From Actinomycetota bacterium (lineage in GTDB: Bacteria > Actinomycetota > Thermoleophilia > RBG-16-64-13), in assembly GCA_016278725.1 (NCBI GenBank), contig JADQBG010000010.1, positions 35,984 to 99,983 of the forward strand: a stretch of 64,000 bases of DNA. Reading direction: 5' to 3'. Of the stretch, positions 1 to 64,000 are shown piece by piece. The position numbers were made by a program, and so were the translations under genes. The notes under the pieces were generated by a model. The model did no database searches. It saw nothing but the letters and a program-made list of their open reading frames with translations, and had not been told where the DNA came from. The first letter of the stretch is position 1. The number at the start of each line of letters is the position of its first letter.

Positions 1-442
1 GCGCCGCGTCTTCGCCTACTGCCGCCCTTTGGAGGATGAGAACCTCTGCGGGCTGCGGAACCTCTGCGGTCTCGAGTTTCTTCAGCGGCAGGGGTTCACT
101 GTGGTTTCCGGAAACGGCCAGGTCTTCCTGGTCAAAGCGGAACTCGTGGGCCTCATCCCCGCGCTCAAAGAACTGCGCAGCCTGCTCCCGGAGCCCCGCC
201 CCTGGACCGCTCCCAGCCCCGCCATGTGGAGCAGCACCCGAGACTGATTCCGTACGTTCGATTCTGAGACCGTGGCCACCAAAGCCCAGGGCAGGATTCG
301 TCGCGCAACGGACGAATAAAATCCATTCAACGGGCAAGCGGAACCGGGCGGAAACATCTTCAGACCGAGCGCTAAGAACAGAATACTCGGAGCCGGGAGT
401 AGGAAGCGGGCCCTCCTACCGCTTCTGACCGCGGTCTGGTTC

Positions 443-1723
443 TTGCTGTTGGTCCTTCCTGCGTTCGCCGCGCCCCCGCCGAACTCCCAAGACCAGGAAC
501 TGGCCGGGTTGCGGGACCGACTGGAGAGCCAACGCTCCCAGGCAGAGAGCCTGAGGAGCGAGATCGAAACGCTCGACCGCGAGATCGCAATACTGGTCGA
601 GGATTACGACCAGGCTCGCTACTTCCTGGAAAGGGCGCAGGCGGACGAAGGCCGTGCCAAGGAGCGGGTCAACGCGGCGAGTGAGGCTCTGGAAGCTGTG
701 GAGGACCAGCTGATGCAGCGCCTGCCCGCCGTCTACAAGCACGGCAGCCTCCAACCGCTCGAGCTGCTGATGGGGAGTTCCACTCTGCGGCAACTGGTCG
801 ATCGGGTCCGCTACCTGGGCAACGTGCTCCAGGGCGATCGCCACCGTCTGAGCGAGGCCCGGCGCCTGCGTCAGGCTTTGGAGCGGGAACTCGCGGAACT
901 GGCGCGGGAGCGGGAACGTCGGGCCGCCATCGCCGTAGAGCTAGAGAAAAGCCGGAAGGCAGTAGAAGCCAAGTTGGCCGAGCGGGCCGGACTGTTGGCG
1001 TCGGTGGAAAGCGACATCGTCCGGCTGGTGGAAGAGGAGCGAGCGCGGGAGGAGGAACTCGCCCGCAAGGCCGCCGAGGAAGCCGCCAAACGCGCCGCCG
1101 AAGAACAGGCTCGGCTCGCAGCCGAGGAGAAGGCTCGGCGTGCGGCCGAAGAGGAGTCGCAAAGGCAAACCGAGGCAGCAAGAGGAGGGTCCCCCAAATC
1201 GTCCGGATCATCCGGATCGTCCCGATCACCGGGATCGTCCGGCCATCCCGAAGCCGTGGGCACCCCCGCCCCTAGTCCAAACGAGGGCTCGGCCCCCGCG
1301 ACCGGGGGCAAGAATGCGGCACCCAAGGAGAGCCCCGAAGAGAAGCCGGCCTCACCCCCTTCGCCGCCCGCGGCGTCCAGCCGCGGGGGCCGCATCGTCG
1401 AGGCCGCCAATCAGTACCTGGGAGTGCCCTACGTATGGGCGGGGGCGTCGCCCTCGGGTTTTGATTGCTCCGGACTCACTCAGTATGTTCTGGCCAAGGT
1501 GGGCGTCGACGTCCCCCACTCCTCGCGGCTTCAATACATGCTGGGCGCTCCCGTTTCGCGCGGGAACCTGAGCCCCGGCGACCTGGTCTTCTTCGGCGAT
1601 CCGGTGCATCATGTGGGCATCTTTGCGGGCGGGGGACAGTTCATCCATGCCCCCTACACCGGTGAGGTGGTGCGTTACTCGCCCTTCACCCGTTCTGACT
1701 TCGTCGGGGCCCGCCGGTTCTAG
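443..1723 (+). CDS. RipA-like secreted peptidoglycan endopeptidase: long coiled-coil N-region plus C-terminal NlpC/P60 domain
   Basis: C-terminal NlpC/P60 catalytic block (VWAGASPSGFDCSGL ... HHVGIF ... IHAP). The N-terminal ~300 aa are Ala/Glu/Arg-rich heptad-like coiled coil. The Ser/Gly/Pro linker is encoded by a short tandem DNA repeat (1195-1240). The start codon is uncertain (see finding). Confidence 0.8.
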   Translation: MLLVLPAFAAPPPNSQDQELAGLRDRLESQRSQAESLRSEIETLDREIAILVEDYDQARYFLERAQADEGRAKERVNAASEALEAVEDQLMQRLPAVYKHGSLQPLELLMGSSTLRQLVDRVRYLGNVLQGDRHRLSEARRLRQALERELAELARERERRAAIAVELEKSRKAVEAKLAERAGLLASVESDIVRLVEEERAREEELARKAAEEAAKRAAEEQARLAAEEKARRAAEEESQRQTEAARGGSPKSSGSSGSSRSPGSSGHPEAVGTPAPSPNEGSAPATGGKNAAPKESPEEKPASPPSPPAASSRGGRIVEAANQYLGVPYVWAGASPSGFDCSGLTQYVLAKVGVDVPHSSRLQYMLGAPVSRGNLSPGDLVFFGDPVHHVGIFAGGGQFIHAPYTGEVVRYSPFTRSDFVGARRF

Positions 1724-1763
1724 GATCCATTGGCGACCACGCCCGTAAGCTTAGGCGGAACCA

Positions 1764-3176
1764 ATGCCACACAAAGCGCCCTCGGGACCGCGGCCTTCAT
1801 TCCGGCGCTTCCGGAGAATGGCGCTGTTTGCCGGCCTGATCCTGGCACTGGCTGCGCTCGCCCTGGGAGTCTCCGGCATCCCCTCCCCTGACGCGCTGGC
1901 CCAGCCCCAAGGCGCGGTCTGGGTGACCGAGGCCGAGGGCATCGTCGATCCCCCGCTTGCCGACTATCTCGAGAAGGTGATCGGACGCGCCGAGGATGCT
2001 CGAGCCGAGGCCCTCGTCATCTTGATGGATACACCCGGTGGCCTGGATACGTCCATGCGGCAGATAATCCAGGCCGAGCTCGACGCCAAAATTCCCGTGG
2101 TCGTCTACGTGTATCCGAACGGAGCCCGCGCGGCGTCGGCCGGAGTTTACATAATGATGGGCGCCGACGTCACGGCGATGGCCCCCCAGACGAACCTGGG
2201 CGCCGCCACCCCGATCTCGCTGAGCGGCGACATGGGCGAGACATTGACTCGCAAGGTGATCAACGATTCGGTCGCCTACATCCGCGCACTGGCCAACGAG
2301 CACGACCGGAACGCCGAATGGGCGGAACAGGCGGTGCGCAACGCCGAATCCCTGCCGGCCGCCGAGGCCGAGGACATCGGCGTCATCGAATTCGTGGCCG
2401 ACGACCTGGATACGCTTCTGCAAGAGCTCGACGGTTTCGAAACCGTTCCCAAGGGCCTCACGCTGCAGACCGCGAACGCGCCCATCCACCGGGTGCAGAT
2501 GAACTGGGCGGAGCGGTTTCTCCACCTCGTGGTGAACCCCGATTTCGCTTTTGTCTTCCTGATCGTCGGGGTTCTCGGCATCGTGCTCGAGCTGCAGTCT
2601 CCAGGCATCGGCGTCGGGGGGATCGGCGGCGGGATCTCGCTCCTCCTGGGGCTTTACGCATTGTCGGTGCTGCCGGTGAACCTGGTGGGCGTGGTCCTGC
2701 TGATTTTGGCAGCCGGGTTCTTCATGGCCGAGATCTTCGTGGTCTCGGGCGGTATTCTGGCCGTTGGGGGAGTAGCCGCCATGATCTTGGGCGGGGTGCT
2801 CCTTTTCGACGCCCCGGAAGGCATTCTGAGGGTAGACTGGTCGGTGATCATTCTGACGTCACTGGCCACGCTGGCCTTCTTCGCGTTCGTGATCCGCGCC
2901 GTGGCCCGGGCGCGGCGGCAGGCGTCGAGCGGGGGTCTGGAGGCCATGGTCGGTGCTCAGGGCCGCGTGCGCCAGGCCATCGACCCGGTGGGGCAGGTCA
3001 TGGTGCACGGCGAATTGTGGCGGGCGCAGGCGGACAGGACGATCGGCGAGGGCTCAGCGGTCACCGTCACCGCCGTCCAAGGCCTCACGCTAATCGTCGA
3101 GCCGACGGCGGATGAAGACGAAAGCCCGGCAGCCGGGCAAGAGAACGCCCAACAGTGGGCGGACAAGGAGGAGTAA
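1764..3176 (+). CDS. NfeD-family membrane-bound ClpP-class serine protease
   Basis: N-terminal signal/TM, a ClpP-like block ([41 protein letters not shown]), then multiple TM helices and a C-terminal OB-like domain. Lies immediately upstream of, and overlapping, an SPFH gene, the canonical NfeD-stomatin arrangement. The start could alternatively be at MALFAG (~1818). Confidence 0.8.
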
Positions 3177-4048
3177 TGGAACTGCTGACCACGGGTGCGG
3201 TGATCGTCGCCCTGGCGATCCTGCTGCTCTCCGCGTCGATGCGGATCGTTACGGAGTACCAGCGGGGCGTCATCTTCCGGCTGGGCAGGATCATCGGAGC
3301 CAAGGGGCCAGGCATGTTCTTCCTGATCCCCATCGTCGACCGCATGATCAAGGTGGACCTGCGAACCATCACCATGGACGTCCCCCCGCAGGAAGCCATC
3401 ACCATGGACAACGTGCCCATCCGGGTAAACGCCGTGGTTTACTTCCGCGTGGTCGACCCCAACAACTCCGTGGTCGAGGTGGAGAACTTCATGCTGGCCA
3501 CTTCGCAGATCGCCCAGACCACGCTGCGCAGCGTGCTCGGCCAGAGCGATTTGGATCATCTGCTCACCGCCAGGGAACAGATCAACGCCCGCCTCCAGGA
3601 GATCATCGACGAGCAGACCGATCCCTGGGGAGTCAAGGTCTCCATGGTCGAAATCAAGGACGTGGAGATTCCTCAAGGCATGCAGCGGGCCATGGCCCGG
3701 CAGGCGGAGGCCGAACGGGAGCGGCGCGCCAAGGTCATCGCCGCCGAGGGCGAGTTCCAGGCATCGGAGAAGCTGGCCCAGGCGGCAGTGGTGCTCGACC
3801 GCACCCCCACGGCCATCCAGCTCCGCTATCTGCAAACTCTGATCGAGGTCGCTTCCGAGAAGAACTCGACCACGATCTTTCCGATCCCCATCGATCTGCT
3901 GACCCCCTTCCTGAAGAGGGACGGAAACGACCTCCAGAGCCCATCGGCGCCCGCGCCCGCTCCGGCGCCGGAGCCCACGTCCGCAAGCGTGGCCGCAGCC
4001 GCGCCGGAACAAGCGCCCGCGCCGGAGTCGATGGAGGAAGAGGCCTAG
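3176..4048 (+). CDS. SPFH/band-7 (stomatin-like) protein
   Basis: ATG at 3176 overlaps the NfeD stop (TAATG), with an AAGGAGGAG SD upstream. N-terminal TM, then SPFH core ([17 protein letters not shown] ... [15 protein letters not shown] ... coiled-coil [20 protein letters not shown]). Confidence 0.85.
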
Positions 4049-4049
4049 C

Positions 4050-4349
4050 ATGTGCCTGGCCATTCCCGCGCGCATCGAGCAGATCGACGGTCTGAACGCC
4101 GTGATCAACCTGGAGGGAGTCCGCCGCGGGATCTCCCTCCTGCTTTGCCCCGAGGCGAAGGTGGGCGAATACGCCTTGGTGCACGCCGGTTTTGCCATCT
4201 CCGTCATCGATGAAGAGCAGGCCCAGGCCGCCCTGGAGCCCTGGGAAGAGATGCGAAAGCTGATCGCGGACGCGGGCGGCGGGGGAGACGCTCGGGGCCC
4301 CGCCTTTGGACCGCCGCCCGACGGGCTGCCGAGAGAGGAAGAGGCTTGA
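4050..4349 (+). CDS. HypC/HybG/HupF-family OB-fold protein (hydrogenase maturation chaperone-like), orphan context
   Basis: Begins MCLAIPARI..., the hallmark HypC N-terminus with invariant Cys2, and has the ~75-aa OB-fold length. It is followed by a Gly/Pro-rich acidic tail. It sits 2 nt after the stomatin stop. No hydrogenase genes are present in the window. Confidence 0.6.
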   Translation: MCLAIPARIEQIDGLNAVINLEGVRRGISLLLCPEAKVGEYALVHAGFAISVIDEEQAQAALEPWEEMRKLIADAGGGGDARGPAFGPPPDGLPREEEA

Positions 4350-5098
4350 TCGAAGAACCCTCTCTGCTCCGTCAACTGCTCGAGCCGATCGAGGGCGGCC
4401 GCAGCCCAGGGGAACGGCGCGGTTTCGCTCAGGCGGAGTGGAGCGGGCGAAGAGTGCTCGCCGTCACCCTGTTGGCCTCGTTCGGGGGCGCATTGCTGAT
4501 GCCGGCAGGCATATACGCCGCATTCCCGGGGAGCGCGAGTGCGGCGATCGTCTTCACGGCGCAGGTGGTGCTCACATACCTGTTCTTGGCGGGATTGGTG
4601 CTCCTGGTCGGCCTGCGCGGCGAGGCGCGGCGATGGCAAAAACTGGGCTTCCGGCCCCTCGACGTGCGCAGCCTGGCCGGCCTGCTGGCCTTCCTCGCCT
4701 CGGTGATCATCGCGGTCAACTTACTGGGCGGACTGGTGATCAACCTGCCTGCGCCCAGGGACATCTTCCTTTTCGGCCGGGAGCCGCTGCAGGTGGCATT
4801 GATGGCCTTCACGGTGATCATCGCTGCGCCGGTGGGCGAGGAGTTGTTCTTCCGCGGCTTCCTGCTCCAGGGGGCGGCCCATTACCTCGGTTTCTGGCCG
4901 GCCGCGCTCGTCAGTGGCGGCCTCTTCGCCTTTGCCCATGCCTCTCTGCAACTCTTCCCCGCCATCTTCGTCCTGGGTGTGGCCTTCGCCTGGCTGTTCT
5001 GGCGGACGGGAAGCCTCTGGGCGCCCATCGCCGCTCATGCGACCATAAACGGCAGTTCCTTCTTGGTCCTGCTCTTCTTCTCGTCCGCCTCGGGTTGA
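4346..5098 (+). CDS. CPBP-family intramembrane metalloprotease (CAAX protease/Abi-like)
   Basis: Multi-TM protein with the CPBP motifs EELFFRGFL (motif 1) and FAFAH (motif 2). The TTG start overlaps the HypC-like stop by 4 nt. Confidence 0.7.
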   Translation: MIEEPSLLRQLLEPIEGGRSPGERRGFAQAEWSGRRVLAVTLLASFGGALLMPAGIYAAFPGSASAAIVFTAQVVLTYLFLAGLVLLVGLRGEARRWQKLGFRPLDVRSLAGLLAFLASVIIAVNLLGGLVINLPAPRDIFLFGREPLQVALMAFTVIIAAPVGEELFFRGFLLQGAAHYLGFWPAALVSGGLFAFAHASLQLFPAIFVLGVAFAWLFWRTGSLWAPIAAHATINGSSFLVLLFFSSASG

Positions 5099-5152
5099 CC
5101 GGTCTGCCGGTTCGGGTGGCCGCCTTGGCGAAGGGCCCATCCGCGCACCCGC

Positions 5153-5181
5153 TTGTAGGCGACCGGGGTTTAGGCTTAAAT
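5153..5181 (+). promoter_or_regulatory. Putative sigma70-type promoter for tRNA-Ala (TTGTAG-17nt-TTAAAT)
   Basis: TTGTAG at 5153-5158 and TTAAAT at 5176-5181 with a 17-nt spacer, ~25 nt upstream of the tRNA 5' end. It forms an AT-rich island in a GC-rich background. Confidence 0.45.
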
Positions 5182-5205
5182 ATGCCTCTGGATTTCGCCG
5201 CCCGT

Positions 5206-5278
5206 GGGGGTATAGCTCAGTTGGGAGAGCGTCGCGTTCGCATCGCGAAGGTCAGGGGTTCGAATCCCCTTACCTCCA
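5206..5278 (+). tRNA. tRNA-Ala (anticodon CGC)
   Basis: Cloverleaf folded by hand: acceptor GGGGGUA/UACCUCC with the G3:U70 Ala identity pair, D-arm GCUCAGUUGGGAGAGC, anticodon stem UCGCG/CGCGA with loop UUCGCAU (anticodon CGC), T-arm AGGGG-UUCGAAU-CCCCU, discriminator A. The 3' CC is encoded (5279-5280). Confidence 0.95.
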
Positions 5279-5308
5279 CCTCGGTCACCATAGCGGAGCG
5301 TCCGGCTC

Positions 5309-5701
5309 GTGCTTGAGTTCTCGGTGAGAACCCCCAGCCGCGAGGTTCTGGTCGACATCACCTCCGCAGTCGGCGTCGCCTTGACCGACCTCGATGCCTC
5401 TCATTCGGGCATGGTTCACGTGTTCGTGCCCCACACCACGGCGGGAGTCACCATCAACGAGGGTGCGGATCCCTCGGTGGCGACGGACCTCATAGAGATC
5501 CTCGCCCGGCTGGTTCCTCGCGAAGGCGGCTACCGTCACGCCGAGGGCAACTCCGACGCCCACGCCAAGACCAGCCTGGTCGGCACCCACCTGAGCGTCC
5601 CCGCCGCCAACGGGAACTTGAAGCTGGGAACCTGGCAGAGCATCTATCTGGCCGAATTCGACGGGCCCCGCAACCGCCGCGTCTGGGTTGAGCTGGGGTG
5701 A
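5309..5701 (+). CDS. YjbQ/UPF0047-family protein (secondary thiamine-phosphate synthase-like)
   Basis: 130 aa with the conserved YjbQ blocks (HTTAGVTINE ... DAHAKTSLVG ... LGTWQSIYLAEFDGPR). Confidence 0.75.
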   Translation: MLEFSVRTPSREVLVDITSAVGVALTDLDASHSGMVHVFVPHTTAGVTINEGADPSVATDLIEILARLVPREGGYRHAEGNSDAHAKTSLVGTHLSVPAANGNLKLGTWQSIYLAEFDGPRNRRVWVELG

Positions 5702-6453
5702 TACGCAGATCTAGTCTCCGCTACGGCGGACTCCTGCTGGCTCTGCTCGGGATCGCCTTGGTCGGGGTCGCTTACGCCACGGGCGACAGCGATGCGGAGG
5801 CTCCGCTGTCCGCGGATACCACCTCCGGTCTCGAACAAATCGTTCTCGGGGATGAGGGCGGAGAGCCTCCGACCTCCACGGTTTGGGGCGAAGGGCAAGG
5901 AGAGCCGGCGTCCCCGGCCGCGACCCCGCCCGGTCTCTCGACCACCGAACCCTCCTCCGGCCCCGCCGAAACTTCGACCACGCTGCTTCCGGACCTTTCG
6001 TCGTCCACCGGTGGCGGCGTCTCCGGCGAGGAGCCCACACCCGATCCCCGCGGGCAGCCGGTCGTGCCCACCAGCGGCACCGTCACCGAGCGCTTCTCCC
6101 AACTCGCCCGGCAGTTCCCCTACGCCTTGCTCTTTCTCGATGATCCCGAGTGGCAACTGACCAGCCTCGAAGCCGGGAAGGACCGGCAGGGAAGCCACCT
6201 GATCGTCTCCACCTACGCTCACATCGGCGGCACTTACTTCATCAGCCTCAATCAGCAAAATGGCGCGCAGGCCCAGCAACTGCCGAGCGGTGAGCTCATG
6301 CAGGCTCGAGGAACCCAGGTGCAGACCGCCTCGATGGGCGAGAATCAGTTCCTGGCCGGCTGGGTGGAGGGCGGGAGCACCATCCTGATGTTCACCACGC
6401 TGCCGCACGAACGTTTGGCCCCGCTGATCGAGGGATTGAGTAAGACGGGATAG
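5698..6453 (+). CDS. Hypothetical signal-anchored secreted protein with Pro/Thr/Ser-rich linker
   Basis: N-terminal RRSSLRYGGLLLALLGIALVGVAYA signal anchor, a low-complexity PTS-rich segment, then a ~120-aa globular C-terminus. Overlaps the YjbQ stop by 4 nt. No family recognised. Confidence 0.5.
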   Translation: MIRRSSLRYGGLLLALLGIALVGVAYATGDSDAEAPLSADTTSGLEQIVLGDEGGEPPTSTVWGEGQGEPASPAATPPGLSTTEPSSGPAETSTTLLPDLSSSTGGGVSGEEPTPDPRGQPVVPTSGTVTERFSQLARQFPYALLFLDDPEWQLTSLEAGKDRQGSHLIVSTYAHIGGTYFISLNQQNGAQAQQLPSGELMQARGTQVQTASMGENQFLAGWVEGGSTILMFTTLPHERLAPLIEGLSKTG

Positions 6454-6473
6454 AGGACGGCGAGCCGGCGGTC

Positions 6474-8867
6474 CTAGCCCTCGCCGTCCCGCGGGGGCGA
6501 CTCGCCGGGTTCGTCCGGGTTGGCCTGTTCGTCCGGGTTGGCCGGTCCGCCGGGTTCGCCAGGATAGACTGGGTCAGGCAGTTCGCCCACCATCTGGTCG
6601 ACAACCGGCCGGCTGTCCTCCCCCGGGAGCACGGGCGGTGCCAAGCCGGGGCCGGTCTCCGGCCGAGGAGCCCGATTCCTCCGCCAGAGCGAGAAGGCCA
6701 GGATGCCGGCGACCGCCAGCAGCCCCAGCCCGGTCAGCGCCCTGCCGACCGTGTTCGAGGCGGTGGAACCGTAGCTCAGAGTGACCTCGCGCTGTGTGGG
6801 AATCACCATCATGAAGGAGGGTGAGGCCACGTAGGGACCTTCGGCTCCCTCCACCTTCCAATTCGGGAAGTAGGAGATCTTGATCAGATGCGGAACGCCG
6901 ATGGCGCTGGTCTCGAAAGTGAGCTTCTCTTCCTCGAACTGCTCGGAGAGCACGGCGCCTTCGGCCGACAGGGGCTCGCGCGGAGGATTGGTCACCGCGT
7001 CGGCCGCGATCTCCGGGAACTGCTCCACACCCGGCTCTCCCCGGTCCCACACGAGGGGAACATCGAGCGCGGGACCAGTCGTATACCAGTCGACCACCGG
7101 AGTTCGCCAGTCCTCGGTCACCAGCCGCTGGGGCTGATTGGCCACGACTTCGACGTAGCCTCCGGTGCCCGCGATCTTGAAGATGCTGAACTCGTCGATC
7201 TTGGTCAGCAGATCGGTTCGGGGGTCGGCGTCCACTTCGCCGGTGACCTCGGGGGAAACCGTGATCAGATAGGGAATGTTCATCAGCTGCAGGTGCGTGA
7301 TGCCTCTCGAGGTGTTGCGCGGCGGGTACTCCACGCCGACGATCGCATGGCTGGGTTCCACCGAGAGTTCGGCCTGGTTGATGAAGTGATAAGGGGCGGT
7401 GAAGGCCGCCTCCATCAACGTGCCCTCCATGGTGTCGTGACTCTCGGTCCAGTAGGGGATGATCTCGAACGCGCGAGGGGTCCCGAAGCGGTCGATCTTC
7501 TGATTGTGCTCCACCATGACCCGGCCGGGGGGTTGCTCGTCGATGAAATCCAGGATCTCCTGGTACTGCGGCCATGCGTCCTTGCCCTCGTAGCCCGAGT
7601 AATTCCAGCGGATCCACCCCGCCGCCGTCGTGCTGGTGGCCACGGCGATGACGACCACCAAAATTCCCACGAGCGGAGCGTAGGCCCGCGCGGATACGCG
7701 GTCCGGCAGACTCAACAGGTCGTCCGCAATCACCAGGAAGGGGCGGAGCAGCCAGGCCACGCCGTAGGCCGCCCACAGGTGCACGGTGAAGTAGAAGAAG
7801 GGCAAGAGGCGCGCGTTCCAGAGGCGCCCATCGGGCAGCGCGTAGAAGAGGATGACCATCACCAGCACGGCCCAGAACATGGGAAACGTCTTGAGATCCC
7901 GCTTGGCCAGGGCATAGGCCATGCCCACCACGCCGAGAGCGGCCACGATGCGGATCTCCCGAGGCAACAACTCATCGAAAGCGGTGAGCTGGTTCCAGCT
8001 CATGTGCGCGGTCCATTCCAGTTTGTCCAGGAAAGGGAGGCCCCAGAAGGCCTGCAGGCAGAAGCCGAGGAGGAAGACGGCTGCCAGCCAAAAGAACGAG
8101 CGCAGGTTGCGGTGCAGCACCAGAAGACTGGGCGTGATGAAGATTAGCGCCAGAGTGGTCACCAGATGCGAAAGCACCAGAGCGCCGAGCAGCAGCCCCG
8201 TGAGCGCGAGCCACGCGTCGATGCGCCCGCGCTCCATCCCCCGGTGGGCCATGCCCAGGAAGACAAAGGTCAGCGCGAAGGAGAGCGAGAAACCGAATTC
8301 GCCCGCCAGCGTGGAGAGGATGTTGGCCCCGTAGATGGAGTAGCTCTCCATCAGCAGGAAGAGGACGGCGAAAGCGGCCGCGAGCAGCGGGAAGGGCGGC
8401 CGCAAACGGAACAGACGTCCAAAAGCGTAAGCCGCCACGGGAAGCAGGAAGACACCGGCCGCCGTGATCAGCTTGAAGGCCAACTGGTAGGGCAGAAACA
8501 CGTTGAACAGCGCGATCAGCAGGAAGGGGAAGGGAAAGTAGAAGGTGAGCATGGGCATGCCCGCATACCAACCGGGCGCCCAGCCGGTCACCTTGCCGTG
8601 AGGCAGCAGGTAGTCGATCAGGTAGCGGGCCGGATAGTGGTGCGCACCGGTGTCCCCGCCCGCCGTCGTGGTGAGGCTGAACAACAGGTCCGGGCGGTAG
8701 AGCCAGAAGAGCCCGATGTAGACGGTCAAGAAGACGATCCCCACCGGCAGCACGCGTGACCCGAGCAGGGAGGCCAGGCGCTCGTTCCAGCCGGCCTTAC
8801 CCGCCTCTTCCCGCTCGGCCGGCAGGAGAACTCCTGGTCCGGTCAGCTCACTCTCGTCCTGCGCCAA
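6474..8867 (-). CDS. Large polytopic membrane protein, probable GT-C-type glycosyltransferase (ArnT/PMT/GtrC-like) with extracytoplasmic C-terminal domain
   Basis: ~12 predicted TM helices in the N-terminal ~450 aa, then a soluble ~300 aa domain and a Pro-rich tail. It is co-directional with, and overlaps by ~20 nt, a GT2 polyprenyl-phosphate glycosyltransferase and GtrA upstream. Confidence 0.55.
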   Translation of the reverse strand: MAQDESELTGPGVLLPAEREEAGKAGWNERLASLLGSRVLPVGIVFLTVYIGLFWLYRPDLLFSLTTTAGGDTGAHHYPARYLIDYLLPHGKVTGWAPGWYAGMPMLTFYFPFPFLLIALFNVFLPYQLAFKLITAAGVFLLPVAAYAFGRLFRLRPPFPLLAAAFAVLFLLMESYSIYGANILSTLAGEFGFSLSFALTFVFLGMAHRGMERGRIDAWLALTGLLLGALVLSHLVTTLALIFITPSLLVLHRNLRSFFWLAAVFLLGFCLQAFWGLPFLDKLEWTAHMSWNQLTAFDELLPREIRIVAALGVVGMAYALAKRDLKTFPMFWAVLVMVILFYALPDGRLWNARLLPFFYFTVHLWAAYGVAWLLRPFLVIADDLLSLPDRVSARAYAPLVGILVVVIAVATSTTAAGWIRWNYSGYEGKDAWPQYQEILDFIDEQPPGRVMVEHNQKIDRFGTPRAFEIIPYWTESHDTMEGTLMEAAFTAPYHFINQAELSVEPSHAIVGVEYPPRNTSRGITHLQLMNIPYLITVSPEVTGEVDADPRTDLLTKIDEFSIFKIAGTGGYVEVVANQPQRLVTEDWRTPVVDWYTTGPALDVPLVWDRGEPGVEQFPEIAADAVTNPPREPLSAEGAVLSEQFEEEKLTFETSAIGVPHLIKISYFPNWKVEGAEGPYVASPSFMMVIPTQREVTLSYGSTASNTVGRALTGLGLLAVAGILAFSLWRRNRAPRPETGPGLAPPVLPGEDSRPVVDQMVGELPDPVYPGEPGGPANPDEQANPDEPGESPPRDGEG

Positions 8868-9588
8868 TAAAACGCTCCTTCCAAAACAAAACCCTCAGAC
8901 GGAGCATCCCGAAAATCGCCCTGGGAATGCGCCGGAATATGCTCAGACGGGGCTTCCGCTTCTCCTCGACCACCACCGGGATGGCCCGCACCTCAATGCC
9001 GCCCCGCCGGGCGCGCAGCACGAGTTCGGTGTCGAACAGGTCCTTGGTCATCACAGTGCGGGGAAGGAAGCGGTCGACGACGTCCCGCCGGACCACCTTC
9101 ATCCCATGCGTGTCGTCGATTTTACGATCGAAGAGTATACGCAGGAACGCGGTGAAGACCCAGCTGACCCGGCGGCGAAACCAGGAGCGCCGGTCCTCGG
9201 AACCAACGATCAGCTTGCTGCCCACGACGATGCCGTAGTCATCGAGAAAGCGCTCGGCCCGCACCATGAAATCGACGTCGTAGAAATCGATGTCGAAGTT
9301 CACAACCGCCCGGCCTTCCGCCGCGCCAAAGCCGGCACGCATAGCTGCGCCGTAGTCGGGAATCGGCAGGTGGAGCGGACGGATGCGAGGATTATCGGCC
9401 GCCAGCCGCTTGGCCACCTCGACCGTCGCGTCGGTGCTGCCGTTCTCGGCGAGGATCAGTTCGTATTCGAGTCCCCGCGCCTCCACTTCACCGAGCAGCT
9501 CCGCCACCTCGGCCTCCAAGCAGTCGGCCTCGTTATGGATGGGGATGACGATCGAGAAACGGGGAGCGGCGGCCAAGAACGGGCTCAC
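8848..9588 (-). CDS. GT2-family polyprenyl-phosphate sugar synthase (GtrB/DPM1-like)
   Basis: FSIVIPIHNEADCLEAEVAELL ... LILAENGSTDAT ... DxD-type motifs of the GT-A fold. The GTG start at 9588 forms GTGA with the GtrA stop; the long upstream extension in the ORF track (to 10038) overlaps gtrA and is rejected. Confidence 0.8.
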   Translation of the reverse strand: MSPFLAAAPRFSIVIPIHNEADCLEAEVAELLGEVEARGLEYELILAENGSTDATVEVAKRLAADNPRIRPLHLPIPDYGAAMRAGFGAAEGRAVVNFDIDFYDVDFMVRAERFLDDYGIVVGSKLIVGSEDRRSWFRRRVSWVFTAFLRILFDRKIDDTHGMKVVRRDVVDRFLPRTVMTKDLFDTELVLRARRGGIEVRAIPVVVEEKRKPRLSIFRRIPRAIFGMLRLRVLFWKERFIGAGRE

Positions 9589-10091
9589 GCGCCCGCCTCG
9601 GAGTGATGCGAGCGGAAGGCGAAGACGCGGTAGCCGACGAAGTTCCAGGCCATCGAGATCGCCGAGGCGCCTGCCTTCTGCAGGTTGATGGCCAGGAAGG
9701 AATCGCCGCCGAAGAGGCGGTTGAGCGTGAGAATGCCCAGGTCGTTCAGGAGGAGCGCCGAGAGACTGACCAACATGAAGGCCACGAGTTCTTGGCGCCA
9801 GCGCTTCGAGCCGCCGGCGCTGAAGGTCCAGTGCTTGTTCCAGACGAAACTGTTGGCCACCCCGCCGGTGTACGAGAGCGTGTTCGCGAGCAGCAGAGGC
9901 AGCCCGGCCACGTGAAAAAGCAGGTTGAGCAGGACGAAATCGACGGCCGTATTTAGAAACCCCACAATCCCGAAGCGCACGACCTGCCCGGCCAGGCGCT
10001 GCCGGTGAAGAAAGTGGGGGACAAAGCGGTGGCGCCAATGCCGAGCCGAGCCCACGGAATCAATCTTCAGCTGTTCTCTCGTCTGGTGCAC
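9585..10091 (-). CDS. GtrA-family membrane protein (flippase-like)
   Basis: 168 aa with 4 TM helices and a GtrA signature (RFGIVGFLNTAVDFVLLNLL ... WNFVGYRVFAF). Confidence 0.75.
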   Translation of the reverse strand: MHQTREQLKIDSVGSARHWRHRFVPHFLHRQRLAGQVVRFGIVGFLNTAVDFVLLNLLFHVAGLPLLLANTLSYTGGVANSFVWNKHWTFSAGGSKRWRQELVAFMLVSLSALLLNDLGILTLNRLFGGDSFLAINLQKAGASAISMAWNFVGYRVFAFRSHHSEAGA

Positions 10092-10355
10092 CCGAATGTC
10101 TATACGCTCCAGGAGGCGGTCTTTGCTGCGCTCTCGCGGCGGGTAATCCTACCATCGCGCACCTCCAAAGAGGTCCAGTATCCGATTAGAAGGAATCTAA
10201 TTGCTAGCGAAGGGCCGCTGTCGTAAGATGGCAGGAGTGCTCCAGAAGGAGAGCAAGGATCGACGGCGTACTCCAAGGACACTGCCACGACTGCCATACC
10301 GTCGATGATCACCTTTGTTAGGGAGGAAAATTGCGGAGAAGGGAGAGGGGGTGAA

Positions 10356-10796
10356 ATGAAAAAATACCTGACCATCACCGCCATGCTCGTGGTCGTCGCC
10401 GCTCTCGCGCTTACAGTGAGTCTAGCGACCGACGCTGATGCATTTTCCCGCTACACGACCGAGCTTGGCGTACCGTGCGGCACTTGCCACATCGATCCAG
10501 ATGGAGCCGGACCGCTGACCGCAACGGGTGAGTTCTTCCTGCAGAATGGTGTGCTCCCGACCACAACGACCGCTGGGGAGACCACCACGACCACGGTTGG
10601 CGAGACCACCACCACCGAGGGTGGGGCAACCACCACCACGGCCGGTGAGACCACCACCACGGGCGGCACCACGTCTTCCACGACGCCGCCGACCAGCCTG
10701 AGCACCACGAGCACGTCCCCGCCGACCACGTCGGCGCCGACGGGAGGAACGACCTCCACGACCCTGCGTCGTGCGACTCCTCGGTTCACGGGCTAA
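10356..10796 (+). CDS. Small secreted protein with a single CXXCH heme-c motif and a Thr-rich repeat tail
   Basis: Starts at MKKYLTITAMLVVVAALALTVSLA (signal peptide), preceded by an AGGGAGG-like SD. Contains VPCGTCHIDPDG (CXXCH), then (G/A)ETTTTT-type repeats encoded by imperfect ~24-nt tandem DNA repeats (10560-10680). Confidence 0.55.
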   Translation: MKKYLTITAMLVVVAALALTVSLATDADAFSRYTTELGVPCGTCHIDPDGAGPLTATGEFFLQNGVLPTTTTAGETTTTTVGETTTTEGGATTTTAGETTTTGGTTSSTTPPTSLSTTSTSPPTTSAPTGGTTSTTLRRATPRFTG

Positions 10797-10826
10797 TCTG
10801 ATTGCTCCCTAACCGGAGAATCACCA

Positions 10827-10862
10827 GAGACGCCGGGACCTTCCCGGCGTCTCTTCTTTTTT
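10827..10862 (+). terminator. Rho-independent terminator
   Basis: GAGACGCCGGG-ACCUU-CCCGGCGUCUC hairpin (11-bp stem) followed by UUCUUUUUUG, 30 nt after the stop of the CXXCH protein gene. Confidence 0.8.
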
Positions 10863-10880
10863 GTATCGCCCTCTCGCGCC

Positions 10881-10891
10881 GGTGGTAGAAT
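10881..10891 (+). promoter_or_regulatory. Extended -10 promoter element (TGGTAGAAT) for a leaderless L,D-transpeptidase mRNA
   Basis: TGGTAGAAT at 10883-10891, ending 9 nt upstream of the ATG at 10901 with no SD. The identical 9-mer recurs at 20419-20427 upstream of the cysteine desulfurase-like gene. Confidence 0.5.
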
Positions 10892-10900
10892 CCGCCGCTA

Positions 10901-11731
10901 ATGGGAGAGAAGACGTCGAACAACTCGATTCTGCTCGCCGGCAAATTGCTGTTGGGACTCGGGCTGATGGCGGTAGTCATCATGTTGATCGCCTCGGGCG
11001 ACGAGGCCGAGACCGGCACCATGTCGGTACAGAGCACGCAGGCTGCCGAGGTCGGCGAAGCCCCCACGGTATCGGTGGACGACAGAACCGTCTTCGAAAA
11101 GGCCACCGACGCCGGAGCAAGCCTGGCGGTTGAAGCGGCAGTGGACCCCCTCGAGGTGCGCGCGGAGCCAAACGCCGCCGCGGAGATCCTCGAAACCTTT
11201 CCCCAATACGATGATCTGGGCAGCATGACCACCTTCCGCACCTTTGACGAAACCACGGACGCCGAGGGACTCACCTGGTACCGCGTGCAACTGCCGGTCC
11301 GGCCCAACGGCACCTCCGGCTGGGTCGAGGCGAGCAAGGTCAGGGCGTTCGAAATTCCTTATCGGGTGGAGATCGACATCTCTGACTTCCAGTTGAACGT
11401 GCTCGAGTACGGTAAGCCTTTCAAGAGTTACCCCATCGGACTGGGTAAGGCGGACACTCCCACCCCCATGGGCGAATACTATGTGGTCATCAAGATGCTC
11501 AGCGAAGACCCCGAAGGCGTCTACGGAGCGATGGCCATGGGGGTCAGCGCGTTCTCCGAAAAGCTCACCGACTGGCCCGGTGGCGGGCAAGTGGGCATCC
11601 ACGGAACCAACGATCCCGAGGGCAGCATCGGCAAACGTGTCAGCCACGGCTGCATCCGCCTACGGGACGCCGACATCATGGAACTGACCAACTACGCGCC
11701 GCTCGGGACCCCGGTCCTCATACGCGAGTAG
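10901..11731 (+). CDS. L,D-transpeptidase (YkuD domain) with N-terminal TM anchor
   Basis: C-terminal YkuD catalytic motif (HGTNDP ... SHGCIRLRDADI). N-terminal membrane anchor and an extracytoplasmic linker. Confidence 0.8.
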   Translation: MGEKTSNNSILLAGKLLLGLGLMAVVIMLIASGDEAETGTMSVQSTQAAEVGEAPTVSVDDRTVFEKATDAGASLAVEAAVDPLEVRAEPNAAAEILETFPQYDDLGSMTTFRTFDETTDAEGLTWYRVQLPVRPNGTSGWVEASKVRAFEIPYRVEIDISDFQLNVLEYGKPFKSYPIGLGKADTPTPMGEYYVVIKMLSEDPEGVYGAMAMGVSAFSEKLTDWPGGGQVGIHGTNDPEGSIGKRVSHGCIRLRDADIMELTNYAPLGTPVLIRE

Positions 11732-11751
11732 TTCTCGGCCGGAGCGGATGA

Positions 11752-13158
11752 ATGCCGACCGTCGCCTTCCACACCCTTGGCTGCAAGCTCAACCAGTGCG
11801 AGACCGCCCAGATGGAAGAAGCGCTGCTGACCCAGGGTTTCCGAGTGGTTCCCTGGAATCAGACCGCTGCGGTGCGGGTGCTCAACACCTGCACGGTCAC
11901 CTCCAAAACCGATCGTGAGTGCCGCCGCCTGATCCGCCGCGCCAAGCGGTCGGATCCCTCCAGCCGGATGGTGGTGACCGGCTGCTACGCGCAAGTGGCG
12001 CCCGACCGAGTGGCTGCGATTCCCGAGGTCGACCTGGTGCTGGGGAACGCGGATAAATTCCGGCTGGCCGAGCATCTGGCCGGTCTCCATGCTTCGGCGG
12101 ATGCCGGCAACACCGCTTTCACGGTCTCCGCGGCGAGGGACGCCGCCCTGATCGGCACCCCACCCACGGGCGCCCCACCCACCGGGGCCGCGCTCACGCG
12201 GGTGACTTCCTACGCCTCCGCCAAGGCGCTCGCGGGAGGAACCGAGGGCGACTTCATCACCCACTTCTCCGGCTATACCCGAGCTTTTCTCAAGATCCAG
12301 AACGGTTGTGATGCGGGGTGCAGCTACTGCATAATTCCGGCTGCGCGGGGACCTTCCCGCAGCATGCCGCCGTCCCGGGTGCTCGAGCAGGTGCAGCTCC
12401 TGGGGGATCGGGGCTACCGCGAAGTGGTGCTGACCGGTATCCATATCGGGGCCTGGGGCAGGGACCTGGGCACCGGAGACACGCTCGCGGATCTTCTCAC
12501 GCAGCTTCCCGCCATCGAGTCGGTTAGTCGTTTTCGCTTGAGCTCGATCGAGCCCATGGAATTGGACGAACGGGTGCTCCATGCGATTTCCGCCGCCGGC
12601 CGCCGCTTCGCCGACCACTTCCACCTCCCCCTGCAGAGCGGCTCTGACAGGGTGCTGCGCAGCATGAACCGCCCCTATACTGCGAGCGCCTACATGGCCC
12701 GGGTGAGTCAGGTGAGAAGCGCGTTCCCGGAGGCAGCTCTGGGCGCCGACGTCATCGTGGGCTTTCCCGGCGAGACCGACGAGGAGTTCGAGGAAACCTA
12801 CACCCTGGTGGCGAACTCCCCGCTCACCTACCTGCACGTATTCGCCTACAGCGACCGGCCGGGAACCCGGGCTTCGGCGATGAAGGGCAAGGTCGGCCCC
12901 GAGATCATCCACGAGCGCAGCCACCGGCTGCGGGAACTCGGGGAGCGGAAGAACCGCGCGTTTCAAGAGGCCTTTCGCGGCCGGGTCCTCGAAGCTCTGG
13001 TCCTTCAAAGGCAGGATGAGGAAGACCGCCTGCTCGCGTTAACGGGAAACTACCTCCGGGTCTCCGTGCCGGGGGACCGGAGTGTGATCAACCGGCTGGT
13101 CCCGGTCAAACTGCTGGAGCCCTCTGGGGAAGGCTGGGGCGGAGAGATCGTGGAATGA
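11752..13158 (+). CDS. mtaB: Radical-SAM methylthiotransferase, MtaB-like (tRNA ms2t6A/ms2i6A family) with TRAM domain
   Basis: N-terminal MTTase Cys triad (HTLGCKLNQCE ... NTCTV ... TGC), radical-SAM CxxxCxxC (GCDAGCSYC), and C-terminal TRAM. Contains an unusual PPTGAPPTGA insertion (DNA direct repeat ~12160-12195). Confidence 0.7.
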   Translation: MPTVAFHTLGCKLNQCETAQMEEALLTQGFRVVPWNQTAAVRVLNTCTVTSKTDRECRRLIRRAKRSDPSSRMVVTGCYAQVAPDRVAAIPEVDLVLGNADKFRLAEHLAGLHASADAGNTAFTVSAARDAALIGTPPTGAPPTGAALTRVTSYASAKALAGGTEGDFITHFSGYTRAFLKIQNGCDAGCSYCIIPAARGPSRSMPPSRVLEQVQLLGDRGYREVVLTGIHIGAWGRDLGTGDTLADLLTQLPAIESVSRFRLSSIEPMELDERVLHAISAAGRRFADHFHLPLQSGSDRVLRSMNRPYTASAYMARVSQVRSAFPEAALGADVIVGFPGETDEEFEETYTLVANSPLTYLHVFAYSDRPGTRASAMKGKVGPEIIHERSHRLRELGERKNRAFQEAFRGRVLEALVLQRQDEEDRLLALTGNYLRVSVPGDRSVINRLVPVKLLEPSGEGWGGEIVE

Positions 13159-13165
13159 GGCGGCC

Positions 13166-13612
13166 GTGAGACTACTGGTACAGCGCGTCCTGGAGGCGGC
13201 GGTAGCCGTGGAAGGCCGGCCGCTTGGTAAAGTGGGACAAGGCTTCGTCGTATTCGTCGGAGTCACCCACGGCGATACCGTGGAGCAGGCCCGCAGACTC
13301 GCCCGCAAGCTCGCGGAACTCCGGGTTTTTGCCGATTCAGCGGGCAAGACGAATCTGTCCATCCAGGATGTCCAGGGGAGCGCGCTCGTGGTCAGCCAGT
13401 TCACCCTATACGCCGACACCCGCCGCGGCCGGCGGCCTTCGTTTACCGGGGCGGCCGCCCCGGAGCCGGCCCAGGCCCTGGTCGAGAGCTTCCGCCAGGC
13501 GCTGGAGAGCGAGGGAGTGCTCACGGCATCAGGCGAGTTCGGAGCCGACATGCAGGTGGCCCTGGTGAACGACGGCCCGTTCACCTTGATGCTCGAAAGC
13601 GAGGCTCAGTGA
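13166..13612 (+). CDS. dtd: D-aminoacyl-tRNA deacylase
   Basis: 148 aa, MRLLVQRV ... SQFTLYAD ... GPFTLMLE, the canonical Dtd blocks. GTG start. Confidence 0.85.
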   Translation: MRLLVQRVLEAAVAVEGRPLGKVGQGFVVFVGVTHGDTVEQARRLARKLAELRVFADSAGKTNLSIQDVQGSALVVSQFTLYADTRRGRRPSFTGAAAPEPAQALVESFRQALESEGVLTASGEFGADMQVALVNDGPFTLMLESEAQ

Positions 13613-14160
13613 CCACCGAGCCGAAAAGCGGCGGGTGGGGTCTGGGCCGCTTCCTTCGCTTTGCCCTGCGGGAGATCCTGATTCCCCTCACGCTGGCCAT
13701 TGTCCTCGCCCTGTTCATCCAGGCAACGGTGGCCAAGCCTTACGAAATCCCCACCGGTTCGATGATGCCCACCATTCGGCCGGCAGAGCGGGTGCTCGCC
13801 AACCGCTTCATCTACCACTTCCAGGACGTGGAGCGCGGCGACATCATCGTCTTCCACCCGCCGGCCCGGCTCAACTCATCCGTGCCTTTCGTCAAGAGAG
13901 TGGTCGGATTGCCCGGAGACCTGATCGAGGTGCGTGAGGGTCAGGTGCTGGTCAACGGCGAGCCCTTCGAGGTGGAAGGCGCCACCGTGCCCGAATACGG
14001 CTATCCCGCGAGGCGCGTGCCGGACGACAAGCTTTTCGTGCTCGGGGACAATCGGAACAACAGCGTCGACAGCCATGAGTGGGATTTTCTCCCCCTGAAT
14101 TCGGTGATCGGCGAGGTCTTCATGACCTACTGGCCGCCCAACCGCATCCGTTTCCTCTAG
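13609..14160 (+). CDS. lepB: Signal peptidase I
   Basis: GSMMPTI (Ser box), VKRVVGLPGD (Lys box), and GDNRNNSVDSHEW (box E). The GTG start overlaps the dtd stop (GTGA). Confidence 0.85.
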   Translation: MTTEPKSGGWGLGRFLRFALREILIPLTLAIVLALFIQATVAKPYEIPTGSMMPTIRPAERVLANRFIYHFQDVERGDIIVFHPPARLNSSVPFVKRVVGLPGDLIEVREGQVLVNGEPFEVEGATVPEYGYPARRVPDDKLFVLGDNRNNSVDSHEWDFLPLNSVIGEVFMTYWPPNRIRFL

Positions 14161-14180
14161 GACTCGAGACCACCCGAGAG

Positions 14181-14990
14181 ATGCCCGGCTTGAGACTGCC
14201 CGACTACCACACGCACACCGAGCGCTGCGGCCACGCCCGGGGCCGGGCCGAAGACTATGTCGCCGCGGCGCGGGCTCGGGGCCTGAGCGCCGTGGGGATC
14301 GCGGACCACCTGCCTCTCGCGCACGACCCCGACCCCGATCCCACGCTGGCCATGCCTCTGGCCGAACTCGATGCCTACCTGGCCGAGGTCGATGCGCTGA
14401 AGGCGGAACATCCCGGTTTTGTTCTAATCGGCGTCGAGGCCGACTATCTGCCGGCGAGCCTCGAGGTCACCGCGGAACTGCTCGGCCGTCTGCCCCTGGA
14501 CTACGTCATCGGCTCGGTCCATTTTCTGGACGGATGGGGCTTCGATGACCCCCGTTACGTCGAGGAGTACGAGCGTCGCTCGATGGACGAGGTCTATCGT
14601 CAGTACCTTCGCCTGGTGGGCGACGCTGCGGAGACCGGCCTGTTCGACATCATCGGCCACCTCGACCTGGTGAAGAAGTTCGGACACCGGGCCTCGGCCG
14701 ACATGACCTCGGAATGGGAGGAGCTCGCGGCGCGCCTGAAGCGGGCCGGAGTCACCGTCGAGCTGAACACCGCCGGACTGCGCAAGCCGGTGGGCGAGCT
14801 CTACCCCGCGCCCGATGTGCTGCAGATACTGGGCCGCTTTGGCGTTCCCCTTACCTTTGGCTCCGACGCCCACTGCCCTGAGGCCGTGGGCCGCGACTTC
14901 GACCAAGCGGTGGCCGCAGCCAGAACCGCCGGTTACCGGACCTACGTCGAGATCGGCCCCGAAGGCTTCAGCGAGCATCCCCTTCCGTGA
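14181..14990 (+). CDS. PHP-family histidinol-phosphatase-like phosphoesterase
   Basis: DYHTHTERCGHA ... GIADH ... SVHF ... IGHLDL ... SDAH metal-binding motifs of the PHP fold. The start is taken at MPGLRLPDYHTHT (14181) rather than the upstream ORF-track start that overlaps lepB. Confidence 0.7.
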   Translation: MPGLRLPDYHTHTERCGHARGRAEDYVAAARARGLSAVGIADHLPLAHDPDPDPTLAMPLAELDAYLAEVDALKAEHPGFVLIGVEADYLPASLEVTAELLGRLPLDYVIGSVHFLDGWGFDDPRYVEEYERRSMDEVYRQYLRLVGDAAETGLFDIIGHLDLVKKFGHRASADMTSEWEELAARLKRAGVTVELNTAGLRKPVGELYPAPDVLQILGRFGVPLTFGSDAHCPEAVGRDFDQAVAAARTAGYRTYVEIGPEGFSEHPLP

Positions 14991-15012
14991 ACATCGGGGG
15001 GGAGCGGCGCGC

Positions 15013-16080
15013 ATGAGGGTGGGCGTCATCTACAACCCGATCGCGGGCGGGGGCCACCGTGCCCGCGTCGCCACCGGGGTGGAGGAGTGCCTGAGCGCGC
15101 GCGGTTTCGAAGTGATCTGCGCAGAAACCCACCGCCCCGGTGACGCCACCCGCCTTGCCCGGCAACTCTCGCCCCAGGTGGACGCGTTGGTCGCGGTCGG
15201 TGGCGACGGCACCGTCAACGAGACCATCAACGGGCTGACCGGACCGGTCCCGCTGGGAATCGTCCCGGCCGGAACGGCCAACGTGCTCGCCCTGGAACTC
15301 CACCTTCCCCGGAGCATCAAGGGAGCCTGCCGCGTGATCGCGGAAGGCAACAAACGCACCCTCGATCTCGGCCGGGCCAACGGACGCCGTTTCGTGTTGA
15401 TGGCGGGCGCCGGCCTCGACGCGCTCACCATCCGCGAACTCGATCCCGAGGCCAAGAGACGGTTCAAGCATCTGGCCTTCGTCGCCGGCGGGCTGCGCAG
15501 CTACCACCGCCACCACGCCCGCCGCTTCCCGGCGGTCATCGACGGAGAACGTCACGAAGCCACCTTCGCCGTGGTGGGCAACAGCCGTTTCTATGGGGGG
15601 CGCTTTGGCTTGACTCCCAGGGCCGATCCGGCCGACGGGCTGTTGGACGTGCTGCTTTTCGACGGCGAAAGCACGCTGAGCACGGTGGCGTTCTGGCTGG
15701 GAACGCCCCTACACCAGCACCTGCACCATCCGCGGGTCACCTATCTTCGGGGGGCGGAGATTCTGCTGGGCGATCCGCTGGAAGCGATGGGCGGCGCGGC
15801 GCAGGCAGTCGCGCCCCCCGACGCGGAGCCCGGGGCCCCCGATGAGTGCGAAGCGGCCGGCGACCCCGAGCCGGCCGGCGCGGCCGAGGCCGGTCCCGCC
15901 GAGTCCAAGGCGGGCGAGGGGCCCGATGCCGACCCTCGGGCGGTCAGCGAACTCGAACCGGTCTGGTATCAGACCGACGGCGAGGTCGCCGGCAGCCTGC
16001 CGGTCCGCCTCGGCGTGGAACCGCAGGCGCTCGAGATCTTCGTCCCCCGGGCCCGCCCGGCCCGTCTTTTCCCGGGTTAG
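15013..16080 (+). CDS. Diacylglycerol/lipid kinase catalytic-domain protein (DAGK_cat, YegS-like) with acidic Pro/Ala/Glu-rich C-terminal tail
   Basis: MRVGVIYNPIAGGG ... AVGGDGTVNE ... GIVPAGTANVLA, the DAGK catalytic motifs. ATG at 15013. The 3' end overlaps the convergent ileS stop. Confidence 0.75.
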   Translation: MRVGVIYNPIAGGGHRARVATGVEECLSARGFEVICAETHRPGDATRLARQLSPQVDALVAVGGDGTVNETINGLTGPVPLGIVPAGTANVLALELHLPRSIKGACRVIAEGNKRTLDLGRANGRRFVLMAGAGLDALTIRELDPEAKRRFKHLAFVAGGLRSYHRHHARRFPAVIDGERHEATFAVVGNSRFYGGRFGLTPRADPADGLLDVLLFDGESTLSTVAFWLGTPLHQHLHHPRVTYLRGAEILLGDPLEAMGGAAQAVAPPDAEPGAPDECEAAGDPEPAGAAEAGPAESKAGEGPDADPRAVSELEPVWYQTDGEVAGSLPVRLGVEPQALEIFVPRARPARLFPG

Positions 16081-19000
16081 GCCTTGGCCACCGTCACCGC
16101 CACGGGGAGCCCGTTGACTTTGAGCTCTTCCCGGTACCGTCCGTCCCCGCTGCGGGGCGCGGTATCGCCGGCCTCGGCAGCCGCGCCTTCCTCGCCGCCG
16201 GACCCCATGGTCAGGGTTTCGCTGAGCGTCTCCTGACGCAGCCAGTCGCCGTACTCGGCGATCACCTCCGCAACCTGGTGGGGACCCTCGAGCGCCAGAT
16301 GGATGCGGTCCTCGATCTCCAGACCGGCGGCCTTGCGGGTGTTTTGCACGTGATGCAGCAACTCGCGCGCCAGTCCCTCGCGCGCCAATTCGGGGGTGAC
16401 CGTCGTGTCGAGGGCAACGGTCAGGTCGCCTTCCTGCTCCACGGCGTAGTTCTCCCGCTGCTCGGAGTCGACCACCAGATCCTCAGGTGCGAGCACCTGT
16501 TCCTCTCCACCTAGTTCCACGGTCACGCTCTGACCGGCCGAGACCTTGGCCGCCAGTTCGGCGGCGGGCAGCGCGGAAACCGCCGCCGCCAGCTCGGGCA
16601 TGCGGCTGCCGAAGCGCGGCCCCAGCACTCGATAGTTGGGTTTCACCGTGTAGCTCACGAGTCCGCCGGCATCGCCCAGGTAACGCACCGCCTTCACATT
16701 CAGCTCTTCGGCGACCACCGCCTCCAGGGTGCCGACCGCCTCTCGCTCGGCCTCGGGAGCCACCACCAGGGCCTCCGCCAGGGGCTGGCGGGTCTTCAGC
16801 TGACTGGCGTTCCGGGCGGCTCGGCCCAGGTTGACCACCCGCCGGGCGGCGTTCATGCGGAAGGAGAGATCCTCGTCGACCAGCTCGCGGTCCACCAGGG
16901 GCCAATCGCAGAGGTGCACCGACTCCGGCGCGGACGGGTCGCGTTCCGCCACCAGATTGCGGTACATCTCCTCGGCCAGGAACGGCGTGTAGGGCGCGAG
17001 CAATTTGCTGAGGGTGGCCAGGCACTCGTGGAGGGTCAGGTAGGCGGCGACCTTGTCGGTGTCCTCCTCGCCCTTCCAGAAGCGCCGCCGGGAACGACGC
17101 ACGTACCAGTTGGAGAGCTCGTCCACGAACTCGGCGATGGCGCGTCCCGGGGCAAAGGCGTCGTAGTTCTCGAGACCCTCGGTCACCGTGGCCACGACAC
17201 GGTTGAGCTCGGAGAGGATCCAGCGGTCGAGCAGCGAGCGCTCCTCCGCGGGCAGCTCGTGTTCGGCCGGATCGAAACCATCGATGTTGGCGTAGAGCAC
17301 GAAGAAGGAGTAGGTGTTCCAAAGGGTGAGGGTGAACTTGCGCACCACCTCGTCGATGGCCTCGGGGCTGAAGCGGCGGGCGTACCAGGGCGAGCTCACC
17401 GTGAAGAGGTACCAGCGCAGGGCGTCGGCGCCCTGCTGGTTGAGAATGGTCCAGGGGTCGACCACGTTGCCCAGCCGCTTGGACATCTTGCGGCCTTCGC
17501 CGTCCAATATGTGGCCCAGGCAAACCACGTTCTTGTAGCTGGTGTGCCCCTCGAGCAGAGCGCTGATCGCGAGCAGGCTGTAGAACCAGCCCCGCGTCTG
17601 GTCGATGGCCTCACAGATGAAGTCGGCGGGGAAGCGCTCGCGGAAGGTGTCGGCGTTCTCGTGCGGGTAGTGCCACTGGGCAAAGGGCATGCTCCCCGAG
17701 TCGAACCAGGCGTCGATCACCTCGGGCACGCGCCGCATCTGCTCGCCGCATTCGGGACAGCCGAAGGTCACCTCGTCCACCCAGGGGCGGTGCAGTTCGG
17801 GCACTTTTTCGTCCAACTCGGTGCGGCTCAGGCCGGCAAGCTCGGCCAATTCGTCGCGGGAGCCCACCGCCTGCTGGTGATCGTTGGGGCAGATCCAGAC
17901 CGGCAGCGGCGTTCCCCAGTAACGCTCCCGGGAGAGCGACCAGTCGACGTTGTTCTCCAGCCAGTTGCCGAAGCGGCCGTGCTTGAGGTGTTCCGGATAC
18001 CAGTTGATCTCCTCATTGGAGCTGAGCAGGGCGTCCTTCCTGGCGGTGGTGCGGATGTACCAGGAGCCCTTGGCGTAGTAGATCAGCGGCGTGTCGCAGC
18101 GCCAGCAGTGCGGATAGCTGTGCTCGTAGGGGACATGCAGATAGAGCAGGCCGATGTCGTCCAGGTCGCGCATGATCAACTCGTCGGCGTCCTTGACGAA
18201 CTTGCCCTCATACGGGGGCACCTCTGCGGTGAACTTGCCCTCCGCGTCCACCGGCATGATGACCGGCAGGTCGTTGGCCCGGCCCACGGCCATGTCGTCG
18301 GCGCCGAAGGCCGGGGCGATGTGCACGATCCCCGTGCCTTCCTCGGTGCTGACGAACTCTCCGGCGACGACGTACCAGGCCTCTTTGTCCGGCTGGATGA
18401 AGTTGAACGGCGGCCGGTAGCGGCGGCCTTTGAGCTCGCTGCCGGCAAAGGTCTCCTCGATCTCGGCCTCCGGGCCCAGGACCGCCTCCACCCGGTCGGC
18501 GGCCAGAACGAAGCGCTCCGTGCCCAGACGGGCGCGGGCATAGGTGATGCGCTCACCGATGGCGGCGGCGACGTTGGAAATCAGCGTCCAGGGCGTGGTG
18601 GTCCAGACCAGCAGGCTGATGCCGTCTTCCTGCTCCCCCGAATCGTCCAGCAGGGGGAAGCGCACGTAGATTGAGGGATCCACCACGTCGGAGTAGCCCT
18701 GGGCGAGTTCGTGCGAAGACAGGGCCGTGCCGCATCGGGGGCAGTACGGCACCACCTTGTAATCCTGGTAGAGGAGCTCCTGTTTCCAGAACTCCTTGAG
18801 GATCCACCAGACCGACTCGATGTAGTCGTCGGTCATGGTCCAGTAGGCCTCATCCAGGTCGAGCCAGAAGCCGATGCGCTCGGTCATGCGCTTCCAGTCG
18901 TCCACGTACTCGGTGACGGACTCCCGGCAGAGCCGGTTGAACTCGGCCATGCCGAAGTTCTCGATCTCTTCCTTCTTGTTGAGGCCCAGGCGCTTCTCGA

Positions 19001-19301
19001 TCTCGAGTTCGACGGGAAGTCCGTGACAGTCCCAGCCTCCCTTGCGGGGGACGTACCGCCCCTGCATGGTGCGAAAGCGGGGGTAGATGTCCTTGAAGAT
19101 GCGCGCCAGCACGTGGTGGGAACCGGGCTTACCGTTCGCCGTGGGCGGTCCCTCGTAAAAGACCCACTCCTCGGCACCCTCGCGGAGCTCGAGGCTCTTC
19201 GCGAAGATGTCGTTCTCTTTCCACCACTCGAGGATGCGCTCCTCCAGCTCGGGAAAGCGCTGTCCGGTATCCACCGGCCGGTAGAGCTGCTCCTCCGACA
19301 T
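16077..19301 (-). CDS. ileS: Isoleucyl-tRNA synthetase
   Basis: 1074 aa. HIGH-region (PPTANGKPGSHHVLARI), KMSKS (KMSKRLGNV), CP1 editing domain, and a Zn-finger-like C-terminus (CPRCGT ... CPECGE). Confidence 0.95.
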   Translation of the reverse strand: MSEEQLYRPVDTGQRFPELEERILEWWKENDIFAKSLELREGAEEWVFYEGPPTANGKPGSHHVLARIFKDIYPRFRTMQGRYVPRKGGWDCHGLPVELEIEKRLGLNKKEEIENFGMAEFNRLCRESVTEYVDDWKRMTERIGFWLDLDEAYWTMTDDYIESVWWILKEFWKQELLYQDYKVVPYCPRCGTALSSHELAQGYSDVVDPSIYVRFPLLDDSGEQEDGISLLVWTTTPWTLISNVAAAIGERITYARARLGTERFVLAADRVEAVLGPEAEIEETFAGSELKGRRYRPPFNFIQPDKEAWYVVAGEFVSTEEGTGIVHIAPAFGADDMAVGRANDLPVIMPVDAEGKFTAEVPPYEGKFVKDADELIMRDLDDIGLLYLHVPYEHSYPHCWRCDTPLIYYAKGSWYIRTTARKDALLSSNEEINWYPEHLKHGRFGNWLENNVDWSLSRERYWGTPLPVWICPNDHQQAVGSRDELAELAGLSRTELDEKVPELHRPWVDEVTFGCPECGEQMRRVPEVIDAWFDSGSMPFAQWHYPHENADTFRERFPADFICEAIDQTRGWFYSLLAISALLEGHTSYKNVVCLGHILDGEGRKMSKRLGNVVDPWTILNQQGADALRWYLFTVSSPWYARRFSPEAIDEVVRKFTLTLWNTYSFFVLYANIDGFDPAEHELPAEERSLLDRWILSELNRVVATVTEGLENYDAFAPGRAIAEFVDELSNWYVRRSRRRFWKGEEDTDKVAAYLTLHECLATLSKLLAPYTPFLAEEMYRNLVAERDPSAPESVHLCDWPLVDRELVDEDLSFRMNAARRVVNLGRAARNASQLKTRQPLAEALVVAPEAEREAVGTLEAVVAEELNVKAVRYLGDAGGLVSYTVKPNYRVLGPRFGSRMPELAAAVSALPAAELAAKVSAGQSVTVELGGEEQVLAPEDLVVDSEQRENYAVEQEGDLTVALDTTVTPELAREGLARELLHHVQNTRKAAGLEIEDRIHLALEGPHQVAEVIAEYGDWLRQETLSETLTMGSGGEEGAAAEAGDTAPRSGDGRYREELKVNGLPVAVTVAKA

Positions 19302-19304
19302 CGA

Positions 19305-19600
19305 TCCTCACTTCCTAGATAAAAGACAAAACCCCGCCGCCACGGCCGGGATCATGTCGATTGCATGATCCGCACCGTAGGGACGGGGCAAAAGCGCTTC
19401 CCGCGGTACCACCCTACTTGGCCCCTCCGGCGGCGCTTCCCGCCGCGGAGCGACCCGCTCATATTCCGGGGCGACGCCGTCCCGGCGCCACGCCCTCCTT
19501 CTGTCACGGGAAGGACCCGGCCAGGTCTACTCGGCCCTCTCGCCTGGCTACCGCGGTTCTTCGGCGGCGCTCGGCGTCCCGTATCCGGCGACGGCACGAC
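19305..19600 (-). promoter_or_regulatory. T-box riboswitch leader of ileS
   Basis: Minus-strand RNA contains AAGUAGGGUGGUACCGCGGGAAGCGC (forward coords ~19390-19422), matching the T-box consensus AAUUAGGGUGGNACCGCG 16/18 including the UGGN tRNA-acceptor-binding bulge. Downstream is a perfect 8-bp hairpin GGAUCAUG-CAAUCGA-CAUGAUCC and the SD GAGGA 6 nt before the AUG. Upstream stem-loops include AGAGGG/GAGUA-like elements. The specifier codon was not unambiguously identified. Confidence 0.8.
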
Positions 19601-19746
19601 TCGTTTCAGAGCGCACGGGCGCGGCCGGGAAGAGCCTTTCGGCTGGCGGCTCGGGGAGGATCTTGGGCGGGCGTTCCGGCCGGGCTCTCACCAACCCCGG
19701 CTCGCTCGGCGGATGAGCTCCGCTTACTCATTCCCGTCATCGCCTT

Positions 19747-20379
19747 TTGGACAGCCGAATTCTAGTCCCGGCAGAAGGAACTTTCAAGGCAGGAGAGGCT
19801 TTGGCAAGGCTCGAAAAGCGTTTGGCAAGAGAACCATCCGCGCCCGGGCGGCGGCAGACCCGGGCGGAGAGAACGCGGCAACGCAGGCGGGCGCGGCGTA
19901 GGTGGCAGCTGGTGGTGGTGGCCGCCTTCGCCCTCCTGTCGGCCGGACTGGGCGGCATTTTCATTCTTGGCCTCGGTGAAGACGTGGCCCAGAGCACACC
20001 GATTTCGGCCGCTCCCTCTTCCACCGAGGCAGGACCCTATGACTTTGCCGAAGCCGGCGCCGAGGCGCCCCTCGATGCCCTCGCCACGGCCAAGTTCGTC
20101 AGCGTGACGATTCAGGATCCGGAAGGGGTCAAAGCCTACTCCATCTCGCCGGAGCGCCCCGAGTTCGCCGAGTTGGCGGAACTGCTCCCCGGCAGGCCGA
20201 TCGATCTCAACCTCCCCGTACGCAGCGAGGCCACGGTTACCTTCGTCGCCGAGGACCGCTCGACCATCACCTTCGACCTGGACCTCTCTCAGCGGGTGGG
20301 CACCCGAGGAGAAGAGGCGTGGGAACTCTCACCCGCGGTTGGCGATCTGCTTCGAAGGCTGCAGGCCACCGGATCTTGA
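19747..20379 (+). CDS. Hypothetical single-pass membrane protein (Arg-rich cytoplasmic N-terminus, extracytoplasmic C-domain)
   Basis: RTRQRRRARRRWQLVVVAAFALLSAGLGGIFILGL TM segment, then a ~130-aa domain. No family recognised. Confidence 0.45.
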   Translation: MDSRILVPAEGTFKAGEALARLEKRLAREPSAPGRRQTRAERTRQRRRARRRWQLVVVAAFALLSAGLGGIFILGLGEDVAQSTPISAAPSSTEAGPYDFAEAGAEAPLDALATAKFVSVTIQDPEGVKAYSISPERPEFAELAELLPGRPIDLNLPVRSEATVTFVAEDRSTITFDLDLSQRVGTRGEEAWELSPAVGDLLRRLQATGS

Positions 20380-20496
20380 GCCCGGCCGGGCGCTCTGAAG
20401 CCCGCGCAGGCAGTCCACTGGTAGAATCCACACGCACACGGGTCCGTCCACCCCGTCCGATTCGCGGTTCCCAGCAAAGAGGACCCGGAGAAGCGA

Positions 20497-21663
20497 ATGA
20501 TCTACCTCGACAACGCAGCCACCTCCTGCCCCAAGCCCTCGACGGTCATCGCGGCGGTGACCCGGGCGCTCGCCGAAGTCTGCGCCAGCCCGGGCCGTGG
20601 CGCGTACGAACCGGCGCTGGAAGCGGGGCGCATCCTTTTGAAGGCCCGGCGCCAACTCGCCCGCTTGCTCTCCGCCCGCGACCCTTCACGCGTGGTGTTC
20701 ACGCTGAATGCCACCCACGGGCTCAACCTGGCGCTGAAAGGCCTGCTCGCCGAGGGCGACCACGTGGTGGTCTCGTCGCTGGAACACAACGCCGTGTGGC
20801 GTCCGCTCCAGTCCCTGGTCGCCAAGAGGGGGATCAGGGTCAGCCGCGTGCCCTGCGGCCAAGACGGCGAGACCGATCCCGCCGACGTGATCGCCGCCAT
20901 CCGCGCCGACACCCGGCTGGTGGCCCTCACCCACGCCTCGAACGTCCTGGGCACCCGGCTGGCCGTGGAGGAGATCGGGCCGGCGGTGCGGGAGCGGGAA
21001 AAGCTCTTCCTGGTGGACGCCGCGCAGACGGCCGGCAGCTACCCGATCGATGTCGAGGATTGGGCGGTCGACCTGCTCGCGGTGCCGGGCCACAAAGGGC
21101 TGCTGGGCCCTCAGGGCGTGGGCGCCCTCTACGTGGGCGAGCGCGCGCGGCTCGAGACTCTGGTCGAGGGAGGAACCGGCGGCAACTCCGAATCAGCCGA
21201 GCAACCCCAGTCGTTGCCGGACCGCTACGAAGCGGGCACGCCCAATACTCCCGGCATCGCCGGACTTAGCGCCGGACTGGATTTGATCCTGCAGGAGGGA
21301 CCTGCGGAGATCGGGCGGCGGGAGATGGTCCTTGCAGACGGCCTGCGCCGCAGGCTGGCCGAGATCGATGGCGTGCGCCTTTATGGTCCCGGTCCAGGGC
21401 TCGGTGCCGCCCCGGTGGTCCCCGTATTGCTGCCGGGCATGTCCTCCGCCGAGGCCGCCTTCATTCTCGACCGGGCCTACGGCATAGCGGTCAGATCCGG
21501 GCTCCACTGCGCCCCGGAAGCCCACCGCGTGGCGGGTACCCTGAATTCCGGCCTGGTTCGCTTCAGTCTGGGATACTTCAACGTGCAGGCCGACGTGGAT
21601 GCGGCCGTCGAAGCGGTAAGTGAGATCGCGGCCAAGACGGCCGCGCGACGGGAGGGCCCATGA
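20497..21663 (+). CDS. Class-V aminotransferase-fold PLP enzyme (cysteine desulfurase/selenocysteine lyase-like)
   Basis: MIYLDNAATSCPKP start typical of cysteine desulfurases; GVGALYV and the SGLHCAPEAHR active-site Cys region. The stop overlaps the MoxR start by 4 nt. Confidence 0.75.
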   Translation: MIYLDNAATSCPKPSTVIAAVTRALAEVCASPGRGAYEPALEAGRILLKARRQLARLLSARDPSRVVFTLNATHGLNLALKGLLAEGDHVVVSSLEHNAVWRPLQSLVAKRGIRVSRVPCGQDGETDPADVIAAIRADTRLVALTHASNVLGTRLAVEEIGPAVREREKLFLVDAAQTAGSYPIDVEDWAVDLLAVPGHKGLLGPQGVGALYVGERARLETLVEGGTGGNSESAEQPQSLPDRYEAGTPNTPGIAGLSAGLDLILQEGPAEIGRREMVLADGLRRRLAEIDGVRLYGPGPGLGAAPVVPVLLPGMSSAEAAFILDRAYGIAVRSGLHCAPEAHRVAGTLNSGLVRFSLGYFNVQADVDAAVEAVSEIAAKTAARREGP

Positions 21664-22661
21664 CGCCCAGCGAGAGCCCGATGGAACTGGTGGAAGAACG
21701 CCCGCGGCTAGAAGAGCAGGAAGTCACGGGCATCAGGGACGCGGCCCGGGCTATCGTCGACAACGTCAGTTCGGTCGTCCGGGGCAAGCGCGAGGTCGTG
21801 GAGTATTGCGTGGTCGCGCTCCTGGCCGAAGGCCACATCATGCTCGAGGATTTCCCCGGGGTGGGAAAGACCCTTTTGGCCAAGGCTCTGGCCCGCTCGC
21901 TTGATTGCCGCTTCTCGCGGATTCAGTTCACCCCCGATCTGCTGCCGGGGGACGTCACCGGCGTCAGCGTCTTCAACCAAAAGACGGTCGAGTTCGAATT
22001 CCGGGCGGGACCGATCTTCGCGAACATCGTGCTGGCGGACGAGATCAACCGGGCCTCTCCCAAAACCCAGTCGAGCCTGCTGGAGGCCATGCAGGAGCGG
22101 CAGGCCACGGTCGACCGCGTCACCTATCCGATTCAGACGCCCTTCGTGGTCATCGCCACGCAAAACCCCATCGAATACGAGGGCACCTTCCCCCTTCCCG
22201 AGGCGCAACTGGACCGTTTCATGGTGCGCCTCAGCCTGGGCTACCCGGAACTGGACGAAGAACTGCGGCTGCTGTCCGAACAGGCCTCGCGCGATCCTCT
22301 GCTCGATCTGTCTCCGGTGATCCGGGGAGACGAACTGATGCTGATGATCGACGCCGGCCGGCGGGTGCGCACCGCGCCGGCGGTCCACCGCTACGTGGTC
22401 GATCTCTCGAACGCCACCCGCAACAACGACGACCTCTATCTGGGTGCAAGTCCACGGGCGGGACTCGCGCTGCTGCGGGCATCCATGGCACTCGCCCTCC
22501 TCCGAGGCAGAGATTTCGTGGTCCCCCAGGACGTCAAGGATCTGGCCGCCCCGGTCCTCTCTCACCGGCTGATACTGGCACCGGAAGCCAAGCTGCGCGG
22601 GCTCACCCCGGACGCCGTGGTGGCGGGCCTCTTGGACGTGGTGCCGGTCCCAACGAGGTAG
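21660..22661 (+). CDS. MoxR-family AAA+ ATPase
   Basis: Walker A GVGKTLLAK, Walker B ILLADEINRASPKTQSSLLEAMQE, sensor regions, and the typical ~330 aa length. Confidence 0.9.
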   Translation: MTPSESPMELVEERPRLEEQEVTGIRDAARAIVDNVSSVVRGKREVVEYCVVALLAEGHIMLEDFPGVGKTLLAKALARSLDCRFSRIQFTPDLLPGDVTGVSVFNQKTVEFEFRAGPIFANIVLADEINRASPKTQSSLLEAMQERQATVDRVTYPIQTPFVVIATQNPIEYEGTFPLPEAQLDRFMVRLSLGYPELDEELRLLSEQASRDPLLDLSPVIRGDELMLMIDAGRRVRTAPAVHRYVVDLSNATRNNDDLYLGASPRAGLALLRASMALALLRGRDFVVPQDVKDLAAPVLSHRLILAPEAKLRGLTPDAVVAGLLDVVPVPTR

Positions 22662-22666
22662 TCACT

Positions 22667-23896
22667 GTGCCCACACCACGCGGCCTCGGTCTCCTGCTGA
22701 TCGCCTTTGGATCCTACGTCGCCGCGCGCCTGGTCGGGACCTGGGAGCTCTACCTGATCTCGCTGGCCCTGGTGGCCTTGGTGGCCATTCCCGCGCTGGC
22801 TCTGCTCCCGATGGGCCGGCGGTTGGAACTCTCCTGGTATTTTCATCCCAATCGGCCCGAGGCCGGGTCCACTCCGGAACTCGAACTGACCCTGCACAAC
22901 CGCTCGTGGCTGCCCTCCCCCGGCCTACGCCTGGCCGCGCCCCTGCAGCCACTGTCCGGAGAGACTCTCAGCCTGGACGTGGCCCCCCTGCTGCCGGGCC
23001 GCTCGCGCGCGCGCCGGCAGGAACTCATGCCCGTGCGCCGAGGGCGGCACGAGTTGCCGCCCATCGAGGGCGTGCTGCGTGACCCGCTGGGTTTGGTGAC
23101 CCGCCGGCTGACGTTGAGCCGCCTGGAGGTGACCGTGCGTCCTCGGCTGTTGCCGCTGTCGGGTACCTCCTTCTTGTCCGCCCCTCGAGCCGCCCTCCGC
23201 GGCCGTCGTCTGCGCCCCTTGAGCAGCGGCAGCGACCTGCGGGGCGTGCGGCCGCATCTGCCCGGCGAGCCGCTCTCGCACATCGACTGGAAGAGCACGG
23301 CGCGAACCGGGCAGCTCATGCTTCGGGAGACCGAGGACGAAGCCGGAGGCGAGGTGGTGCTCGTCCTGGACGGAACCCGGGCTTCGGTGATGGGGGAGCC
23401 TCCGCAGACCAGCTTCGAAGCGGGGGTCGAGGTCGCCGCAGGCGCGGGCGCCTATCTGCTGCGCTTCCGCCGTCCGGTCGCCCTCCTGGTTCACGGCGAG
23501 GCCGAGCCGGAGCGGCGGTTTTCCCCAGGCAGCGCGGGCGAACAGAGCCTACTCGACCGCCTGGCCGAGGTCGAGGCGCGGGCCGAGATGGATTTGGCTC
23601 AGACGCTGGCAAATACCGACCGGTTCGCTCAGGCCACGGCGGCAGTCGTGATCACCCCCGGCTTCGGGGACCGTCTCCTGCGCTCGCTGCTGGTCCTCGC
23701 GGACCGGCACATCGGCGTCTCGGTCGTTCTCATCGACTCCTGGTCCTATCTGGACCAAGGAGCCGTTGCAGGAGCCGACATCGAGCGAAAGCGGTTCCTG
23801 CTGCGCCTGCAATCCGCGGGGATACCTGGCCTGGTCCTGCACAAAGGTGATTCGCTCGAGCGGGTGCTGTCGCGAACCGGGCAGGCAGCAGTCTGA
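22667..23896 (+). CDS. DUF58 (vWA-like) protein, MoxR partner
   Basis: Two N-terminal TM helices, then the DUF58 region (GSDLRGVRPHLPGEPLSHIDWKSTARTGQLMLRE ... VLVLDG). GTG start 6 nt after the MoxR stop. Its stop TGA overlaps the next ATG (TGATG). Confidence 0.7.
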   Translation: MPTPRGLGLLLIAFGSYVAARLVGTWELYLISLALVALVAIPALALLPMGRRLELSWYFHPNRPEAGSTPELELTLHNRSWLPSPGLRLAAPLQPLSGETLSLDVAPLLPGRSRARRQELMPVRRGRHELPPIEGVLRDPLGLVTRRLTLSRLEVTVRPRLLPLSGTSFLSAPRAALRGRRLRPLSSGSDLRGVRPHLPGEPLSHIDWKSTARTGQLMLRETEDEAGGEVVLVLDGTRASVMGEPPQTSFEAGVEVAAGAGAYLLRFRRPVALLVHGEAEPERRFSPGSAGEQSLLDRLAEVEARAEMDLAQTLANTDRFAQATAAVVITPGFGDRLLRSLLVLADRHIGVSVVLIDSWSYLDQGAVAGADIERKRFLLRLQSAGIPGLVLHKGDSLERVLSRTGQAAV

Positions 23897-26283
23897 TGAT
23901 GGCGCTTCGCAGAATTCTCTACGGGGCGGCGTTCGCCGGGTTGGCGCTCTGGTCCATCCTCGCCCTCGAACGGGTGCTGGAGACCGACGGCAGCCGGCCT
24001 CTCTTCCTGGCCGGCCTCCTCGGGCTGACCGTGGGACTACCGGGTCTCGTACACCGCCGTCTGAATGCTCTGGCGCCGGGAGTCCTCCTGGTCGCCGGCT
24101 ACGTGCTGCTCAGATTGGTGACGCCGCTGCCCGAAGGCGGGATGGACTGGCACGCGCAGTACGCCTTTTACGCGGGCGAGTTGCGAAGCGGCTTTGAGGC
24201 CTATCGTTTTGCCGTCTTTCCCCTCCCCCTCGAGGACACGCCGGGACTCGAGCTTCTCGTGATGTTGTGGGCCTTCGCCATAGTGGGCCTCGCCTCGATG
24301 GTGGCATTGGGCGGAAGGCGCCCGCTGCTGGGCACGACGGTGCTGCTCGCGCTCCTGGCCTTCGTGCTGACCGTGGATGCCATGGACCGCGACGTGGCCG
24401 TGACACTCGGCTTCCTGGCCTTGGCGGTGCTGGTCCTGCTCTTTACCGAGGCGGGCTCACGCCGCAGCTGGGGTTTAGGCGAGCTCGGGGCCGGCCTCCT
24501 GGTTGGCTTCACCAGTCTGGGGCTCGCCGCCTTCGTGCTCACGGCCGCGCCGGGCATAGCAGCACCTGCCATCGAGAACTGGCGGGAGTGGCGGCCCTTC
24601 GGAGAGGGCGCCAACGAAGTGGTGTTCAATTGGAAGCAGAACTATCCGCGGCTTCTGGATCCCCGCAACGAGATCCAGCTGATGGAGGTCGAGTCCCCGG
24701 TCCCCTCATACTGGCGGGCCAACACGCTCGAGGTATTCACCGGCGATGCCTGGCTCAGCCGCGGCACCTTCTACGACCGCCTGGTCCCGCTGGCCAGCGG
24801 CGGATTCGAGCGGGCCGGCGACCTGGAGCCGTCCCCGCGGGGCACTCCCCTCTACCAGCGATTCAAGTTCGACGGGATCTCCAGCACCTACCTCTTCTCC
24901 GGCGGGCACATCCTGGGGATCTGGCCCGAAGAAGGCTTCCCCGACGACGAGCCGGTGCTCTACGCCTCCCCCTCCGGGGCGGTGCGGGCGGAGTATGCCT
25001 TGCGCGCGCCTGCCACCTACCGAGTCCTGGCCTCGGTCTCGCAATTCGCTCCCGAGGAGCTGGTGGGGCGGGGAAGAGAGTATCCCTCCCACATCACTCA
25101 GAACTACCTGGATCTGCCGCTGCCGAGCGCAGCCGACATCTCCCGGCGGGCCGCGGCAGGAGAGGACTGGAAGGCTCAGGTCGCAGCCGGGTCACCTCGA
25201 GGCGGCGAGTACGTGGGACTGTACGAGCTCAACCGCCAAATCGTGGGCGATGCCTCCGATCCCTATGAGATTGCCTTGCGCGTGGAGAAGCACCTGCGCG
25301 AGAGCTATGCCTACTCTCTCGAGGTTCCGGAATCTTCGTTCATCTCTCCGTACGCCGCCTTCCTCTTCGATCACCGCACGGGATACTGCCAACACTTCGC
25401 GGGCTCGATGACCCTGCTCTTGCGCCTCAACGGGGTGCCTGCCCGGGTCGCCGTGGGCTTCACCCCCGGGCGGCGTTCGGGCCCGGAGTCCTACGTGGTC
25501 ACCAGCAACAACGCCCACGCCTGGGTGGAAGCCTACTTCCCGGAAGCCGGCTGGGTGGCCTTCGATCCCACCCCGGGCAGAGAATTCCCCACGCCCGGCC
25601 CCTCCACGGCCTCTCCCGAGTTCGAGAGCCCCTTCGCCGCGCCCCTCACCGGTGCCGTTGACGAAGCCGGGAATCCGGCCGACGTCCAAACGGGCCTCCC
25701 CGCGGGGGCGGGGGCGGATCCTGGGGAACAGGACGGCCAAAGCGTGACCACTCCCAACGCCTCCGGGCCGGTTCGTTCCATCCTGGCAATCGCAATGCTG
25801 CTCCCGCTTTTGGCAGTGCCTCCCCTGGTCCGTTGGCGCGTAGAGGCCCTGCGCTCCCGCCGATCTCCACAGTCGCGGGTGCCTGCCTCCGTGGAGGGCC
25901 TTTGCCGCAACGCGCGGGACCTGGGACTCCCGGTGAGTTCGGCCTCGACCCCCGAACAGCTGGCGCGGGCGATCAAACGGGCGACCCACATCGACGCGCG
26001 GTTCTTCTCCGGCGCGGCTCAGCAGATACTCTATGGAGGCCGGCGGGCGACGATGCGGGATGCGCACGATGCGGAAACACTGCAGCGCCGGGTCGAACGC
26101 GCTCTTGTCCGGAAGAAGGGAAAGGTCTGGTCCTTCCTCGCCTGGTACGGAGGAATCCGCTTCGCGGCGGCCGTGGCCTCGGCGGACCGGCGTCTCGGCG
26201 CCGGAGTGCGCGCCTTCAAGAGCGGCCGGCGGAGTTCGGGAAAGGAAGCCATGGAGCAACCAAGGAGGCTGGCGTGGCCATAA
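23896..26283 (+). CDS. Transglutaminase-like domain membrane protein (N-terminal multi-TM DUF3488-like, C-terminal TGase core, extra TM near C-terminus)
   Basis: ~6 N-terminal TMs. TGase catalytic core (GYCQHFAGSMTLLLRLNGVPARVAVGF ... NAHAWVEAYFPEAGWVAFDPT; Cys-His-Asp). Forms the classic MoxR-DUF58-TGase triad. Confidence 0.8.
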   Translation: MMALRRILYGAAFAGLALWSILALERVLETDGSRPLFLAGLLGLTVGLPGLVHRRLNALAPGVLLVAGYVLLRLVTPLPEGGMDWHAQYAFYAGELRSGFEAYRFAVFPLPLEDTPGLELLVMLWAFAIVGLASMVALGGRRPLLGTTVLLALLAFVLTVDAMDRDVAVTLGFLALAVLVLLFTEAGSRRSWGLGELGAGLLVGFTSLGLAAFVLTAAPGIAAPAIENWREWRPFGEGANEVVFNWKQNYPRLLDPRNEIQLMEVESPVPSYWRANTLEVFTGDAWLSRGTFYDRLVPLASGGFERAGDLEPSPRGTPLYQRFKFDGISSTYLFSGGHILGIWPEEGFPDDEPVLYASPSGAVRAEYALRAPATYRVLASVSQFAPEELVGRGREYPSHITQNYLDLPLPSAADISRRAAAGEDWKAQVAAGSPRGGEYVGLYELNRQIVGDASDPYEIALRVEKHLRESYAYSLEVPESSFISPYAAFLFDHRTGYCQHFAGSMTLLLRLNGVPARVAVGFTPGRRSGPESYVVTSNNAHAWVEAYFPEAGWVAFDPTPGREFPTPGPSTASPEFESPFAAPLTGAVDEAGNPADVQTGLPAGAGADPGEQDGQSVTTPNASGPVRSILAIAMLLPLLAVPPLVRWRVEALRSRRSPQSRVPASVEGLCRNARDLGLPVSSASTPEQLARAIKRATHIDARFFSGAAQQILYGGRRATMRDAHDAETLQRRVERALVRKKGKVWSFLAWYGGIRFAAAVASADRRLGAGVRAFKSGRRSSGKEAMEQPRRLAWP

Positions 26284-27383
26284 ACGACCGCACGGAACAA
26301 GAGGAAGACCTGCCCCGGCGGCGCGGCCCGGGGCGCGCCGCCCAACACGGTTACCCCGCCTTCCTGCCCCACTGCGCCGCTGCAGCGGTGGGCTCCATCC
26401 CGCACGTGGACCCGGCACGGGGTCTCGAACTCGTCCTGCGCTACACCCCGGAAATCCCCACATGGCCGCAGCTCCCCCGTCGCGACCTGCGGGAGGGTTT
26501 CTACGCCCAATTTCTGGAGGGACTTCCCGGCCTCGAACTCGACCGCGAGGCGGAGCGCCTGTGGGTGGGAGATCCCGACCCCGATGAATTCGAGCGCTTC
26601 AACGAAGCCCTGGAGGCCGACGATCTCGAGGCCTTCGCCATCAGCGAGGAGGCGGCCGCCACCCTGCCTCTGCTCCTGAGGAGTCTGGAGCAGTCGAGCC
26701 CTCCCTTCGTGAAAGGTCAGGTTACCGGCCCGATTTCGCTGGCCCTCGGGGTAACCTTCGCCGACCGTAGAGCGCTGCTGCACGATCCCACCTACAGAGA
26801 GATCATCGGCGCGCTGGTCAGCCGCAAGGCGCGGTGGCAGGAGGGCCTCTTCCTGCAGGCGGCGCCGGCCTCACTCCCTTTGATCGTTTTTGACGAGCCG
26901 TTCCTGACCCAGCTGGGCTCGGCCTTCGTCTCCATGCCCGAGGACGTGGCCCTGCCCCTACTCGAGGAGTGCCTGACCGCGGTCGAGTGTCTTCGCGGTG
27001 TCCATGTCTGCGGGGGCACCGACTGGGAGCGCGTCGCGCAGTTGCCGCTGGACCTCTTGAACTTCGACGCGGCCGGGCACATGGAGGCGATACTGGCCAA
27101 CCGCGAGGCGGTCGCGGCCTTCGTCGCCGAGGGCGGCCTGCTGATGTGGGGCATCGTACCCACCGATGAAAGCGCGCTGACCCTGGACCCCGCGGCGCTG
27201 GGAGCTCGGGTGCGGGCGGCGGCGGCGGAGCTCGCCGCCGCCGGAAGCCTCTCCTTGGAGCAGGTGCTCGCCGCGTCCTTCGTCTCGCCGGCCTGCGGCA
27301 CGGGCACCCTGACTATCGAAGTAGCCGAGGCCTGCTTCCGCCGCACCGCCGAGACCAGCGCCTGGCTTCGCGCTTCGGTCTGA
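26274..27383 (+). CDS. MetE/UroD-superfamily Zn-dependent methyltransferase-like protein (cobalamin-independent methionine synthase C-terminal-domain-like, or MtaA-like)
   Basis: ~370 aa TIM-barrel-like protein with VFDEPFLTQ ... HVCGGTDW (His-x-Cys) and a distal SPACGTG Cys, a Zn-ligand spacing consistent with MetE C-domain/UroD-family methyltransferases. GTG at 26274 with AAGGAGG SD 5 nt upstream, overlapping the TGase stop. Confidence 0.5.
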   Translation: MAINDRTEQEEDLPRRRGPGRAAQHGYPAFLPHCAAAAVGSIPHVDPARGLELVLRYTPEIPTWPQLPRRDLREGFYAQFLEGLPGLELDREAERLWVGDPDPDEFERFNEALEADDLEAFAISEEAAATLPLLLRSLEQSSPPFVKGQVTGPISLALGVTFADRRALLHDPTYREIIGALVSRKARWQEGLFLQAAPASLPLIVFDEPFLTQLGSAFVSMPEDVALPLLEECLTAVECLRGVHVCGGTDWERVAQLPLDLLNFDAAGHMEAILANREAVAAFVAEGGLLMWGIVPTDESALTLDPAALGARVRAAAAELAAAGSLSLEQVLAASFVSPACGTGTLTIEVAEACFRRTAETSAWLRASV

Positions 27384-27387
27384 GCGC

Positions 27388-28011
27388 TTGGCCGAGGAAC
27401 GCTTGACCCTCTCCCGCGCCGACGCACCGGCGGCCGCCTCGGTGCTCTCGATGCTGTTTCAACCGCTCTTGACGGGGACCTACCTGCTGGTCGTGATGTC
27501 CCTGCTCACCGCTTCCTCGCTCGCGCAGGCGGCGATCTGGGCTCTGGTGACCGTTGGGTTGACGGTGGTCATGCCCACGCTCGACCTCCTCTACCGGCTG
27601 CGTTCTCGGCGCATCACCGACTTCCAAATCATGCTTCGGACCGAACGCTTGGCCCCATTGCTCGTCACCCTGACCTGGGCCGGGATCGCGCTTGTCGCGG
27701 CCCTGATCTTCGCCGCGCCCTCGGGCGTGACCGTCGCTCTAAGCGTCGCCTTCGTCAACGGTGTGGTACTCATCTCCATTACCTACTGGTGGAAGATCAG
27801 CTTCCACACGGCCACGCTCACCGCCTCCGTCCTGGTGCTCGCCCAACAACTCGGCCAGGTCGCCCTGCTGGGTTTTCTGCTGGTGCTGGCGGTGGGCTGG
27901 TCGCGCGTCCGGCTGGGCCGGCACACGGCCGCCCAGGTGCTCGCGGGGATCGCGGTGTCCCTGCTGGCAACCTCGGCAGTACTGACTTTTCTGACCGCCC
28001 GAAACATGTAG
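27388..28011 (+). CDS. PAP2-family membrane phosphatase
   Basis: 6 TM helices with PAP2 motifs (KISFHTA ... SRVRLGRHTAAQVLAG). Confidence 0.7.
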   Translation: MAEERLTLSRADAPAAASVLSMLFQPLLTGTYLLVVMSLLTASSLAQAAIWALVTVGLTVVMPTLDLLYRLRSRRITDFQIMLRTERLAPLLVTLTWAGIALVAALIFAAPSGVTVALSVAFVNGVVLISITYWWKISFHTATLTASVLVLAQQLGQVALLGFLLVLAVGWSRVRLGRHTAAQVLAGIAVSLLATSAVLTFLTARNM

Positions 28012-28020
28012 AATGGTTTT

Positions 28021-28263
28021 ATGAGTAAGCCACGAAAGAGCTCTCGTCGTCCAAACCGGCTCCCCGCATTCGACTCCGAACGCTGCAAGGAGTGTGGGAT
28101 CTGCATCCACTTCTGCCCGAAGGGAGCGCTCGAGATGAGCGAAGAGGGTGTGCCTAGGCTCGTGGATTCGGAGGCGTGCAACGCCTGCCGTCAGTGCGAG
28201 TTGATGTGCCCGGATTTCGCCGTCGAACTGCGGGACCTGCTCGAGGAGGACTCGGACTCCTAG
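28021..28263 (+). CDS. 2x[4Fe-4S] ferredoxin
   Basis: 80 aa with two CxxCxxCxxxCP motifs (CKECGICIHFCP and CNACRQCELMCP). Confidence 0.8.
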   Translation: MSKPRKSSRRPNRLPAFDSERCKECGICIHFCPKGALEMSEEGVPRLVDSEACNACRQCELMCPDFAVELRDLLEEDSDS

Positions 28264-28309
28264 GGTTCCCGGCGGAGCCCACTTTGGACCCCCGCCCTCC
28301 CGGCCGGCC

Positions 28310-29311
28310 CTAGGCTGCCTCGTCCTCGAAGTCTTCACCTGCTTCTCCCGGAGTGCTGTCCGGGGTGCTCTCCGCCGTGCTCTCCGGCGTGCCGCCCGGG
28401 GCGCCGTCCGGGGCGCCGTCTGAGGCGCCGTCCGGGGCGCCGGCGACTGTCCGCGTCCGCTCTGCCGCTTCCCGCTCCTCGGCCAAGGCCCGATCGACCG
28501 CCGCGTAATGCAGATAGCCGCCCTTGTGCAGAATGCTGTCCCCCAGGTCGGGGTCCGTCTGCATCGATCCCACGCAGGGAAAGCTGTGCCAGTACTTGGC
28601 CACCACTCGCTCGTTCAGGTCCGGGCCGATCTTCTGCCCGGCCAGGTTGTAGGCGACGTAGTAGGTGTTACCGCAGGGCGCGCTGCGCAGCACGCGCGCC
28701 TCGCGAATCACCCCGTCGCGGCTCTCCACGGTGATCTGCGGCCGGCCGATGCGGTACTCCTCCTGAAAGTCGGCGATCACCTTCTGTCCCTCCCCGGCGT
28801 GGAGATCGCAGGCGGGTTTGGGGAAGGCGCACTCCAGACCCAACTCGGCGCAGCGGCGGGCGGCCTGCCGCACTACCCCGGCTGTATACCAGGCGGTGTC
28901 GTCCTGGGGAACGATCATGGCGCTTCCCCCCGAGCGATGGATCAGGTCGGGCAGGCTCAGAAGCAAATCCTCGTGCACGTTGACCACCAGAGCAAGGTCG
29001 TGCTCCTCCACCGTCTCCGGCAGGAAGTCGAAGGGCTCGTCTATGTACATGGGCAGCCGGGCGGGGAGTTGGAGCAGGCCCACGATGTCTTGGGCGAATT
29101 GAATGGGGTACTGGTCGCGGCAGTGCTCGCAGAAGTCCGCACATCCGGTGCAGAGGGCGGGGTCATTCGTCAGATGCATGAGCACCCTTTGAGCGAAGGC
29201 GTCGTCATACGGCCGGGTGAACGCGGCGGGCACTGCCGATTCCACCGTTTCGTCGCCTGAGAAAACAAAAAAGAGCCTCACGCTCTGTCCCTTCCTCCCG
29301 AGAGACCACAA
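28310..29311 (-). CDS. Cys-rich conserved hypothetical protein (possibly COG1810/DUF166-like metal-binding), with acidic Ala/Pro/Asp/Gly repeat tail
   Basis: N-terminal CTGCADFCEHC cluster plus further conserved Cys (CAFPKPAC, PCGNTYY, FPCVGSM). C-terminal APDGASDGAPDGAPGG encoded by 12-nt tandem repeats (28370-28450). The family assignment is tentative; the start could be at the internal MHLTNDP. Confidence 0.45.
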   Translation of the reverse strand: MWSLGRKGQSVRLFFVFSGDETVESAVPAAFTRPYDDAFAQRVLMHLTNDPALCTGCADFCEHCRDQYPIQFAQDIVGLLQLPARLPMYIDEPFDFLPETVEEHDLALVVNVHEDLLLSLPDLIHRSGGSAMIVPQDDTAWYTAGVVRQAARRCAELGLECAFPKPACDLHAGEGQKVIADFQEEYRIGRPQITVESRDGVIREARVLRSAPCGNTYYVAYNLAGQKIGPDLNERVVAKYWHSFPCVGSMQTDPDLGDSILHKGGYLHYAAVDRALAEEREAAERTRTVAGAPDGASDGAPDGAPGGTPESTAESTPDSTPGEAGEDFEDEAA

Positions 29312-29432
29312 GACCGACGGATAGCCGGCCCTTCAGCTCGGGCACTTTCCGAAAAAACGAAACCCCGAACGCCGAACCCGAGCGGCTTGCGCGGCCGGCC
29401 GGACGAGCTTCCCCAACAGGGCTGGAGTTTCC

Positions 29433-29460
29433 ACTGTCTATGTAGTATAAAGTAGGCAGA
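29433..29460 (+). promoter_or_regulatory. Inverted repeat / AT-rich promoter-operator candidate upstream of ArsR-like regulator
   Basis: CTGTCTA-TGTAGTATAAAGTA-GGCAGAG: 7-bp arms (1 mismatch) flanking an unusually AT-rich TATAAAGT -10-like core, ~35 nt upstream of the regulator GTG start. Lies in the divergent region shared with the Cys-rich protein gene. Confidence 0.4.
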
Positions 29461-29493
29461 GGGAGCTGTCAAAAACGAAGGGACCGACCAAGG

Positions 29494-30240
29494 GTGACCA
29501 GAAACGACCCGAGCGAGCGGCAAAGCAACCACGGAATTCTGACCGTAGACGAGACCCTGGACGTCACCAACGCTCTCGGCGATCCCACCCGTTTTGGCAT
29601 CTACCGCACGATCGTCGACGCCGCAGGCGAGGCGGTCACCGTGTCCGACGTGGCGGCAACCTTCTCTCTGCACCCCAACGTGGCCCGCATGCACCTGCAG
29701 AAATTGGTCGACGTGGGCCTCGTCGAAGTCGATGCGCGCAAGTCCCCCACCGGAGGACGGCCCGCCCGCATCTACCGTCTGGGGAATCGCGTGGCCGACA
29801 TCCATTTTCCCCCGCGCGACTACCGTCTGCTTGCCGGTCTGGCCTTGAAAGTGGTGGAAACCCTCGCCGTGGAAGAACCCGAGGTGCTGGAACGGACCGG
29901 CTATGAGATGGGCCGGGAACAGGCGCGCGAGGCACTCAGGCGGGGGCGGCCGGCACAGTCCGAAGACCCGGAGGCCATGATCTCCGAGCTACGCGACCTG
30001 TGCTCCTCGTTGGGCCTCTACCCCCGGATCGAACGAAGCGACGATGGGCGCCTGGAGATCGAGATCCGCAACTGCGTGTTCAAAGAGCTCTCCAGCCGGC
30101 ATCCGGATCTGGTCTGCACGCTGCACACGGCAATGCTCAGGGGAATCCTGGAGAGCTTCATCGAAGAGTTCGAAGTCGAGGCCAGTCCCGCCATCTGCGC
30201 CGGCCAAAAAGCCTGCCGCTTCGCGGTAACCGGTATCTAA
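29494..30240 (+). CDS. ArsR/DeoR-type wHTH transcriptional regulator with C-terminal Cys-containing sensor domain (SufR-like candidate Fe-S cluster regulator)
   Basis: N-terminal wHTH (ALGDPTRFGIYRTIVDAAGEAVTVSDVAATFSLHPNVARMHLQKLVDVGLVEV). C-terminal domain with four Cys (NCVFKEL ... LVCTLH ... AICAGQKACRF). Lies directly upstream of iscS-iscU-like genes. Confidence 0.55.
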   Translation: MTRNDPSERQSNHGILTVDETLDVTNALGDPTRFGIYRTIVDAAGEAVTVSDVAATFSLHPNVARMHLQKLVDVGLVEVDARKSPTGGRPARIYRLGNRVADIHFPPRDYRLLAGLALKVVETLAVEEPEVLERTGYEMGREQAREALRRGRPAQSEDPEAMISELRDLCSSLGLYPRIERSDDGRLEIEIRNCVFKELSSRHPDLVCTLHTAMLRGILESFIEEFEVEASPAICAGQKACRFAVTGI

Positions 30241-30357
30241 AAGCCACCGGCGTGGCCTGACCGCCAAGAAACACACCGAGCCGGGAGATTGAAAGAGACG
30301 AACGGGAGCGATATTCATAGCAGTCCGGCGATTTCCGAAAGAACCGAGGAGCCTCGG

Positions 30358-31533
30358 ATGCAACTGGAACACATGATTTACATGGATCACGCCGCCACGA
30401 CACCGACCGACGCGCGCGTGGCCGACGCCATGGAACCTTGGGTGCGCGAGCAGTACGGCAACCCCTCCACGCTCTATACCATCGGCGGCTACGCCGCGCG
30501 CGCGATCGAAGAGGCCCGTGCCACCATCGCTGAATTCCTCGGGGCACAACCCGACGAGATCTTCTTCACCAGCGGCGGCACCGAATCGGACAATTGGGCG
30601 CTCAAAGGCGCGGCCGACGCCCACCGCAAGAGGGGCCGGCACCTGATCACCACCACCATCGAACACCATGCCGTGATCGACACGATGGAGTTCCTGGAGA
30701 AGCGCGGTTACGAGGTGACCCGGGTACCGGTCGATTCCCGAGGGATCGTCGATCCCGACGACGTGCGCAAGGCCCTGCGCGATGACACCATACTCGTCTC
30801 GGTGATGCACGCGAACAACGAGGTCGGCAGCATCCAGCCCATCGCCGAGATCAGCGAGTTGGTCAAAGACAGCGATGCCCTCTTCCACACCGATGCCGTG
30901 CAGTCCGTGGGCAAGATTCCCGTCGATGTCAATCAGCTGGGGGTCAATCTGCTTTCCCTCAGCGGTCACAAGATCTACGGGCCCAAGGGAGTGGGCGCCC
31001 TCTTCATCAGAAAGCGCACCCGGATCACCCCGCTGCTTCATGGGGGCGGGCAGGAGCGCCGCCGGCGCGCGGGCACTCAGAACGTACCCGGAATCATCGG
31101 CCTGGCGAAGGCCATAGAACTCGCCGCCGAGAGTCGGGAGAGCGAGGCGGAGCGTGAGCGGGCGCTGGTCGAGCGCATGTGGACAGGTCTGCAGGAGCGG
31201 ATCCCCGATATGGCCCTGAACGGACCAGAGGATCCCAGTCTGCGTCTGCCCGGGATGATCAACTTCCGGGTGGAAGGCATCGAGGGAGAGGCCATGATCC
31301 TCTGCCTGGACATGAACCGGGTGGGGGTCTCCTCGGGTTCTGCCTGCACCACGGGGTCGCTCGATCCCAGTCACGTGTTGCTGGCAATGGGCATCCCCGC
31401 CGAGTTGGCGCACGGCAGTCTGCGCATCAGCCTGGGCCGGGACAATACCGAGACCGACGTGGACTATTTCGTGGACGTCTTCGCCCCGGTGGTGAAACGT
31501 CTAAGGGACATGTCCCCGGTCTACGACAAGTGA
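30358..31533 (+). CDS. iscS: Cysteine desulfurase (NifS/IscS group I)
   Basis: MIYMDHAATTP ... SGHKIYGPKGVGALFIRK (PLP Lys) ... SSGSACTTGS (active-site Cys loop). The start could be M at 30358 or 30373; the ORF-track start at 30289 is less likely. Confidence 0.85.
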   Translation: MQLEHMIYMDHAATTPTDARVADAMEPWVREQYGNPSTLYTIGGYAARAIEEARATIAEFLGAQPDEIFFTSGGTESDNWALKGAADAHRKRGRHLITTTIEHHAVIDTMEFLEKRGYEVTRVPVDSRGIVDPDDVRKALRDDTILVSVMHANNEVGSIQPIAEISELVKDSDALFHTDAVQSVGKIPVDVNQLGVNLLSLSGHKIYGPKGVGALFIRKRTRITPLLHGGGQERRRRAGTQNVPGIIGLAKAIELAAESRESEAERERALVERMWTGLQERIPDMALNGPEDPSLRLPGMINFRVEGIEGEAMILCLDMNRVGVSSGSACTTGSLDPSHVLLAMGIPAELAHGSLRISLGRDNTETDVDYFVDVFAPVVKRLRDMSPVYDK

Positions 31534-31633
31534 GCCCGCGTACGCGGTGGTTCTCGCGGGAACATAGTCAGACAGCAAGCGAGCAAGGGGCATTCCCCTT
31601 GAGCTCCCACCCAGGGGTGGGAAGGAGGTCTAC

Positions 31634-32014
31634 GTGTATACCGAGAAGGTGATGGATCACTTTCGCAATCCTCGGAACATGGGCGTGATCGAAGACGCCG
31701 ATGGCATCGGCGAGGTGGGCAACCCCACCTGCGGCGACATGATGCGGATCACCATCAAGGTCAAAGAGGACCGGCTGGATGATGTGAAGTTTCAGACTCT
31801 GGGCTGCGGCGCCGCAGTCGCCACCTCCAGCATCGTCACCGAGATGGCCAAGGGCAAGACGCTGGACGAAGCGATGGACATCACCAACAAGTCTGTGGCC
31901 GAAGAGCTCGGAGGATTGCCGGCCAACAAGATGCACTGCTCGAACTTGGCCGCGGACGGTCTTCAGGAAGCGATCAAGGATTACCGCTCGAAGAAGGGCG
32001 GCGGAGAAGGCTAA
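31634..32014 (+). CDS. iscU: Fe-S cluster scaffold protein (IscU/NifU N-terminal domain type)
   Basis: YTEKVMDHFRNPRNMG ... GNPTCGDMMRI ... FQTLGCGAAVA ... KMHCSNLAADGL (three conserved Cys, LPPVK-equivalent region). Confidence 0.85.
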   Translation: MYTEKVMDHFRNPRNMGVIEDADGIGEVGNPTCGDMMRITIKVKEDRLDDVKFQTLGCGAAVATSSIVTEMAKGKTLDEAMDITNKSVAEELGGLPANKMHCSNLAADGLQEAIKDYRSKKGGGEG

Positions 32015-32017
32015 GAC

Positions 32018-32053
32018 GCTGACCGGGCGCCGGAGAACCGGCGCCCGGTCAGC
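32018..32053. terminator. Perfect 16-bp GC-rich hairpin between convergent genes (bidirectional terminator candidate)
   Basis: GCTGACCGGGCGCCGG-AGAA-CCGGCGCCCGGTCAGC immediately after the iscU stop and 15 nt beyond the stop of the convergent MeTr-like gene. No strong U-tract. Confidence 0.6.
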
Positions 32054-32067
32054 CTCGCGTTTCGAAC

Positions 32068-32874
32068 CTACTTGATCTCCGCGTCAGACACGGAGTAGAG
32101 CGACTCGTTCCGCAGGGCGCGGATCAGCCGGATATCCCTCATCACCGCGGGATCGGTCACGTCGACCATCGCCGCGTCCAATCCGAGAGCTCCCAGCATG
32201 GCCATCATCGTGCGGTTGATGGGCGAGTGCAGCTCCTGCGGCGCGCCCGCCGACAGATAATCGACTCCCGCGATGGTCTTGACCGGCGGGTTGTCGTAGA
32301 GGGAGGGGATCCGCTTCATCGTCTCCATGACCGCACGCGCATGCTCCTGGGCGTCCGGGCCGGAGAGATGGATCACCACCGGATCGACAAAGATCATATC
32401 GGCGGTCAGACCGGCCGCCAGCGCAGCGTCGACCAGTTCGGCAGCCAGCGAGGCCCGCTCGTCGGGATCCAGAGGGGGACCGTTGTGGCCGATCGTCGGC
32501 AGGATGACCTCGAATCCGCGCTCCGCCGCGAAGGGAAGCAGTTTGTCCTTGACTTCCTGCGGCTTGGCCGACTGAACGAAGTAAGTGTTGATGATCGGCT
32601 TCTGCGCGCACTTCTCCGCCGCCGCCATGATGGCTTCCGAGGAGTGAGCATCCAGGCTGATCTGCTTCTTGCTCACCGCCTGGACCTGCTCCACCAGCCA
32701 GGGAAGCACCTCGATGGATTCCCCGTTCATGGGGCCGAGATTCAGATCGATGACGTCGGCGCCGGCATTGTCCACCCGGTGAGCGAGTTCCCGGATCGAG
32801 CCGCCGTCACGCTTCTCTATCGCTTTGGCCACGTGGCTGTAGGCCACGTTGATGTTGTCAGAAACCACCAGCAT
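32068..32874 (-). CDS. Pterin-binding-domain protein (DHPS-like TIM barrel), methyltetrahydrofolate:corrinoid methyltransferase (MeTr/AcsE/MtrH)-like
   Basis: 268 aa. N-terminal LVVSDNINVAY (cf. IGERINPTG of MeTr), DHPS-like barrel blocks (ADVIDLNLGP ... IINTYFV ... DPVV). Lacks the DHPS GxxNVTPDSFSDGG signature. Confidence 0.5.
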   Translation of the reverse strand: MLVVSDNINVAYSHVAKAIEKRDGGSIRELAHRVDNAGADVIDLNLGPMNGESIEVLPWLVEQVQAVSKKQISLDAHSSEAIMAAAEKCAQKPIINTYFVQSAKPQEVKDKLLPFAAERGFEVILPTIGHNGPPLDPDERASLAAELVDAALAAGLTADMIFVDPVVIHLSGPDAQEHARAVMETMKRIPSLYDNPPVKTIAGVDYLSAGAPQELHSPINRTMMAMLGALGLDAAMVDVTDPAVMRDIRLIRALRNESLYSVSDAEIK

Positions 32875-33006
32875 GCGCGCCCTCCCCTTGAATTGCTCTC
32901 CGATTTCGCGGTCCGTCCAGGCCTCAACAGAAGACCCAGGCGATAACCCTATCCCTTATACCCCGAACCTTGCAGTCCACTCAAGGGAACGGCCGGACCA
33001 AGAAGC

Positions 33007-34692
33007 CTAGACCTGCAGCAGGCTCCGCGCCTTGAGCCCCAGACTGAGCCTCTCCTTGTCCTCGCTGCGAAAGACCGACAGCCCGGTTAGGTCGGCCACC
33101 TTCTGCAGCCGGTAGCGTATCGTGTGCCGGTGGGCGTAGAGGTCCTTGGCCGTCTGAGAGAGGTTCTCGTTGTTGGCGAGATAGGTGCTGAGCGTATTCA
33201 GCAACTGGCTATCGTTCTGCTTGTCGTAACGTTCGATGGGATCGATGGTCTCGAGGAACAACGAACGCAGCTCCTCGGGGTCGTGCTCCCAAATGCTGAG
33301 CAGCAACTTGTACGAACCCACGCTATCGAACTGCATCAAGCTGCCCCGGCCCTGCAGCTTCCTTCCCACCTTCAGCGCCGCCAGGGCCTCCTCGAAGGCC
33401 TTGCGCAGACCGCTGAGATCATCGGTGTGCCGGCTTACCCCGATGGAGATCGATAGGTCGGCGACCTCCCGGCCCAGAGCCTGCATCCGCGTCGTGATCT
33501 GATCGAGGCCCCGCGGCTCCCGGGATGCCGTTCCGGTGAGAAAAACGATCACGCGGTCGGATTTCAAGCTCACCAATGAGCCGGGTTCGATCTCAGCCAC
33601 CGCCCGGGTGCAGCGGTTGAAGAAACGGGCTTTGAGCCTCTGCACGTCGCTCTCCGACAGTTTGCGTTCGACCATGGTCTGCTCGAAATCATCGACGTCG
33701 GCGACCACCACGGTGGAACCCCGGCTGAGGTCGCAGCCAAGGAAGCTCGCACGGCGCAGAATAGAGGCCTCGCTGCTGAAACGGCCGCCGATCAGATCAT
33801 CGACGAAGTCCCCCTTGAGCCGCACCTCGGTCTCGAACCTGACCTGGTCGCGGGCCATCTCCACCGCAGCGATGGTCGCGGCGTGCTCCAGGGCCACCCG
33901 CTCCATCTCCTCGAGTTCGGGACGCTCGTTGATCGTGCCCACGTATCCCAGACAGGAGCGGCTGACCACGATCGGCACCACAAACAGCGGCGGTACGCCC
34001 TTCTCCACCAGGTGCAAAACGCGGCTGGGGTACTTGGCCAGCTCCTCGAACTGGCTGCGCACCGATTTGCTGTCGAGTAACCGGTGGAGGTCGGACTCCG
34101 GCCAGGGGAAGTCGGCAGAGGTTCCGAGCGGCTCCAGCGATACATCCAAGACCAGCACCGGGCGATCGATCACCCGTGAAGCCGCGCTCGCCACCTCGCC
34201 CCATCCACCGCCTTCGATGACCACGTCGAGCAATTGCCGATGGATCTCCTGCGATTTCTCGAGCAAAGAGGCCTGCCGATTGATCAGAACCTCCATCGCC
34301 TCCTGCATGATGCGGGTCCAGCGAATCTCCTGAGGGACCTCGACGATTGGGAATTTCCGCTTGTCGGCGATCTCCAGCACGTCCGGGGGGAAAGCCCCCA
34401 CGAAGCGCTTGGGTTTGACGAAAAGGGCGGAGGCCCCCGCCGCCATGATCCGGCGGCAGAAGTCCCGCTGCCGGTCCACGTCGTTCGTCAGGGCGAACAT
34501 CGTCGAGAGCACGATCTCGCCCCCCGAGAGCCAGTCGGCAATATCGGGCACCTCGCCGACCGTCACCGACGTGACCGCCCGCTGGAGCCCTGCCCCGCCC
34601 GCCAGAATGCGGGCCTGAGACAGGGCTCCCAGCTTGAGAATCTGCTCTACCGATACGGACATAACGCTCCCCAAAGCGGCCGACTCGGACAT
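33007..34692 (-). CDS. PucR/CdaR-family transcriptional regulator
   Basis: N-terminal PucR-type (purine catabolism regulator-like) domain, GGDEF-like middle region, and a C-terminal PucR HTH (TAKDLYAHRHTIRYRLQKVADLTGLSVFRSED). Confidence 0.75.
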   Translation of the reverse strand: MSESAALGSVMSVSVEQILKLGALSQARILAGGAGLQRAVTSVTVGEVPDIADWLSGGEIVLSTMFALTNDVDRQRDFCRRIMAAGASALFVKPKRFVGAFPPDVLEIADKRKFPIVEVPQEIRWTRIMQEAMEVLINRQASLLEKSQEIHRQLLDVVIEGGGWGEVASAASRVIDRPVLVLDVSLEPLGTSADFPWPESDLHRLLDSKSVRSQFEELAKYPSRVLHLVEKGVPPLFVVPIVVSRSCLGYVGTINERPELEEMERVALEHAATIAAVEMARDQVRFETEVRLKGDFVDDLIGGRFSSEASILRRASFLGCDLSRGSTVVVADVDDFEQTMVERKLSESDVQRLKARFFNRCTRAVAEIEPGSLVSLKSDRVIVFLTGTASREPRGLDQITTRMQALGREVADLSISIGVSRHTDDLSGLRKAFEEALAALKVGRKLQGRGSLMQFDSVGSYKLLLSIWEHDPEELRSLFLETIDPIERYDKQNDSQLLNTLSTYLANNENLSQTAKDLYAHRHTIRYRLQKVADLTGLSVFRSEDKERLSLGLKARSLLQV

Positions 34693-34821
34693 TGCTCCAA
34701 ATGCTACTCTCCCATTATAGGTGGTACTGGACGAAAGTCCTTGTACACCTGTACTACTCCGCCGGCCGCTGGGGCTACACTTGTATTAGGACAGACTGCG
34801 CCTCCGGGGGTCGTCGCGCCC

Positions 34822-36261
34822 CTAAGTCGCCGGGCTTTCCTCGGGCAGATAGGCCGCGCGCGGAGTCCGGTGGTGTCCGCCCTCCAGTCCGTGGGAGCCC
34901 AGGCCGAACATCTCTCCGTGGTAGGCACCGGTGCCGTGCTCGCCCACGTCGAGCCCTTCCATTTCCTCCTCGGGGGTCACCCGGAGGCCGACGGTGTACT
35001 TGATGGCCGCGAACAGGACGATAGAGGTTCCAAAGACCCAGGCGATCGTGGCCACTATGCCGACGGCCTGCACGCCCAATTGGTGCAGTCCGCCTCCGAC
35101 CAGCAGACCCACGGGCGTGGGCTCGGCGGACGTGATGTCGGTGTAACCCAGCAGACCGATCGAGAGCGTCCCCCAGATCCCTCCGATACCGTGGACCGCC
35201 AGGGCGCCGACGGGGTCATCCAGGCGCAGGCGGTCGAAGGCGAGGGCGCCGAGCACCACGATCACTCCCGCAACTGCTCCGATCAGCAGTGCCGAGGCAA
35301 AACCCACGAATGCGGTGGAGGCGGTGATGGCCACGAGGCCGCCCAGCGCGCCGTTGAGGGTCATGGAAAGGTCGGGCTTACCGGAGATGATCCAGATGGT
35401 GAACATCGCGGCGAGCGTCCCGGCGCCCGCGCCCATCGTGGTGGTCGCGGCGGTCCAGCCAATCAGGGCGGGGTTCTCGGCGCCCAGCGTGGAACCCACG
35501 TTGAAGCCGTACCAACCGAACCAGAGAATCATGGCTCCCAAAGTCGCCATGGGCAGATTGTGCCCGGGGATGGCGTTGATGCGGCCATCCGGTCCGTACT
35601 TGCCGATGCGCGCGCCAAGCAGGAGCAGTCCCGCCATGGCCGAGGTGGCGCCAACCAAGTGGACCACAGTCGAGCCGGCGAAATCCATGAAACCCATCTC
35701 CGCGAGCCAGCCATCGCTGGTCCACACCCACTTCGCCACCACAGGATAGATGACGGCCGTCATGACAAACGCATACATCAGGTAGGCCGGCCACCTCATC
35801 CGTTCGGCCATCGCGCCGGACACGATCGTCGCTGCCGTCGCGCAGAACATGAGTGCGAATACGAAGTAGATCAGCGTCATCGGATCCTTGGTGTCGACTC
35901 CGATCATCATGAAGCCCTCGGTCCCGAAGAGCGGAGTGCCCTGACCGGTGAGGCCGTAGCCGATGAGGTAGAAGGCCACGACGCCCATGGCCACGTTGAT
36001 GAAGTTCTTCATCAACACGTTCACCGTGTTCTTGGCCCGGGTCAGACCGGACTCGAGCATGGCAAACCCGGGATGCATGACGAAGACGAGGGCTGCCGCC
36101 AGGAGAATCCAGACCGCGTCGAGGCGGGTGGCCACCTCTTCAGCCGGGACACCTTGCTCCTGGGCGAGGGCGGCCCCCGGCAGAAGCAGCGAGCCCGCCA
36201 AGCCCGCCAGGGCGCCCTGAAGCGCCAGTCTCCTAACTCGGTGCAAGCGCTTCCGAATCAT
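34822..36261 (-). CDS. amt: Ammonium transporter (Amt family) with signal peptide and short C-terminal extension
   Basis: Amt signature blocks (GFAMLESGLTRAKN ... LMKNFINVAMGVVAFYLIGYGL ... DFAGSTVVHLVGATSA ... twin-His region). Start taken at MIRKRLHRV (36261). No glnK follows. Confidence 0.85.
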   Translation of the reverse strand: MIRKRLHRVRRLALQGALAGLAGSLLLPGAALAQEQGVPAEEVATRLDAVWILLAAALVFVMHPGFAMLESGLTRAKNTVNVLMKNFINVAMGVVAFYLIGYGLTGQGTPLFGTEGFMMIGVDTKDPMTLIYFVFALMFCATAATIVSGAMAERMRWPAYLMYAFVMTAVIYPVVAKWVWTSDGWLAEMGFMDFAGSTVVHLVGATSAMAGLLLLGARIGKYGPDGRINAIPGHNLPMATLGAMILWFGWYGFNVGSTLGAENPALIGWTAATTTMGAGAGTLAAMFTIWIISGKPDLSMTLNGALGGLVAITASTAFVGFASALLIGAVAGVIVVLGALAFDRLRLDDPVGALAVHGIGGIWGTLSIGLLGYTDITSAEPTPVGLLVGGGLHQLGVQAVGIVATIAWVFGTSIVLFAAIKYTVGLRVTPEEEMEGLDVGEHGTGAYHGEMFGLGSHGLEGGHHRTPRAAYLPEESPAT

Positions 36262-36556
36262 CTTGGTCTTCCTTTCCGTCCGTTGCTTTGACGCAACACT
36301 CCGCGTGGGCGGCACCCGCTTCTCGCGGAGTGCTGACGGTAGGAAGCCTAGCTCCAGAGGTACAAGGCCCACCTTCTCCTGGCGGCCATAATTTGGACCC
36401 CGGGGATGCGACGATTGGATAGCCGGTCGTTCGAGCCCGAGCCCATAGGACTATTGGACAAGTAAAAATGAAGGCCAGGCAGAAGCTCGCGGGAGCCGCC
36501 AAGGGCGGAGGCGGCGCCCAGGCCCCCGGGGTAACTAGTAGGAAGCCCGCCCGTGA

Positions 36557-36856
36557 TCAGCGCGGGTCTACCGGGCTCGAGCGCAGTACCTCGTCCGGTC
36601 CGCCTGTCAGGCGCATTTCCACCGAGATCGGCCCCGAGGCCCGTTCCAGGACGGCGGCCAACGCGTCTCTCGCCGCAGACACCACGGCATGCTCGTTTTG
36701 ACCGGCGGAGAGGGCCGCCAAGGCCGGCGGCGAGACCAGGACGCGGGAGCGCACCCAGGTCTCGCCGGGATAGATCACGTCGAAGATCGCCTCCAGAGCG
36801 TCCGGGGGAGCGGCCTCGGAGAGGTCGACAAGTTCGATGTCGATGATCCAGGCCAT
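36557..36856 (-). CDS. Hypothetical 99-aa protein, last gene of the nrdR-nrdJ-HIBADH-like operon
   Basis: ORF with gene-like codon usage, starting 6 nt after the upstream gene's stop. No family recognised. Confidence 0.4.
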   Translation of the reverse strand: MAWIIDIELVDLSEAAPPDALEAIFDVIYPGETWVRSRVLVSPPALAALSAGQNEHAVVSAARDALAAVLERASGPISVEMRLTGGPDEVLRSSPVDPR

Positions 36857-36862
36857 TTCGGC

Positions 36863-37816
36863 CTACCGTCCGGGTTGGTTCGCTCCGGGCTCTTCTCCGC
36901 CCGTCTCCTCGGCCACCGTCGTCTCGCCCCTCGCCGCGTAGAAGACGGCGGCCATATCCCGTTCACCGAAGCCCTGCTCCATCGCCCGTTCGAATTGATC
37001 CCGGGCGCGTTTGGTCATCTCCATGCGAGTGCCCGCGGGCTCGGCCGCCTTCAGCACCAGGTTGGCGTCCTTGTGGGCCCATTTGAGCGGGAACATCGGG
37101 TCGAAGGATTCCTCGATCATCAACTTGCCCTTCATTTGAGCATAGGGCGAGTCCATTGCGCCCCCCTTGATCACCTCGAGAAAGAGATGCGGATCGACCC
37201 CGACCCCCTCCGCGAAGGCGATGGTCTCCGCCAGCGAGGAGATGAAGTTGATCACCCAGGAGTTGAAAACCAACTTAAGGCGGGTGGCGGCGCCACGCGG
37301 CTCGAGCCAAAGGGTGCGCCGTCCGATCACGTTGAAAATCGGATCGGCCCGGGGGCGAACGCTCTCCGGCCCCGCAGCCAAGACGAGCAGTTCGCCTGCC
37401 TCGGCGGGACCCTTGGTGCCCAGGACCGGAGCGTCGACAAACTCGAGCGCCCGGTAGTCCGCCAACTGGCCGAAATGAGCCTGCTCGTCGATTCCCACGG
37501 TGCTCATCTGGAGCCAGAGCGCCCCCTGGGGCATTGCCTGAATGGCCCCATGCCTCCCATTGACCACTTCCTCGACGGCGTCGCCGTGGGCGAGCATGGT
37601 GATGACCACGCCGGCATCGGCAACCGCCTTCTGGGCATCCGTGCACGCTACGACGTCCAACCCGACGAAGGGCTGCAGGCGTTCGTCGCTCCGGTTCCAT
37701 ACGTTGACCCCGAAGCCGGCCGCGGCAAGATTCCGGGCCATGGCGGAACCCATGATCCCCAGGCCCAAGACGGCGACCCGGCCGCCGGTTGCGCTCGTCG
37801 ATTCCACTGCTATCAC
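36863..37816 (-). CDS. NAD(P)-dependent beta-hydroxyacid dehydrogenase (3-hydroxyisobutyrate dehydrogenase/6PGDH-NAD-binding family)
   Basis: Rossmann motif VAVLGLGIMGSAMARNLAAAGF; HIBADH blocks (TMLAHGDAVEEVV ... DAPVLGTKGPAEAGEL). GTG start at ~37816 chosen over the ORF-track N-extension. Confidence 0.75.
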   Translation of the reverse strand: MIAVESTSATGGRVAVLGLGIMGSAMARNLAAAGFGVNVWNRSDERLQPFVGLDVVACTDAQKAVADAGVVITMLAHGDAVEEVVNGRHGAIQAMPQGALWLQMSTVGIDEQAHFGQLADYRALEFVDAPVLGTKGPAEAGELLVLAAGPESVRPRADPIFNVIGRRTLWLEPRGAATRLKLVFNSWVINFISSLAETIAFAEGVGVDPHLFLEVIKGGAMDSPYAQMKGKLMIEESFDPMFPLKWAHKDANLVLKAAEPAGTRMEMTKRARDQFERAMEQGFGERDMAAVFYAARGETTVAEETGGEEPGANQPGR

Positions 37817-37844
37817 CAAGCCTCTTGTCGGGGGTAGATCTGGC

Positions 37845-40196
37845 TCATGCGCACTTAGAGTAGCCGCAGCCCCGGCAAACCACACATCCGCCTTCGTGTT
37901 CCACCGCACCCCCGCAATCGGGGCAGGCCCCTTGCGCGTAGGCAATGGGCATCTCCAGTTGACGCGCGTCCTGGCCATCCTCGACCACCACGACCTCTAT
38001 GCACTTCTCCTCGATGGCGCGGGCGATGGCGTCTGGGCAGGACAGGATCTGGTTGGGCCCGAGCCCGGTGGGCACGTGACAGCGGATACCCTTGAGTTGC
38101 TTCGCGATCTTCTCCGGCGTCGCCCCGTAACGGTAGGCGAGTGAGATCAATCGCCCCAGCGCTTCGGTCGAAGCGGAGGCGCAACCACCGGCCTTGCCCA
38201 TGTTGGCGAACACCTCACGGGCGCCGAATTCGTCCTCGTTGATGGTGATGTAGAGACTGCCGCACCCGGTGACTTTCTCCCGAGTCTCGCCCTTGAGCAC
38301 GCGGGACCGGGAACCCCGAGGCGGCAGAACCTGGCGATGGCAGGCGGGACAATCCTCGCCCGGCTGGAGTTCCAGGTCGTCCAGATCGAGCAGATGCTGG
38401 GCCCCTCCGTTCTTGCCGGCATCCGCCGCGCCCTGCAGGGCGGCCTTCTTGCGCTTGACCTCGCCTATGTTGAGCACCTGCTCGTCCCGGGAACCGTCGC
38501 GGTAGATGGTGACGCCCTTGACTCCGAGTTCGTGCGCCAGCAGATAGACCTCTTCGACGTCCTTGGGCTCGGCCGTATTCGAGAAGTTGACCGTCTTGGA
38601 CACGGCGTTGTCGGTGTGGTCCTGAAAGGCGGCCTGCATCCGGATGTGCCACTCGGGGGTGACGTCGTGAGCGGTGGTGAATACCTGGCGCAGATCCTCG
38701 GGCAGGCCGACGATGTCGTGGAGTCCGCCTTTGGCCGCCACTTCCACCATCAGCTCTTCCGAGAACAGCCCGCGCTCCCGCAGAACCTGCTCGAAGAGGG
38801 GATGAGCTTCGGGCAGTTCGGTGTTGTCCATCACGTTGCGGATGAGCGCCAGTGCGAACAGCGGTTCGATCCCGCTCGAGCAGTTGGCGATGATGGAGAT
38901 GGTTCCGGTGGGGGCGATGGTGGTAACCGTGGCGTTGCGCAGACGCCGGCCCTTTTCCTCCCAGCGGCTGCCTTCCCAGCTGGGGAACAAGCCGCGCTTC
39001 TCAGCCAGTTCTTCGCTCGCCCGCTTGCCCTCCTCGTCCACGAAGCCCATGACCTCGTGCGCGAGTTCGGTTGCCTGGACCGAGTTATAGGCGATACCCA
39101 GTTCGATGAGCATGTCGGCCCAACCCATTACGCCCAAGCCGATCTTGCGGTTGGTCTTGGTCATCTCGTCGATCTCGGGCAGGGGGTAGCGGTTCATGTC
39201 GATGACGTTGTCGAGGAAATGCACGGCCTTGTGCGTCACGCGGCGCAGCTCTTCCCAATCGACCTCTCCATCCTTGACCATTAGCTTGAGGTTGATCGAG
39301 CCGAGGTTGCAGCTCTCATAGGGGAGCAAAGGCTGCTCGCCGCAAGGGTTTGTCGATTCGATCTCGCCGATATGGGGCGTGGGATTATCGCGATTCAAGC
39401 GGTCGAGGAAGATGATCCCGGGCTCGCCGTTCTTCCAGGCGAGCTTGACCACGAGGTCGAAGACTTCGCGCGCGTTGTACTGGGCCACCACGGCGCCGCT
39501 GCGCGGGTTCCGGACGGCATAGTCGCTGCCCGTGCGGACCGCCTCCACGAACTCCTCCGTCATCCCCACCGAGATGTTGAAGTTGTTCAGGATGTGTTCT
39601 TCCTCTTTCGCGGTGATGAAGTCGAGGATGTCCGGATGATCGACCCGGAGGATGCCCATGTTCGCGCCCCGGCGGGTGCCGCCCTGCTTGATGGTCTCGG
39701 TCGCCATGTCGAACACGCGCATGAACGAAACCGGGCCGCTGGCGACGCCGTTGGTGGACTTGACCGTGTCGTTCTTGGGCCGCAGCCGGCTGAAGGCAAA
39801 ACCGGTGCCGCCGCCCGACTGATGCACCAAAGCGGCATCCTTTATCGCCGTGAAGATCGACTCCATGGAGTCCTCCACGGGCAGGACGAAGCAGGCCGAG
39901 AGCTGCTGCAGGTCACGGCCGGCGTTCATGAGGGTGGGGGAGTTCGGCAGGAACTTGAGCTCGGCCATCATCTCGAAGAAGTCGGCCGCCGTGGCCTCCA
40001 CGTCGGCCTCGGCGTCGTAGTAACGGTCCGCTTGAGCGATGTTCTCGGCCACCCGGGCAAGCATGTCCGCAGCAGTCTCGAGAGGATTGCCCGCCTCGTC
40101 CCGCTTGAGGTAGCGCTTCTCCAGCACCTTCTTCGCGCTCGGCGAGAGCCGCCGCTCCAGCTCTTCGGCTGCAGACTGGATTTGCGCAGGCGTCAT
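37845..40196 (-). CDS. nrdJ: Adenosylcobalamin-dependent (class II) ribonucleotide reductase
   Basis: 783 aa. Class II RNR blocks (FAFSRLRPKND ... NPCGEQPL ... C-terminal CxxC redox Cys pairs CPDCGG ... CVVCRGCGYSKC). The start overlaps the nrdR stop by 4 nt. Confidence 0.9.
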   Translation of the reverse strand: MTPAQIQSAAEELERRLSPSAKKVLEKRYLKRDEAGNPLETAADMLARVAENIAQADRYYDAEADVEATAADFFEMMAELKFLPNSPTLMNAGRDLQQLSACFVLPVEDSMESIFTAIKDAALVHQSGGGTGFAFSRLRPKNDTVKSTNGVASGPVSFMRVFDMATETIKQGGTRRGANMGILRVDHPDILDFITAKEEEHILNNFNISVGMTEEFVEAVRTGSDYAVRNPRSGAVVAQYNAREVFDLVVKLAWKNGEPGIIFLDRLNRDNPTPHIGEIESTNPCGEQPLLPYESCNLGSINLKLMVKDGEVDWEELRRVTHKAVHFLDNVIDMNRYPLPEIDEMTKTNRKIGLGVMGWADMLIELGIAYNSVQATELAHEVMGFVDEEGKRASEELAEKRGLFPSWEGSRWEEKGRRLRNATVTTIAPTGTISIIANCSSGIEPLFALALIRNVMDNTELPEAHPLFEQVLRERGLFSEELMVEVAAKGGLHDIVGLPEDLRQVFTTAHDVTPEWHIRMQAAFQDHTDNAVSKTVNFSNTAEPKDVEEVYLLAHELGVKGVTIYRDGSRDEQVLNIGEVKRKKAALQGAADAGKNGGAQHLLDLDDLELQPGEDCPACHRQVLPPRGSRSRVLKGETREKVTGCGSLYITINEDEFGAREVFANMGKAGGCASASTEALGRLISLAYRYGATPEKIAKQLKGIRCHVPTGLGPNQILSCPDAIARAIEEKCIEVVVVEDGQDARQLEMPIAYAQGACPDCGGAVEHEGGCVVCRGCGYSKCA

Positions 40197-40654
40197 CGGA
40201 TCCCCTCTTTCCTGAGCTCCTCGAGCTCGCTCTTGAACTCTTCAACACTTTCGAATTGCCGGTAGACAGACGCGAAACGGACGTACGCCACGAGGTCGAT
40301 ATCCTGCAAACGCTCGAGCACCATCTCTCCCAGACGCTCAGCCGTCACCTCATAATCCGCCCGCGCACGCAGCTCACCCTCGATATCCGCCACCAAATCT
40401 TCCAACAGAGTGAGCGGTACCTCGCGCTTGGTGCAGGCCCGCACCACGCCCTGAAGGAGCTTATCCGGCCGGAATTCCTCCACAGTGCCGTCGCGCTTGG
40501 CGACCCTGATCGTCGGCTCCTCGACCTTCTCGTAGGTCGTGAACCTCTGGCCGCACACCATGCATTCCCGGCGGCGGCGCACCGCGTCCTGACCCTCCGA
40601 GTCCCGCGAATCCACGACCCGCGTGTCCCCCTGCTTGCAATAGGCGCAGCGCAT
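40193..40654 (-). CDS. nrdR: Transcriptional repressor NrdR (Zn-ribbon + ATP-cone)
   Basis: MRCAYCKQGDTRVVDSR ... CMVCGQRFTTYEKVE Zn ribbon followed by an ATP-cone. Co-operonic with nrdJ. Confidence 0.95.
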   Translation of the reverse strand: MRCAYCKQGDTRVVDSRDSEGQDAVRRRRECMVCGQRFTTYEKVEEPTIRVAKRDGTVEEFRPDKLLQGVVRACTKREVPLTLLEDLVADIEGELRARADYEVTAERLGEMVLERLQDIDLVAYVRFASVYRQFESVEEFKSELEELRKEGIR

Positions 40655-40660
40655 CAGTTA

Positions 40661-40734
40661 TCCCCAGGGGTGTCCCCAGGAGCGTACACAGTTTCCACAG
40701 GTCCTCCCCAAGCTCTCAACACGTTCTCCACAGG
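40661..40734 (-). promoter_or_regulatory. Four copies of an 8-mer (TCCCCAGG x2, TCCACAGG x2; CCTG[G/T]GGA on the coding strand) upstream of nrdR; NrdR-box/SD-related candidate
   Basis: Copies at 40661-40668, 40673-40680, 40694-40701, 40727-40734. The last two sit in 16-mers ACACnnTTnnCCACAGG spaced 33 bp (about 3 helical turns), as expected for tandem NrdR boxes. Similarity to the palindromic NrdR-box consensus is weak. Confidence 0.25.
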
Positions 40735-40940
40735 TTACTCCCCGGTAATCCACAACATCTGGTGCGTAGCCGTACCGTACCACACCACATCTTGGCCTAC
40801 TAGAAACGGTGAAACTATTTTGGCCGGGCTGCTAGAAGTGGAGGTGTGAAGAAGATTCTACCGCTGAGGGCGGACAGAAAATGAAGAGGCAAGCACCGAG
40901 CCGGAGTCGCGCCGACTCCGGGCGCAACACCCCGCGAGGC

Positions 40941-41253
40941 CTAGGACCGAACTAGAGAGACGATTCCGGCGGAGAGGAAAAAGAGGGCCGGGACGATCCA
41001 CAGGAGGTAGCCGTCGATCAGCCACATTACCGCAAAGACCAGACCGGCCGCCCAGATCAGCGACGGCATCGAGCGCCACGCGCCGATAACGCCGACCACG
41101 GCCGCCGCCAGCAGACTGCCGAGACCGATAAGGGAATCGGCGTCGGTGATGTCCGCCGGGCCACCCGAACCCAGAATCACCACAAGCGCCACAGGGACCA
41201 CAAAAAACCCCAGTCCCATCGCCGCCAGAACCTTGACCAGATCGTCGCGCATG
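40941..41253 (-). CDS. Small hypothetical membrane protein (3 TM)
   Basis: Hydrophobic ~100-aa product starting at MRDDLVKVLAAMGLGFFVV. The longer upstream extension is considered unlikely. Confidence 0.4.
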
Positions 41254-41342
41254 CTGCCCTCCCCACCGTGAATGACCAGCGACAGACTACCGCGATCGGC
41301 GCCCTCGCCGTTAGCTTTCTGGACTAGGCCCATAGTTTCCGG

Positions 41343-41348
41343 CCATAA
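41343..41348 (+). promoter_or_regulatory. -10 hexamer CATAAT 7 nt upstream of the response-regulator ATG (leaderless mRNA candidate)
   Basis: GGCCATAATGCAGACATG with no SD. Same leaderless architecture as at 10886-10901. Confidence 0.4.
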
Positions 41349-41355
41349 TGCAGAC

Positions 41356-42075
41356 ATGAACAAAGACATGCGCAAATTCGACAATCCCCGCATCCTGGTA
41401 ATCGAAGACGACGCTTCCTTGAGGGAGGTCCTGCAAATGGGCCTCCGCGGCGAGGGCTTCACCGTCGACCTGGCTCAGGACGGTCCCAAGGGGCTGGGCG
41501 CCTTCAAGGAGCACGATCCCGACCTGGTGCTCCTCGACGTGATGCTCCCGGGGATGAACGGTTTCGAGGTCTGCCGGGAAATCCGCCGCCACTCGCAGGC
41601 GCCGATCATCATGCTCACCGCCCGGACGTCCACCGTCGATATCGTGGTGGGACTGGAATCCGGCGCCGACGACTACCTGACCAAGCCGTTCGAATTCCCC
41701 GAGTTGGTCGCGCGGATCAGATCCGTCCTCCGGCGTTCGACCGCGAAACAGGGCGATGCCGCGGCCTCACTGATTCACCTGGGGCCCATCACTCTGGACC
41801 CGGACGCTTTTAGCGCCGCGCGCGATGGTGATGAACTGCACCTCACCGCCACCGAGTTCCGCCTGCTGCTGGAACTCGCGCGCCACGCCGGTCAGGTGCT
41901 GAGCCGCGACCAGTTGCTGGAGAGGGTCTGGGGTTACACCTATCTGGGCGATAGCCGGTTGGTCGACGTGCACGTGCAGCGCCTTCGCTCGAAGATCGAA
42001 GGAGATCCCGCGGAGCCCAAACTGATCCTCACCGTGCGGGGGGTCGGGTATAAGGCGGCCAAGTCCGAAGAATAG
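41356..42075 (+). CDS. OmpR-family two-component response regulator
   Basis: Receiver domain (ILVIEDD ... D54 in LLDVMLPG ... K in DYLTKPF) and winged-helix trans_reg_C domain. Confidence 0.9.
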   Translation: MNKDMRKFDNPRILVIEDDASLREVLQMGLRGEGFTVDLAQDGPKGLGAFKEHDPDLVLLDVMLPGMNGFEVCREIRRHSQAPIIMLTARTSTVDIVVGLESGADDYLTKPFEFPELVARIRSVLRRSTAKQGDAAASLIHLGPITLDPDAFSAARDGDELHLTATEFRLLLELARHAGQVLSRDQLLERVWGYTYLGDSRLVDVHVQRLRSKIEGDPAEPKLILTVRGVGYKAAKSEE

Positions 42076-42082
42076 ACCGCTG

Positions 42083-43609
42083 ATGCGTTCCCCCATGACA
42101 CCGCCGCGCCGCACGCCCACACACCTCAGGCGGCGCTTGGGCATGGCTTTCGCGGGCGCAGTGGTGGTGACCGCACTGGTCGTCACCCTCGGCTCGTATT
42201 TCCTGGTTGGCATATATCTGCGCGACCGGGCGATCGACGAGGCCCTGGCTCAATCGCGCTTCAACCTGCGCTTTGCCGAAGCTCTGCTACCGGCCGAACC
42301 GGCGCAGACGGATTTCGAGCGGCTGCTCCAGGCTCTCGCAACCCGGGGAGATTTCGAGACGCTCGTCACCGAAGCAGACGAGTCCCTGGTATCGGGTCCG
42401 GGGGCCTCGCGCGATCTGATCACCCCTGAACTGCAGGACGCCGTCGGGCGCGGACAACTGGGATACCAACCCGTCCACCCCAATAGCGTGACCACCCTGG
42501 TCGTGGGAGGCCGCCTCCCCGGAGGCGAGGCACGGCTCTACTTCTTCTATCCGCAGGGGGAACGGGAGGAGTTGTTGGATCGTCTGGGCCTGCTTCTCTC
42601 AGTAGCCGGATTGGTGCTCGCACTGGCCGGAGCCCTTCTGGGCTGGGGTCTTGCGGGAAGGGTGCTGCGGCCGGTCTACGAAGCGCGGGTGGCCGCTGGA
42701 CGCATGGCGGCGGGCAATCTGGACGTCCGCCTGCCCGAAGGCCGCGACGAATTCGGGGAACTGTCCGCCGACTTCAACCGGATGGCCTCCAGCCTGCAGG
42801 CGCGGATGGAGGAACTGGAGGAGGCCCGACGGCGCGAGCGTCAGTTCACCGCAGACGTGGCCCACGAACTGCGCACTCCGGTGTCGGCCTTGGTGGGAGA
42901 GGCTTCGCTGCTCGAGCAGCGGCTGAGCCTGAACGCAGACGGCACCATACCCGTGGAGACCCGCCGGGCGGCCGAACTGCTGGTCCGGGACGTCGCCCGG
43001 TTGCGCCGCCTGGTGGACGACCTGCTGGAGATCAGTCGCCTGGATGCCGGGGCCGTGGACCTGAACCGTGTGGAGTTCTCCGTGATCGACTTTTTGGAAC
43101 GGATGGGAGAGGCACGCGGCTGGCCGGATGACGTCCGCGTGACCGGCGATCGCCGGCTAACCCTATGCACCGATCCCCGGCGCTTGGAGCGCATAGTCGT
43201 CAATCTGGTGGAAAACGCACTGCGCCATGGAGAACCGCCGGTAGTGGTGGAGGCGCGCAGGGTGGAACCGACCATGTCGGGGGCCGCAGCCGCCGCCGAG
43301 TCCGTCGGCGGGCATCCGGCGGCAGGAGAACTCGCCTTATCGGTGACCGACTTCGGCTTTGGGATCCTTGCTGAGCACCAAGAACGGGTCTTCGACCGCT
43401 TCTACAAGACAGACCCGAGCCGGGGCGAGCGCCCGGGGTCCGGGCTGGGGCTCGCGATCGTCTGGGAGAACGCCAGGCTGCTTGGGGGAGCCGTGAGCGT
43501 GAAGAGCAGCCCGGAAGAGGGAACGCGGTTCACCCTGCGGCTGCCCCTCTTAGCGGATTCCGCGAGCTTGGCGGCCGAAGACGAGGACACCCTTCAATTC
43601 AATTCGTAG
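42083..43609 (+). CDS. Sensor histidine kinase (2 TM, HAMP, HisKA, HATPase_c)
   Basis: H-box FTADVAHELRTPVSAL; N/G1/G2 boxes (NLVENALRHG ... DFGFGI ... GSGLGLAIV). Confidence 0.9.
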   Translation: MRSPMTPPRRTPTHLRRRLGMAFAGAVVVTALVVTLGSYFLVGIYLRDRAIDEALAQSRFNLRFAEALLPAEPAQTDFERLLQALATRGDFETLVTEADESLVSGPGASRDLITPELQDAVGRGQLGYQPVHPNSVTTLVVGGRLPGGEARLYFFYPQGEREELLDRLGLLLSVAGLVLALAGALLGWGLAGRVLRPVYEARVAAGRMAAGNLDVRLPEGRDEFGELSADFNRMASSLQARMEELEEARRRERQFTADVAHELRTPVSALVGEASLLEQRLSLNADGTIPVETRRAAELLVRDVARLRRLVDDLLEISRLDAGAVDLNRVEFSVIDFLERMGEARGWPDDVRVTGDRRLTLCTDPRRLERIVVNLVENALRHGEPPVVVEARRVEPTMSGAAAAAESVGGHPAAGELALSVTDFGFGILAEHQERVFDRFYKTDPSRGERPGSGLGLAIVWENARLLGGAVSVKSSPEEGTRFTLRLPLLADSASLAAEDEDTLQFNS

Positions 43610-45231
43610 TCCTGCCGCTCTAGCTCTTCTCGAACGGTCTCGTACTCGAGTTGGTGCAGATCGATTCCCTCCGCCGCCGCTGCTGCGACCATGACTCCCG
43701 CCGCGCCCCCGAGGTTGGCCCTGACCGGTTCCATGCGTACCGCAGAGCAGATCGCGCTCTCGTCGGCAGAGATAGCCGTAGGAACCACCAGGTAGGGATG
43801 CTCCCGCGGCAACAGCGCGCCCATGGGCACGAAGACCTCCGCCGCCTCTGAATCCTGCAAGGAGCCCAGCGAAAGGTCGTGGCGGTCGTAGCGAGCATAG
43901 ACTCCGTGGGCCACGGGCTGGTCCACCACTTCGCCGTCGATGTCTGCTCCCGTGTAGAAGTCGAGCCCGCGGAAACGAACGCCATCGCGCACGTACGGCC
44001 TCGAGGGAATGTTGACCACACCGATCTCGGGGTATCCGTGCTCCTGAAGGTAGCGCATCTTGTCGAGCACGTAGCTCAACATCACTTCGCGTAGCTCCGG
44101 GCGCTTCTCCGGGAAGAGCACCCAGTCGAAGCTTGCCCGGGGGCCGGGATAGTCGGACCACATCTCGTTGAGTTCCCGCTTGCCGTGAGGCAGCACGTGA
44201 CGCAGGGTCCAGCTCGTGGCAAAGCCCTCACGATGGTGGTCGGCGAACTCGAAAGAGGGACCGTACGTCGATTTGCTGTACCAGTCGTGCTCGAAATTGG
44301 CCAGCGAAGGCGCCTCGTCCTCGTACACCTGAAGCGTTAGAAGAAAGCTGAAGCGCTGCGGTGCGGTGACAAACTCGTTCTCCGGAGAGGGCGGGGCCGG
44401 ATGAGGGCCGGTACGCTGGTTGTAGAGCTCGTCGCCCTTGCCCAGCATGTAAGACGCCCCGAGCAGCCGCCCCAAATCGCCCTCGGGCGATGCGTCGACG
44501 AAATACTCCGTATTGATACGCACCACGTTCCCGTCCGGCTCCTCCAGGACGGCGTAGCGCGGCCCCTGCCCGTCGGCGCCTTCGGCGGCCCGCAGTTCCC
44601 CGCTCAACCACTCCACGTCGGGATGCCCTTCGATAAACGATAGGAGAACTTCCCGCGCCACCTCGGGCTCGTAGCGGATCCGCCCGTCGAGCACGGGGTG
44701 CAAACCCTGGGCCTCGTAGGTGGCGATCACCTTCTTGCGGAACTCACCGTAAAAGCCGGACATGCCTTGCTTGCCATAGCGGTCCTCGACGGAGAGGCCT
44801 TGGGCCAGAGGGCTTTCCAGCAGGTGCTCGCCCGACACAATTGCCACCCGCAGATGCCGGCCAAGGCCTTCCTCGGCCAACTGGAGCGCCCGCACCGCGC
44901 CGATCCCTGCAGTGGTCGTGCCGTAAATCAAAACATCGACCTCGCGCACCCCCACCGATTCACGCGCGGGCGCGGGTGCGGGTGCGGATCCTTCTGGCGA
45001 CTCCGACCGCAGACCCTCGGCAAAAGCCCGGTCCCCGGTGGGGCGCGCCTGTGCTTCGGCCGGGGAGGCCGTTTCCGGCAGGGAGTTCTTCCCCCAGGGG
45101 AGCACCTCGCCCAGCGGTAAAGAAATGAGGGAAGAATCGAACAGCAACCAGACGGCACCCAAGAGGATTGATGCTCCAACCAAGAGCGCAGCAAGCCGCC
45201 TGTACAATCGAGTTCGCCGGGAAAGGACCAA
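43594..45231 (-). CDS. FAD-dependent oxidoreductase (FAD_oxidored family, pfam12831-like) with N-terminal signal anchor
   Basis: Dinucleotide-binding motif VDVLIYGTTTAGIGAV. Family-typical length ~540 aa. Confidence 0.6.
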   Translation of the reverse strand: MVLSRRTRLYRRLAALLVGASILLGAVWLLFDSSLISLPLGEVLPWGKNSLPETASPAEAQARPTGDRAFAEGLRSESPEGSAPAPAPARESVGVREVDVLIYGTTTAGIGAVRALQLAEEGLGRHLRVAIVSGEHLLESPLAQGLSVEDRYGKQGMSGFYGEFRKKVIATYEAQGLHPVLDGRIRYEPEVAREVLLSFIEGHPDVEWLSGELRAAEGADGQGPRYAVLEEPDGNVVRINTEYFVDASPEGDLGRLLGASYMLGKGDELYNQRTGPHPAPPSPENEFVTAPQRFSFLLTLQVYEDEAPSLANFEHDWYSKSTYGPSFEFADHHREGFATSWTLRHVLPHGKRELNEMWSDYPGPRASFDWVLFPEKRPELREVMLSYVLDKMRYLQEHGYPEIGVVNIPSRPYVRDGVRFRGLDFYTGADIDGEVVDQPVAHGVYARYDRHDLSLGSLQDSEAAEVFVPMGALLPREHPYLVVPTAISADESAICSAVRMEPVRANLGGAAGVMVAAAAAEGIDLHQLEYETVREELERQDYELN

Positions 45232-45392
45232 GCCGACTACTCCCCCATGGATTGGAACACGGCCCAGAGAATACCGGTTCGAGCCGGGTTATGCAGCGTT
45301 CTGGACGAACCCCCGTCAGCCGGCGACTTCCGTAACGCTATCGTTACTCACGCGTTCGGCGGGCGTAACCGACTGGCGCCACACTCGCTCTT

Positions 45393-45470
45393 GGAGCGTT
45401 CGATAGCGGCCCCCTCCGCGTACGGCGGGATCTTCCTTCTCCGCAGGCCGTGGCTCGAACGCTCCGCTTT
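45393..45470 (+). repeat. Long hairpin: 11-bp perfect inverted repeat GGAGCGTTCGA ... TCGAACGCTCC separated by 51 nt, followed by GCUUUUCG
   Basis: Arms at 45393-45403 and 45455-45465. The interior contains CCGCGTACGGCGG. Located in the divergent region between the FAD oxidoreductase gene and the GerMN lipoprotein gene. Confidence 0.5.
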
Positions 45471-45583
45471 TCGTGAGTGCGGCGGAAGAAAGCGAGGGAG
45501 CGATGTACACGGCCGGTCGCAGGGGCTGGGAAGAGTACGTCAAGATAGAGGCCGAACTGGAAGAAAGGCTGTCCGATCCTCCC

Positions 45584-46576
45584 ATGCGCTCAACGCGTCA
45601 GGCTGCGGGCCGGGCCAGAATCATCCGGCGTCGCTGGGGAGCTTTGCTTTTCGTCCTCGGCTTGGCCGTTTCGATGGGCTTCCTGCTTGCCCTTACCGGA
45701 TGCGGTTACGGCGACGACGTCCAGGAGGCGGGCCCGGTGACCAGCGCCGAGAACACCGAGGGTTCCGGCGAGACTCAGACCACTCAGAGCACCGAGGCTC
45801 CCGGGCAGAACACCACAACCACCGGGGGCGATCCCAATAAGCCCGAGAGTCTCACGCTATCCGTCTACTTCCCGGTCACCGGTGAGCACATAGCCGCCGC
45901 GCACCGGACGGTGCCTTACACGATAGAGACCGCCGAAGCCGCCGTGGGCGAACTGCTTGGAGGGCCCACCGAATTCGAGAGGGAGACGGCGAAGATGGCG
46001 ACCGCCATCCCCAAGGGCACCACTCTCCTGGGAATCAACATCTCCAACGGCACCGCCACGGTCGACCTCTCCAAGGAGTTCGCCTCGGGTGGGGGAACGA
46101 CCTCGATGACCCTGCGCCTCGCCCAGGTAGTCTTCACCCTCACTCAATTCCCCAGTATCGAAAACGTGCAGTTCATGCTCGACGGTGAAGCGGTCACCGT
46201 GTTCGGGGGGGAAGGCATACTTCTCGAGGAACCCGTCGGGCGGGATTACTTCGAGGACGTGACGCCGGCCATCTTGGTGGAAGACCCGGCGGTGGGAGAT
46301 GTGGTTAGCAGCCCCGTGCGCGTCAGCGGCAGCGCCAACGTCTTCGAAGCCACCTTCCAGATGACGCTGACCGATGGCGACGGCCTCATTCTCGCGGAGC
46401 GTACGGTCACGGCGACGAGCGGCACCGGAACCCGGGGCACCTTCGACGTCACTCTCGATTACGAGAACGCGAAGCCCGGTCTGGGTAGCCTCATCGTGTA
46501 CACCTACAGCGCCAAGGACGGTTCCCAGGAGAACCTGCAGGAGATTCCGCTGAGGTTCGAGCCGCCGGCATCGTGA
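45584..46576 (+). CDS. GerMN + Gmad2 (Ig-like) domain lipoprotein
   Basis: Lipobox LALTGC. GerMN domain (LTLSVYFPVTGEHIAAAHRTVPYTIETAEAAVGELLGGP ... TTLLGINISNGTATVDLSKEF) and a C-terminal Gmad2-like beta domain. Start chosen at MRSTRQ (45584); an upstream ATG at 45473 is possible. Confidence 0.65.
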   Translation: MRSTRQAAGRARIIRRRWGALLFVLGLAVSMGFLLALTGCGYGDDVQEAGPVTSAENTEGSGETQTTQSTEAPGQNTTTTGGDPNKPESLTLSVYFPVTGEHIAAAHRTVPYTIETAEAAVGELLGGPTEFERETAKMATAIPKGTTLLGINISNGTATVDLSKEFASGGGTTSMTLRLAQVVFTLTQFPSIENVQFMLDGEAVTVFGGEGILLEEPVGRDYFEDVTPAILVEDPAVGDVVSSPVRVSGSANVFEATFQMTLTDGDGLILAERTVTATSGTGTRGTFDVTLDYENAKPGLGSLIVYTYSAKDGSQENLQEIPLRFEPPAS

Positions 46577-46648
46577 TGCAAACGCGCCGCGCCCCTAGGC
46601 GCGGTCGTTTGCCCGGGTAGGGGGACTGACCTGTACCAGGTCCTTCTC

Positions 46649-46849
46649 ATGGCCGCCACGGCCCTATTGTGGATCTTGATCTCGCTCGGTGTGCTGGCGC
46701 TGCTCTTCCGGGCTTCTTGGGGCGTCCCGCTACTCCTCGGTATCGTCGGCTGGATCGTGATCAGCACCGTGGTCAGCTACTATCTGGCCCGGCTTGCGGT
46801 CCAGAGGGGTGGGAAGGGGCGCGACGAAGATCCCCGCGACAAGTTCTGA
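46649..46849 (+). CDS. Small 2-TM membrane protein (66 aa)
   Basis: MAATALLWILISLGVLALLFRASWGVPLLLGIVGWIVISTVVSYYLARL, two clear TM helices and a charged tail. Confidence 0.45.
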   Translation: MAATALLWILISLGVLALLFRASWGVPLLLGIVGWIVISTVVSYYLARLAVQRGGKGRDEDPRDKF

Positions 46850-47026
46850 GCGTTGCCCAATCGTAACGGTTTTGACGGTCGCGCCACTCTAAACCGGTTG
46901 ACCGGTCAACGCGGCAGGAGTAAAATACCCGCAGTTACGATACCCGGCGGTAACGTAACTAAGGTTAGGCGAGGGGGTTTCTCGCTACCCGCGAAAGCAC
47001 CTCCTCCCAGACCTCCCTCCCTACGA

Positions 47027-47102
47027 CTGGCCGCCCTCCTGACCCTCGGGGCGGCCAGCCATGCGCCGGGGCCCGTTTGGATGACCCTCCCGAACGGGCC
47101 CC
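47027..47102. terminator. Two adjacent GC-rich hairpins downstream of the LuxR/STAND regulator gene (terminator candidates without U-tracts)
   Basis: CTGGCCGCCC-N12-GGGCGGCCAG (47027-47058) and GGGGCCCGTT-N15-AACGGGCCCC (47068-47102), both perfect 10-bp stems. Confidence 0.35.
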
Positions 47103-47204
47103 AACCCTGTCCTCCCTGATGGGCGCAATCATCCCGGCGTATTGGACGCACGTCACCCCGTCAGCGGACGCAGATCGCTCCGCTTTGGGGCGCAGATCGC
47201 CCCG

Positions 47205-50081
47205 CTATACCGGCTTCCGCCCTCTCCGCCCTCCGGCTCGGTCGAACCGCTGCAAAGCCAGCACCGCCTGGAGACGGTTCCCCACCTCTAGCTTGCGATA
47301 GATCTTGTTGGCGTGGGTCTTGATGGTCTTCTCTGTGATGAAGAGCTTCGCGCCGATGACCTTGTTGGGCAGGCCGGAAGCGATCTGCCGAAGGATCTCC
47401 ATCTCCCTGGCGGTCAATGTCTCGAACCTGGCGAGCAGGGCACGATCCTCGAGCGAACTCATGGCCGTGGCTCCGGGCGCCAGGGCCCGTCGGCTCTGCG
47501 CGGGAGGGCCAAGTGCCACGTCCGTCGGATAGATCGCGCCCTCGGCCATCTCCTCGTAGTAGGCGAGATAACGCGAGGGCATGGCGAAGACAACCGCGTC
47601 CAGCAATTCGCCGCCGAGCCCCCGACGAGAACAAAGAGCGAGAATCGGAGTCGCCAGCGCGGATTCCTGGTACAGGAAGTCGAGGTAGCGGTTCTGCCGC
47701 ATCAGTTCCAGCGCCTGTCTCAGCCGATTGGCCGACCCCGCCTCGTCGCCGCGGCAGGCTTCGAGCCAACCTAGATAGAACACGGCTTGCGCCAAGGGTG
47801 CGTTCAGATTGGACTGCCGCGCCTGGCGTACCACCTCGCTCAGAAGCGTCTCCGCTTCGCGGTTTTCCTGCAGGGCAACCAGGTCGATGCCCACGGCCAC
47901 CAGGGCACGGACGCGCTCGACGATCGACAACTGATTATCCTCTATCAACTCGAGCGCAGCTCGGTGCAGTTCGAGCGCACGCTGTGGGTTGCGGTTGCGC
48001 CGGTAGATCGCTCCCTGCATGTCCATCGCCCAGACCACGGCTTCCATGTCACCGGATTGGTCACTCAACTCGCGCGCCCGCTTGATATGACCCAAAGCAG
48101 CGCGGTACTCCTTCTTGCCCATCGACACGCCGGCCAGGGTGAGAAGCACCGGCGCCTCGAGGAATGCGTAGCCTCGGGAGCGCACCAAGGCGAGGGCCGA
48201 CTCCGCATGCATCTGCGATTCGTCGTAGCGGCCCATCATGTACTCGAGCGTGCCCGCGGTGTTCAGAGCGGTTACGTAGGCGGGGCGGGAGGAGCGGGCG
48301 GCACGGGCAATGACCCTCTCGGTCCACTCCAGGGCCTTGGGAAGCTCCCCCCGCAGGAAGAAGAGGCGTGCCCTGAAGTTGAAGACGCGAAGTTCGTAGT
48401 CCGGTCTGGCTTCGGGCGGAGCCGTGCTCACCGCCAGTTCGAAGCTCTCCACAGCCTCGTCCCAGCGGCACTGCCCCACCATGACGTTCCCCCTGCTCGC
48501 GTAGAGTTCCGCGCGTTCGGCGGGATCAGTGACCACGCTGTCCGCTTCGTCCAACGCTTGGAGACTGTCGTCCCACCTGCCGGAGATGTATAGGCAAAAA
48601 GCCCTTCGCAGCAGGGCCGCCAGCAGGCCCTCGCGGTCCTGATTCCTCTGAAACAACTTTGCCGCGCGCTGGTACACCTTCTCGGCTTCGGTGAACTTCC
48701 CCTGCTCCTGCAGGGTCTTGGCCCGCAACATGAGAAGCCACGGCTCGTCGTTGATCGACCCCTCGGGCAACGGCTGCAGCCACTCGGCCGGCGAGTCATG
48801 CAAGGATGCGTTGAGGTCCCGCTTCGAAAGCGCACGCAGGGGATTGATGGCGCCGGCGACGTCTCCCGCCTTCAGGTACAGGGCCACTGCCGCATGCAGG
48901 CTTCCCACGCTCTCCAGGTGCACCGCCGCGCGAAGACGCTCCGAACGCATCTCGTCAGGCCCCATCGTCTCCTCCCGCATCTTTTCGGCAAAGGTGCGAA
49001 GAAGAGGATGAAGGACATAGGTCCGCTGTCCGGTCCTGGTCAACATGAACCCCGATTCCACGAGGCTGCTCAAGATTGCCTCGGCATCCGAAGCCCTCCC
49101 GGGGAAATAGGACGAGTCCTGAGGGAAGGAAACGTCGGGCAGAAACGCGGCGCTCAGGATGGCCTCGGTAGATGCCGCGTCGAGGGCGTCGAACACATTG
49201 CCCGTCAGGTAATCATTCAGACGCTCGCCTCGCCGCAGGAGGGCGGTGAACTCTTCTCTTAGCCTTTCGCGTCTCCCCCGGCTGCCCCGCAACCGGATAC
49301 CCAGGAGGGTCAAGGCGAGAGGCCAGCCTTCGGTCACCTTCCAAAGCGCCCGCGCCTCCGGCAGACCGAGCTGAACGTCCCACTTCAGGCGGGACCACTC
49401 GACCAGTTCGCCCGGTGTCAGACGGAGTTGGCGCGGTCCGATATCGACCACCCTGCCGTAGTTGCGGAGCGGTTCCAGATCGATGGGAACGGGTCCCCGG
49501 GAGGTGAGCAGGATGGTCCACGCAGACGGAACGCCCTGCAGCAGATACTCCAAGGCCGAGAGGATGGCCGGATTCTGTTCCACCTCGGTGACGTCGTCGA
49601 CGGCGAGATAGGTCGGCTCCGAGCAGCAGGCGTTGGCCTCCTCGAGGAATGCCGTGAGAACCGCCAGGATTTCTCGTTCGGCGTCCCGGCACTCCGCGAG
49701 TCTTTCCCTGAGCGGCGGCCCCAATCCGGCATGCGCCTGGCTTACGGCCGCAGCAAGCGAGCGGAGGAAGCCGGTTGCCCTGCGGTCACCCTGCTCTAGC
49801 TGAAGATAGGCCGCCGGTACCTCCGCACCGCGGAGGATGTCGACCACCAGAGCCGTCTTCCCGTAGCCGGGGCCGGCCACGATGTTGACCACACCCCCCT
49901 CCCGGACGGGCGGGAGCATGGTCAGCAGCCGGCGGCGGGCGATCAGCTGACCATGGTAGGGCATGGCTAGATGGAAAGGAGAGGTCATCTCCCCTGCGCC
50001 TACGAGCTCGCTGGTTCCTGCATGTGGTTCACTCCCCACGGCGGCTCGATCCGATCTAGCGGGATTGCTTAGCCTAGACAT
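47205..50081 (-). CDS. Large LuxR-family regulator of the STAND/MalT (LAL) type: N-terminal NTPase, TPR-like middle, C-terminal LuxR HTH
   Basis: Walker A GPGYGKTAL. ~600 aa helical/TPR-like region. C-terminal LuxR HTH (LTAREMEILRQIASGLPNKVIGAKLFITEKTIKTHANKIYRKLEV). Confidence 0.85.
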   Translation of the reverse strand: MSRLSNPARSDRAAVGSEPHAGTSELVGAGEMTSPFHLAMPYHGQLIARRRLLTMLPPVREGGVVNIVAGPGYGKTALVVDILRGAEVPAAYLQLEQGDRRATGFLRSLAAAVSQAHAGLGPPLRERLAECRDAEREILAVLTAFLEEANACCSEPTYLAVDDVTEVEQNPAILSALEYLLQGVPSAWTILLTSRGPVPIDLEPLRNYGRVVDIGPRQLRLTPGELVEWSRLKWDVQLGLPEARALWKVTEGWPLALTLLGIRLRGSRGRRERLREEFTALLRRGERLNDYLTGNVFDALDAASTEAILSAAFLPDVSFPQDSSYFPGRASDAEAILSSLVESGFMLTRTGQRTYVLHPLLRTFAEKMREETMGPDEMRSERLRAAVHLESVGSLHAAVALYLKAGDVAGAINPLRALSKRDLNASLHDSPAEWLQPLPEGSINDEPWLLMLRAKTLQEQGKFTEAEKVYQRAAKLFQRNQDREGLLAALLRRAFCLYISGRWDDSLQALDEADSVVTDPAERAELYASRGNVMVGQCRWDEAVESFELAVSTAPPEARPDYELRVFNFRARLFFLRGELPKALEWTERVIARAARSSRPAYVTALNTAGTLEYMMGRYDESQMHAESALALVRSRGYAFLEAPVLLTLAGVSMGKKEYRAALGHIKRARELSDQSGDMEAVVWAMDMQGAIYRRNRNPQRALELHRAALELIEDNQLSIVERVRALVAVGIDLVALQENREAETLLSEVVRQARQSNLNAPLAQAVFYLGWLEACRGDEAGSANRLRQALELMRQNRYLDFLYQESALATPILALCSRRGLGGELLDAVVFAMPSRYLAYYEEMAEGAIYPTDVALGPPAQSRRALAPGATAMSSLEDRALLARFETLTAREMEILRQIASGLPNKVIGAKLFITEKTIKTHANKIYRKLEVGNRLQAVLALQRFDRAGGRRGRKPV

Positions 50082-50144
50082 ATCCGCACCCTTTTTCTAG
50101 TCCGAGTCCGGCCGGGCGCGGGAGCGCCCGGCCGTCGTGCACAC

Positions 50145-50432
50145 CTAGAGAAACTGAAGCCGCCGGGCGACCACCGATACGCTTCGGCGCTCCTCTCCCT
50201 CCTTCTCGTACGTGTCCTGCCGGAGCGAGCCCTCCACCCCAATGCGCCGGCCCTTCACCAGATTGTCTGCGGCCGCCTCCGCCTGGGAGTTCCAGGCCTT
50301 GATCCTGAAGAAGTCCGCCTCTTCCGCCGAGCGGTCCACGGCGAGGATGAAGCTGCAGACCTTGGATCCGCCGGCCACCTCCTTGAGGTCGATTTCGGTC
50401 GCCAGCCGCCCTACCAATTGCACCGAGTTCAT
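50145..50432 (-). CDS. Truncated SSB-like OB-fold protein (95 aa, no Gly-rich/acidic C-terminal tail)
   Basis: MNSVQLVGRLATEIDLKEV ... FFRIKAWNSQAE ... GRRIGVEGSLRQDTYEKEGEERRSVSVVARRLQFL aligns with the SSB OB core (cf. MNKVILIGNL ... FFNVVVW ... GSRVLVEGRL ... VVADNVQFL). Confidence 0.65.
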   Translation of the reverse strand: MNSVQLVGRLATEIDLKEVAGGSKVCSFILAVDRSAEEADFFRIKAWNSQAEAAADNLVKGRRIGVEGSLRQDTYEKEGEERRSVSVVARRLQFL

Positions 50433-50583
50433 CTGCGATCCTTTCTCAATTCGCGTTGCCTCCCCGGGGATAGTCAGGTTATGCGGAAGGGTCCGCCGGC
50501 GGTATAGGACCTAGGTTGGAACCCTCCGGCCGGGGGAATCTTCCATCATCGGGAAACTGAGAGAGGAGTTCGCGGTCCGACCC

Positions 50584-50982
50584 TTGCGCAAGATGTTCGA
50601 TGCGCTCAAGCCCAGAGCCTCGGAGCTTCGCCTCGAGGTGGACGAATTCCACGGGGTTCCGCTCCTGCGCGTTGATGGAGAGATCGACCATCACAGCGCT
50701 CGGGAACTGAGAACATCGGCTGAAGCCATTCTGAGCCGGGGCGACAAGCGGCTTCTGCTCGACCTCAACCGAGTTGCCTACATGGACAGCGGGGGGATGT
50801 CGCTGCTTTTCGACATGGTGCGAACCGTGGCCCCTTCCGGCTGGATCGGGGTGATCATGCCCAGCGAGAACGTCCACCGACTGCTCGAGATCACCGGTCT
50901 CGTCGGCCGGCCTGCCTTCAGGGTGTTCGCCACACCGACGGAGGCGGAGGCCGCGATTCGCAAGGACAATCGTCCCTCCTGA
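50584..50982 (+). CDS. STAS-domain protein (anti-sigma-factor antagonist, SpoIIAA-like)
   Basis: LLRVDGEIDHHSARELRTSAEAILSRGDKRLLLDLNRVAYMDSGGMSLLFDMVR, a typical STAS fold with a conserved Ser in the DSGG motif. Confidence 0.7.
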   Translation: MRKMFDALKPRASELRLEVDEFHGVPLLRVDGEIDHHSARELRTSAEAILSRGDKRLLLDLNRVAYMDSGGMSLLFDMVRTVAPSGWIGVIMPSENVHRLLEITGLVGRPAFRVFATPTEAEAAIRKDNRPS

Positions 50983-51076
50983 GGCTCCCTCCTGCGACTC
51001 TTTTCCTAAACTCCGGGTTGTCGGCTACCGATACGCTCTATGCAAAACCAGCGAGCGTGGAGAGTCGGAAGCCGAG

Positions 51077-51391
51077 ATGCCGGAAAACCGAGTGGAGCCA
51101 GGGATTTGGACGCACGAGTGCCGCAAATGCCGGTCCGAGCTCATTCAGCCCACCGACTGGCACCGCCACGACGAGCTGTGGAACGTGCGGATCGAGTGCC
51201 CGGAGTGCGGAGCCGTATACGAAGCTCTGCTCGATCAGAATCAGGTGACCGACCTGTCTTATGAGATGGAGGCCGGCTTTCACGCCTTGCTCGAGCAACT
51301 CGACGAGATCGACCGGGCGCTGTTCGAGGACGAGTGCGGACTGTTCTTCGACGCTCTGAAGGCCAACAGCATCTTTCCGATGGACTTCTAG
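51077..51391 (+). CDS. Hypothetical Zn-ribbon protein (CxxC...CxxC)
   Basis: HECRKCRSEL ... IECPECGAVY four-Cys arrangement. Acidic C-terminal half. Confidence 0.45.
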   Translation: MPENRVEPGIWTHECRKCRSELIQPTDWHRHDELWNVRIECPECGAVYEALLDQNQVTDLSYEMEAGFHALLEQLDEIDRALFEDECGLFFDALKANSIFPMDF

Positions 51392-51534
51392 CCGCGGTCT
51401 GACGGGCGCTCCCCGGCTCAAACCACTCCTCGTACTCCGCGCCCCGCCGAACGGTCTTCGGATACCCCCGATGGTATACTGCCGTCCGATCCCATTCGCT
51501 GATCGTAGATAATCGCAAGGAGAGGGGCAGGACA

Positions 51535-51939
51535 GTGGAAATGGATGTCTACTTCCCGGGCGGCAAGAAGGTCTTTGCCGATTTCAAGGGTTTTACCGTT
51601 GAGACGGATCAGCCGGTACCGGCAGGAGGCGACAACTCGGCCCCAGCACCGTTCGATCTCTTCCTGGCCTCGATCGCCACCTGCGCCGGGATTTTCGTGC
51701 TGAGCTTCATGCAGGAGCGGAACATCCCCACCGACGACGCAAAGATCAGCATGCGCTGGGAATACAATCGGCAGAAGCACCTGATCGACAAGATGATCCT
51801 CGACCTGCAGCTTCCGGCGGAGTTCCCCGAGCAGTACAAGGCTGCGGTAGTGCGGGCGGCCGAGCTCTGTACGGTGAAGCGCCATCTGCACGAACCGCCA
51901 GAATTCGAGATCAACACCATCATCGGGACGAACGCCTAG
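51535..51939 (+). CDS. OsmC/Ohr-family protein
   Basis: 134 aa. SAPAPFDLFLASIATCAGIFV ... CTVKRHL, the two conserved Cys of the OsmC fold. Confidence 0.7.
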   Translation: MEMDVYFPGGKKVFADFKGFTVETDQPVPAGGDNSAPAPFDLFLASIATCAGIFVLSFMQERNIPTDDAKISMRWEYNRQKHLIDKMILDLQLPAEFPEQYKAAVVRAAELCTVKRHLHEPPEFEINTIIGTNA

Positions 51940-51952
51940 TGGCCCGGGCCGC

Positions 51953-52831
51953 TCAGTCGGCGGCGGGAAGGGTCCCCTCGATGGCCGCGGCCGCAGAAAG
52001 CAGACGCTCGGACTGAGTGGTGAGCGAGGACCCGACCGAAGAGTCATCGGCCTGACCCGCGACCAGCGCCCCAGCAACGGAGCGCAGGGAGTCGGCCGTT
52101 ACCCGGCCACCGAAGACCTCGAGGGTGACCACCAGAGGCCGGTCCAAGCGGTTCTCGACCGTCGCCCGAAACATTTCTAGCAGCCGACGTAGCCGGAGCT
52201 CCCCCCAAACGGCGGGGTCGAGGTGGTCCCGGCCGCCGCTGACGCCGTGCAGGTGGACGACCGCCAGGCGGTGCGCGTAGCGCTCGAGGTGGTCCTCCGG
52301 CCGTCCTCCGGCCAGTTCGAGGTGACCCACGTCCATCACGGTGGAAAGACCGAGTTCGTCCACCACCGGCCACACCCACTCAAACGGGAACCTCAGGTTT
52401 TCCACAGCCAGCCGTGACGGCTCCGCCACTTCGGCCAAAGCGCCCAGCGATTCAGCCAGCGCTTCCAGCCTGGCGCCGGAGAACCCGCGGTCGAGCGTAG
52501 CCTCCGCGGAAGACGATGCCGGATGGACCACATAGGCTCGGGGGCGGAGCGGCCGAGTCAGATCGATCGCCCGCAGACACCCCTCAACCGCCGGCCTTCG
52601 TTCCCCCGGCCGCGGGTGAGAGAGGTCGGCGTCCACGGGGAGGTGGACGGTCACGCCGAAATCGTTCCCAACGCAAAGATCCGCCATCTTCTCGAAGTCC
52701 TTGCGGGAGGGCAGGTTTGCGCCCTCGAAGAACATCAACTCCACGTCATCGACGAGCGGAGCCAAGAGGCGCAGATTGGGCAGGTAGTCGTCCGGCAGGA
52801 CGTAAGAAGTCGTCCCGAAGATCAAGGCCAT
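51953..52831 (-). CDS. Xylose-isomerase-like TIM-barrel (AP endonuclease family 2) protein; candidate CbiR-type cobamide-remodeling phosphodiesterase
   Basis: TIM-barrel His/Glu/Asp metal-site blocks (VVHPASS ... VENLRFPFEWV ... MDVGHLELAG ... VVHLHGVSGGRDHLDP). It overlaps by 10 nt the upstream cobS, a context characteristic of CbiR. Confidence 0.5.
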   Translation of the reverse strand: MALIFGTTSYVLPDDYLPNLRLLAPLVDDVELMFFEGANLPSRKDFEKMADLCVGNDFGVTVHLPVDADLSHPRPGERRPAVEGCLRAIDLTRPLRPRAYVVHPASSSAEATLDRGFSGARLEALAESLGALAEVAEPSRLAVENLRFPFEWVWPVVDELGLSTVMDVGHLELAGGRPEDHLERYAHRLAVVHLHGVSGGRDHLDPAVWGELRLRRLLEMFRATVENRLDRPLVVTLEVFGGRVTADSLRSVAGALVAGQADDSSVGSSLTTQSERLLSAAAAIEGTLPAAD

Positions 52832-53601
52832 AGCGAGACGGAAAGAGCGATCGCCACCAGGCAGGCGGTGCGACTAAGCTCCTGCGAAGCCCCCATGACG
52901 TCGCCGCCCACTCCGCCGAGCAGTGCAAAAGCCGTCCGCCGCAGAAAGAGCGCAACGAGGAGCATACCGGCCGCGGCGGCGGCGACCGCCGGCCAGCCGA
53001 GGACGAATCCGGTCAGGAGCGCCGGGGCGGAAACCACCAGCCCCAGCGCCAGGTGGCGCGTGGCAAACCCCTCCAGGGCCTGCTCGCCCAGCCCCGGATG
53101 AGAGGCATGGCTGTGCCAAGAAAGGATCAGAAAGGGCAGCCGGGAGAGCACTTCCGCGAGGAGCACGGCCGCCGGTAGCACGGCCGCTTGGGAAAGGTCG
53201 TCGGCTCCCACCGAGAGGCCCGCCAGGTCGCTCAACGCCGCAAACGCGACGAGGTAGGTGAAGAAGACCAAGCCGATGGCACCGACGCCGCCGTGGGGGT
53301 CGTGCATCACCTCGAGGCGCCGCCGGGCGTCTCCGTGCACCATGAGCCCGTCGCCCAGGTCGAGTAATCCGTCGGCCTGGTTGAGGCCGGTGAGGCCGAC
53401 GGCGAGCCCGAGCACGACAGCGGCGAGAACCTGCGCGGGTGCAAAATCCACCAGGAGGAGCGCCGCGAGACCGGTCGCCAAGCCCGTCATCCAGCCCACC
53501 AGGGGCACCAGGGGAAAGGCCGTGACGAAGGCCTCGAAGGTGGCCCCGCGGCCCAGGGGGAGCCTCGTCAAGAAGCCGAATAGCGGCCGCGGATCCCCGA
53601 G
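52822..53601 (-). CDS. cobS: Adenosylcobinamide-GDP ribazoletransferase (cobalamin synthase)
   Basis: FGFLTRLPLG N-terminal hallmark, multi-TM body, and conserved Asp-rich loop (NQADGLLDLGDGLMVHGD). The start codon is uncertain: no canonical start lies immediately upstream of FLTRLP, and the ORF-track N-extension to 53892 is Arg/Cys-rich and unlikely. Confidence 0.65.
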   Translation of the reverse strand, partial: LGDPRPLFGFLTRLPLGRGATFEAFVTAFPLVPLVGWMTGLATGLAALLLVDFAPAQVLAAVVLGLAVGLTGLNQADGLLDLGDGLMVHGDARRRLEVMHDPHGGVGAIGLVFFTYLVAFAALSDLAGLSVGADDLSQAAVLPAAVLLAEVLSRLPFLILSWHSHASHPGLGEQALEGFATRHLALGLVVSAPALLTGFVLGWPAVAAAAAGMLLVALFLRRTAFALLGGVGGDVMGASQELSRTACLVAIALSVSLWP

Positions 53602-53689
53602 GAGGGGACGAGCCGGGGCCGCAGCGCCGTCGTCACCTTTCGGGCCAACCTCGGATGTAGCGGGCGGACACACCGCCCTAGGGTAGCAC

Positions 53690-54151
53690 CTAGTCCGCTT
53701 TGCCCACGCTGATCCCGTGGACGTGGGCCAGCTTGCCGCCAAAATAGGCGAAGAGGCTAATCGACAGGGCCCCCATCCAGCTAAGCGCGAGCAAATGGCC
53801 GTGTCCACCATCCCGCGACCGGCGCCGCTGCCACCAGTTGATGACCCCGAGGGCGAAGGTGAAATCCATTCCCAGCAGATGGACCCAGGCAATCAGGTGC
53901 TTTCTGACCTTGTCGATCAGGAGGAAGTCGACGAGCCCGGTGGTCGCGGCCGGGGCGGCCGTGGCCACTTCCGCCCTGACCAGCCAGTCGGCAGCCCGGC
54001 GCCAAAAGGGGTCCTTGGTCAAAGCAAAGGCTGTATCGGCAAGCGCCGCCGACCAGGCAAACGCTGTGGGGAAGTTGATCATGAGCGGGTGGACGGGCGA
54101 ATCGAGAATGGTGATGCGGCTGGGTATGCTGCCGTGCTCTTGCTCTGTCAT
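53690..54151 (-). CDS. Hypothetical 4-TM membrane protein
   Basis: Hydrophobic profile with conserved His/Trp-rich loops. No confident family. Confidence 0.4.
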   Translation of the reverse strand: MTEQEHGSIPSRITILDSPVHPLMINFPTAFAWSAALADTAFALTKDPFWRRAADWLVRAEVATAAPAATTGLVDFLLIDKVRKHLIAWVHLLGMDFTFALGVINWWQRRRSRDGGHGHLLALSWMGALSISLFAYFGGKLAHVHGISVGKAD

Positions 54152-54289
54152 GATACTCGCGCTCCTCCTCCAGGCTGACCTCCGCTCGACTTCTCCCCAG
54201 GATGAAGCGAATGGAAAAGCGGCCGCTTTACGCCCGGCCGGGCGAGAAGCGGCCGCGAGGGGAGAGCGGCTTAGGCAGCGATGGTCAGG

Positions 54290-55102
54290 CTAGTGCTCCA
54301 ACCGGTAGCTTGCGGTCACGTTGGCCATCACCTCTATGTCACCCGGCCGGACGGGGGGCGGCGTCACCGAGTCGGCCGCCATCGCCCGTTCCTGGGAGAA
54401 GTCCATGGCTGTGGGGGTGCTCGAGGACTCCTCGCGCAGCGCGACTATGCGGCCGAGTCCCACGTCTGCCGCCTCCGCCAGGGTCTCCGCTTTGTTACGT
54501 GCGGCGGCGACGGCCTGTCTCAGAGCTTCCTGGATCGCGGGGCTGTTTTCCGACAGCCGCCACTCCGGGCCGCGGACGTTGTTGGCCCCCGCCTCCACGG
54601 CGGCGGCGAAGACATCGCCGACCTTACTCAAATCCTGCACCACCACCGTCACCGTGTTGCTGGCCCGATAAGTCACGGGCGGCTCCGGCTGGGTCTCGCC
54701 CTGCTGGGGCAAGGGTACGGGTTGCCTTTCGGGATAGACGGTCACGTTACTTGCCTGCAGGTTCTCATCGGGGATGCCCGCTTCTCGGAGCGCATCAAGC
54801 ACCGACTGCATCTGCTGGGAATTCTGGTCTACGGCGGTGGCCGCGTCGTCGGCCGTGGTCTCGACGCCCACATAGAGGACGGCTTCGTCCGGAGCGACCA
54901 GCACGCGGGCCTGTCCTGAGACTGTGACCACGTCCTCGGCCGGCATCCCCGACTGGTCCGACACCCCTTGAAGCGGTTGCTCCTGGTCGGAGCAGGCCAG
55001 AGCCGCCAGAGAGATCGAGAGCAACAACCCGAGCAGTACGGCCCCGCTCACCAGCGAGCCCCATCCTGCCCGTCGGTTCGCGGTATGTGCGCTGTGGTTC
55101 AT
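54290..55102 (-). CDS. SIMPL/DUF541 (YggE-like) secreted protein
   Basis: Signal peptide plus the SIMPL blocks (VLVAPDEAVLYVGVETTADDAATAVDQNSQQMQSVLDALREAGIP ... VRPGDIEVMANVTASYRL). Confidence 0.7.
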   Translation of the reverse strand: MNHSAHTANRRAGWGSLVSGAVLLGLLLSISLAALACSDQEQPLQGVSDQSGMPAEDVVTVSGQARVLVAPDEAVLYVGVETTADDAATAVDQNSQQMQSVLDALREAGIPDENLQASNVTVYPERQPVPLPQQGETQPEPPVTYRASNTVTVVVQDLSKVGDVFAAAVEAGANNVRGPEWRLSENSPAIQEALRQAVAAARNKAETLAEAADVGLGRIVALREESSSTPTAMDFSQERAMAADSVTPPPVRPGDIEVMANVTASYRLEH

Positions 55103-55195
55103 GTCGATCCGCCTTCTCGGTGGGTCAATTGTGGACTCTAAGCGGTATGACGAGGGCCGGAACGAGTTTGTTCCCGTCTGTGACAGCGAAGCCGG

Positions 55196-56068
55196 TTAGC
55201 TCCCAAGCCACTCGCCACCGTTGGGATGAAGCACCTGCCCGGTCATGTAGGAGGCATCGTCGGAAGCGAGAAAGACGTAGCTCGGAGCGATCTCTTCGGG
55301 TTGGCCGACCCGCTTCATCGGCGTCTGCTTGCCGAACTTGTCCACGTGTTCCGGGGTGAAGCTCGCCGGGATCAAGGGGGTCCAAATGGGACCGGGGGCC
55401 ACCGCATTGACGCGGATTCCCCGGCCGACCAGATGCAGCGCAAGTGACCGGGTGAAGGCCACGATCGCCCCTTTGGTGGAGGAGTAGTCGAGCAGGCCGT
55501 CTTTCCCCTTATAGGCCGTGACGGAAGCCGTGTTGATGATGGCGTCTCCCTCGGAGAGGTGGGCCAGAGCCGCCTTGACCAGGAAGAACTGCGCGAAGAT
55601 GTTGGTTCTGAAGGTCCGCTCGAGTTGCTCGCGGGTGAGGTCCTCTATCTTCTCGACCTCGTGCTGCTCCCCGGCATTGTTGACCAGGATGTTGAGTCCG
55701 CCGAGTCCGGCGGCCACTTCCTGGACCGCCCGGCGGCAGAATTCCTCGTCGCCCACGTCCCCGGCTACCAAGTGGACCCTTCCGCCTTCTTCCTCCACCA
55801 GGCGCTTGGTCTCCTCGGCGTCCTCGTGTTCCTCGAGATAGACGATGCCGACATCCGCCCCCTCTTTGGCGAATGCGATGGCCACCGGCCGGCCGATCCC
55901 GCTGTCTCCCCCCGTAATCAGAGCCACCTTGCCTCGGAGTTTGCCGCTCCCCCGGTAGGCCTCGTCGCGAGAGGCCGGTTTGGGTTTCATCGCATCTTCC
56001 TGGCCCGGCCGGCGCTCCTGAGATTGGGGCGGCGGGGTCTGGGGATGCTGTTCACCGTTACTGCCCAT
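55196..56068 (-). CDS. SDR-family oxidoreductase (YhdF/general-stress-protein-39-like)
   Basis: TGGDSGIGR cofactor motif, NNAG, and the YxxxK catalytic tetrad (YSSTKGAIVAF). Has an N-terminal Pro/Gln-rich extension. Confidence 0.85.
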   Translation of the reverse strand: MGSNGEQHPQTPPPQSQERRPGQEDAMKPKPASRDEAYRGSGKLRGKVALITGGDSGIGRPVAIAFAKEGADVGIVYLEEHEDAEETKRLVEEEGGRVHLVAGDVGDEEFCRRAVQEVAAGLGGLNILVNNAGEQHEVEKIEDLTREQLERTFRTNIFAQFFLVKAALAHLSEGDAIINTASVTAYKGKDGLLDYSSTKGAIVAFTRSLALHLVGRGIRVNAVAPGPIWTPLIPASFTPEHVDKFGKQTPMKRVGQPEEIAPSYVFLASDDASYMTGQVLHPNGGEWLGS

Positions 56069-56315
56069 TTGGGTCCTCCTGCTTCTTTCGCGCGCCGCCC
56101 GCGCGTAGCTTCGTTCGCGGGCCGCTCACGGTTATTTTCAGGGCACCGTTCTGCCCTAGCCTTAAGGGAAGTTATGTACGCACAGCGGGTTCCCACGGTG
56201 GGGCTGCGGGTATAAGCCGACTGCGAGACGGGCATGCGAGATAGGTGTGCGAGACGGGTGTCTCACTCCTCCCGTCACGACGGCCGGGCCGGGGCAGAGC
56301 CCCGCCCGGCCTTAT

Positions 56316-58235
56316 CTACTTCGGGCCAAAGAGCAGCGCGGTGCGGCCGGGGAGCCACCAGCCCTCGGAGGTAATCGGATCGGGAGTGCCCATTCCGCCG
56401 TAAGCGGGCGACTCGCTCGACCACAGGACTCCCCAGCGGGTCCCCAAAGGAGGGGCCAGCAGCGGCTCGGCGGCGGGGCGGAGAGGCCGGGAGCGTCCCA
56501 GATTGATAACCAGCAGGCGGTCCTCCCCTTCTCCGAAGCAGCGGAGGAGAAAAGCGTCGTCGGTGAGCACGGCGCCGTCGAGCCCCAGCCTGCCCTGTAG
56601 CCTGATCACGGGGTCCTCCCGGCGCAGGCGGAGCAGATCCCGATGCAGACGCAAGACACTCTCGTGCCCCTGACGCTCGTCCGGGTTCAGCTTGGATGCC
56701 GCGAAGGCTTCCTGATCGTCGGGGTTCGGCAGTATCGCCGACCCGTCGACGCCCGAGAACGGCGGGAACATGGTCATGAATCCGGCCCGTCCCTTGCGGA
56801 CGAGCGGCGCCAACTCCCGGTTGTGATCGGCAAAAAAGAAGAAAGGGCTGGTGGCGGCAAACTCCTGGCCCTGAAACAGCAAAGGCGTGCCCGGACCCAG
56901 CAACAGAAAGGCCGTCAAAGCCCTGAGGGTACCCGGGTCGGAGAGCATGTGGGCGCGGCGCCCGCCGCCGGCGTTCGCCACCTGGTCGTGATTGTCGAGG
57001 TAGGTGACGAAGCTTCTGGGAGAAAGGTCGAGCGCCGGGCTCCCGCGCCTGCCATGCGTATGGACGTAGGGTTGTCCCTGGAAGAGGTAACCGAACTTGG
57101 AGGCCGAGATCAGCTCCTGAGGGGAGCCCCGAAAATCGGTGTAGTAGGCGCCGCCGCGATCCGAGAGCGCCACTTTGGCGGCGTGATGGTAGTCATCGTT
57201 CCAGAGACCATCCACCGCCCCGGTTCCGTGCTTTGCCGGCCGCGCGAAATCCGCCTCTTGGTCCTCGTTCTCGATGAAAACCAGGATCGAGCGGTCACCG
57301 GCCCGCTCCCGAGAGCGCCGGGTGAGCTCGTGGACCACGTGCTCCTGCGAGTCGTCATAGATGGCGTGGACCGCGTCCAGACGCAGTCCGTCCAGATGGA
57401 ACTCCTCGATCCAGTAGCCCGCGTTGCTCACGAAGAACTCGCGCACGGGCCCGCTTCCCTCGCCGTCGAAGTTGATGGCGTCCCCCCACGGGGTTTGGTG
57501 GCTATCGGTGAAATAGGCCGAGGAATACGCGGGCAGGTAGTTGCCGTCGGGCCCGATGTGGTTGTAGACGACGTCCAGGATCACGCCGAGGCCCAGTGCG
57601 TGGGCCCGGTCGACGAATCGGCGAAAGTCATCGGGCCGTCCATAGAGCCGGGAGGGGGCGAAGAGGTCGACCCCGTCGTAGCCCCAGCCGTAGGCGCCGG
57701 GAAAATCGGCCACCGGCATGATCTCGAGCGCGGTGATCCCCAGTTCTCGCAGGGCGGGCAACTGCTCGGCGGCGCCGGCGAAGGTGCCCTGGGGGGTGAA
57801 GGTGCCGATATGCAACTCGTAGAGCACCTGCCCGGCGAGTTCGAGCCCTGTCCAGGAACGGTCGCTCCAGGCGAAGCCAGCAGGATCGATGACTTCGGAG
57901 GGGCCATGGGGGCCTTCCGGCTGAAAACGTGAGGCGGGGTCGGGGTAGAGGGTCTCGCCTCCGTCCAGACGGAACCGGTAGCGGTCGCCCGCGGAGGCGG
58001 GAAACCTGCCCGAGAAGTAGCCCGATCGGGAAGGATCGTCGTGCGGGCCCTCGGCTTCGAGGGGGAACTCCGATCGGCGCACGTGTTCCGGATTTCGTTC
58101 ATCGGAGCCTTCCAACACGACCGAGACCCGCGTGTGGTCGGGAGCCCACACGCGAAAGTCCACCGCGTCGGAGAAGATCTCTGCCCCGATGGGAAGACGG
58201 CGCCGGGCGGGTGGATGATCTGCTGCTGCGGTCAC
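56316..58235 (-). CDS. treZ: GH13 malto-oligosyltrehalose trehalohydrolase
   Basis: N-terminal CBM48-like domain (FRVWAP), GH13 catalytic blocks (GVILDVVYNH ... GLRLDAVH ... EN-ED ... NHD). GTG start at 58235 inferred from alignment to TreZ N-termini. Confidence 0.75.
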   Translation of the reverse strand: MTAAADHPPARRRLPIGAEIFSDAVDFRVWAPDHTRVSVVLEGSDERNPEHVRRSEFPLEAEGPHDDPSRSGYFSGRFPASAGDRYRFRLDGGETLYPDPASRFQPEGPHGPSEVIDPAGFAWSDRSWTGLELAGQVLYELHIGTFTPQGTFAGAAEQLPALRELGITALEIMPVADFPGAYGWGYDGVDLFAPSRLYGRPDDFRRFVDRAHALGLGVILDVVYNHIGPDGNYLPAYSSAYFTDSHQTPWGDAINFDGEGSGPVREFFVSNAGYWIEEFHLDGLRLDAVHAIYDDSQEHVVHELTRRSRERAGDRSILVFIENEDQEADFARPAKHGTGAVDGLWNDDYHHAAKVALSDRGGAYYTDFRGSPQELISASKFGYLFQGQPYVHTHGRRGSPALDLSPRSFVTYLDNHDQVANAGGGRRAHMLSDPGTLRALTAFLLLGPGTPLLFQGQEFAATSPFFFFADHNRELAPLVRKGRAGFMTMFPPFSGVDGSAILPNPDDQEAFAASKLNPDERQGHESVLRLHRDLLRLRREDPVIRLQGRLGLDGAVLTDDAFLLRCFGEGEDRLLVINLGRSRPLRPAAEPLLAPPLGTRWGVLWSSESPAYGGMGTPDPITSEGWWLPGRTALLFGPK

Positions 58236-58245
58236 AAGCAGTCGA

Positions 58246-58401
58246 CTAGACGACGTCCACGACCCAGAGCACGAAGAAGAGCAGCGGAACCAGCATAAGC
58301 ATGGAGGCGGGCAGGTAGCCCCAGGAAGCACTGTAAGGCCAGACCGGCAGGAGTGCGACGATCGCGACCAGGCTCAAGATCAGCACTCCCAGTACCAGCA
58401 T
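58246..58401 (-). CDS. DUF3309-family small membrane protein
   Basis: MLVLGVLILSLVAIVALLPVWPYSASWGY, the characteristic DUF3309 motif (PxWPYSxxWGY). Confidence 0.6.
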   Translation of the reverse strand: MLVLGVLILSLVAIVALLPVWPYSASWGYLPASMLMLVPLLFFVLWVVDVV

Positions 58402-58526
58402 CTCCGACCCTTCCCCGCCTGCTCGCTGCTCGGCGCAAGGCGCGCGCCCGTCCGTCACCCCCTCTACCCGCCGCTCCCCCGGCCTATCCCTCGCGCGGCT
58501 CGACCACCCCTCGACCGAGCCACCAC

Positions 58527-58961
58527 CTATCGCTGGGCGAGGATCTCTCGAATCGCTTGACTCAGCCGGTCCCGCACTAGCCGCGCCTGATCCTGGCTCT
58601 CGTAAGGATGCCGCGGCCAGAAGAGGCCGCGCAAGCCGTCTTTGGGGTTCCGCGGGACCACGTGCACGTGCAGATGGGGAACGCTCTGGCTGACTCGGTT
58701 GTTCATGGCCACGAAACTCCCGGCCGCGTCGAGAGCCTCCTGCATCGCCCGGGAGATCAAGCGAACCTCGGAGAACAAAGGGCCGACCAAGGGGTCGGGC
58801 AGCTCGTCTAGCGTCTCCACATGAGCGCGGGGAACCACGAGGCAGTGGCCGGGGAACAGAGGACGCCTGTCGAGGAACACCAGGCTCTCAGCGGTCTCGT
58901 GAACCATCCAGGCGTCCCGTTCCCCCGCTACGATCTGGCAAAAAGCGCAGTCAGCGGCCAA
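58527..58961 (-). CDS. HIT-family (histidine triad) nucleotide hydrolase/transferase
   Basis: CAFCQI ... HLHVHVVPR histidine triad. Confidence 0.85.
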   Translation of the reverse strand: MAADCAFCQIVAGERDAWMVHETAESLVFLDRRPLFPGHCLVVPRAHVETLDELPDPLVGPLFSEVRLISRAMQEALDAAGSFVAMNNRVSQSVPHLHVHVVPRNPKDGLRGLFWPRHPYESQDQARLVRDRLSQAIREILAQR

Positions 58962-58978
58962 GGGTAGACCTACCGGCC

Positions 58979-60097
58979 TTAAGTCACGTCACCGGCCAGC
59001 ATCGGCAGCACGGTTTCTGCGTAGACTCCCTCGATGCGTTCCATGAGCGCGGCCTTGCTGACGCCGCCGTAGGAAAGCGCAGCGATGGCGGAGCCTCCCG
59101 CGCCCACGCCCTCCTTGACCAGCCCGGCCTGGTAGGGATGCATGCCGGGATAACGCGCCTTGCCGAAGTCCAGGTCGGCGGCGTAGACGGGCATATCGCC
59201 CACCTGCCGCGCCAGGTCCACCAGGTCGGCGGTGGTGTCGTCGAGAATCCAGCGGGTCGTGCCTATGCACAGGCGGTCGGCCCCGGCGGTGTCGGCAACG
59301 TTCGGGTCGGCGGCGCGCAGAGCGGCGATGACCGCGGCCACGGCGGCCATCTGGGTACCGCCCGCGAGCATCACCGGAACCTCTCGCGACGCCGCGAGGG
59401 CCATGCCGGCGACCACCGGCTGCATCGGGTCGCCCACCAGTTCGATGGCTTTGATCGGATCGGAGGCCAGGCTCCCCGGCTGGATGTCCGCCGCCTTGAA
59501 GGCACTCTCCACCGTCTGGCGCTTGAGCTCGTTGGCTCCGCCGATCATCGTCGACGACACCTTGCCGTGCGCGTCAAGGCCCAGGGCCAGCATGACCGCG
59601 AGGGCAGTCGTGGTCCCCGCGGGCACCGATTCCGCCAGCAGCAGGTAGTCGGTAACCTTGGCAAGCTGTTCACCCAGATGCCAGCCGCGCTCGTAGAGCT
59701 CCGCGGCGTTGGCCACGCTCCGTCCGGAGAGAATCGAGTCGGCCGGGCGGTCGCCAACCCGGAAGTAGGGAGTCTGCGGGGGGACTTCGCAGCCGGCATC
59801 GACGACGAAGACGGGCAGTTTGGTCAACCCCAGCGCAGCCATGGTGATGATGACGGGAGAAGGGATGCCGTCGGGGGTGGCGGCGATGCCCGGGATGGAA
59901 CGGGCACGGCCATAGAAGAGGCACTCCATGTCCGCGGGCGGCGTGTAGCGGCGCATCTCGGCCGAGGCCCCGGCTATGGACAGGCCCTCGATGGCCGCGG
60001 TCTCGCTCGAAGCGATGGTGCATACATAGGCGGGTCTCTTGGCCTCGCGCAGAGCATCCAGCATTTGGGTGGATCCCTGGGTGATGACGTCGCTCAT
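58979..60097 (-). CDS. Archaeal-type nicotinate-nucleotide--dimethylbenzimidazole phosphoribosyltransferase homologue (UPF0284/TIGR00303-like CobT)
   Basis: ~370 aa, with ESVPAGTTTALAVMLALG (cf. GMGIGNTT of CobT) and LAGGTQMAAV blocks. Embedded between cbiHJ and cobamide genes. Assignment by motif resemblance plus context. Confidence 0.5.
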   Translation of the reverse strand: MSDVITQGSTQMLDALREAKRPAYVCTIASSETAAIEGLSIAGASAEMRRYTPPADMECLFYGRARSIPGIAATPDGIPSPVIITMAALGLTKLPVFVVDAGCEVPPQTPYFRVGDRPADSILSGRSVANAAELYERGWHLGEQLAKVTDYLLLAESVPAGTTTALAVMLALGLDAHGKVSSTMIGGANELKRQTVESAFKAADIQPGSLASDPIKAIELVGDPMQPVVAGMALAASREVPVMLAGGTQMAAVAAVIAALRAADPNVADTAGADRLCIGTTRWILDDTTADLVDLARQVGDMPVYAADLDFGKARYPGMHPYQAGLVKEGVGAGGSAIAALSYGGVSKAALMERIEGVYAETVLPMLAGDVT

Positions 60098-61701
60098 CGT
60101 GTCTCCTCGTTCGGTTGCTTCTTTAGCCTTTCCAGCTCCTCGATCAAATCGCCCGCCTCGCGGTAGACCACCGCGGGCTCGGGCGGCCGGGTCAAAACGG
60201 CGAGCCGAGCGTTCGCCAGCTCTGCCGCGGTTAGCTTCTCGTCGAGACCTCCTTCGGTTCCTGATTCCTTGCTGACGAGGACGTCGCAGCCGTAGCGCTC
60301 GACGCAGGCCGCGGTGAACTCGGGGTCGAACGGGGGGTAAGCGGCGAGCAGCCGCTCCGGCGGAATGCCGGCGCCAAGGGCCGCGGCCACCGATTCAGGG
60401 CTGGCCAGCACGCGCGCGGCCGGGTCCAGCCCTCGCCCAATGAAGTCAGGAAGCAGCTTCGTGCCCACCGTCAGAAAGGGAACGTGTCCTTCCTCGAGGA
60501 GGGCCCGAATCAAGCTTTCGGTGTTGGGATAGAAGCGGACGCGCTCCGAGCCGTCGGCTCCCGAAGGCGGGCGCCATGGACGGCGGGCGGCGCGCAGCAC
60601 GCGTAGTCCTGCCCTTCCCGCGGCCTCCGCGGCGGTGGCGCTCGCCTTCTCGGCGTAGGGGTGAGTGGCGTCCACCAGAGCCAGGGGGCGCCAGCGTTCA
60701 AGCTCTCGGGCAAGGCCTTCGGCGTCCAGGCCGCCGACGTGCACTCCCCCGCCGGGAGGCGTCTCGACCTCGCGCGCGCCCAGCTCGCTTGCCACCGAGA
60801 GCCGTACCCACCAGCCGGCGGTCTCGAGCTCTTCGGTGAGGTGCCGGGCGAAGCCGGTGCCGCCCAGAACGTAGAGACGGTCGTTCGGCGCCGTCCCTGC
60901 CTCCGCGTCGGCTTCCGCGTCGGCTTCCGCGTCGGCTTCCGCGGCCGCGGCCGCGCCCGATGAGACGGATTCGGCGGGCTCCAGATACTTCTCCCGGTAA
61001 CCGCGGCGCGTGACCAAGCTGCCGCCAAGCAGTTCCGTGTTCTTGGAGCCGATCAGGACGAGGGTCCACATGTCGATTTCCTGTTCGGGGAGCTCGCCCA
61101 GCGTGCCGATCCAGGACTCCTCACCCTGGCGATAGACGTTGCGCACCCAGGCCACCCGGGTTCCGGGGCCGCGGTGGCGAAGAAAGGCGGCAAGCGCCTG
61201 CTCGAAAAGAGGGCGTCGCCGGCGGGATGAGGGATTGTACAAACAGGTGACGAGGTCGGCGGCGGCCACCGCCTCCACGCGCCGCAACACCTCTTCGCGC
61301 GGCGTCAGCAGGTCGCTCAGGCTGAGGACGGCGAAGTCGTTCATTAGGGGCGCACCTAGCCGGGCGGCGGCCGCCTGGCAGGCGGTGATCCCGGGGATCA
61401 CCTGAACCTCGGCCGTGGGGTCCAGTTCTATCAAAAGCCCGGCCATCCCGTAGATTCCGGCATCGCCGCTGGAAACCACGGCCACCCGCCGGCCCTGACG
61501 GTGAAGCTCGAGTGCGCGGCGGCACCGTTCGACCTCACGCTTCATTCCCGACCCCTCGCGGCGCTCAGGCGGTGCGAGGTCTCCAAGAAGTTCCAGATAG
61601 GGCCGGTAACCCACCACCACGTCCGCCCGCTCGAGCGCCTCTCGCGCCTCCGGCGTCAGCAACGCCAGGTCTCCCGGTCCCATCCCGACCGCCCAGATCA
61701 C
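60094..61701 (-). CDS. Fused precorrin-3B C17-methyltransferase (CbiH/CobJ) - precorrin-6A reductase (CbiJ/CobK)
   Basis: N-half: tetrapyrrole methylase blocks (VIWAVGMGPGDLALLT ... VVSSGDAGIYGMA ... VIPGITA). C-half: CbiJ blocks (LYVLGGTGFARHL ... DATHPYA ... VLVSKESG). Linker (EA)n DAEADAEADAEA encoded by 12-nt tandem repeats (60890-60950). The GTG start overlaps the cbiG stop (GTGA). Confidence 0.8.
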   Translation of the reverse strand: MIWAVGMGPGDLALLTPEAREALERADVVVGYRPYLELLGDLAPPERREGSGMKREVERCRRALELHRQGRRVAVVSSGDAGIYGMAGLLIELDPTAEVQVIPGITACQAAAARLGAPLMNDFAVLSLSDLLTPREEVLRRVEAVAAADLVTCLYNPSSRRRRPLFEQALAAFLRHRGPGTRVAWVRNVYRQGEESWIGTLGELPEQEIDMWTLVLIGSKNTELLGGSLVTRRGYREKYLEPAESVSSGAAAAAEADAEADAEADAEAGTAPNDRLYVLGGTGFARHLTEELETAGWWVRLSVASELGAREVETPPGGGVHVGGLDAEGLARELERWRPLALVDATHPYAEKASATAAEAAGRAGLRVLRAARRPWRPPSGADGSERVRFYPNTESLIRALLEEGHVPFLTVGTKLLPDFIGRGLDPAARVLASPESVAAALGAGIPPERLLAAYPPFDPEFTAACVERYGCDVLVSKESGTEGGLDEKLTAAELANARLAVLTRPPEPAVVYREAGDLIEELERLKKQPNEETR

Positions 61702-62870
61702 GATTCGACCACCCGGCCTCCATCCATCACGGCGAGGGCGACGGTGACACCGTTTCCCGCCATTTTGCTCATCAACATGCGGCCTCCCTCGTCCGCCGCC
61801 CACAGGGCCGCGGGTTCGGCCACCGCTCCCACGCCCACCTGCTCGCGCACGAAGTCGCTTTCCGGAAGTTGTTCCGAGCCGACCACCGCCTGCAGCTGGC
61901 CGGCGGTGGCTACGCGCAGGGGTACGCCGAGCGCCGCGGCGGCCTCGAGCAGTCCGGCTTCTTCGGCTTTGGCCCCCACGGTCGCCAACACCCCGAGAGA
62001 GCGCGGGTGGAGCCCGGCGCGGTTCAGCCCCTCCGCGATCGCTTCGCGAATCGCCTCGGCCACGGTGCCGCGCTTACACCCCACCCCCGCACAGACCCAG
62101 CGGGGAACCAGAGCGAGGCAGTCCGAGCGATCCACCGCGGCCCGCATGGACACGAGGACGCAGTGGCCTTCCTCGCCCGTCGTCATCGCTTCCGCCCCGC
62201 TCGGAGCAGTTGCCGCGCCGGTCAGAGGGGCGACCCGGTATCCGGCCAAGCTTCGCAGGAAAGCTTCGGCGGCCCCCAGTTCGGCGGGCTCGTAGCGCAG
62301 CAGCGGCTGCTCGCCTTCCACGAGTGCGGCGGCCGTCTCCGTAAGCCTCTCGGGGTTGAGCACCGCCGCGCGGAGTCGTTCGGCCAGGAGATCCGGCCCG
62401 AGAAAACCCTGCACGTCCGACGAGGTGGTGAGAACCGCCTGCCCCCCCAGGGCTTCCGCCAGCCGGCTCGCCAGAGCATTCGCCCCTCCCAGATGTCCGG
62501 AAAGCAAGGGAATGGCGTACCGCCCCGCCTCGTCCAGCGCAACGACGGCCGGGTCCTCCTGCTTGCTCCTCAGGCAGGAGGCCAGGGAGCGGAAGACGAC
62601 GCCGGTGGACATCACGCAGACCAGCTGCCGGCCGTCGGAGAACGCTGCCCGCAGAGCCGGTCCCACTCGAGAGAAGGTGTGAAGCCGGGTCGACGCCACC
62701 CCCGCCGCCACCCCAGGGGGAGACGTGGCCGAAGGCAAGGACGCATGGCGCGAGGGAATCCAGAGCTCTGCCTCAAGCATCTCGGCCACGCGCTCCGCGA
62801 GCAGAACGCCGCCCCGCGTGAGCGCAAAGACCGCGATGGGAGCTCCCCCTGGCTGCGGCTCCTGGATCAC
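61698..62870 (-). CDS. cbiG: Cobalt-precorrin-5A hydrolase
   Basis: CbiG N-, middle and C-domain blocks (IAVFALTRGG ... YAIPLLSGHLGGANALA ... VCAGVGCKRG ... LATVGAKAEE). Confidence 0.8.
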   Translation of the reverse strand: MIQEPQPGGAPIAVFALTRGGVLLAERVAEMLEAELWIPSRHASLPSATSPPGVAAGVASTRLHTFSRVGPALRAAFSDGRQLVCVMSTGVVFRSLASCLRSKQEDPAVVALDEAGRYAIPLLSGHLGGANALASRLAEALGGQAVLTTSSDVQGFLGPDLLAERLRAAVLNPERLTETAAALVEGEQPLLRYEPAELGAAEAFLRSLAGYRVAPLTGAATAPSGAEAMTTGEEGHCVLVSMRAAVDRSDCLALVPRWVCAGVGCKRGTVAEAIREAIAEGLNRAGLHPRSLGVLATVGAKAEEAGLLEAAAALGVPLRVATAGQLQAVVGSEQLPESDFVREQVGVGAVAEPAALWAADEGGRMLMSKMAGNGVTVALAVMDGGRVVES

Positions 62871-63652
62871 GCGTCGGCTTTCCGGTAACCGTGGGCGAAG
62901 CTGGCGTCGTAGAGCTTGGAACGGGTTTCCACCGGATGGAGCACGTCGCCCACCACGATCATGGCCGTCCGGCTGATATCCGCCGCCTGCACCTTCTCGG
63001 CGATGTCCCGAAGCTCGCCGCGCACGATGCGCTCCTCCGGCCAGGATGCGTTGGCCACCACCGCGACCGGCGTCTTCAGAGGATAGTGCTCGGCCAGATC
63101 ACGGACGACTTCCTCGATCTGGCCAACACTCAAGAAAAGGCAGATGGTGGCCCGGTGGGAGGCAAGCGAGACCAGATCCTGCCCCTCGGGGACCGGCGTG
63201 CGCCCGGCCCGGCGCGTGAGGATCACGGTCTGAGAGATCTCGGGGGCGGTCAGTTCCACTCTGAGGGCGGCGGCGCTGGCGGCGAAGGAGCTGACTCCGG
63301 GGATGACGGCGTAGGGAATCCCGAGGCCGTCCAGTTCGTCCATCTGCTCGCCGATCGCCCCGTAAATTGCGGGATCGCCCGTGTGCAGGCGCACCACCCG
63401 GCGGCCCGCCCGGTAACCCTCGGCCATCAGGGAGACGATCGCCCCGAGATCGAGTCCGGCGGAGTCGTGGATTTCGGCCGAGGCGTCGCAGTGGCCGAGT
63501 ACGTCGGGGTGGATCAGCGACCCGGCCCAGATCACTACCTGGGCTTCGGCGAGCGCCCGCGCGCCCTTCAGGGTGATGAGTTCGGGGTCGCCGGGACCGG
63601 CCCCCACGAAGAGCACGGGGGAGTTTTCGGGGACGCGGGCGGGCTCGGTCAC
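62867..63652 (-). CDS. cbiF: Cobalt-precorrin-4 C11-methyltransferase
   Basis: VLFVGAGPGDPELITLKG ... VRLHTGDPAIYGA ... VIPGVSS, tetrapyrrole methylase blocks with CbiF-type length (261 aa). Confidence 0.85.
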   Translation of the reverse strand: MTEPARVPENSPVLFVGAGPGDPELITLKGARALAEAQVVIWAGSLIHPDVLGHCDASAEIHDSAGLDLGAIVSLMAEGYRAGRRVVRLHTGDPAIYGAIGEQMDELDGLGIPYAVIPGVSSFAASAAALRVELTAPEISQTVILTRRAGRTPVPEGQDLVSLASHRATICLFLSVGQIEEVVRDLAEHYPLKTPVAVVANASWPEERIVRGELRDIAEKVQAADISRTAMIVVGDVLHPVETRSKLYDASFAHGYRKADA

Positions 63653-63993
63653 GGCTGTTTCCCTTCGCTTTGCTCTGGACGTTCCGGCGGAATCACCACT
63701 ACCGAGAAGTAGGGCAGACGAGAGGAGCCGGCCTCACTCAACCGGTAGATCTTCTGCTGCGGCAGACTGACGTTCTCGACTACCATCGCCCGTTCGGCCG
63801 CCCGCTGTCGCTCGAGAACCTCCATCGCTTCCTCGCCCATTCGGGAGGGCTTCATGATGACCACCGCTCCCCGCAGTTCGAGGGCCCGGCGCAGCATTTC
63901 CGCGTCACCACCGTCCGGGCAGATGACCAGGGGCTCGCGCCCCTCAACCAGAGGCAATCCCAAGGCCGACGAGGCGGAAATGGGGGAAATCAC
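63649..63993 (-). CDS. Tetrapyrrole methylase C-terminal fragment (CbiL/CobI-like cobalt-factor-II/precorrin-2 C20-methyltransferase), N-terminus beyond window
   Basis: C-terminal ~110 aa (LVICPDGGDAE ... VVIMKPSR ... ENVSLPQQKIYRL) consistent with CbiL. Overlaps the cbiF start by 4 nt. Truncated by the window edge. Confidence 0.5.
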   Translation of the reverse strand: MISPISASSALGLPLVEGREPLVICPDGGDAEMLRRALELRGAVVIMKPSRMGEEAMEVLERQRAAERAMVVENVSLPQQKIYRLSEAGSSRLPYFSVVVIPPERPEQSEGKQP

Positions 63994-64000
63994 GCCCGGC

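What the first reader, a model, noticed from the sequence alone, without database searches (positions are those of the whole stretch)
240..460. RipA-like hydrolase has a signal-peptide-like N-terminus with no canonical start codon, in a structured leader
In the frame of the 443 ORF, the 41 codons upstream (open back to a TAA at 317-319) encode ...RKRALLPLLTAVWFLLLVLPAFA|APPP, a textbook n-region/h-region/AxA signal peptide. That stretch contains no ATG, GTG or TTG; only ATC (356), ATA (383) and CTG (425) are available. The called TTG at 443 would leave only MLLVLPAFAA, too short for a Sec signal. Either a non-canonical initiation codon (AUC/AUA/CUG) is used, or there is an indel upstream. The same ~200-nt leader has alternative-pairing elements (GUAGGA / GGAAGCGG-GCCCUCCUA-CCGCUUC, ACGGGCAAGCGGAACCGGGCGG). 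NlpC/P60 and Rpf genes of Actinobacteria are classic targets of the c-di-AMP (ydaO/kimA) riboswitch, so a riboswitch, possibly one controlling non-canonical initiation, is plausible.
Basis: partly seen in the sequence, partly recalled or inferred. Interest (0 to 1): 0.5.

Follow-up and report, generated by a model that had tools for sequence, protein, structure and literature searches.

The report
Cell-wall hydrolase with non-standard start codon
A secreted cell-wall-cutting enzyme in an uncultured actinobacterial lineage really does lack a normal start codon before its export signal and most likely starts at a conserved AUC; no riboswitch is present, and gene callers truncate the protein and drop its signal peptide.

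Summary
The hydrolase frame is open from TAA 317-319. Codons 320-442 encode a textbook n/h/AxA signal peptide and contain no ATG, GTG or TTG.

It is not a sequencing error. Four independent assemblies are identical here. Two of three diverged sister lineages (83-87% aa identity) also lack a canonical start. The third has a TTG at window position 386 with no Shine-Dalgarno (SD) sequence.

ATC 356 is invariant in all four lineages. It is the first near-cognate codon after the stop. It follows an invariant GG.GG with a variable purine spacer; the neighbouring NfeD gene uses the same GGCGGAA before its ATG. Starting there gives a 19-residue basic n-region. Best reading: weak AUC initiation of a RipC/CwlO-type NlpC/P60 endopeptidase.

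The riboswitch idea fails:
- Rfam gives no hit at E<=10.
- The fold z-score is -0.27.
- There is no covariation, and the proposed alternative helix breaks in orthologues.

Only a small hairpin (296-317) and an adjacent TAAAAT are constrained. The only canonical start in the leader, GTG 272, opens an in-frame 15-codon uORF closed by the invariant TAA, so restart after termination stays possible.

Known kind of exception, new instance. Modest interest, mainly as a systematic annotation error.

The parts
2..247 (+). 3' end of the conserved upstream gene (203-aa protein, no Pfam or NCBIfam family), stop TGA 245-247
   Evidence: ORF list. The full gene is seen in L004 at 2128-2739. It is 94-96% identical in the sister lineages and 49-57% in distant syntenic loci. 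No family hit.
272..319 (+). Candidate 15-codon uORF, GTG...TAA (MATKAQGRIRRATDE*), in the same frame as the hydrolase. GTG 272 is the only canonical start codon in any frame of 248-442.
   Evidence: Read. GTG and TAA are invariant in the four lineages. Variable sites by codon position are 3/2/5, which does not decide whether it is coding. The SD-like GAGG/GGAGG sits only 1-2 nt upstream. Translation is not shown.
296..317 (+). Perfect 7-bp inverted repeat or hairpin, ATTCGTC-N8-GACGAAT. The arms are invariant and the loop varies.
   Evidence: 7 of 7 pairs never vary. A local fold of a 44-nt segment spanning it gives -11.7 kcal/mol, z = -2.1. It is unique in the window. Equivalent hairpins with other sequences and loop lengths occur in distant orthologue leaders.
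317..322 (+). TAAAAT: the stop codon of the uORF frame plus a -10-like AT-rich hexamer, invariant
   Evidence: Invariant columns. Block 280-339 has only 17% variable sites against about 35% at third codon positions. The sigma-70 consensus scan found no full promoter, so a promoter role is inference only.
347..351 (+). Shine-Dalgarno-like GGCGG (GGTGG in the sister lineages), 4 nt before ATC 356
   Evidence: G347, G348, G350 and G351 are invariant within an otherwise variable segment. Anti-SD duplex energy is -5.8 to -9.3 kcal/mol in all four lineages. The NfeD gene uses the same GGCGGAA before its ATG.
356..358 (+). ATC, proposed initiation codon
   Evidence: Invariant in all four lineages and nine assemblies. 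It is the first near-cognate codon after TAA 317, and in L003 the only ATN/NTG near-cognate codon upstream of the basic residues. No experimental evidence.
356..469 (+). Signal peptide (38 aa): basic n-region, h-region LLPLLTAVWFLLLVLP, AFA|A cleavage motif
   Evidence: AxA|APPP is conserved in all lineages. Segment 443-508 varies 3/3/9 by codon position. L002 carries an in-frame 36-nt insertion in the n-region.
356..1723 (+). Proposed full CDS of the coiled-coil plus NlpC/P60 endopeptidase (455 aa, stop TAG 1721-1723)
   Evidence: Pfam PF00877 E = 6.5e-25 and a PcsB coiled coil. RipC of M. tuberculosis, 8idc, E = 2e-21. Third-position-biased substitution, 73/64/153.
1421..1690 (+). NlpC/P60 catalytic domain
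   Evidence: Residues 368-457 of the 467-aa query. The DCSG and HHVG motifs are visible.
443..445 (+). TTG, first canonical in-frame codon; not the real start
   Evidence: It is TCG in L002 and L003. It would leave MLLVLPAFA only. Anti-SD energy is -3.4.
509..511 (+). TTG used by public gene calls (P0001, P0003, P0004), which removes the signal peptide
   Evidence: It is TTA in L001.

Best explanation
The gene encodes an exported RipC/CwlO-type peptidoglycan endopeptidase: a signal peptide, a coiled coil and an NlpC/P60 domain. In this small clade it has no ATG, GTG or TTG start. Translation most likely begins at the conserved AUC at 356, decoded by initiator tRNA, with ribosomes positioned by the weak SD-like GGNGG at 347-351. 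That gives a 38-residue signal peptide with a 19-residue basic n-region.

Near-cognate AUC initiates at roughly 1-2% of AUG in E. coli. It is also the class of codon that IF3 discriminates against. The expected result is low, possibly IF3-sensitive, synthesis of a potentially lytic enzyme.

The leader holds no riboswitch, only one small conserved stem-loop (296-317) and an AT-rich hexamer.

**Shown:**
- No canonical start is present.
- This is not an assembly error.
- The signal-peptide coding region is under purifying selection.
- The ATC and the GG.GG are conserved.
- No known RNA family matches and there is no covariation.

**Inferred:**
- AUC 356 is the codon actually used.
- Expression from it is low.
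- IF3 has any role.
For: **The sequence is real and lacks a start**
- Frame and missing starts.
- The DNA is identical in four independent assemblies from different samples.
- L002 and L003 also lack canonical starts. All lineages keep ATC 356, TAA 317 and the open frame.

**The signal peptide is translated**
- Segment 443-508 varies 3/3/9 by codon position, and AxA|APPP is conserved.
- L002 has an in-frame 36-nt insertion with no stop codon in the n-region.
- All distant homologues carry N-terminal signal or TM segments.
- The rest of the gene is under purifying selection.

**ATC 356 is the best-placed codon**
- ATC 356 has the best anti-SD complementarity of all candidate codons in every lineage: -5.8 to -9.3 kcal/mol against -2.2 to -5.4 for ATA 383, CTG 425 and TTG 443. 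TTG 509 reaches -6.6 in L002.
- That range matches neighbouring real starts, and NfeD uses the same GGCGGAA.
- The G's of GG.GG are invariant while the spacer and flanks vary.
- The TTG that L001 gained at 386 has no SD (-2.2).
- The n-region length from ATC (19 aa) matches the distant orthologue L173 (20 aa).

**Near-cognate starts can work**
- AUA, AUC, AUU and CUG initiate at about 1-2% (0.02-3%) of AUG in E. coli (bioRxiv 10.1101/063800).
- AUC, AUU and AUA are listed as rare bacterial starts (PMC9094748).

**No riboswitch:**
Against: - There are no expression or N-terminal data.
- The SD-like match is weak. Energies of -5.8 or better, with spacer 2-10, occur at 14% of random positions in this window.
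- In L002 and L003 the strongest pairing sits only 0-1 nt from ATC.
- Segment 356-442 shows no third-position bias (9/12/9). The substitution pattern therefore does not prove translation from 356 rather than from a later codon.
- Only four closely related lineages are available, so invariance of three bases is modest evidence.
- CTG 425 is also invariant.
- ATA or ATC at 383 is present in three of four lineages.
- L001 may use its TTG.
Confidence: 0.58

Rival explanations
1. Translation starts at a different near-cognate codon downstream: AUA 383 (AUC in L002) or CUG 425. The codon may differ between lineages. L001 would use its UUG at 386.
For: - ATA or ATC at 383 occurs in three of four lineages. 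CTG 425 is invariant.
- Gene callers accept TTG 386 in L001 and give a protein with a complete signal peptide (P0002).
- The n-region 380-419 evolves fast (58% variable sites), which tolerates a movable start.
Against: - Position 383 is AGA in L003.
- There is no SD-like sequence before 383 or 386 (-2.2 kcal/mol). Before 425 it lies 13-14 nt away.
- A start at 425 would delete the conserved basic residues (RKR, KKW, RRW) and leave a 15-residue signal with no charged n-region.
Confidence: 0.15
2. Expression depends on the in-frame uORF (GTG 272 to TAA 317). In one version, ribosomes that terminate at TAA restart at AUC 356, 36 nt downstream; this is a mechanism for the best explanation, not a replacement. 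In the other version, TAA is read through and gives a long N-terminal tail. The uORF could be the remnant of an ancestral N-terminus cut by a fixed nonsense mutation.
For: - GTG 272 is the only canonical start in the leader, and it is in frame with the hydrolase.
- Both it and the TAA are invariant, with no indels between 272 and 356 in four lineages.
- An SD-like GAGG/GGAGG lies upstream.
- In distant orthologues the hydrolase ORF begins 41-72 nt after the upstream gene. In L172 and L178 an in-frame GTGA/ATGA overlap start exists. A start near 272, which is 24 nt after the stop, therefore fits the ancestral layout.
- Long n-regions of 30-60 aa are common in the family.
Against: - The SD-like element is only 1-2 nt from GTG 272, and it is weak in the window itself (-2.7).
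- uORF substitutions of 3/2/5 by codon position do not show coding.
- In L173 and L176 the homologous block GGGCAGGATTC...GACGAA is untranslated leader, and L176 has no uORF start.
- BLASTP finds no N-terminal similarity to the extended L172 peptide.
- TAA is a normal stop in this genome, used by 6 of 28 large ORFs including NfeD.
- From my own knowledge, UAA is the least leaky stop codon.
Confidence: 0.12
3. The signal peptide is no longer made. The protein starts at TTG 443 or 509 as annotated. The gene is then decaying, cytoplasmic, or exported by another route.
For: Public annotations call TTG 509. TTG 509 has a weak SD-like match of -4.5 to -6.6.
Against: - TTG 443 is TCG in L002 and L003, and TTG 509 is TTA in L001.
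- Segment 443-508 shows coding-type conservation (3/3/9), and AxA|APPP is kept in all lineages.
- The catalytic domain is under strong purifying selection.
- A peptidoglycan endopeptidase has no cytoplasmic substrate (own knowledge).
- All homologues are predicted to be exported.
Confidence: 0.06
4. The leader is a riboswitch (c-di-AMP/ydaO or an unknown class) that gates initiation.
For: Block 280-339 is more conserved than neutral sites. One small hairpin is conserved, and related hairpins occur in distant leaders.
Against: - Rfam gives no hit at E<=10 or at gathering threshold.
- The 213-nt leader folds like shuffles, z = -0.27.
- The alifold covariation term is positive.
- The proposed alternative helices lie inside the coding region. 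One breaks in orthologues and the other shows no double changes.
- Distant orthologues have leaders of only 41-58 nt, too short for a ydaO-type aptamer.
Confidence: 0.03
5. A sequencing or assembly error removed a canonical start.
For: None beyond the anomaly itself.
Against: The sequence is identical in L004-L007 from four separate samples. The same state is seen in the diverged L002 and L003.
Confidence: 0.01

Closest known systems
Bacterial genes with near-cognate AUN start codons: E. coli infC and pcnB (AUU), and ATC starts found by N-terminal proteomics in Deinococcus deserti. These examples are from my own knowledge. The general statement is in PMC9094748 and bioRxiv 10.1101/063800.
   Same: A conserved ORF has no AUG, GUG or UUG start. 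A near-cognate AUN codon sits behind an SD-like sequence. Low initiation efficiency is expected (about 1-2% of AUG), and IF3 discrimination is a possible control point.
   Different: - No experimental N-terminus exists here.
- The codon is AUC, not AUU.
- The product is an exported peptidoglycan hydrolase.
- The state is confined to a few closely related uncultured lineages, while distant orthologues use ATG or GTG.
- No autoregulatory logic like that of infC is evident.
RipC (Rv2190c), CwlO and PcsB: coiled-coil plus NlpC/P60 (or CHAP) hydrolases activated by FtsEX
   Same: The architecture is signal peptide, long coiled coil, low-complexity linker and a C-terminal NlpC/P60 domain. Best matches are RipC structure 8idc (E = 2e-21), NCBIfam RipC (101.9 bits) and the PcsB coiled-coil Pfam (22.8 bits, below its gathering cut-off of 27).
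   Different: Scores are far below the curated family cut-offs (425 for RipC, 625 for RipA). No FtsEX link was examined. The gene sits in a conserved Asp23 / 203-aa protein / hydrolase / NfeD / Band7 cluster.
ydaO-yuaA (c-di-AMP) riboswitch, Rfam RF00379
   Same: Only the genomic setting: the leader of an actinobacterial cell-wall hydrolase gene.
   Different: There is no covariance-model match at any threshold, no excess folding energy and no covariation.
Translational restarts after nonsense codons (lacI and T4 rIIB restarts) and uORF-coupled reinitiation. From my own knowledge.
   Same: An in-frame stop (TAA 317) follows the only canonical start (GTG 272). A downstream SD-like sequence plus a near-cognate codon lies 36 nt away.
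   Different: Nothing shows that the uORF is translated. In L173 and L176 the homologous block is untranslated leader.

Membership tests
ydaO-yuaA c-di-AMP riboswitch (RF00379) or any Rfam family | Covariance-model match to the family | tested here: not met
   cmscan of 1-700 at E<=10 gives 0 hits. The whole window at gathering threshold gives only one tRNA, at 5206-5278.
ydaO-yuaA c-di-AMP riboswitch (RF00379) or any structured cis-regulatory RNA | Structure more stable than chance and supported by compensatory changes | tested here: not met
z = -0.27. Covariation term +1.62, with no meaningful double changes.
Gene with a non-canonical (near-cognate) initiation codon | Coding sequence under selection extends upstream of the first ATG/GTG/TTG, with no canonical start back to the in-frame stop | tested here: met
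   443-508 varies 3/3/9, AxA is conserved, and L002 has an in-frame 36-nt insertion.
Gene with a non-canonical (near-cognate) initiation codon | Not an assembly artefact, and shared by related genomes | tested here: met
   Four identical independent assemblies. L002 and L003 lack canonical starts as well.
Gene with a non-canonical (near-cognate) initiation codon | A conserved near-cognate codon preceded by a ribosome-binding site | tested here: inconclusive
   ATC 356 and GG.GG are invariant, and ATC has the best anti-SD energy of the candidates. The match is weak, and such energies occur at 14% of random positions.
Gene with a non-canonical (near-cognate) initiation codon | Experimentally mapped initiation site or N-terminus | not testable with these tools
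   Needs initiation-site Ribo-seq, toeprinting or reporter mutagenesis.
Sec-type cleavable signal peptide | Basic n-region, 10-16-residue hydrophobic h-region, small residues at -3 and -1 | tested here: met
   FRPSAKNRILGAGSRKRA / LLPLLTAVWFLLLVLP / AFA|APPP, read and kept in all lineages. No SignalP-type predictor was available.
NlpC/P60 (C40) peptidase | Pfam PF00877 above the gathering score, with the catalytic Cys and His motifs | tested here: met
   87.6 bits against a cut-off of 23. DCSG and HHVG are present and invariant across homologues.
RipA (NF033741) / RipC (NF038345) | NCBIfam score above the curated cut-off | tested here: not met
   RipA 73.8 against 625. RipC 101.9 against 425. 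The architecture resembles RipC/CwlO, but the protein is not a member by these models.

The most novel reading that the evidence does not exclude
In this clade the autolysin gene has been rewired. The ancestral start, coupled to the upstream gene, survives as a 15-codon uORF closed by a fixed TAA that sits at the foot of a conserved hairpin. Hydrolase synthesis then depends on post-termination ribosomes restarting at an AUC. Output would be throttled jointly by upstream translation, hairpin unfolding and IF3 fidelity. This would be a natural, selected 'nonsense-restart' switch on a lethal enzyme.
Probability: 0.08. Interest if true: 0.55.

Novelty: new member of a known kind. Interest (0 to 1): 0.3.

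Why it matters
**Practical.** Standard gene callers accept only ATG, GTG and TTG. In three of the four lineages (P0001, P0003, P0004) they truncate this hydrolase at an internal TTG and drop its signal peptide. An exported cell-wall enzyme is therefore filed as a shorter protein with no export signal. The same error is probably hidden in other GC-rich metagenome-assembled genomes.

**Biological.** A conserved AUC start on a potentially lytic enzyme would be a simple way to keep its synthesis very low, and perhaps to tie it to IF3 or ribosome status. It would add a natural example to the short list of near-cognate starts in Actinomycetota.

It does not reveal a new RNA regulator.

Tried and rejected
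1. **Rfam.** Permissive search of 1-700 and gathering search of the whole window found no leader RNA.
2. **Single-sequence and alignment folding of the leader.** No excess stability and no covariation.
3. **Sequencing-error hypothesis.** Rejected by identical independent assemblies.
4. **More orthologues.**
No new member of the close clade appeared.
   - A motif search for GSAGGATTC over the loci found only tRNA T-arm look-alikes.
   - The clade therefore stays at four lineages.
5. **Operator test.** The palindrome ATTCGTC-N8-GACGAAT has no other copies above chance in the window. Spacer lengths of 8, 7 and 4 in relatives argue against a fixed-spacing DNA operator.
6. **Sigma-70 promoter scan.** No consensus promoter. 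The TAAAAT -10 idea remains inference.
7. **Ancestral N-terminus idea.** BLASTP of the conceptual peptide from GTG 272 against the extended L172 N-terminus aligned only the coiled coil.
8. **Window-wide screen for other genes with long open stretches before the first canonical start.** Uninformative in a 66% GC genome.
9. **TAA recoding.** Rejected; TAA ends 6 of 28 large ORFs.
10. **L012.** It shows GTT where L175 has GTG. It is a long-read MAG with evident frameshifts, so it was not used.
11. **Literature.** One search was too broad and gave nothing useful.
Full report
**1. What is in the sequence**

The window is 66% G+C. A same-strand gene ends at TGA 245-247. The next 41 codons (320-442) read NPFNGQAEPGGNIFRPSAKNRILGAGSRKRALLPLLTAVWF and then continue LLLVLPAFA|APPPNSQ.
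- None of the 41 codons is ATG, GTG or TTG.
- Across all three frames of 248-442 the only canonical start is GTG 272. It is in the same frame but is closed by TAA 317 after 15 codons.

The product carries a C-terminal NlpC/P60 domain (PF00877, E = 6.5e-25) and a PcsB-type coiled coil. Its best characterised relatives are M. tuberculosis RipC (8idc, E = 2e-21) and the NCBIfam RipC model. All scores fall far below the curated family cut-offs. 'RipC/CwlO-like' is therefore a better label than 'RipA-like'.

**2. Not an artefact**

The exact protein called from TTG 509 (P0001) occurs on eight contigs. Four loci from four different samples (L004-L007) are base-for-base identical to the window over 200-540.

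Three diverged sister lineages exist: P0002/L001 with L170 and L171, P0003/L002, and P0004/L003. They are 83-87% identical in the hydrolase and 94-96% in the upstream gene.
- L002 and L003 also have no canonical start between the TAA and the signal peptide. Gene callers truncate them at the same internal TTG.
- L001 has TTG where the window has CTC 386, and it is called with the full signal peptide.
- TTG 443 is TCG in L002 and L003. TTG 509 is TTA in L001. Neither can be the common start.

**3. The signal peptide is translated**
- Third codon positions of the flanking genes vary at 31-38% of sites among the four lineages. I use this as a rough neutral yardstick.
- Segment 443-508 varies 3/3/9 by codon position, and the AxA|APPP site is kept in every lineage.
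- L002 carries a 36-nt in-frame, stop-free insertion in the n-region.
- The mature part is under clear purifying selection (73/64/153).
- Every distant homologue has an N-terminal signal or TM segment.
- TAA is an ordinary stop here, ending 6 of 28 large ORFs.

Translation must therefore begin between 320 and about 404 at a codon other than ATG, GTG or TTG.

**4. Which codon**

ATC 356 is invariant, as part of an invariant ATCTTCA. It is the first near-cognate codon after the stop. In L003 it is the only ATN/NTG near-cognate upstream of the basic residues, because 383 is AGA there.

Segment 340-359 is otherwise as variable as neutral sites (45%). Within it, G347, G348, G350 and G351 are invariant while the 4-nt purine-rich spacer changes. 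That pattern looks like a ribosome-binding site.

| Candidate codon | Anti-SD duplex energy (kcal/mol) |
|---|---|
| ATC 356 | -5.8 to -9.3 in all four lineages |
| ATA 383 / position 386 | -2.2 to -3.5 (-2.2 before L001's TTG) |
| CTG 425 | -2.9 to -5.4, sited 13-14 nt away |
| TTG 443 | -3.4 |

Called starts of the eight neighbouring genes range from -2.4 to -11.4. NfeD uses the same GGCGGAA motif before its ATG.

The caveat is that such energies occur at 14% of random positions, so this is supportive, not decisive. Substitutions in 356-442 (9/12/9) also do not show a coding pattern by themselves.

A start at 356 gives a 19-residue, +6 n-region. That is similar in length to the 20-residue n-region of the distant orthologue L173.

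In E. coli, AUC, AUA, AUU and CUG initiate at about 1-2% (0.02-3%) of AUG (bioRxiv 10.1101/063800). AUC, AUU and AUA are recognised rare bacterial starts (PMC9094748). Low output fits a potentially lytic enzyme. IF3 sensitivity is an inference from general knowledge.

**5. The leader**

No Rfam family matches at E<=10. The 213-nt leader folds like its shuffles, z = -0.27. RNAalifold gives a positive covariation term.

- GTAGGA/TCCTAC is paired in only 71% of cells and breaks in orthologues.
- GAAGCGG/CCGCTTC is kept through wobble pairs but has no double changes.

What is constrained is block 280-339, with 17% variable sites. It contains the perfect hairpin or palindrome ATTCGTC-N8-GACGAAT (296-317; local z = -2.1) and the invariant TAAAAT (317-322).

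Distant syntenic orthologues (42-49% identical overall in alignment A2) have leaders of only 41-72 nt and canonical starts: ATG in L172, L178, L173 and L176; GTG in L175; TTG or GTG in L168.

Their leaders share the flanks AGGA...CGAA and carry a hairpin at the same place with other sequences: UCGAC-N7-GUCGA in L172 and L178, and UCGC-N4-GCGA in L175 and L012. The equivalent pair is U-A, A-U or C-G depending on the group (read; folds). The arm spacing varies, which favours an RNA stem-loop over a fixed-spacing operator.

Its role is unknown. It could be an intercistronic stabiliser or processing site, or it could modulate the RBS. Compared with the relatives, the window clade has about 40 extra nt between this hairpin and the start, including TAAAAT. 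That hexamer could be a new -10 element, but the consensus scan finds no full promoter.

**6. The uORF**

GTG 272 to TAA 317 (MATKAQGRIRRATDE*) is conserved and in frame. It lies where relatives begin their hydrolase ORF. L172 and L178 even have in-frame GTGA/ATGA overlap starts. It might be a remnant of the ancestral N-terminus, and it might feed restarting ribosomes to AUC 356.

Several points count against it:
- Its SD-like element is only 1-2 nt from the GTG.
- Its substitutions (3/2/5) are uninformative.
- The homologous block is non-coding in L173 and L176.
- BLASTP finds no N-terminal similarity.

I keep it as a minority mechanism.

**7. Verdict**

The sequencing-error and riboswitch halves are rejected.

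This is a new instance of a known exception, limited to a few closely related uncultured Actinomycetota lineages. The taxon is inferred only from the names of the best hits. Its main consequence is a systematic mis-annotation that removes the export signal.

Noticed in passing
window 296-317; L172 2473-2489; L178 1474-1490; L175 about 1474-1485: A small stem-loop sits at the same place in the hydrolase leader across distant syntenic orthologues. It has conserved flanks (AGGA...CGAA) but different stem sequences and loop lengths. One position reads U-A, A-U or C-G in three groups, which looks like covariation. It was counted by eye only, because MAFFT could not align the arms.
   Followed up: partly
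window 317-322: An invariant all-A/T hexamer, TAAAAT, lies in a 66% GC intergenic region directly after the hairpin. It is absent from the shorter leaders of distant orthologues. It may be a -10 element of a clade-specific promoter. There is no matching -35.
   Followed up: partly
L172 2456-2503 and L178 1456-1503: In two distant orthologues a GTGA/ATGA start overlaps the stop of the upstream gene. It is in frame with the annotated ATG, with no intervening stop, which suggests a translationally coupled start 15 codons earlier (MT[LR]VGDR...).
   Followed up: partly
L168 1466-1522: The orthologue P0005 is called from GTG 1520, which leaves a signal peptide with no n-region. In-frame TTG 1466 and GTG 1472 upstream would add a basic n-region. 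A 6-codon uORF (AGGAG-N5-GTG 1449) ends in a TGA that overlaps TTG 1466.
   Followed up: partly
L002 about 2853-2888 (between window positions 395 and 396): A 36-nt in-frame insertion in the n-region looks like a local duplication. It gives three in-frame ATCTTC motifs in that lineage.
   Followed up: no
L012 2740-3000: A long-read MAG orthologue has GTT where its relative L175 has the GTG start. It also has frameshifts between the n-region, signal peptide and coiled coil, and again in the catalytic domain. These are probably assembly errors, so it was not used as evidence.
   Followed up: partly
window 1-4048 and L002-L006, L172-L178: A conserved gene cluster: MFS transporter, YtxH-like, metallophosphoesterase, Asp23, a 203-aa protein with no family (it holds the PCPDCLWWQ motif), the NlpC/P60 hydrolase, NfeD, Band7/stomatin, HypC-like. 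The 203-aa protein always sits directly upstream of the hydrolase. It is much more conserved than the hydrolase (94-96% against 83-87%).
   Followed up: no
window 1101-1380: The Ser/Pro/Gly-rich linker between the coiled coil and the NlpC/P60 domain evolves faster than third codon positions (47% variable sites, spread over all codon positions) and differs in length between lineages.
   Followed up: no
window 403-425: The hairpin GAAGCGG-N9-CCGCTTC inside the n/h-region codons is kept in all four lineages through G-U wobble pairs (93% paired), without double changes. It lies 47 nt downstream of ATC 356, and its significance is unknown.
   Followed up: partly

What the first reader, a model, noticed from the sequence alone, without database searches (positions are those of the whole stretch)
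10356..10796. Small secreted mono-CXXCH protein with a mucin-like Thr-rich tandem-repeat tail
The product has a signal peptide, a ~50-aa N-domain containing a single CGTCH heme-c attachment motif, and a ~90-aa tail of (G/A)ETTTTT repeats encoded by imperfect ~24-nt DNA tandem repeats. Such a tail is likely O-glycosylated or cell-wall-spanning. The gene lies immediately downstream of the glycosylation operon on the other strand, and has its own SD and a strong terminator. A tiny tethered c-type cytochrome, or a CXXCH-containing non-heme metal-binding peptide, on a stalk is unusual. The repeat tract is also a candidate for length variation.
Basis: partly seen in the sequence, partly recalled or inferred. 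Interest (0 to 1): 0.5.

Follow-up and report, generated by a model that had tools for sequence, protein, structure and literature searches.

The report
Stalked mini-cytochrome related to Cyc2
A small exported protein of an uncultured actinobacterium carries a 39-residue single-haem head, related to the haem domain of the iron-oxidising Cyc2 cytochrome-porin, on a threonine-rich stalk; the head belongs to a large undescribed family, and related genomes carry a four-haem head at the same locus.

Summary
Window 10356-10796 (+) encodes a 146-aa protein: signal peptide, a 39-aa mature head with one CGTCH, and a 78-aa tail that is 49% Thr and partly encoded by 24-nt repeats. A strong terminator follows.

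The head is not an oddity. An exhaustive profile search found 278 cluster representatives carrying the same about 40-aa module, almost always directly after a signal peptide. No Pfam or NCBIfam model covers it.

A profile built without the window sequence scores the window ORF at 61 bits. It also aligns end to end with the haem domain of Cyc2-type cytochrome-porins from Ralstonia and Caballeronia, and with the N-terminal haem-1 region of OmhA (PDB 6QVM).

Family members are free 38-42-aa peptides inside MtrAB or multihaem gene clusters, or heads on Thr/Pro stalks, FN3, Big_2 or SLH domains, or sortase anchors.

In genomes about 91% identical, the same locus holds two different four-haem c7-like heads with a related signal peptide and a near-identical tail end. 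A distant relative has all the types in tandem. Stalk repeat number varies.

Best reading: a covalent-haem, porin-less Cyc2-type redox head on a probably glycosylated stalk. Haem binding, glycosylation and the maturation genes remain untested.

The parts
10256..10355 (+). Conserved 5' leader, with a purine-rich Shine-Dalgarno stretch at about 10341-10352. It lies in the 264-bp spacer shared with the divergent gtrA gene.
   Evidence: It is 95-96% identical to three relatives whose flanks are about 90-92% identical. No Rfam family reaches its threshold. No sigma-70-like promoter was found.
10356..10796 (+). CDS of 146 aa plus stop: the stalked mono-haem protein.
   Evidence: The identical product is encoded on 8 contigs.
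10356..10442 (+). Signal peptide, residues 1-29: MKK, hydrophobic core, ADA|F cleavage site.
   Evidence: Read from the sequence. The AxA|F junction is conserved in P0003 and in the alleles.
10443..10559 (+). Mature haem head, residues 30-68: FSRYTTELGVPCGTCHIDPDGAGPLTATGEFFLQNGVLP. A Cyc2-type mini-CXXCH module.
   Evidence: A profile built without this sequence scores it at 61.3 bits, E 1.8e-18, the only significant hit among 858 window ORF segments. 278 cluster representatives were found. AlphaFold2 with an alignment gives pLDDT 81.7 and two helices flanking the CXXCH loop.
10476..10490 (+). CGTCH haem-attachment motif (C41, C44, H45).
   Evidence: These are invariant columns in the family alignment. 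They align to the first CXXCH (CSYCH) in the N-terminal two-haem extension of OmhA 6QVM and to the CXXCH of Cyc2-like proteins.
10560..10793 (+). Thr-rich stalk, residues 69-146: 38 Thr, 8 Ser, 6 Pro; no Lys in the whole mature protein.
   Evidence: The single-sequence AlphaFold2 run gave only a low-confidence model overall: mean pLDDT 55.9, with the tail ranging from under 50 to about 80.
10560..10660 (+). Imperfect 24-nt tandem repeat, 4.3 copies, encoding (G/A)ETTTT(T) units.
   Evidence: Unit number and type differ between alleles. Three TTEPP units are missing in an otherwise identical relative.
10755..10793 (+). Conserved C-terminal end, STTLRRATPRFTG. The pattern STTL-x6-(F/V)TG-stop is shared with the distant relative.
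   Evidence: The tail-end DNA from 10678 on is 97-100% identical in relatives about 91% identical overall. The L009 paralogues end STTLPTGVISVTG and STTLPTGTLSVTG. There is no hydrophobic segment, so it is not a sortase signal.
10826..10864 (+). Intrinsic terminator: 13-bp stem, 3-nt loop, T run.
   Evidence: It is conserved in relatives.
10409..10677 (+). Segment with no DNA homology to the four-haem alleles at the same locus. The 3' limit is 10577, 10605 or 10678 depending on the allele. By alignment, identity already collapses after codon 5-6, at about 10372.
   Evidence: blastn break points and the DNA alignment.
6474..10091 (-). Divergent three-gene set: GtrA-like flippase (9585-10091), GT2 polyprenyl-phosphate-sugar synthase-like protein (8848-9588), and a 797-aa protein with about 9 transmembrane segments (6474-8867). 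A candidate stalk-glycosylation system.
   Evidence: PF04138 and PF00535 hits. The orthologues of the large protein carry PF10131 in precomputed tables, but my own scan gave no hit. Synteny is kept in the distant relative L009.
10901..11731 (+). Downstream L,D-transpeptidase (transmembrane segment, SH3_3, YkuD domain). A neighbour; any functional link is speculative.
   Evidence: PF03734, E 5e-23. It is syntenic in all relatives.

Best explanation
The gene encodes an exported protein whose mature N-terminus is a 39-residue single-haem c-type cytochrome head. The head is a porin-less relative of the cytochrome domain of Cyc2. It sits on a 78-residue threonine-rich, probably O-glycosylated stalk in the envelope of an uncultured actinobacterium that is presumably single-membraned.

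Inferred steps, none tested here:
1. Sec export, with cleavage after ADA.
2. Covalent haem attachment to C41 and C44 by a System II maturase outside the membrane, with H45 as the proximal ligand.
3. The sixth haem position is open or filled from outside the module, because the head has no Met and no second His.
4. The stalk is glycosylated, plausibly by the divergent GtrA / GT2 / large membrane protein set, and keeps the head mobile within or beyond the wall.
5. The head exchanges electrons with soluble or mineral iron, or with other cytochromes.

The locus is a slot for interchangeable haem heads. Related genomes carry a four-haem c7-like head with a related signal peptide and a near-identical tail end, and a distant relative has four-haem and one-haem genes in tandem. 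The single gene here is therefore most likely what remains after recombination or loss among tandem paralogues.
For: Shown directly:
- ORF, signal-peptide features, CGTCH, Thr-rich tail, repeats and terminator.
- The head belongs to a family of 278 cluster representatives. In 141 of the 146 representatives analysed, the CXXCH lies within the first 80 residues.
- C, C, H and one Gly are the only invariant columns.
- A profile built without the window and P0003 sequences gives 61.3 bits for the window ORF.

Evidence that the motif binds haem:
- The family profile hits OmhA (PDB 6QVM, an undecahaem S-layer cytochrome) at its first CXXCH, inside the N-terminal two-haem extension, E 3.3e-5 (PMC9250108).
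- The profile aligns over positions 1-41 with the haem domain of Cyc2-type cytochrome-porins from Ralstonia and Caballeronia, at 28.6-29.8 bits. These carry the published Cyc2 signature AXPXFAR[Q/K][T/Y]...CXXCH...PXL (PMC8406198).
- Cyc2 of Mariprofundus PV-1 was shown to stain for haem (PMC8406198).
- Free-standing family members lie inside an MtrB/PioB, decahaem and multihaem-cytochrome b cluster, and inside a multihaem and NrfCD-like cluster.
- Sixteen family members carry further CXXCH domains.

Evidence from the locus:
- P0001, P0002 and P0004 sit in the same GtrA | X | YkuD slot. Their flanks are 90-92% identical to the window.
- P0001 and P0004 pass Pfam's cut-off for Cytochrome_C7.
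- L009 has three tandem paralogues.

Evidence on stalk and anchor:
- 37 of the 146 analysed representatives have T/P/S/A-rich linkers and 9 end in sortase-like signals. SLH, FN3 and Big_2 partners also occur.
Against: - No experiment and no haem stain exist for any porin-less member of the family.
- The window copy is a degenerate version of the motif: AFSRYTTEL instead of AxPxFAR[QK][TY].
- It lacks the His (NGH) or Met that many relatives have near the end of the module. It may therefore be five-coordinate, which fits ligand binding or catalysis better than simple electron transfer.
- No cytochrome c maturation genes and no redox partner are in the 64-kb window. The neighbours are housekeeping genes.
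- The C-terminus has no recognisable anchor, so 'tethered' is an assumption here.
- A single haem on a non-conducting stalk cannot form a wire. Electron delivery to the membrane would need diffusion of the head or a partner.
- The Cyc2 match of about 29 bits is significant only as a targeted comparison.
- Fold searches with the model found nothing.
Confidence: 0.55

Rival explanations
1. The head binds haem, but as an open, five-coordinate site. It would act as a surface microperoxidase-like catalyst or as a small-ligand (NO, O2, H2O2) binding or detoxifying module, not as an electron carrier.
For: The mature head has one His and no Met. The His (NGH) or Met (KMTGY in Cyc2-like proteins) found at the end of the module in many relatives is Val or Gln here. 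A 39-residue fold would leave the haem largely exposed to solvent (inference).
Against: Free-standing relatives sit in electron-transfer clusters. The alternative heads at this locus are c7-type electron carriers. About half of the family lacks a second His or Met in the module, so an open site may simply be filled by a partner or by dimerisation.
Confidence: 0.15
2. The CXXCH does not carry haem. The protein is a secreted Thr-rich wall glycoprotein whose head binds a metal or forms a disulphide.
For: There is no direct evidence of haem. No maturation genes are in the window. No cytochrome model in Pfam or NCBIfam matches it.
Against: The His after the second Cys is invariant across the family, as are both Cys. 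The module is homologous to sites that are haem-bound in a crystal structure (6QVM) and in haem-stained Cyc2. The locus alternates with true multihaem cytochromes.
Confidence: 0.1
3. The mono-haem gene is a decaying leftover of a tandem array. The four-haem protein seen in relatives is the working product of the locus, and this copy has little function.
For: The N-terminal motif is degenerate relative to the family consensus. A possible distal ligand is lost. The third paralogue in L009 is out of frame in its tail.
Against: The protein is intact and identical on 8 contigs. All invariant family residues are kept. The Shine-Dalgarno stretch, signal peptide and terminator are intact. A mono-haem orthologue is kept in a genome only 65-70% identical at the DNA level. 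The L009 frameshifts may be long-read errors.
Confidence: 0.07

Closest known systems
Cyc2, the fused cytochrome-porin of iron-oxidising bacteria (Keffer et al. 2021, PMC8406198). Compared here with Cyc2-type proteins of Ralstonia solanacearum (L024 3926-5266) and Caballeronia sp. SBC1 (L023).
   Same: A signal peptide is followed at once by a roughly 40-residue single-CXXCH domain. The order of conserved residues is the same: A-x-P-x-(F/Y)-A-x-Q-T-G-x-x-C-x-x-C-H ... L-T-x-x-G-x-(F)-F ... G. The family profile aligns over positions 1-41. tblastn from the family consensus finds these genes.
   Different: There is no 16-strand porin: 146 aa against at least 365. The host is probably single-membraned. 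The window copy has AFSRYTTEL instead of AxPxFAR[QK][TY]. It has a 3-residue GAG insertion where Cyc2 has FPEL, so the PXL motif is out of register. It lacks the Met in the segment after the loop. What follows the domain is a Thr-rich stalk, not a barrel.
N-terminal two-haem extension of OmhA, the S-layer undecahaem cytochrome of Carboxydothermus ferrireducens (PDB 6QVM).
   Same: The sequence around the first CXXCH, in the N-terminal two-haem extension (LATEQYAKDTGKNCSYCHQVPA ... PLTERGVLFMQNGKK), matches the family profile at E 3.3e-5. The host is Gram-positive, and the protein is a cell-surface cytochrome used in extracellular electron transfer.
   Different: In OmhA the module is split by an insertion of about 32 residues and is fused to nine more haems. 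PMC9250108 reported no known homologue for this extension. OmhA has no Thr stalk.
Small soluble class I cytochromes c used as shuttles, such as MtoD of Sideroxydans, c-551 and c-553.
   Same: One CXXCH near the N-terminus, followed by a Pro/Gly-rich loop and a Leu. Free-standing relatives sit next to MtrAB-like genes, as MtoD does.
   Different: Class I proteins are 70-110 aa with a distal Met or His and a three-helix core. The head here is 39 aa with no distal ligand and no Pfam class I match. PDB class I matches are only E 0.17-0.6.
Cytochrome c7/c3 multihaem family (PF14522, PF02085).
   Same: The alternative products of this locus, P0001 and P0004, pass the PF14522 cut-off. They have a related signal peptide (identical only over the first five residues) and a near-identical tail end to the window protein.
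   Different: The window protein has one haem motif and no sequence similarity to those heads.
Sortase-anchored or O-mannosylated Thr/Pro-rich surface glycoproteins of Gram-positive bacteria (LPXTG proteins; mycobacterial Apa-type glycoproteins made through Ppm1/Pmt). Named from general knowledge.
   Same: A secreted protein with a long Thr/Ser/Pro-rich low-complexity region, next to a polyprenyl-phosphate-sugar type glycosylation gene set. Nine of the 146 analysed representatives do end in L[PA]x[TAS]G plus a hydrophobic tail.
   Different: The window protein has no LPXTG, no C-terminal hydrophobic segment and no Lys. Glycosylation is untested.

Membership tests
c-type cytochrome (covalent haem on CXXCH) | Export to the outer face of the membrane (signal peptide). 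| tested here: met
   MKK, a 20-residue hydrophobic core and ADA|F, read. No signal-peptide predictor was available, so this is by inspection.
c-type cytochrome (covalent haem on CXXCH) | A CXXCH motif conserved in homologues. | tested here: met
   CGTCH at residues 41-45. C, C and H are invariant in 72 aligned family members.
c-type cytochrome (covalent haem on CXXCH) | Haem covalently attached. | not testable with these tools
   This needs a haem stain or mass spectrometry. Support is only indirect: homology to the first CXXCH region of 6QVM and to haem-stained Cyc2.
c-type cytochrome (covalent haem on CXXCH) | A cytochrome c maturation system (CcsBA/ResBC with CcdA, or Ccm) in the genome. 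| tested here: inconclusive
   No W-rich CcsA motif was found, and no Ccs, Res or CcdA family among the membrane proteins scanned in the 64-kb window. The rest of the genome was out of reach. The same locus encodes c7-type cytochromes in close relatives.
Class I cytochrome c (PF00034 / PF13442) | A match to the family model. | tested here: not met
   No Pfam or NCBIfam hit even at E 10.
Class I cytochrome c (PF00034 / PF13442) | A distal Met (or His) ligand C-terminal to the CXXCH. | tested here: not met
   The mature protein has one His and no Met.
Cyc2 fused cytochrome-porin | A signal peptide and a single CXXCH close to the N-terminus. | tested here: met
Cyc2 fused cytochrome-porin | An AXPXFAR[Q/K][T/Y] motif upstream of the CXXCH (PMC8406198). 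| tested here: not met
   The window has A-F-S-R-Y-T-T-E-L in that register. The wider family does carry the motif (for example ALPIYARQT in P0018), and the window aligns to it at profile level.
Cyc2 fused cytochrome-porin | A PXL motif four residues after the CXXCH. | tested here: not met
   The window has CH-IDPDGAGPL. The Pro-Leu pair follows a 3-residue insertion relative to the Cyc2-like CH-VSFPEL.
Cyc2 fused cytochrome-porin | A 16-strand beta-barrel porin, with a total length of at least 365 aa. | tested here: not met
   The protein is 146 aa. After the head comes only a Thr-rich low-complexity tail.
   61.3 bits, E 1.8e-18, profile positions 1-40, the only hit in the window.
   In 141 of 146 representatives the CXXCH is within the first 80 residues.
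Cytochrome c7/c3 (PF14522) | Three or four closely spaced haem motifs and a match to the model. | tested here: not met
   The window protein has one CXXCH and no hit. The alleles P0001 and P0004 at the same locus do meet it.
Sortase substrate (LPXTG cell-wall anchor) | LPXTG, then a hydrophobic segment, then a basic tail at the C-terminus. | tested here: not met
   The protein ends ...STTLRRATPRFTG, with no hydrophobic stretch. Nine other family members do have such a signal.
O-glycosylated Thr/Pro-rich envelope glycoprotein | Glycan on the Ser/Thr-rich region. | not testable with these tools
   Only the composition (49% Thr in the tail) and the neighbouring GtrA and GT2 genes are known.
O-glycosylated Thr/Pro-rich envelope glycoprotein | A dedicated polyprenyl-phosphate-sugar pathway (flippase, GT2 synthase, GT-C transferase) next to the gene. 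| tested here: inconclusive
   GtrA (PF04138) and GT2 (PF00535) are confirmed. The 797-aa polytopic protein gave no Pfam hit in my scan, although its orthologues are tagged PF10131 in precomputed tables. The synteny is conserved, but so are the housekeeping neighbours.

The most novel reading that the evidence does not exclude
The roughly 39-residue head is a working c-type cytochrome in its own right, among the smallest natural ones. It would be the single-membrane (monoderm) counterpart of Cyc2: a Cyc2-type haem head without a porin, held on a glycosylated flexible stalk so that it can shuttle electrons between extracellular iron or minerals and the membrane. On this reading the signature that papers treat as unique to Cyc2, and use to call iron oxidisers, would mark a much wider module family. 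That family includes roughly 40-residue free peptides in MtrAB clusters. The locus would be a recombination slot where one-haem and four-haem heads are exchanged between tandem paralogues that share leader and tail sequences.
Probability: 0.25. Interest if true: 0.8.

Novelty: new variant of a known kind. Interest (0 to 1): 0.62.

Why it matters
If the head binds haem, three things follow.

1. The Cyc2 cytochrome domain is not restricted to outer-membrane porins. It is a portable module of about 40 residues, found in Actinomycetota (this lineage and a Thermoleophilia MAG), in Chloroflexota MAGs and in uncultured genomes with MtrAB-type clusters, both free and fused. This affects how Cyc2-like motifs are used as markers of iron oxidation.

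2. It gives a candidate for how bacteria with one membrane and a thick wall expose a redox centre: a minimal haem head on a mucin-like stalk.

3. The free 38-42-residue forms and this 39-residue head would be very small natural haem proteins, attractive for biophysics and design.

The exchange of one-haem and four-haem heads at a single syntenic locus, together with stalk repeat polymorphism, also gives a compact natural example of domain swapping in surface redox proteins.

Tried and rejected
- Pfam and NCBIfam scans of the window protein and of about 30 family members found no model covering the module. The weak 'choice-of-anchor V' hit on P0100 also matched an ordinary class I domain in P0051, so it is generic.
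- AlphaFold2 on the single sequence was poor: pLDDT 56.
- Genome and metagenome scans with the neighbouring YkuD protein returned only loci already in hand, so no wider survey of alleles was possible.
- Two contig look-ups failed because the longest-ORF start codons were wrong.
- The contexts of P0006, P0008 and P0013 were uninformative.
- A search for CcsA/ResB-type proteins in the window was negative.
- An Rfam scan of the leader and tail found nothing above threshold.
- The idea that the leader and tail end are exceptionally conserved was toned down. Sliding identity elsewhere in the flanks also reaches 0.96-1.0.
- A sortase-type anchor was rejected (no hydrophobic tail).
- Attachment by the downstream L,D-transpeptidase was considered. 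The mature protein has no Lys, so only the N-terminal amine could serve as acceptor. This remains pure speculation.
- BLASTP of P0001 against L009 gene 1 gave only a weak local match, E 0.009. Orthology of the four-haem heads therefore rests mainly on motif order seen by eye.
- The paper library has nothing on porin-less Cyc2 domains.
Full report
**1. What is in the sequence**

Window 10356-10796 (+) is an intact ORF of 146 codons.
- It starts MKKYLTITAMLVVVAALALTVSLATDADA|FSRY. This is a basic N-terminus, a 20-residue hydrophobic core and an AxA site, which reads as a Sec signal peptide. I had no predictor, so this is by inspection.
- The mature protein would be 117 aa.
- Its head is 39 residues: FSRYTTELGVPCGTCHIDPDGAGPLTATGEFFLQNGVLP. 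It has one CXXCH, one His, no Met and no Lys.
- Its tail is 78 residues with 38 Thr, 8 Ser and 6 Pro.
- The first third of the tail is encoded by an imperfect 24-nt repeat (10560-10660, 4.3 copies). A 15-nt repeat lies at 10708-10741.
- A 13-bp GC-rich hairpin with a T run follows at 10826-10854.
- The ATG at 10356 is the conserved start. The upstream extension from 10305 is broken by 1-nt indels in relatives.
- The minus-strand ORF 10451-10789 is a mirror artefact of the ACC-rich repeat.
- The identical protein is encoded on 8 contigs; the five loci shown come from five samples.
The GtrA, GT2 and 797-aa membrane protein genes are divergent from this gene, not upstream of it.

**2. The locus in relatives**

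A word-based homology search found five proteins.
- P0001, P0002 and P0004 have a related signal peptide (identical over the first five residues) and the same tail end as the window protein, except for two residues (PR for RP) just before the C-terminus. Between these they carry four haem motifs instead of one.
- P0001 and P0004 pass Pfam's cut-off for Cytochrome_C7.
- All three lie in exactly the same slot (GtrA | X | YkuD | radical-SAM | Dtd | signal peptidase) in genomes whose flanks are 90-92% identical to the window.
- DNA homology stops inside the signal-peptide codons. It resumes in the tail at 10577, 10605 or 10678, depending on the allele.
- The only species-representative genome found is the MAG 'Actinomycetes bacterium LH_M23'.
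- P0003 comes from a genome only 65-70% identical at the DNA level. It has the one-haem head (51% identical over the module) and a Thr stalk, again in the same slot.
- Reading that locus (L009) in all frames showed three tandem genes, in this order:
  - a four-haem gene, which the gene caller had replaced with a wrong-strand ORF;
  - P0003;
  - a second one-haem gene whose tail is out of frame.
- All three end in STTLPTG..SVTG.
- I infer that the ancestral locus held several paralogues with similar leaders and tails, and that different lineages kept different heads after recombination or deletion. This is inference, not shown.
- Stalk length does vary. P0222 equals P0004 minus three TTEPP units and is otherwise identical. 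P0001 and P0002 differ by one unit.

**3. What the head is**

I ran an exhaustive HMMER search of 1.84 billion representatives with the two one-haem heads.
- It gave 278 proteins at E no greater than 0.001.
- The match is nearly always at residues 25-75, directly after a signal peptide.
- Protein lengths range from 57 to 2180 aa; the longest, P0054, has no CXXCH and was set aside as a spurious repeat-protein match.
- The consensus is A-x-(L/T)-P-x-(Y/F)-A-x-Q-T-G-x-P-C-x-x-C-H-V-N-P-A-G-G-G-x-L-T-x-x-G-x-A-F-x-x-N-G.
- Only C, C, H and one Gly are invariant.
- A profile built without the window and P0003 sequences scores the window ORF at 61.3 bits, E 1.8e-18. It finds nothing else in the window.
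- No Pfam-A or NCBIfam model covers the module. Source names are 'hypothetical protein' or generic cytochrome labels.

**4. Family architectures**

Of the 146 representatives analysed:
- 35 are free-standing. The pre-proteins are 49-74 aa and the mature peptides about 38-42 aa.
- 37 have T/P/S/A-rich linkers.
- 9 end in a sortase-like signal.
- 16 have further CXXCH motifs.
- Other partners are FN3 arrays, Big_2, SLH, class I cytochrome c, and a membrane domain with cytochrome b5-like and multihaem parts.
- 67 have a His, and 16 a Met, within 25 residues after the CXXCH. The window protein has neither.

The architecture of haem head, low-complexity stalk and anchor or tail is therefore recurrent. 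Where a sortase signal is present, the head must be the distal end. Named sources are Chloroflexota and Thermoleophilia MAGs.

**5. Links to known proteins**

(a) The family profile hits PDB 6QVM at its first CXXCH with E 3.3e-5.
- 6QVM is OmhA, the S-layer undecahaem cytochrome of the Gram-positive Carboxydothermus ferrireducens.
- PMC9250108 states that its two-haem N-terminal extension had no known homologue.

(b) Keffer et al. (PMC8406198) define the Cyc2 cytochrome domain by two motifs and call the first unique to Cyc2. The motifs are AXPXFAR[Q/K][T/Y] before the CXXCH and PXL after it. The family consensus is that motif.
- To test this on real sequences, I searched plasmids by tblastn with the family consensus. 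This recovered Cyc2-type genes:
  - one on the Ralstonia solanacearum megaplasmid, 446 aa (AVPAFARQTGMACMACHVSFPELTPFGRFFKMTGYTL..., ending ...GWFMF);
  - one on a Caballeronia plasmid, next to HiPIP and a c-type cytochrome.
- The module profile aligns with them over positions 1-41 at 28.6-29.8 bits, with a 3-residue gap at the GGG loop.
- BLASTP of the window protein against the Ralstonia N-terminus gives E 0.001.
- These scores are significant only as targeted comparisons. The shared position and the shared order of residues make homology the simplest reading.

(c) A free-standing member, P0157, lies between an MtrB/PioB porin with an MtrA-like decahaem protein and a multihaem-cytochrome b fusion. 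Another, P0214, lies among class I and multihaem cytochromes and an NrfCD-like pair.

**6. Mechanism**

Shown: the anatomy, the family membership, the motif conservation, the locus polymorphism and the neighbouring genes.

Inferred:
- export and cleavage;
- haem attachment by a System II maturase;
- His45 as the proximal ligand;
- an open or externally filled sixth position;
- glycosylation of the stalk by the divergent GtrA / GT2 / large membrane protein set;
- a role in extracytoplasmic electron exchange.

A single haem on a non-conducting stalk cannot be a wire. If it carries electrons, it must do so by movement of the head or through partners.

The open coordination site keeps a catalytic or ligand-binding role alive as a rival. 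A non-haem reading and a 'decaying remnant' reading are less likely (see the rival explanations).

The window holds no maturation genes and no obvious redox partner. The rest of the genome could not be reached.

**7. Structure**

**8. Verdict**

The interpretation as a tiny cytochrome on a stalk is supported by homology but not proven.

It is not a member of Cyc2 (no porin, degenerate signature), of class I cytochromes, or of c7. It is a member of a large, unnamed family of porin-less Cyc2-type mini-haem modules.

I rate it a new variant of a known kind. It is of fairly high interest to people working on iron oxidation and extracellular electron transfer. The paper library held nothing on such proteins, though that library is incomplete.

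Noticed in passing
L009 9241-11229 (ENA ERZ25039549 contig_14865): The distant relative has three tandem stalked cytochrome genes between gtrA and ykuD. In order: a four-haem gene at 9241-9810, P0003 at 10001-10399, and a second one-haem gene from about 10804. The gene caller replaced the first with a wrong-strand 117-aa ORF (9450-9803). The tail of the third is split over three frames, either by real frameshifts or by long-read errors.
   Followed up: partly
L018-L020 6001-6225; L022 6001-6222: Free-standing members of the module family, 73-74 aa before cleavage and about 40 aa mature, sit inside electron-transfer clusters. One cluster has MtrB/PioB, an MtrA-like decahaem protein and a multihaem-cytochrome b fusion. 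The other has class I and multihaem cytochromes with an NrfCD-like pair.
   Followed up: partly
L023 3926-5266 (Caballeronia sp. SBC1 pSBC1_3); L024 3926-5266 (Ralstonia solanacearum megaplasmid): These are Cyc2-type cytochrome-porin genes. In the PLSDB gene table, the Caballeronia CDS starts at locus position 4058. That is just after the CXXCH, so the annotated protein lacks its signal peptide and haem motif. The Ralstonia gene is not in the PLSDB table at all.
   Followed up: partly
PDB 6QVM chain A, residues 22-43 and 76-90: The N-terminal extension of OmhA, reported as having no homologue (PMC9250108), matches this module family. The module appears to be split by an insertion of about 32 residues.
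   Followed up: partly
P0222 versus P0004 (same locus in relatives; L010 5512-6084): Two otherwise identical four-haem alleles differ by exactly three TTEPP units (five copies against two). This shows slippage-type length variation in the stalk.
   Followed up: yes
P0006, P0008, P0009, P0012, P0016, P0035, P0106 (family members): Many stalked family members end in strongly acidic and/or His-rich tails, for example ...EEHHDD and ...HGKKYEAHGK...HDDDEDDD. These might bind metal ions. The window protein has no such tail.
   Followed up: no
window 10755-10793 and 10901-11731: The conserved C-terminal end, STTL-x6-(F/V)TG-stop, is not a known sorting signal. The next gene is an L,D-transpeptidase. 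The mature protein has no Lys, so its only primary amine is the N-terminus. Whether the protein is fixed to peptidoglycan is unknown.
   Followed up: no
window 4050-4349, 23896-26283, 34822-36372, 52822-53892: Other genes in the window include a HypC/HupF-like protein, a transglutaminase-like TgpA membrane protein, an ammonium transporter and a CobS cobalamin synthase. None is linked to cytochrome maturation.
   Followed up: partly
window 9000-9100 and 11680-11780 versus L010 and L011: Sliding identity to the relatives, about 91% on average, is mosaic. Some 100-nt windows reach 98-100% and others fall to 80-85%. This suggests recombination between these lineages beyond the cytochrome gene.
   Followed up: no

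Follow-up and report, generated by a model that had tools for sequence, protein, structure and literature searches.

The locus carries two genes of cobamide metabolism read from the same strand: cobS, encoding adenosylcobinamide-GDP ribazoletransferase, and, directly downstream, a gene for a TIM-barrel protein that we annotate as cbiR (Table 1). Throughout, the window denotes the whole 64-kb stretch of DNA that was analysed.

Table 1. Genes and junctions of the window considered here, with supporting model matches
Feature	Coordinates	Strand	Basis
nrdJ, B12-dependent ribonucleotide reductase	37845..40196	-	NF006417, 1185.7 bits (cut-off 961)
cbiR, cobamide-remodelling phosphodiesterase homologue (292 aa)	51953..52831	-	ATG start; NF041277, PF01261
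cobS/cbiR stop/start overlap	52822..52831	-	Junction reads ATGGCCTTGA
cobS, adenosylcobinamide-GDP ribazoletransferase (283 aa)	52822..53673	-	GTG start at 53673; TIGR00317, 121.7 bits (cut-off 110); Pfam CobS (PF02654), 115.4 bits (cut-off 23.2)
DUF2231 membrane-protein gene	53690..54151	-	Pfam PF09990, 82 bits
TreZ trehalohydrolase gene	56316..58331		
Archaeal-type cobT (NaMN-dependent phosphoribosyltransferase)	58979..60097	-	TIGR00303, 375.8 bits (cut-off 240)
cbiH-cbiJ fusion, one 569-aa ORF	60094..61803	-	TIGR01466, 278.7 bits; TIGR00715, 118.7 bits
cbiG	61698..62870	-	NF004466, 210 bits
cbiF	62867..63652	-	TIGR01465, 328.9 bits

The 10-nt overlap between the two genes, which had been proposed from the sequence alone, could be read directly from the DNA, with the cbiR ATG at 52831 and the cobS TGA at 52824..52822, both on the minus strand. 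If cbiR began instead at the TTG at 52825, the overlap would shrink to 4 nt (TTGA), and this 4-nt option was present in all of the Actinomycetota relatives that were inspected. Across 11 Actinomycetota loci, a candidate start overlapped the cobS stop by either 4 nt (NTGA) or 10-13 nt. Placement of cobS directly upstream of cbiR with a stop/start overlap was found in all eight of the more distant Actinomycetota loci and also in three close orthologous contigs (five loci, two being duplicate contigs). No Shine-Dalgarno-like sequence was detected upstream of the cbiR ATG. Given the overlapping stop and start and the lack of a separate ribosome-binding site for cbiR, the two genes are most likely coupled in translation.

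The sequence-only reading had described barrel proteins of this kind as fused or adjacent to cob genes. Adjacency held, and adjacency in the same orientation, rather than fusion, is the criterion of clade membership in the published survey (PMC7733943). The mention of fusion did not hold: none of the best 120 homologues was a cobS-cbiR fusion, their lengths of 252-397 aa being too short for one. A long ORF in locus L005 was considered as a fusion and rejected: its length is an artefact of the open frame, and an internal ATG lies 25 codons ahead of the motif.

Upstream of cobS, the order DUF2231-cobS was also found in L001, L083, and L085, and the DUF2231 gene is possibly an operon partner of cobS in close relatives only. 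The claim that the pair lies far from sugar-metabolism genes was only loosely true, as the TreZ gene lies about 3.5 kb upstream of cobS with three unrelated genes between. Beyond cobT, an anaerobic-type set of genes for corrin-ring synthesis, cbiH-cbiJ, cbiG, and cbiF, occupies 60094..63652, and the source organism apparently can make its own corrin ring. The nrdJ product is a cobamide consumer encoded in the same genome. The first 37 kb of the window contained ordinary housekeeping genes without further cobamide genes. Neither CobU/CobY, CbiB, nor a cobamide transporter was found in the 64-kb window, nor was a CobC-type phosphatase. No cobalamin riboswitch was found, either at Rfam gathering scores over all 64 kb or at E <= 1 within 52800..56400, and a promoter and terminator scan of 51300..55400 returned nothing beyond shuffled expectation.

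The start codon of cobS

The mechanically listed cobS ORF extends to 53892, and its extra part overlaps the upstream gene. The F-x-T-R-L-P motif is present in the CobS frame as FGFLTRLP, 31 codons past a GTG at 53673 that itself lies 17 nt beyond the point at which the preceding DUF2231 gene stops. An earlier view of this region had called the cobS start unclear for want of an initiation codon just ahead of the motif. That observation is correct, since no ATG, GTG, or TTG occurs within 30 codons before FGFLTRLP, except a TTG inside the motif; the start itself, however, can be placed at a conserved GTG further upstream. Inspection of the cobS 5' end in orthologues, which the same reading had suggested, showed that this GTG, 31 codons ahead of FGFLTRLP, is kept in the three orthologous loci L083, L085, and L003. 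In L003, the frame opens just 41 codons upstream, and earlier cobS starts are therefore excluded there. Metagenome gene callers likewise placed a 283-aa CobS at the same GTG in L001 and L002.

Every Actinomycetota orthologue keeps a (R)PLLGDPRPL stretch ahead of FGFLTRLP, which means that the part upstream of the motif is coding; the window and L003 aligned across this stretch without gaps. The resulting N-terminal extension of CobS, from the GTG to FGFLTRLP, is common to the Actinomycetota relatives. The most likely cobS start is thus GTG 53673, which puts the 5' end of the gene 72 nt past position 53601, where the sequence-only reading had ended it. Other candidates were rejected: ATG 53811, GTG 53808, and TTG 53742 fall within the DUF2231 gene, L003 has no room for earlier starts of such kind, and TTG 53571 is part of the conserved FGFLTRLP motif.

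The DNA at the DUF2231/cobS junction was unusually conserved and contained a hairpin, GGGCGG-TGTGT-CCGCCC, around the GTG. A regulatory structure at this junction was considered and set aside, as the folding was no better than that of shuffled sequence (z 0.1-0.3).

Family assignment and predicted metal site of the barrel protein

Against NF041277, the NCBIfam equivalog model named "cobamide remodeling phosphodiesterase CbiR", the barrel protein scored 212.2 bits (E 8.1e-63), twice the cut-off of 105 bits. The match was nearly full length, pairing residues 4-250 of the protein with positions 2-245 of the 249 in the model, and the same model was matched by all 27 homologues in our alignment. 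Pfam AP_endonuc_2 (PF01261) also matched the 292-aa ORF (53.5 bits; cut-off 31.1). Several homologues from Thermoleophilia MAGs, with 43-49% identity, are already named CbiR at NCBI, and Chlorobium proteins from genomes listed in Table S1 of Mok et al. 2020 shared 38-41% identity with the barrel protein. A profile of nine Chlorobi proteins only, all from genomes with CbiR homologues in that table, scored 188 bits (E 6e-57) with the 292-aa ORF, the sole ORF that it matched in the window, and 3.3 bits with E. coli endonuclease IV. These Chlorobi homologues form the bridge to the published CbiR clade, and comparison with the characterised enzyme, Amuc_1679, runs through them and NF041277. Together with the conserved same-strand adjacency to cobS, the two profile matches bear out the earlier proposal of a CbiR-type protein. 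We consider it probable, at about 0.85, that the protein is a CbiR-family metallo-phosphodiesterase, its activity being predicted from the family. The CbiR family has already been described, and cobS with cbiR is an ordinary pair that databases recognise.

The alignment of 27 sequences, which spans window-like, Thermoleophilia-type, and Chlorobium-type homologues, had invariant residues at H63, D67, H103, E144, D167, H170, H193, H195, D202, H203, and E238. A check of the metal-site residues, as proposed in the sequence-only reading, thus found every family-invariant His, Asp, and Glu kept in the barrel protein. An AF2 model (pLDDT 90.4, pTM 0.91) contained eight beta/alpha units followed by helices 242-262 and 267-287, which make up a C-terminal helical extension of about 40 aa. 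This extension is present in the closest homologues as well and is missing from the shorter Chlorobi-type members. In the model, H63, H103, E144, D167, H170, H193/H195, D202, H203, and E238 lie at or just past the C-terminal ends of predicted beta strands. An hhalign comparison with E. coli endonuclease IV, which covered 162 columns only at a probability of 70%, paired H103 with H109, E144 with E145, D167 with D179, and H170 with H182, the latter of each pair being a metal ligand of the nuclease. The metal site of the barrel protein is probably endonuclease-IV-like and multinuclear.

We know of no CbiR structure that could serve for comparison. A search of the PDB with the single protein sequence gave chance matches only, whereas the family profile had MJ1311 as its best match (E 2e-9) and recovered E. 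coli Nfo at E 0.045-0.07. Foldseek matches of the AF2 model in the PDB were confined to the xylose-isomerase-like TIM-barrel superfamily, with rhamnose isomerase and ketose 3-epimerases at the top and UVDE, UlaE, and Nfo also present, all at 14-19% identity. Such a fold search has no power to tell a CbiR protein apart from superfamily members that are sugar isomerases, or a phosphodiesterase from an isomerase.

Predicted role and alternative readings

By analogy with Amuc_1679, the enzyme would act on complete cobamides and hydrolyse their phosphoribosyl bond, so that cobinamide-phosphate is left and the lower ligand is released as its free alpha-riboside. The cobinamide-phosphate would then be guanylylated by CobU or CobY, whose genes would lie outside the window, and CobS would re-join the product to the alpha-riboside phosphate of a preferred base, which the archaeal-type CobT encoded 6 kb away could supply. 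The order from cobinamide-phosphate through guanylylation to joining by CobS is established pathway knowledge. With cobS and cbiR overlapping, the enzymes for removing and for attaching the ligand would be made together. We infer a role in swapping the lower ligand on scavenged cobamides, in an organism that apparently can also make the corrin ring; the reaction and substrates presumed for the source organism are carried over from the Akkermansia enzyme. Speaking against remodelling, the need for it is not obvious if the organism makes its own corrin ring, and the Akkermansia enzyme works only without oxygen. The lack of Actinobacteria in the 2020 survey, and of CobU/CobY, CbiB, a cobamide transporter, and a cobalamin riboswitch in the window, also counts against it.

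A more specific arrangement, which we consider unlikely, is that CbiR of this Actinomycetota clade works in fixed partnership with the membrane enzyme CobS, with ligand removal and re-attachment at one site. This idea arises from the invariable stop/start overlap, the C-terminal helical extension of CbiR, and the N-terminal extension of CobS, both extensions being common to the closest relatives. If it were true, the partnership could serve as quality control or as a lower-ligand switch in a de novo producer, possibly with a function under oxic conditions, unlike that of the Akkermansia enzyme.

It is rather improbable that this CbiR-family protein acts on a biosynthetic intermediate instead of finished foreign cobamides. 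It might remove the 5'-phosphate from the CobS product as a CobC/CobZ-like last step, or it might proof-read mis-assembled cobamides of the cell's own making; either possibility could account for the fixed association of cbiR with cobS in a de novo producer. The conservation of the cobS-cbiR overlap throughout the Actinomycetota relatives, the corrin-ring genes in the window, and the C-terminal extension missing from Chlorobi-type members are in line with such a role. So is the lack of a CobC-type phosphatase, although this applies to the 64-kb window and not to the rest of the genome. Against it, the protein retains the full set of family-invariant residues, and the sole characterised member is a phosphodiesterase with a broad cobamide range (PMC7733943). 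Moreover, de novo producers keep cbiR elsewhere too, as 26 Akkermansia strains carry the de novo pathway and cbiR together (PMC7733943).

A sugar-phosphate isomerase/epimerase or inosose dehydratase that adjoins cobS by chance is very improbable, and this reading is already close to refuted. Pfam resolves the protein no further than the generic xylose-isomerase-like TIM-barrel family, the JGI label on many homologues is 'sugar phosphate isomerase/epimerase', the top fold matches were sugar enzymes, and TreZ is encoded nearby. However, the fold matches did not exceed 19% identity and included UVDE and endonuclease IV, and the cobS overlap is kept across divergent genomes. Ketose epimerases have a four-ligand metal site; the additional invariant residues H63, H103, H170, and H203 exceed it, and part of them pair with endonuclease IV ligands. 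Clustering with inosose dehydratases or xylose isomerases, which the sequence-only reading had named as the observation that would speak against CbiR, was not seen: the IolE model (TIGR04379) gave 16 bits against a cut-off of 290 and matched a 33-residue stretch, compared with 212 bits for the CbiR model.

An endonuclease-IV/UVDE-type DNA repair nuclease is scarcely credible: the common superfamily, the partly shared metal-ligand pattern, the hhalign probability, and the presence of UVDE and Nfo among the fold matches speak for it, but the NCBIfam endonuclease IV (Nfo) model was unmatched, no full-length similarity to Nfo was found, endonuclease IV scored only 3 bits with the CbiR-clade profile, and the genomic context concerns cobamides and not repair.

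With remodelling by a CbiR-family enzyme as the preferred reading, the importance of the locus is small beyond correct annotation: the gene should be called cbiR instead of "sugar phosphate isomerase/epimerase", the label that many metagenome pipelines give to its homologues, and the cobS start should be set at GTG 53673. The new, minor points are the phylum, which the 2020 survey lacked, and the C-terminal helical extension. The locus adds an actinobacterial (Thermoleophilia-like) branch to a remodelling family that has been characterised only in Akkermansia. If the enzyme is active, largely uncultured bacteria could rewrite the lower ligand of imported B12-type cofactors, which would bear on whose cobamides are usable by whom in communities. 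The tight coupling of cobS and cbiR makes the pair a convenient two-gene unit for heterologous tests.

Comparison with known systems

Judged by sequence profile, the closest solved structure is that of MJ1311 from Methanocaldococcus jannaschii (PDB 3WQO), which aligned along nearly the full length and shares the H-x-P, VVH, E-N, D-x-G-H, and H-x-H motifs with CbiR; it is an uncharacterised TIM-barrel protein that falls outside the CbiR model. Endonuclease IV (E. coli Nfo, PDB 1QTW) and CbiR are members of one superfamily, and the nuclease is likewise a metal-dependent phosphodiester hydrolase; the HxH...DH and E motifs of CbiR appear to resemble its H216, D229, H231, and E261. The similarity is nevertheless remote, the substrate is DNA instead of a cobamide, and the N-terminal CbiR motifs GTTSY..P....PN and VDDxEL are missing from Nfo in the hhalign alignment.

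The sole characterised CbiR is Amuc_1679 of Akkermansia muciniphila MucT (WP_081429195.1; Mok et al. 2020, PMC7733943). This enzyme converts AdoCbl to AdoCbi-P and alpha-ribazole, accepts a broad range of cobamides, is sensitive to EDTA, and is active under anaerobic conditions only; alanine mutants at many of its conserved positions with His, Asp, or Glu lost most or all activity (PMC7733943). In the same survey, 80% of CbiR homologues adjoined cobamide genes, and Actinobacteria were absent from its Table S1 (PMC7733943). The window protein shares with Amuc_1679 the NF041277 model, the AP-endonuclease-2 TIM-barrel superfamily, and the conserved His/Asp/Glu set. It differs in its Actinomycetota host and in the C-terminal extension of about 40 aa, predicted as extra helix. 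Its gene overlaps cobS stop-to-start, whereas that of Amuc_1679 is merely in the same locus, and the window carries corrin-ring genes and has no transporter gene adjacent.

CbiZ, an adenosylcobinamide amidohydrolase, follows the same logic, in that an unsuitable lower ligand is removed and the cobamide is rebuilt by CobS and its partners; it cuts an amide bond to give cobyric acid. This previously characterised cobamide-remodelling enzyme belongs to a protein family unrelated to CbiR and cuts a different bond (PMC7733943). With CbiR, the cut falls at the phosphoribosyl bond and the product is cobinamide-phosphate, so that rebuilding of the aminopropanol linker is not needed (PMC7733943).

Family membership, residues and fold of the barrel protein

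The TIM-barrel protein encoded next to cobS belongs to the CbiR family of cobamide-remodelling phosphodiesterases by profile membership, residues, fold and synteny. This agrees with the sequence-only reading, which named a CbiR-type enzyme as a candidate. The NCBIfam equivalog NF041277 ("cobamide remodeling phosphodiesterase CbiR") gave a score of 212.2 bits, twice its cut-off of 105, with E 8e-63 and positions 2-245 of the 249 in the model covered; it was also matched by 27 of 27 aligned sequences. The identical protein was present in NCBI, ENA and Logan assemblies in a search of 5.8 billion proteins. The matches listed in that search included relatives that were 84, 83 and 71% identical, a broad 40-49% set with Thermoleophilia MAG proteins already named CbiR by NCBI, and many homologues carrying the generic JGI label "sugar phosphate isomerase/epimerase". 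When one genome per species was scanned, relatives were encoded in at least 487 species, the closest among the matches listed being Actinomycetota MAGs, followed by many Chlorobiaceae. Mok et al. 2020 (PMC7733943) list nine of the Chlorobi genomes with relatives in their Table S1 of CbiR homologues. A profile built solely from the proteins of these nine genomes scored the window protein at 188 bits (E 6e-57) against 3.3 bits for E. coli endonuclease IV and gave no further match among the other window ORFs, so that placement against other families, proposed earlier as a check, favours CbiR.

A different role within the CbiR family, such as removing a phosphate from the CobS product or checking cobamides of the cell's own making for errors, is unlikely. 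The model scores all but exclude a sugar isomerase or dehydratase and a DNA endonuclease: endonuclease IV scored as low as noted, and the next NCBIfam match, inosose dehydratase IolE, reached 16 bits where its cut-off is 290, which argues against the grouping with inosose dehydratases or xylose isomerases that the sequence-only reading had named as refuting its proposal.

H63, D67, H103, E144, D167, H170, H193, H195, D202, H203 and E238 were invariant in all 27 aligned sequences, as were the N-terminal motifs GTTSY..P....PN and VDDxEL. AlphaFold2 gave a confident (beta/alpha)8 barrel (pLDDT 90.4, pTM 0.91) with the invariant acidic and histidine residues at or just past the C-terminal ends of strands 3 to 8, the location of TIM-barrel active sites. 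In a profile comparison, H103, E144, D167 and H170 paired with H109, E145, D179 and H182 of E. coli endonuclease IV, ligands of its trinuclear zinc site; HLHG....RDH and E238 also look like its H216, D229, H231 and E261, a resemblance drawn outside the alignment. A phosphodiesterase would be better served by a multinuclear metal site than by the single-metal site of a ketose epimerase. We found no solved CbiR structure; the nearest solved relative by sequence was the uncharacterised MJ1311 (E 2e-9), and isomerases, epimerases, UVDE and Nfo all featured among the Foldseek matches, none of which exceeded 19% identity. Residues 251-292 form an extension of about 40 aa beyond the 249-position model, with a confidently predicted helix at 267-287 (pLDDT ~94, AlphaFold2). 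The closest, longer homologues, among them the NCBI-named Thermoleophilia proteins, share this extension in conserved form (..RLLSAA.AIE..LP), and the ~266-aa Chlorobi-type proteins lack it.

The cobS-cbiR pair and the start of cobS

The junction reads ATGGCCTTGA, in which the cbiR ATG and the cobS TGA give exactly the 10-nt overlap described from sequence. No Shine-Dalgarno-like sequence was seen upstream of this ATG on inspection of the junction, and an alternative TTG two codons inside would yield a 4-nt TTGA overlap with the cobS stop. The overlap and the missing ribosome-binding site together suggest translational coupling. Among Actinomycetota, cobS lay immediately upstream of cbiR in all close orthologous contigs and in 8/8 more distant loci, each with a start candidate in a 4-nt overlap (NTGA) with the cobS stop, whereas in Chlorobi cobS typically lies 3-6 kb downstream of cbiR.

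The cobS start had been called unclear for want of a canonical codon just before its FLTRLP motif. That observation holds, as the 30 codons before FGFLTRLP contain no ATG, GTG or TTG and the sole nearer candidate is a TTG within the motif, but the start is not anomalous. The likely start is a GTG at 53673, 31 codons ahead of the motif and 17 nt past the end of the DUF2231 gene. The orthologous loci L083, L085 and L003 (CbiR 84, 83 and 71% identical) retain it in the equivalent position; in L003 no earlier start is possible, as the frame opens just 41 codons upstream. The mechanical window ORF extends to 53892, its portion above 53690 overlapping the DUF2231 gene, and metagenome gene callers placed the start of a 283-aa CobS at the GTG on identical contigs. 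All Actinomycetota orthologues examined carry an N-terminal extension with a conserved (R)PL(L/A)(G/A)DP(R/L)(P/A)L stretch directly before the motif; the distance from start candidate to motif varies among them and reaches ~50 codons. In the window the extension (31 aa) is poorly conserved and ends in the conserved RPLLGDPRPL. It is absent from the non-actinobacterial locus L074; at a non-actinobacterial locus the nearest in-frame GTG and ATG lie 6 and 8 codons before the motif. Judged from these retained features, the extension is a trait common to Actinomycetota orthologues.

In the Actinomycetota MAG locus L005, cobS lies in a 577-codon stop-to-stop frame (4223..5956) that resembles a fusion; with an ATG inside the frame, 25 codons ahead of the CobS motif, an ordinary-length CobS is more likely, the long frame probably being a high-GC open-frame artefact. 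The window itself has 65.8% G+C, so its many long opposite-strand ORFs are shadow frames.

The DUF2231 stop, 17-nt spacer and first ~8 cobS codons share ~90% DNA identity between the window and L003 (5125..5185), far more than the following codons and despite just 71% CbiR identity. A GGGCGG/CCGCCC hairpin spans the GTG, and the junction folded no better than shuffled sequence (z 0.1-0.3).

Genomic neighbourhood

A cobamide gene block begins ~5 kb upstream of cobS and continues towards the window end. It includes a 569-aa ORF joining CbiH, the precorrin-3B C17-methyltransferase, to CbiJ, the precorrin-6A reductase, followed by CbiG and CbiF, and its cbi-named, anaerobic-type genes suggest that this carrier of cbiR is also a de novo producer. 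Unrelated genes (HIT, TreZ, an SDR, SIMPL and DUF2231) lie between cobT and cobS in an order kept in L085. The pair had been described as far from sugar-metabolism genes, which is not strictly accurate because of TreZ, although three unrelated genes separate TreZ from cobS. A scan of the whole 64 kb at Rfam gathering scores gave no cobalamin riboswitch, despite the cob genes; the sole Rfam match was a tRNA.

Features of the window (window positions)
Feature	Position	Strand	Details
tRNA	5206..5278	+	Rfam
nrdJ	37845..40196	-	adenosylcobalamin-dependent ribonucleotide reductase, 1186 bits; cobamide-dependent enzyme in same genome
MtrA-, MtrB-, LpqB-like genes	41272..46576	+
MalT/LuxR-type regulator	47205..50081	-
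OsmC-like and CxxC genes	51077..51939	+	convergent to cbiR
cbiR	52831..51953	-	ATG start, 292 aa; Pfam AP_endonuc_2 (xylose-isomerase-like TIM barrel) 53.5 bits
CbiR C-terminal extension	51953..52081	-
cobS	end at 52822	-	Pfam CobS 115 bits; TIGR00317 121.7 bits (cut-off 110)
CobS N-terminal extension	53571..53673	-
DUF2231/cobS junction	53640..53700	-
DUF2231 gene	53690..54151
TreZ	56316..58331	-	malto-oligosyltrehalose trehalohydrolase, 581 bits
Cobamide gene block	58979..63652	-
cobT, archaeal-type	58979..60097	-	TIGR00303 376 bits; no Pfam match
cbiH-cbiJ fusion, cbiG, cbiF	60094..63652	-	corrin-ring genes

On the other side of cbiR stand two genes, one OsmC-like (134 aa) and one for a CxxC zinc-ribbon-like protein of ~104 aa, and beyond them a ~950-1070-aa MalT/LuxR-type regulator. 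The first two keep their order in L006, L008 and L013, where CbiR is just 43-49% identical; L003 also has the OsmC-like gene, and L006, L007, L008 and L013 have a large downstream ORF. The pattern may reflect plain synteny or a functional link. Further along, an MtrA-like response regulator, an MtrB-like histidine kinase and a protein weakly similar to LpqB, whose counterpart in a close relative has Pfam Germane and Gmad2 domains, stand in a row. This arrangement is typical of Actinomycetota and fits the taxonomy of the nearest genomes.

Relation to characterised CbiR

A 2020 paper described the CbiR family together with its reaction and genomic signature, and proteins of this kind are already named by a curated HMM; later papers in the literature searched only cite that work. 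Table S1 of Mok et al. 2020 (PMC7733943) lists no Actinobacteria. The new points are small: Actinobacteria beyond that table, the C-terminal extension of the window protein and its closest homologues, and, in Actinomycetota orthologues, the strict cobS-cbiR overlap and the CobS N-terminal extension.

The one characterised CbiR, A. muciniphila Amuc_1679, converts AdoCbl and MeCbl to cobinamide-phosphate and alpha-ribazole, accepting cobamides regardless of lower ligand; it is inhibited by EDTA and works only with reductant and without oxygen, and its activity is mostly or wholly lost on mutation of many of its conserved His/Asp/Glu residues; 80% of CbiR homologues adjoin cobamide genes (PMC7733943). 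By analogy we infer what the reaction, metal, coupling and physiological purpose of the window CbiR should be. The cobinamide-phosphate that it would release could then be activated and handed to CobS along with the CobT product. The likeness to Amuc_1679 is one of homology, and the window protein is expected to hydrolyse cobamides by the same reaction.
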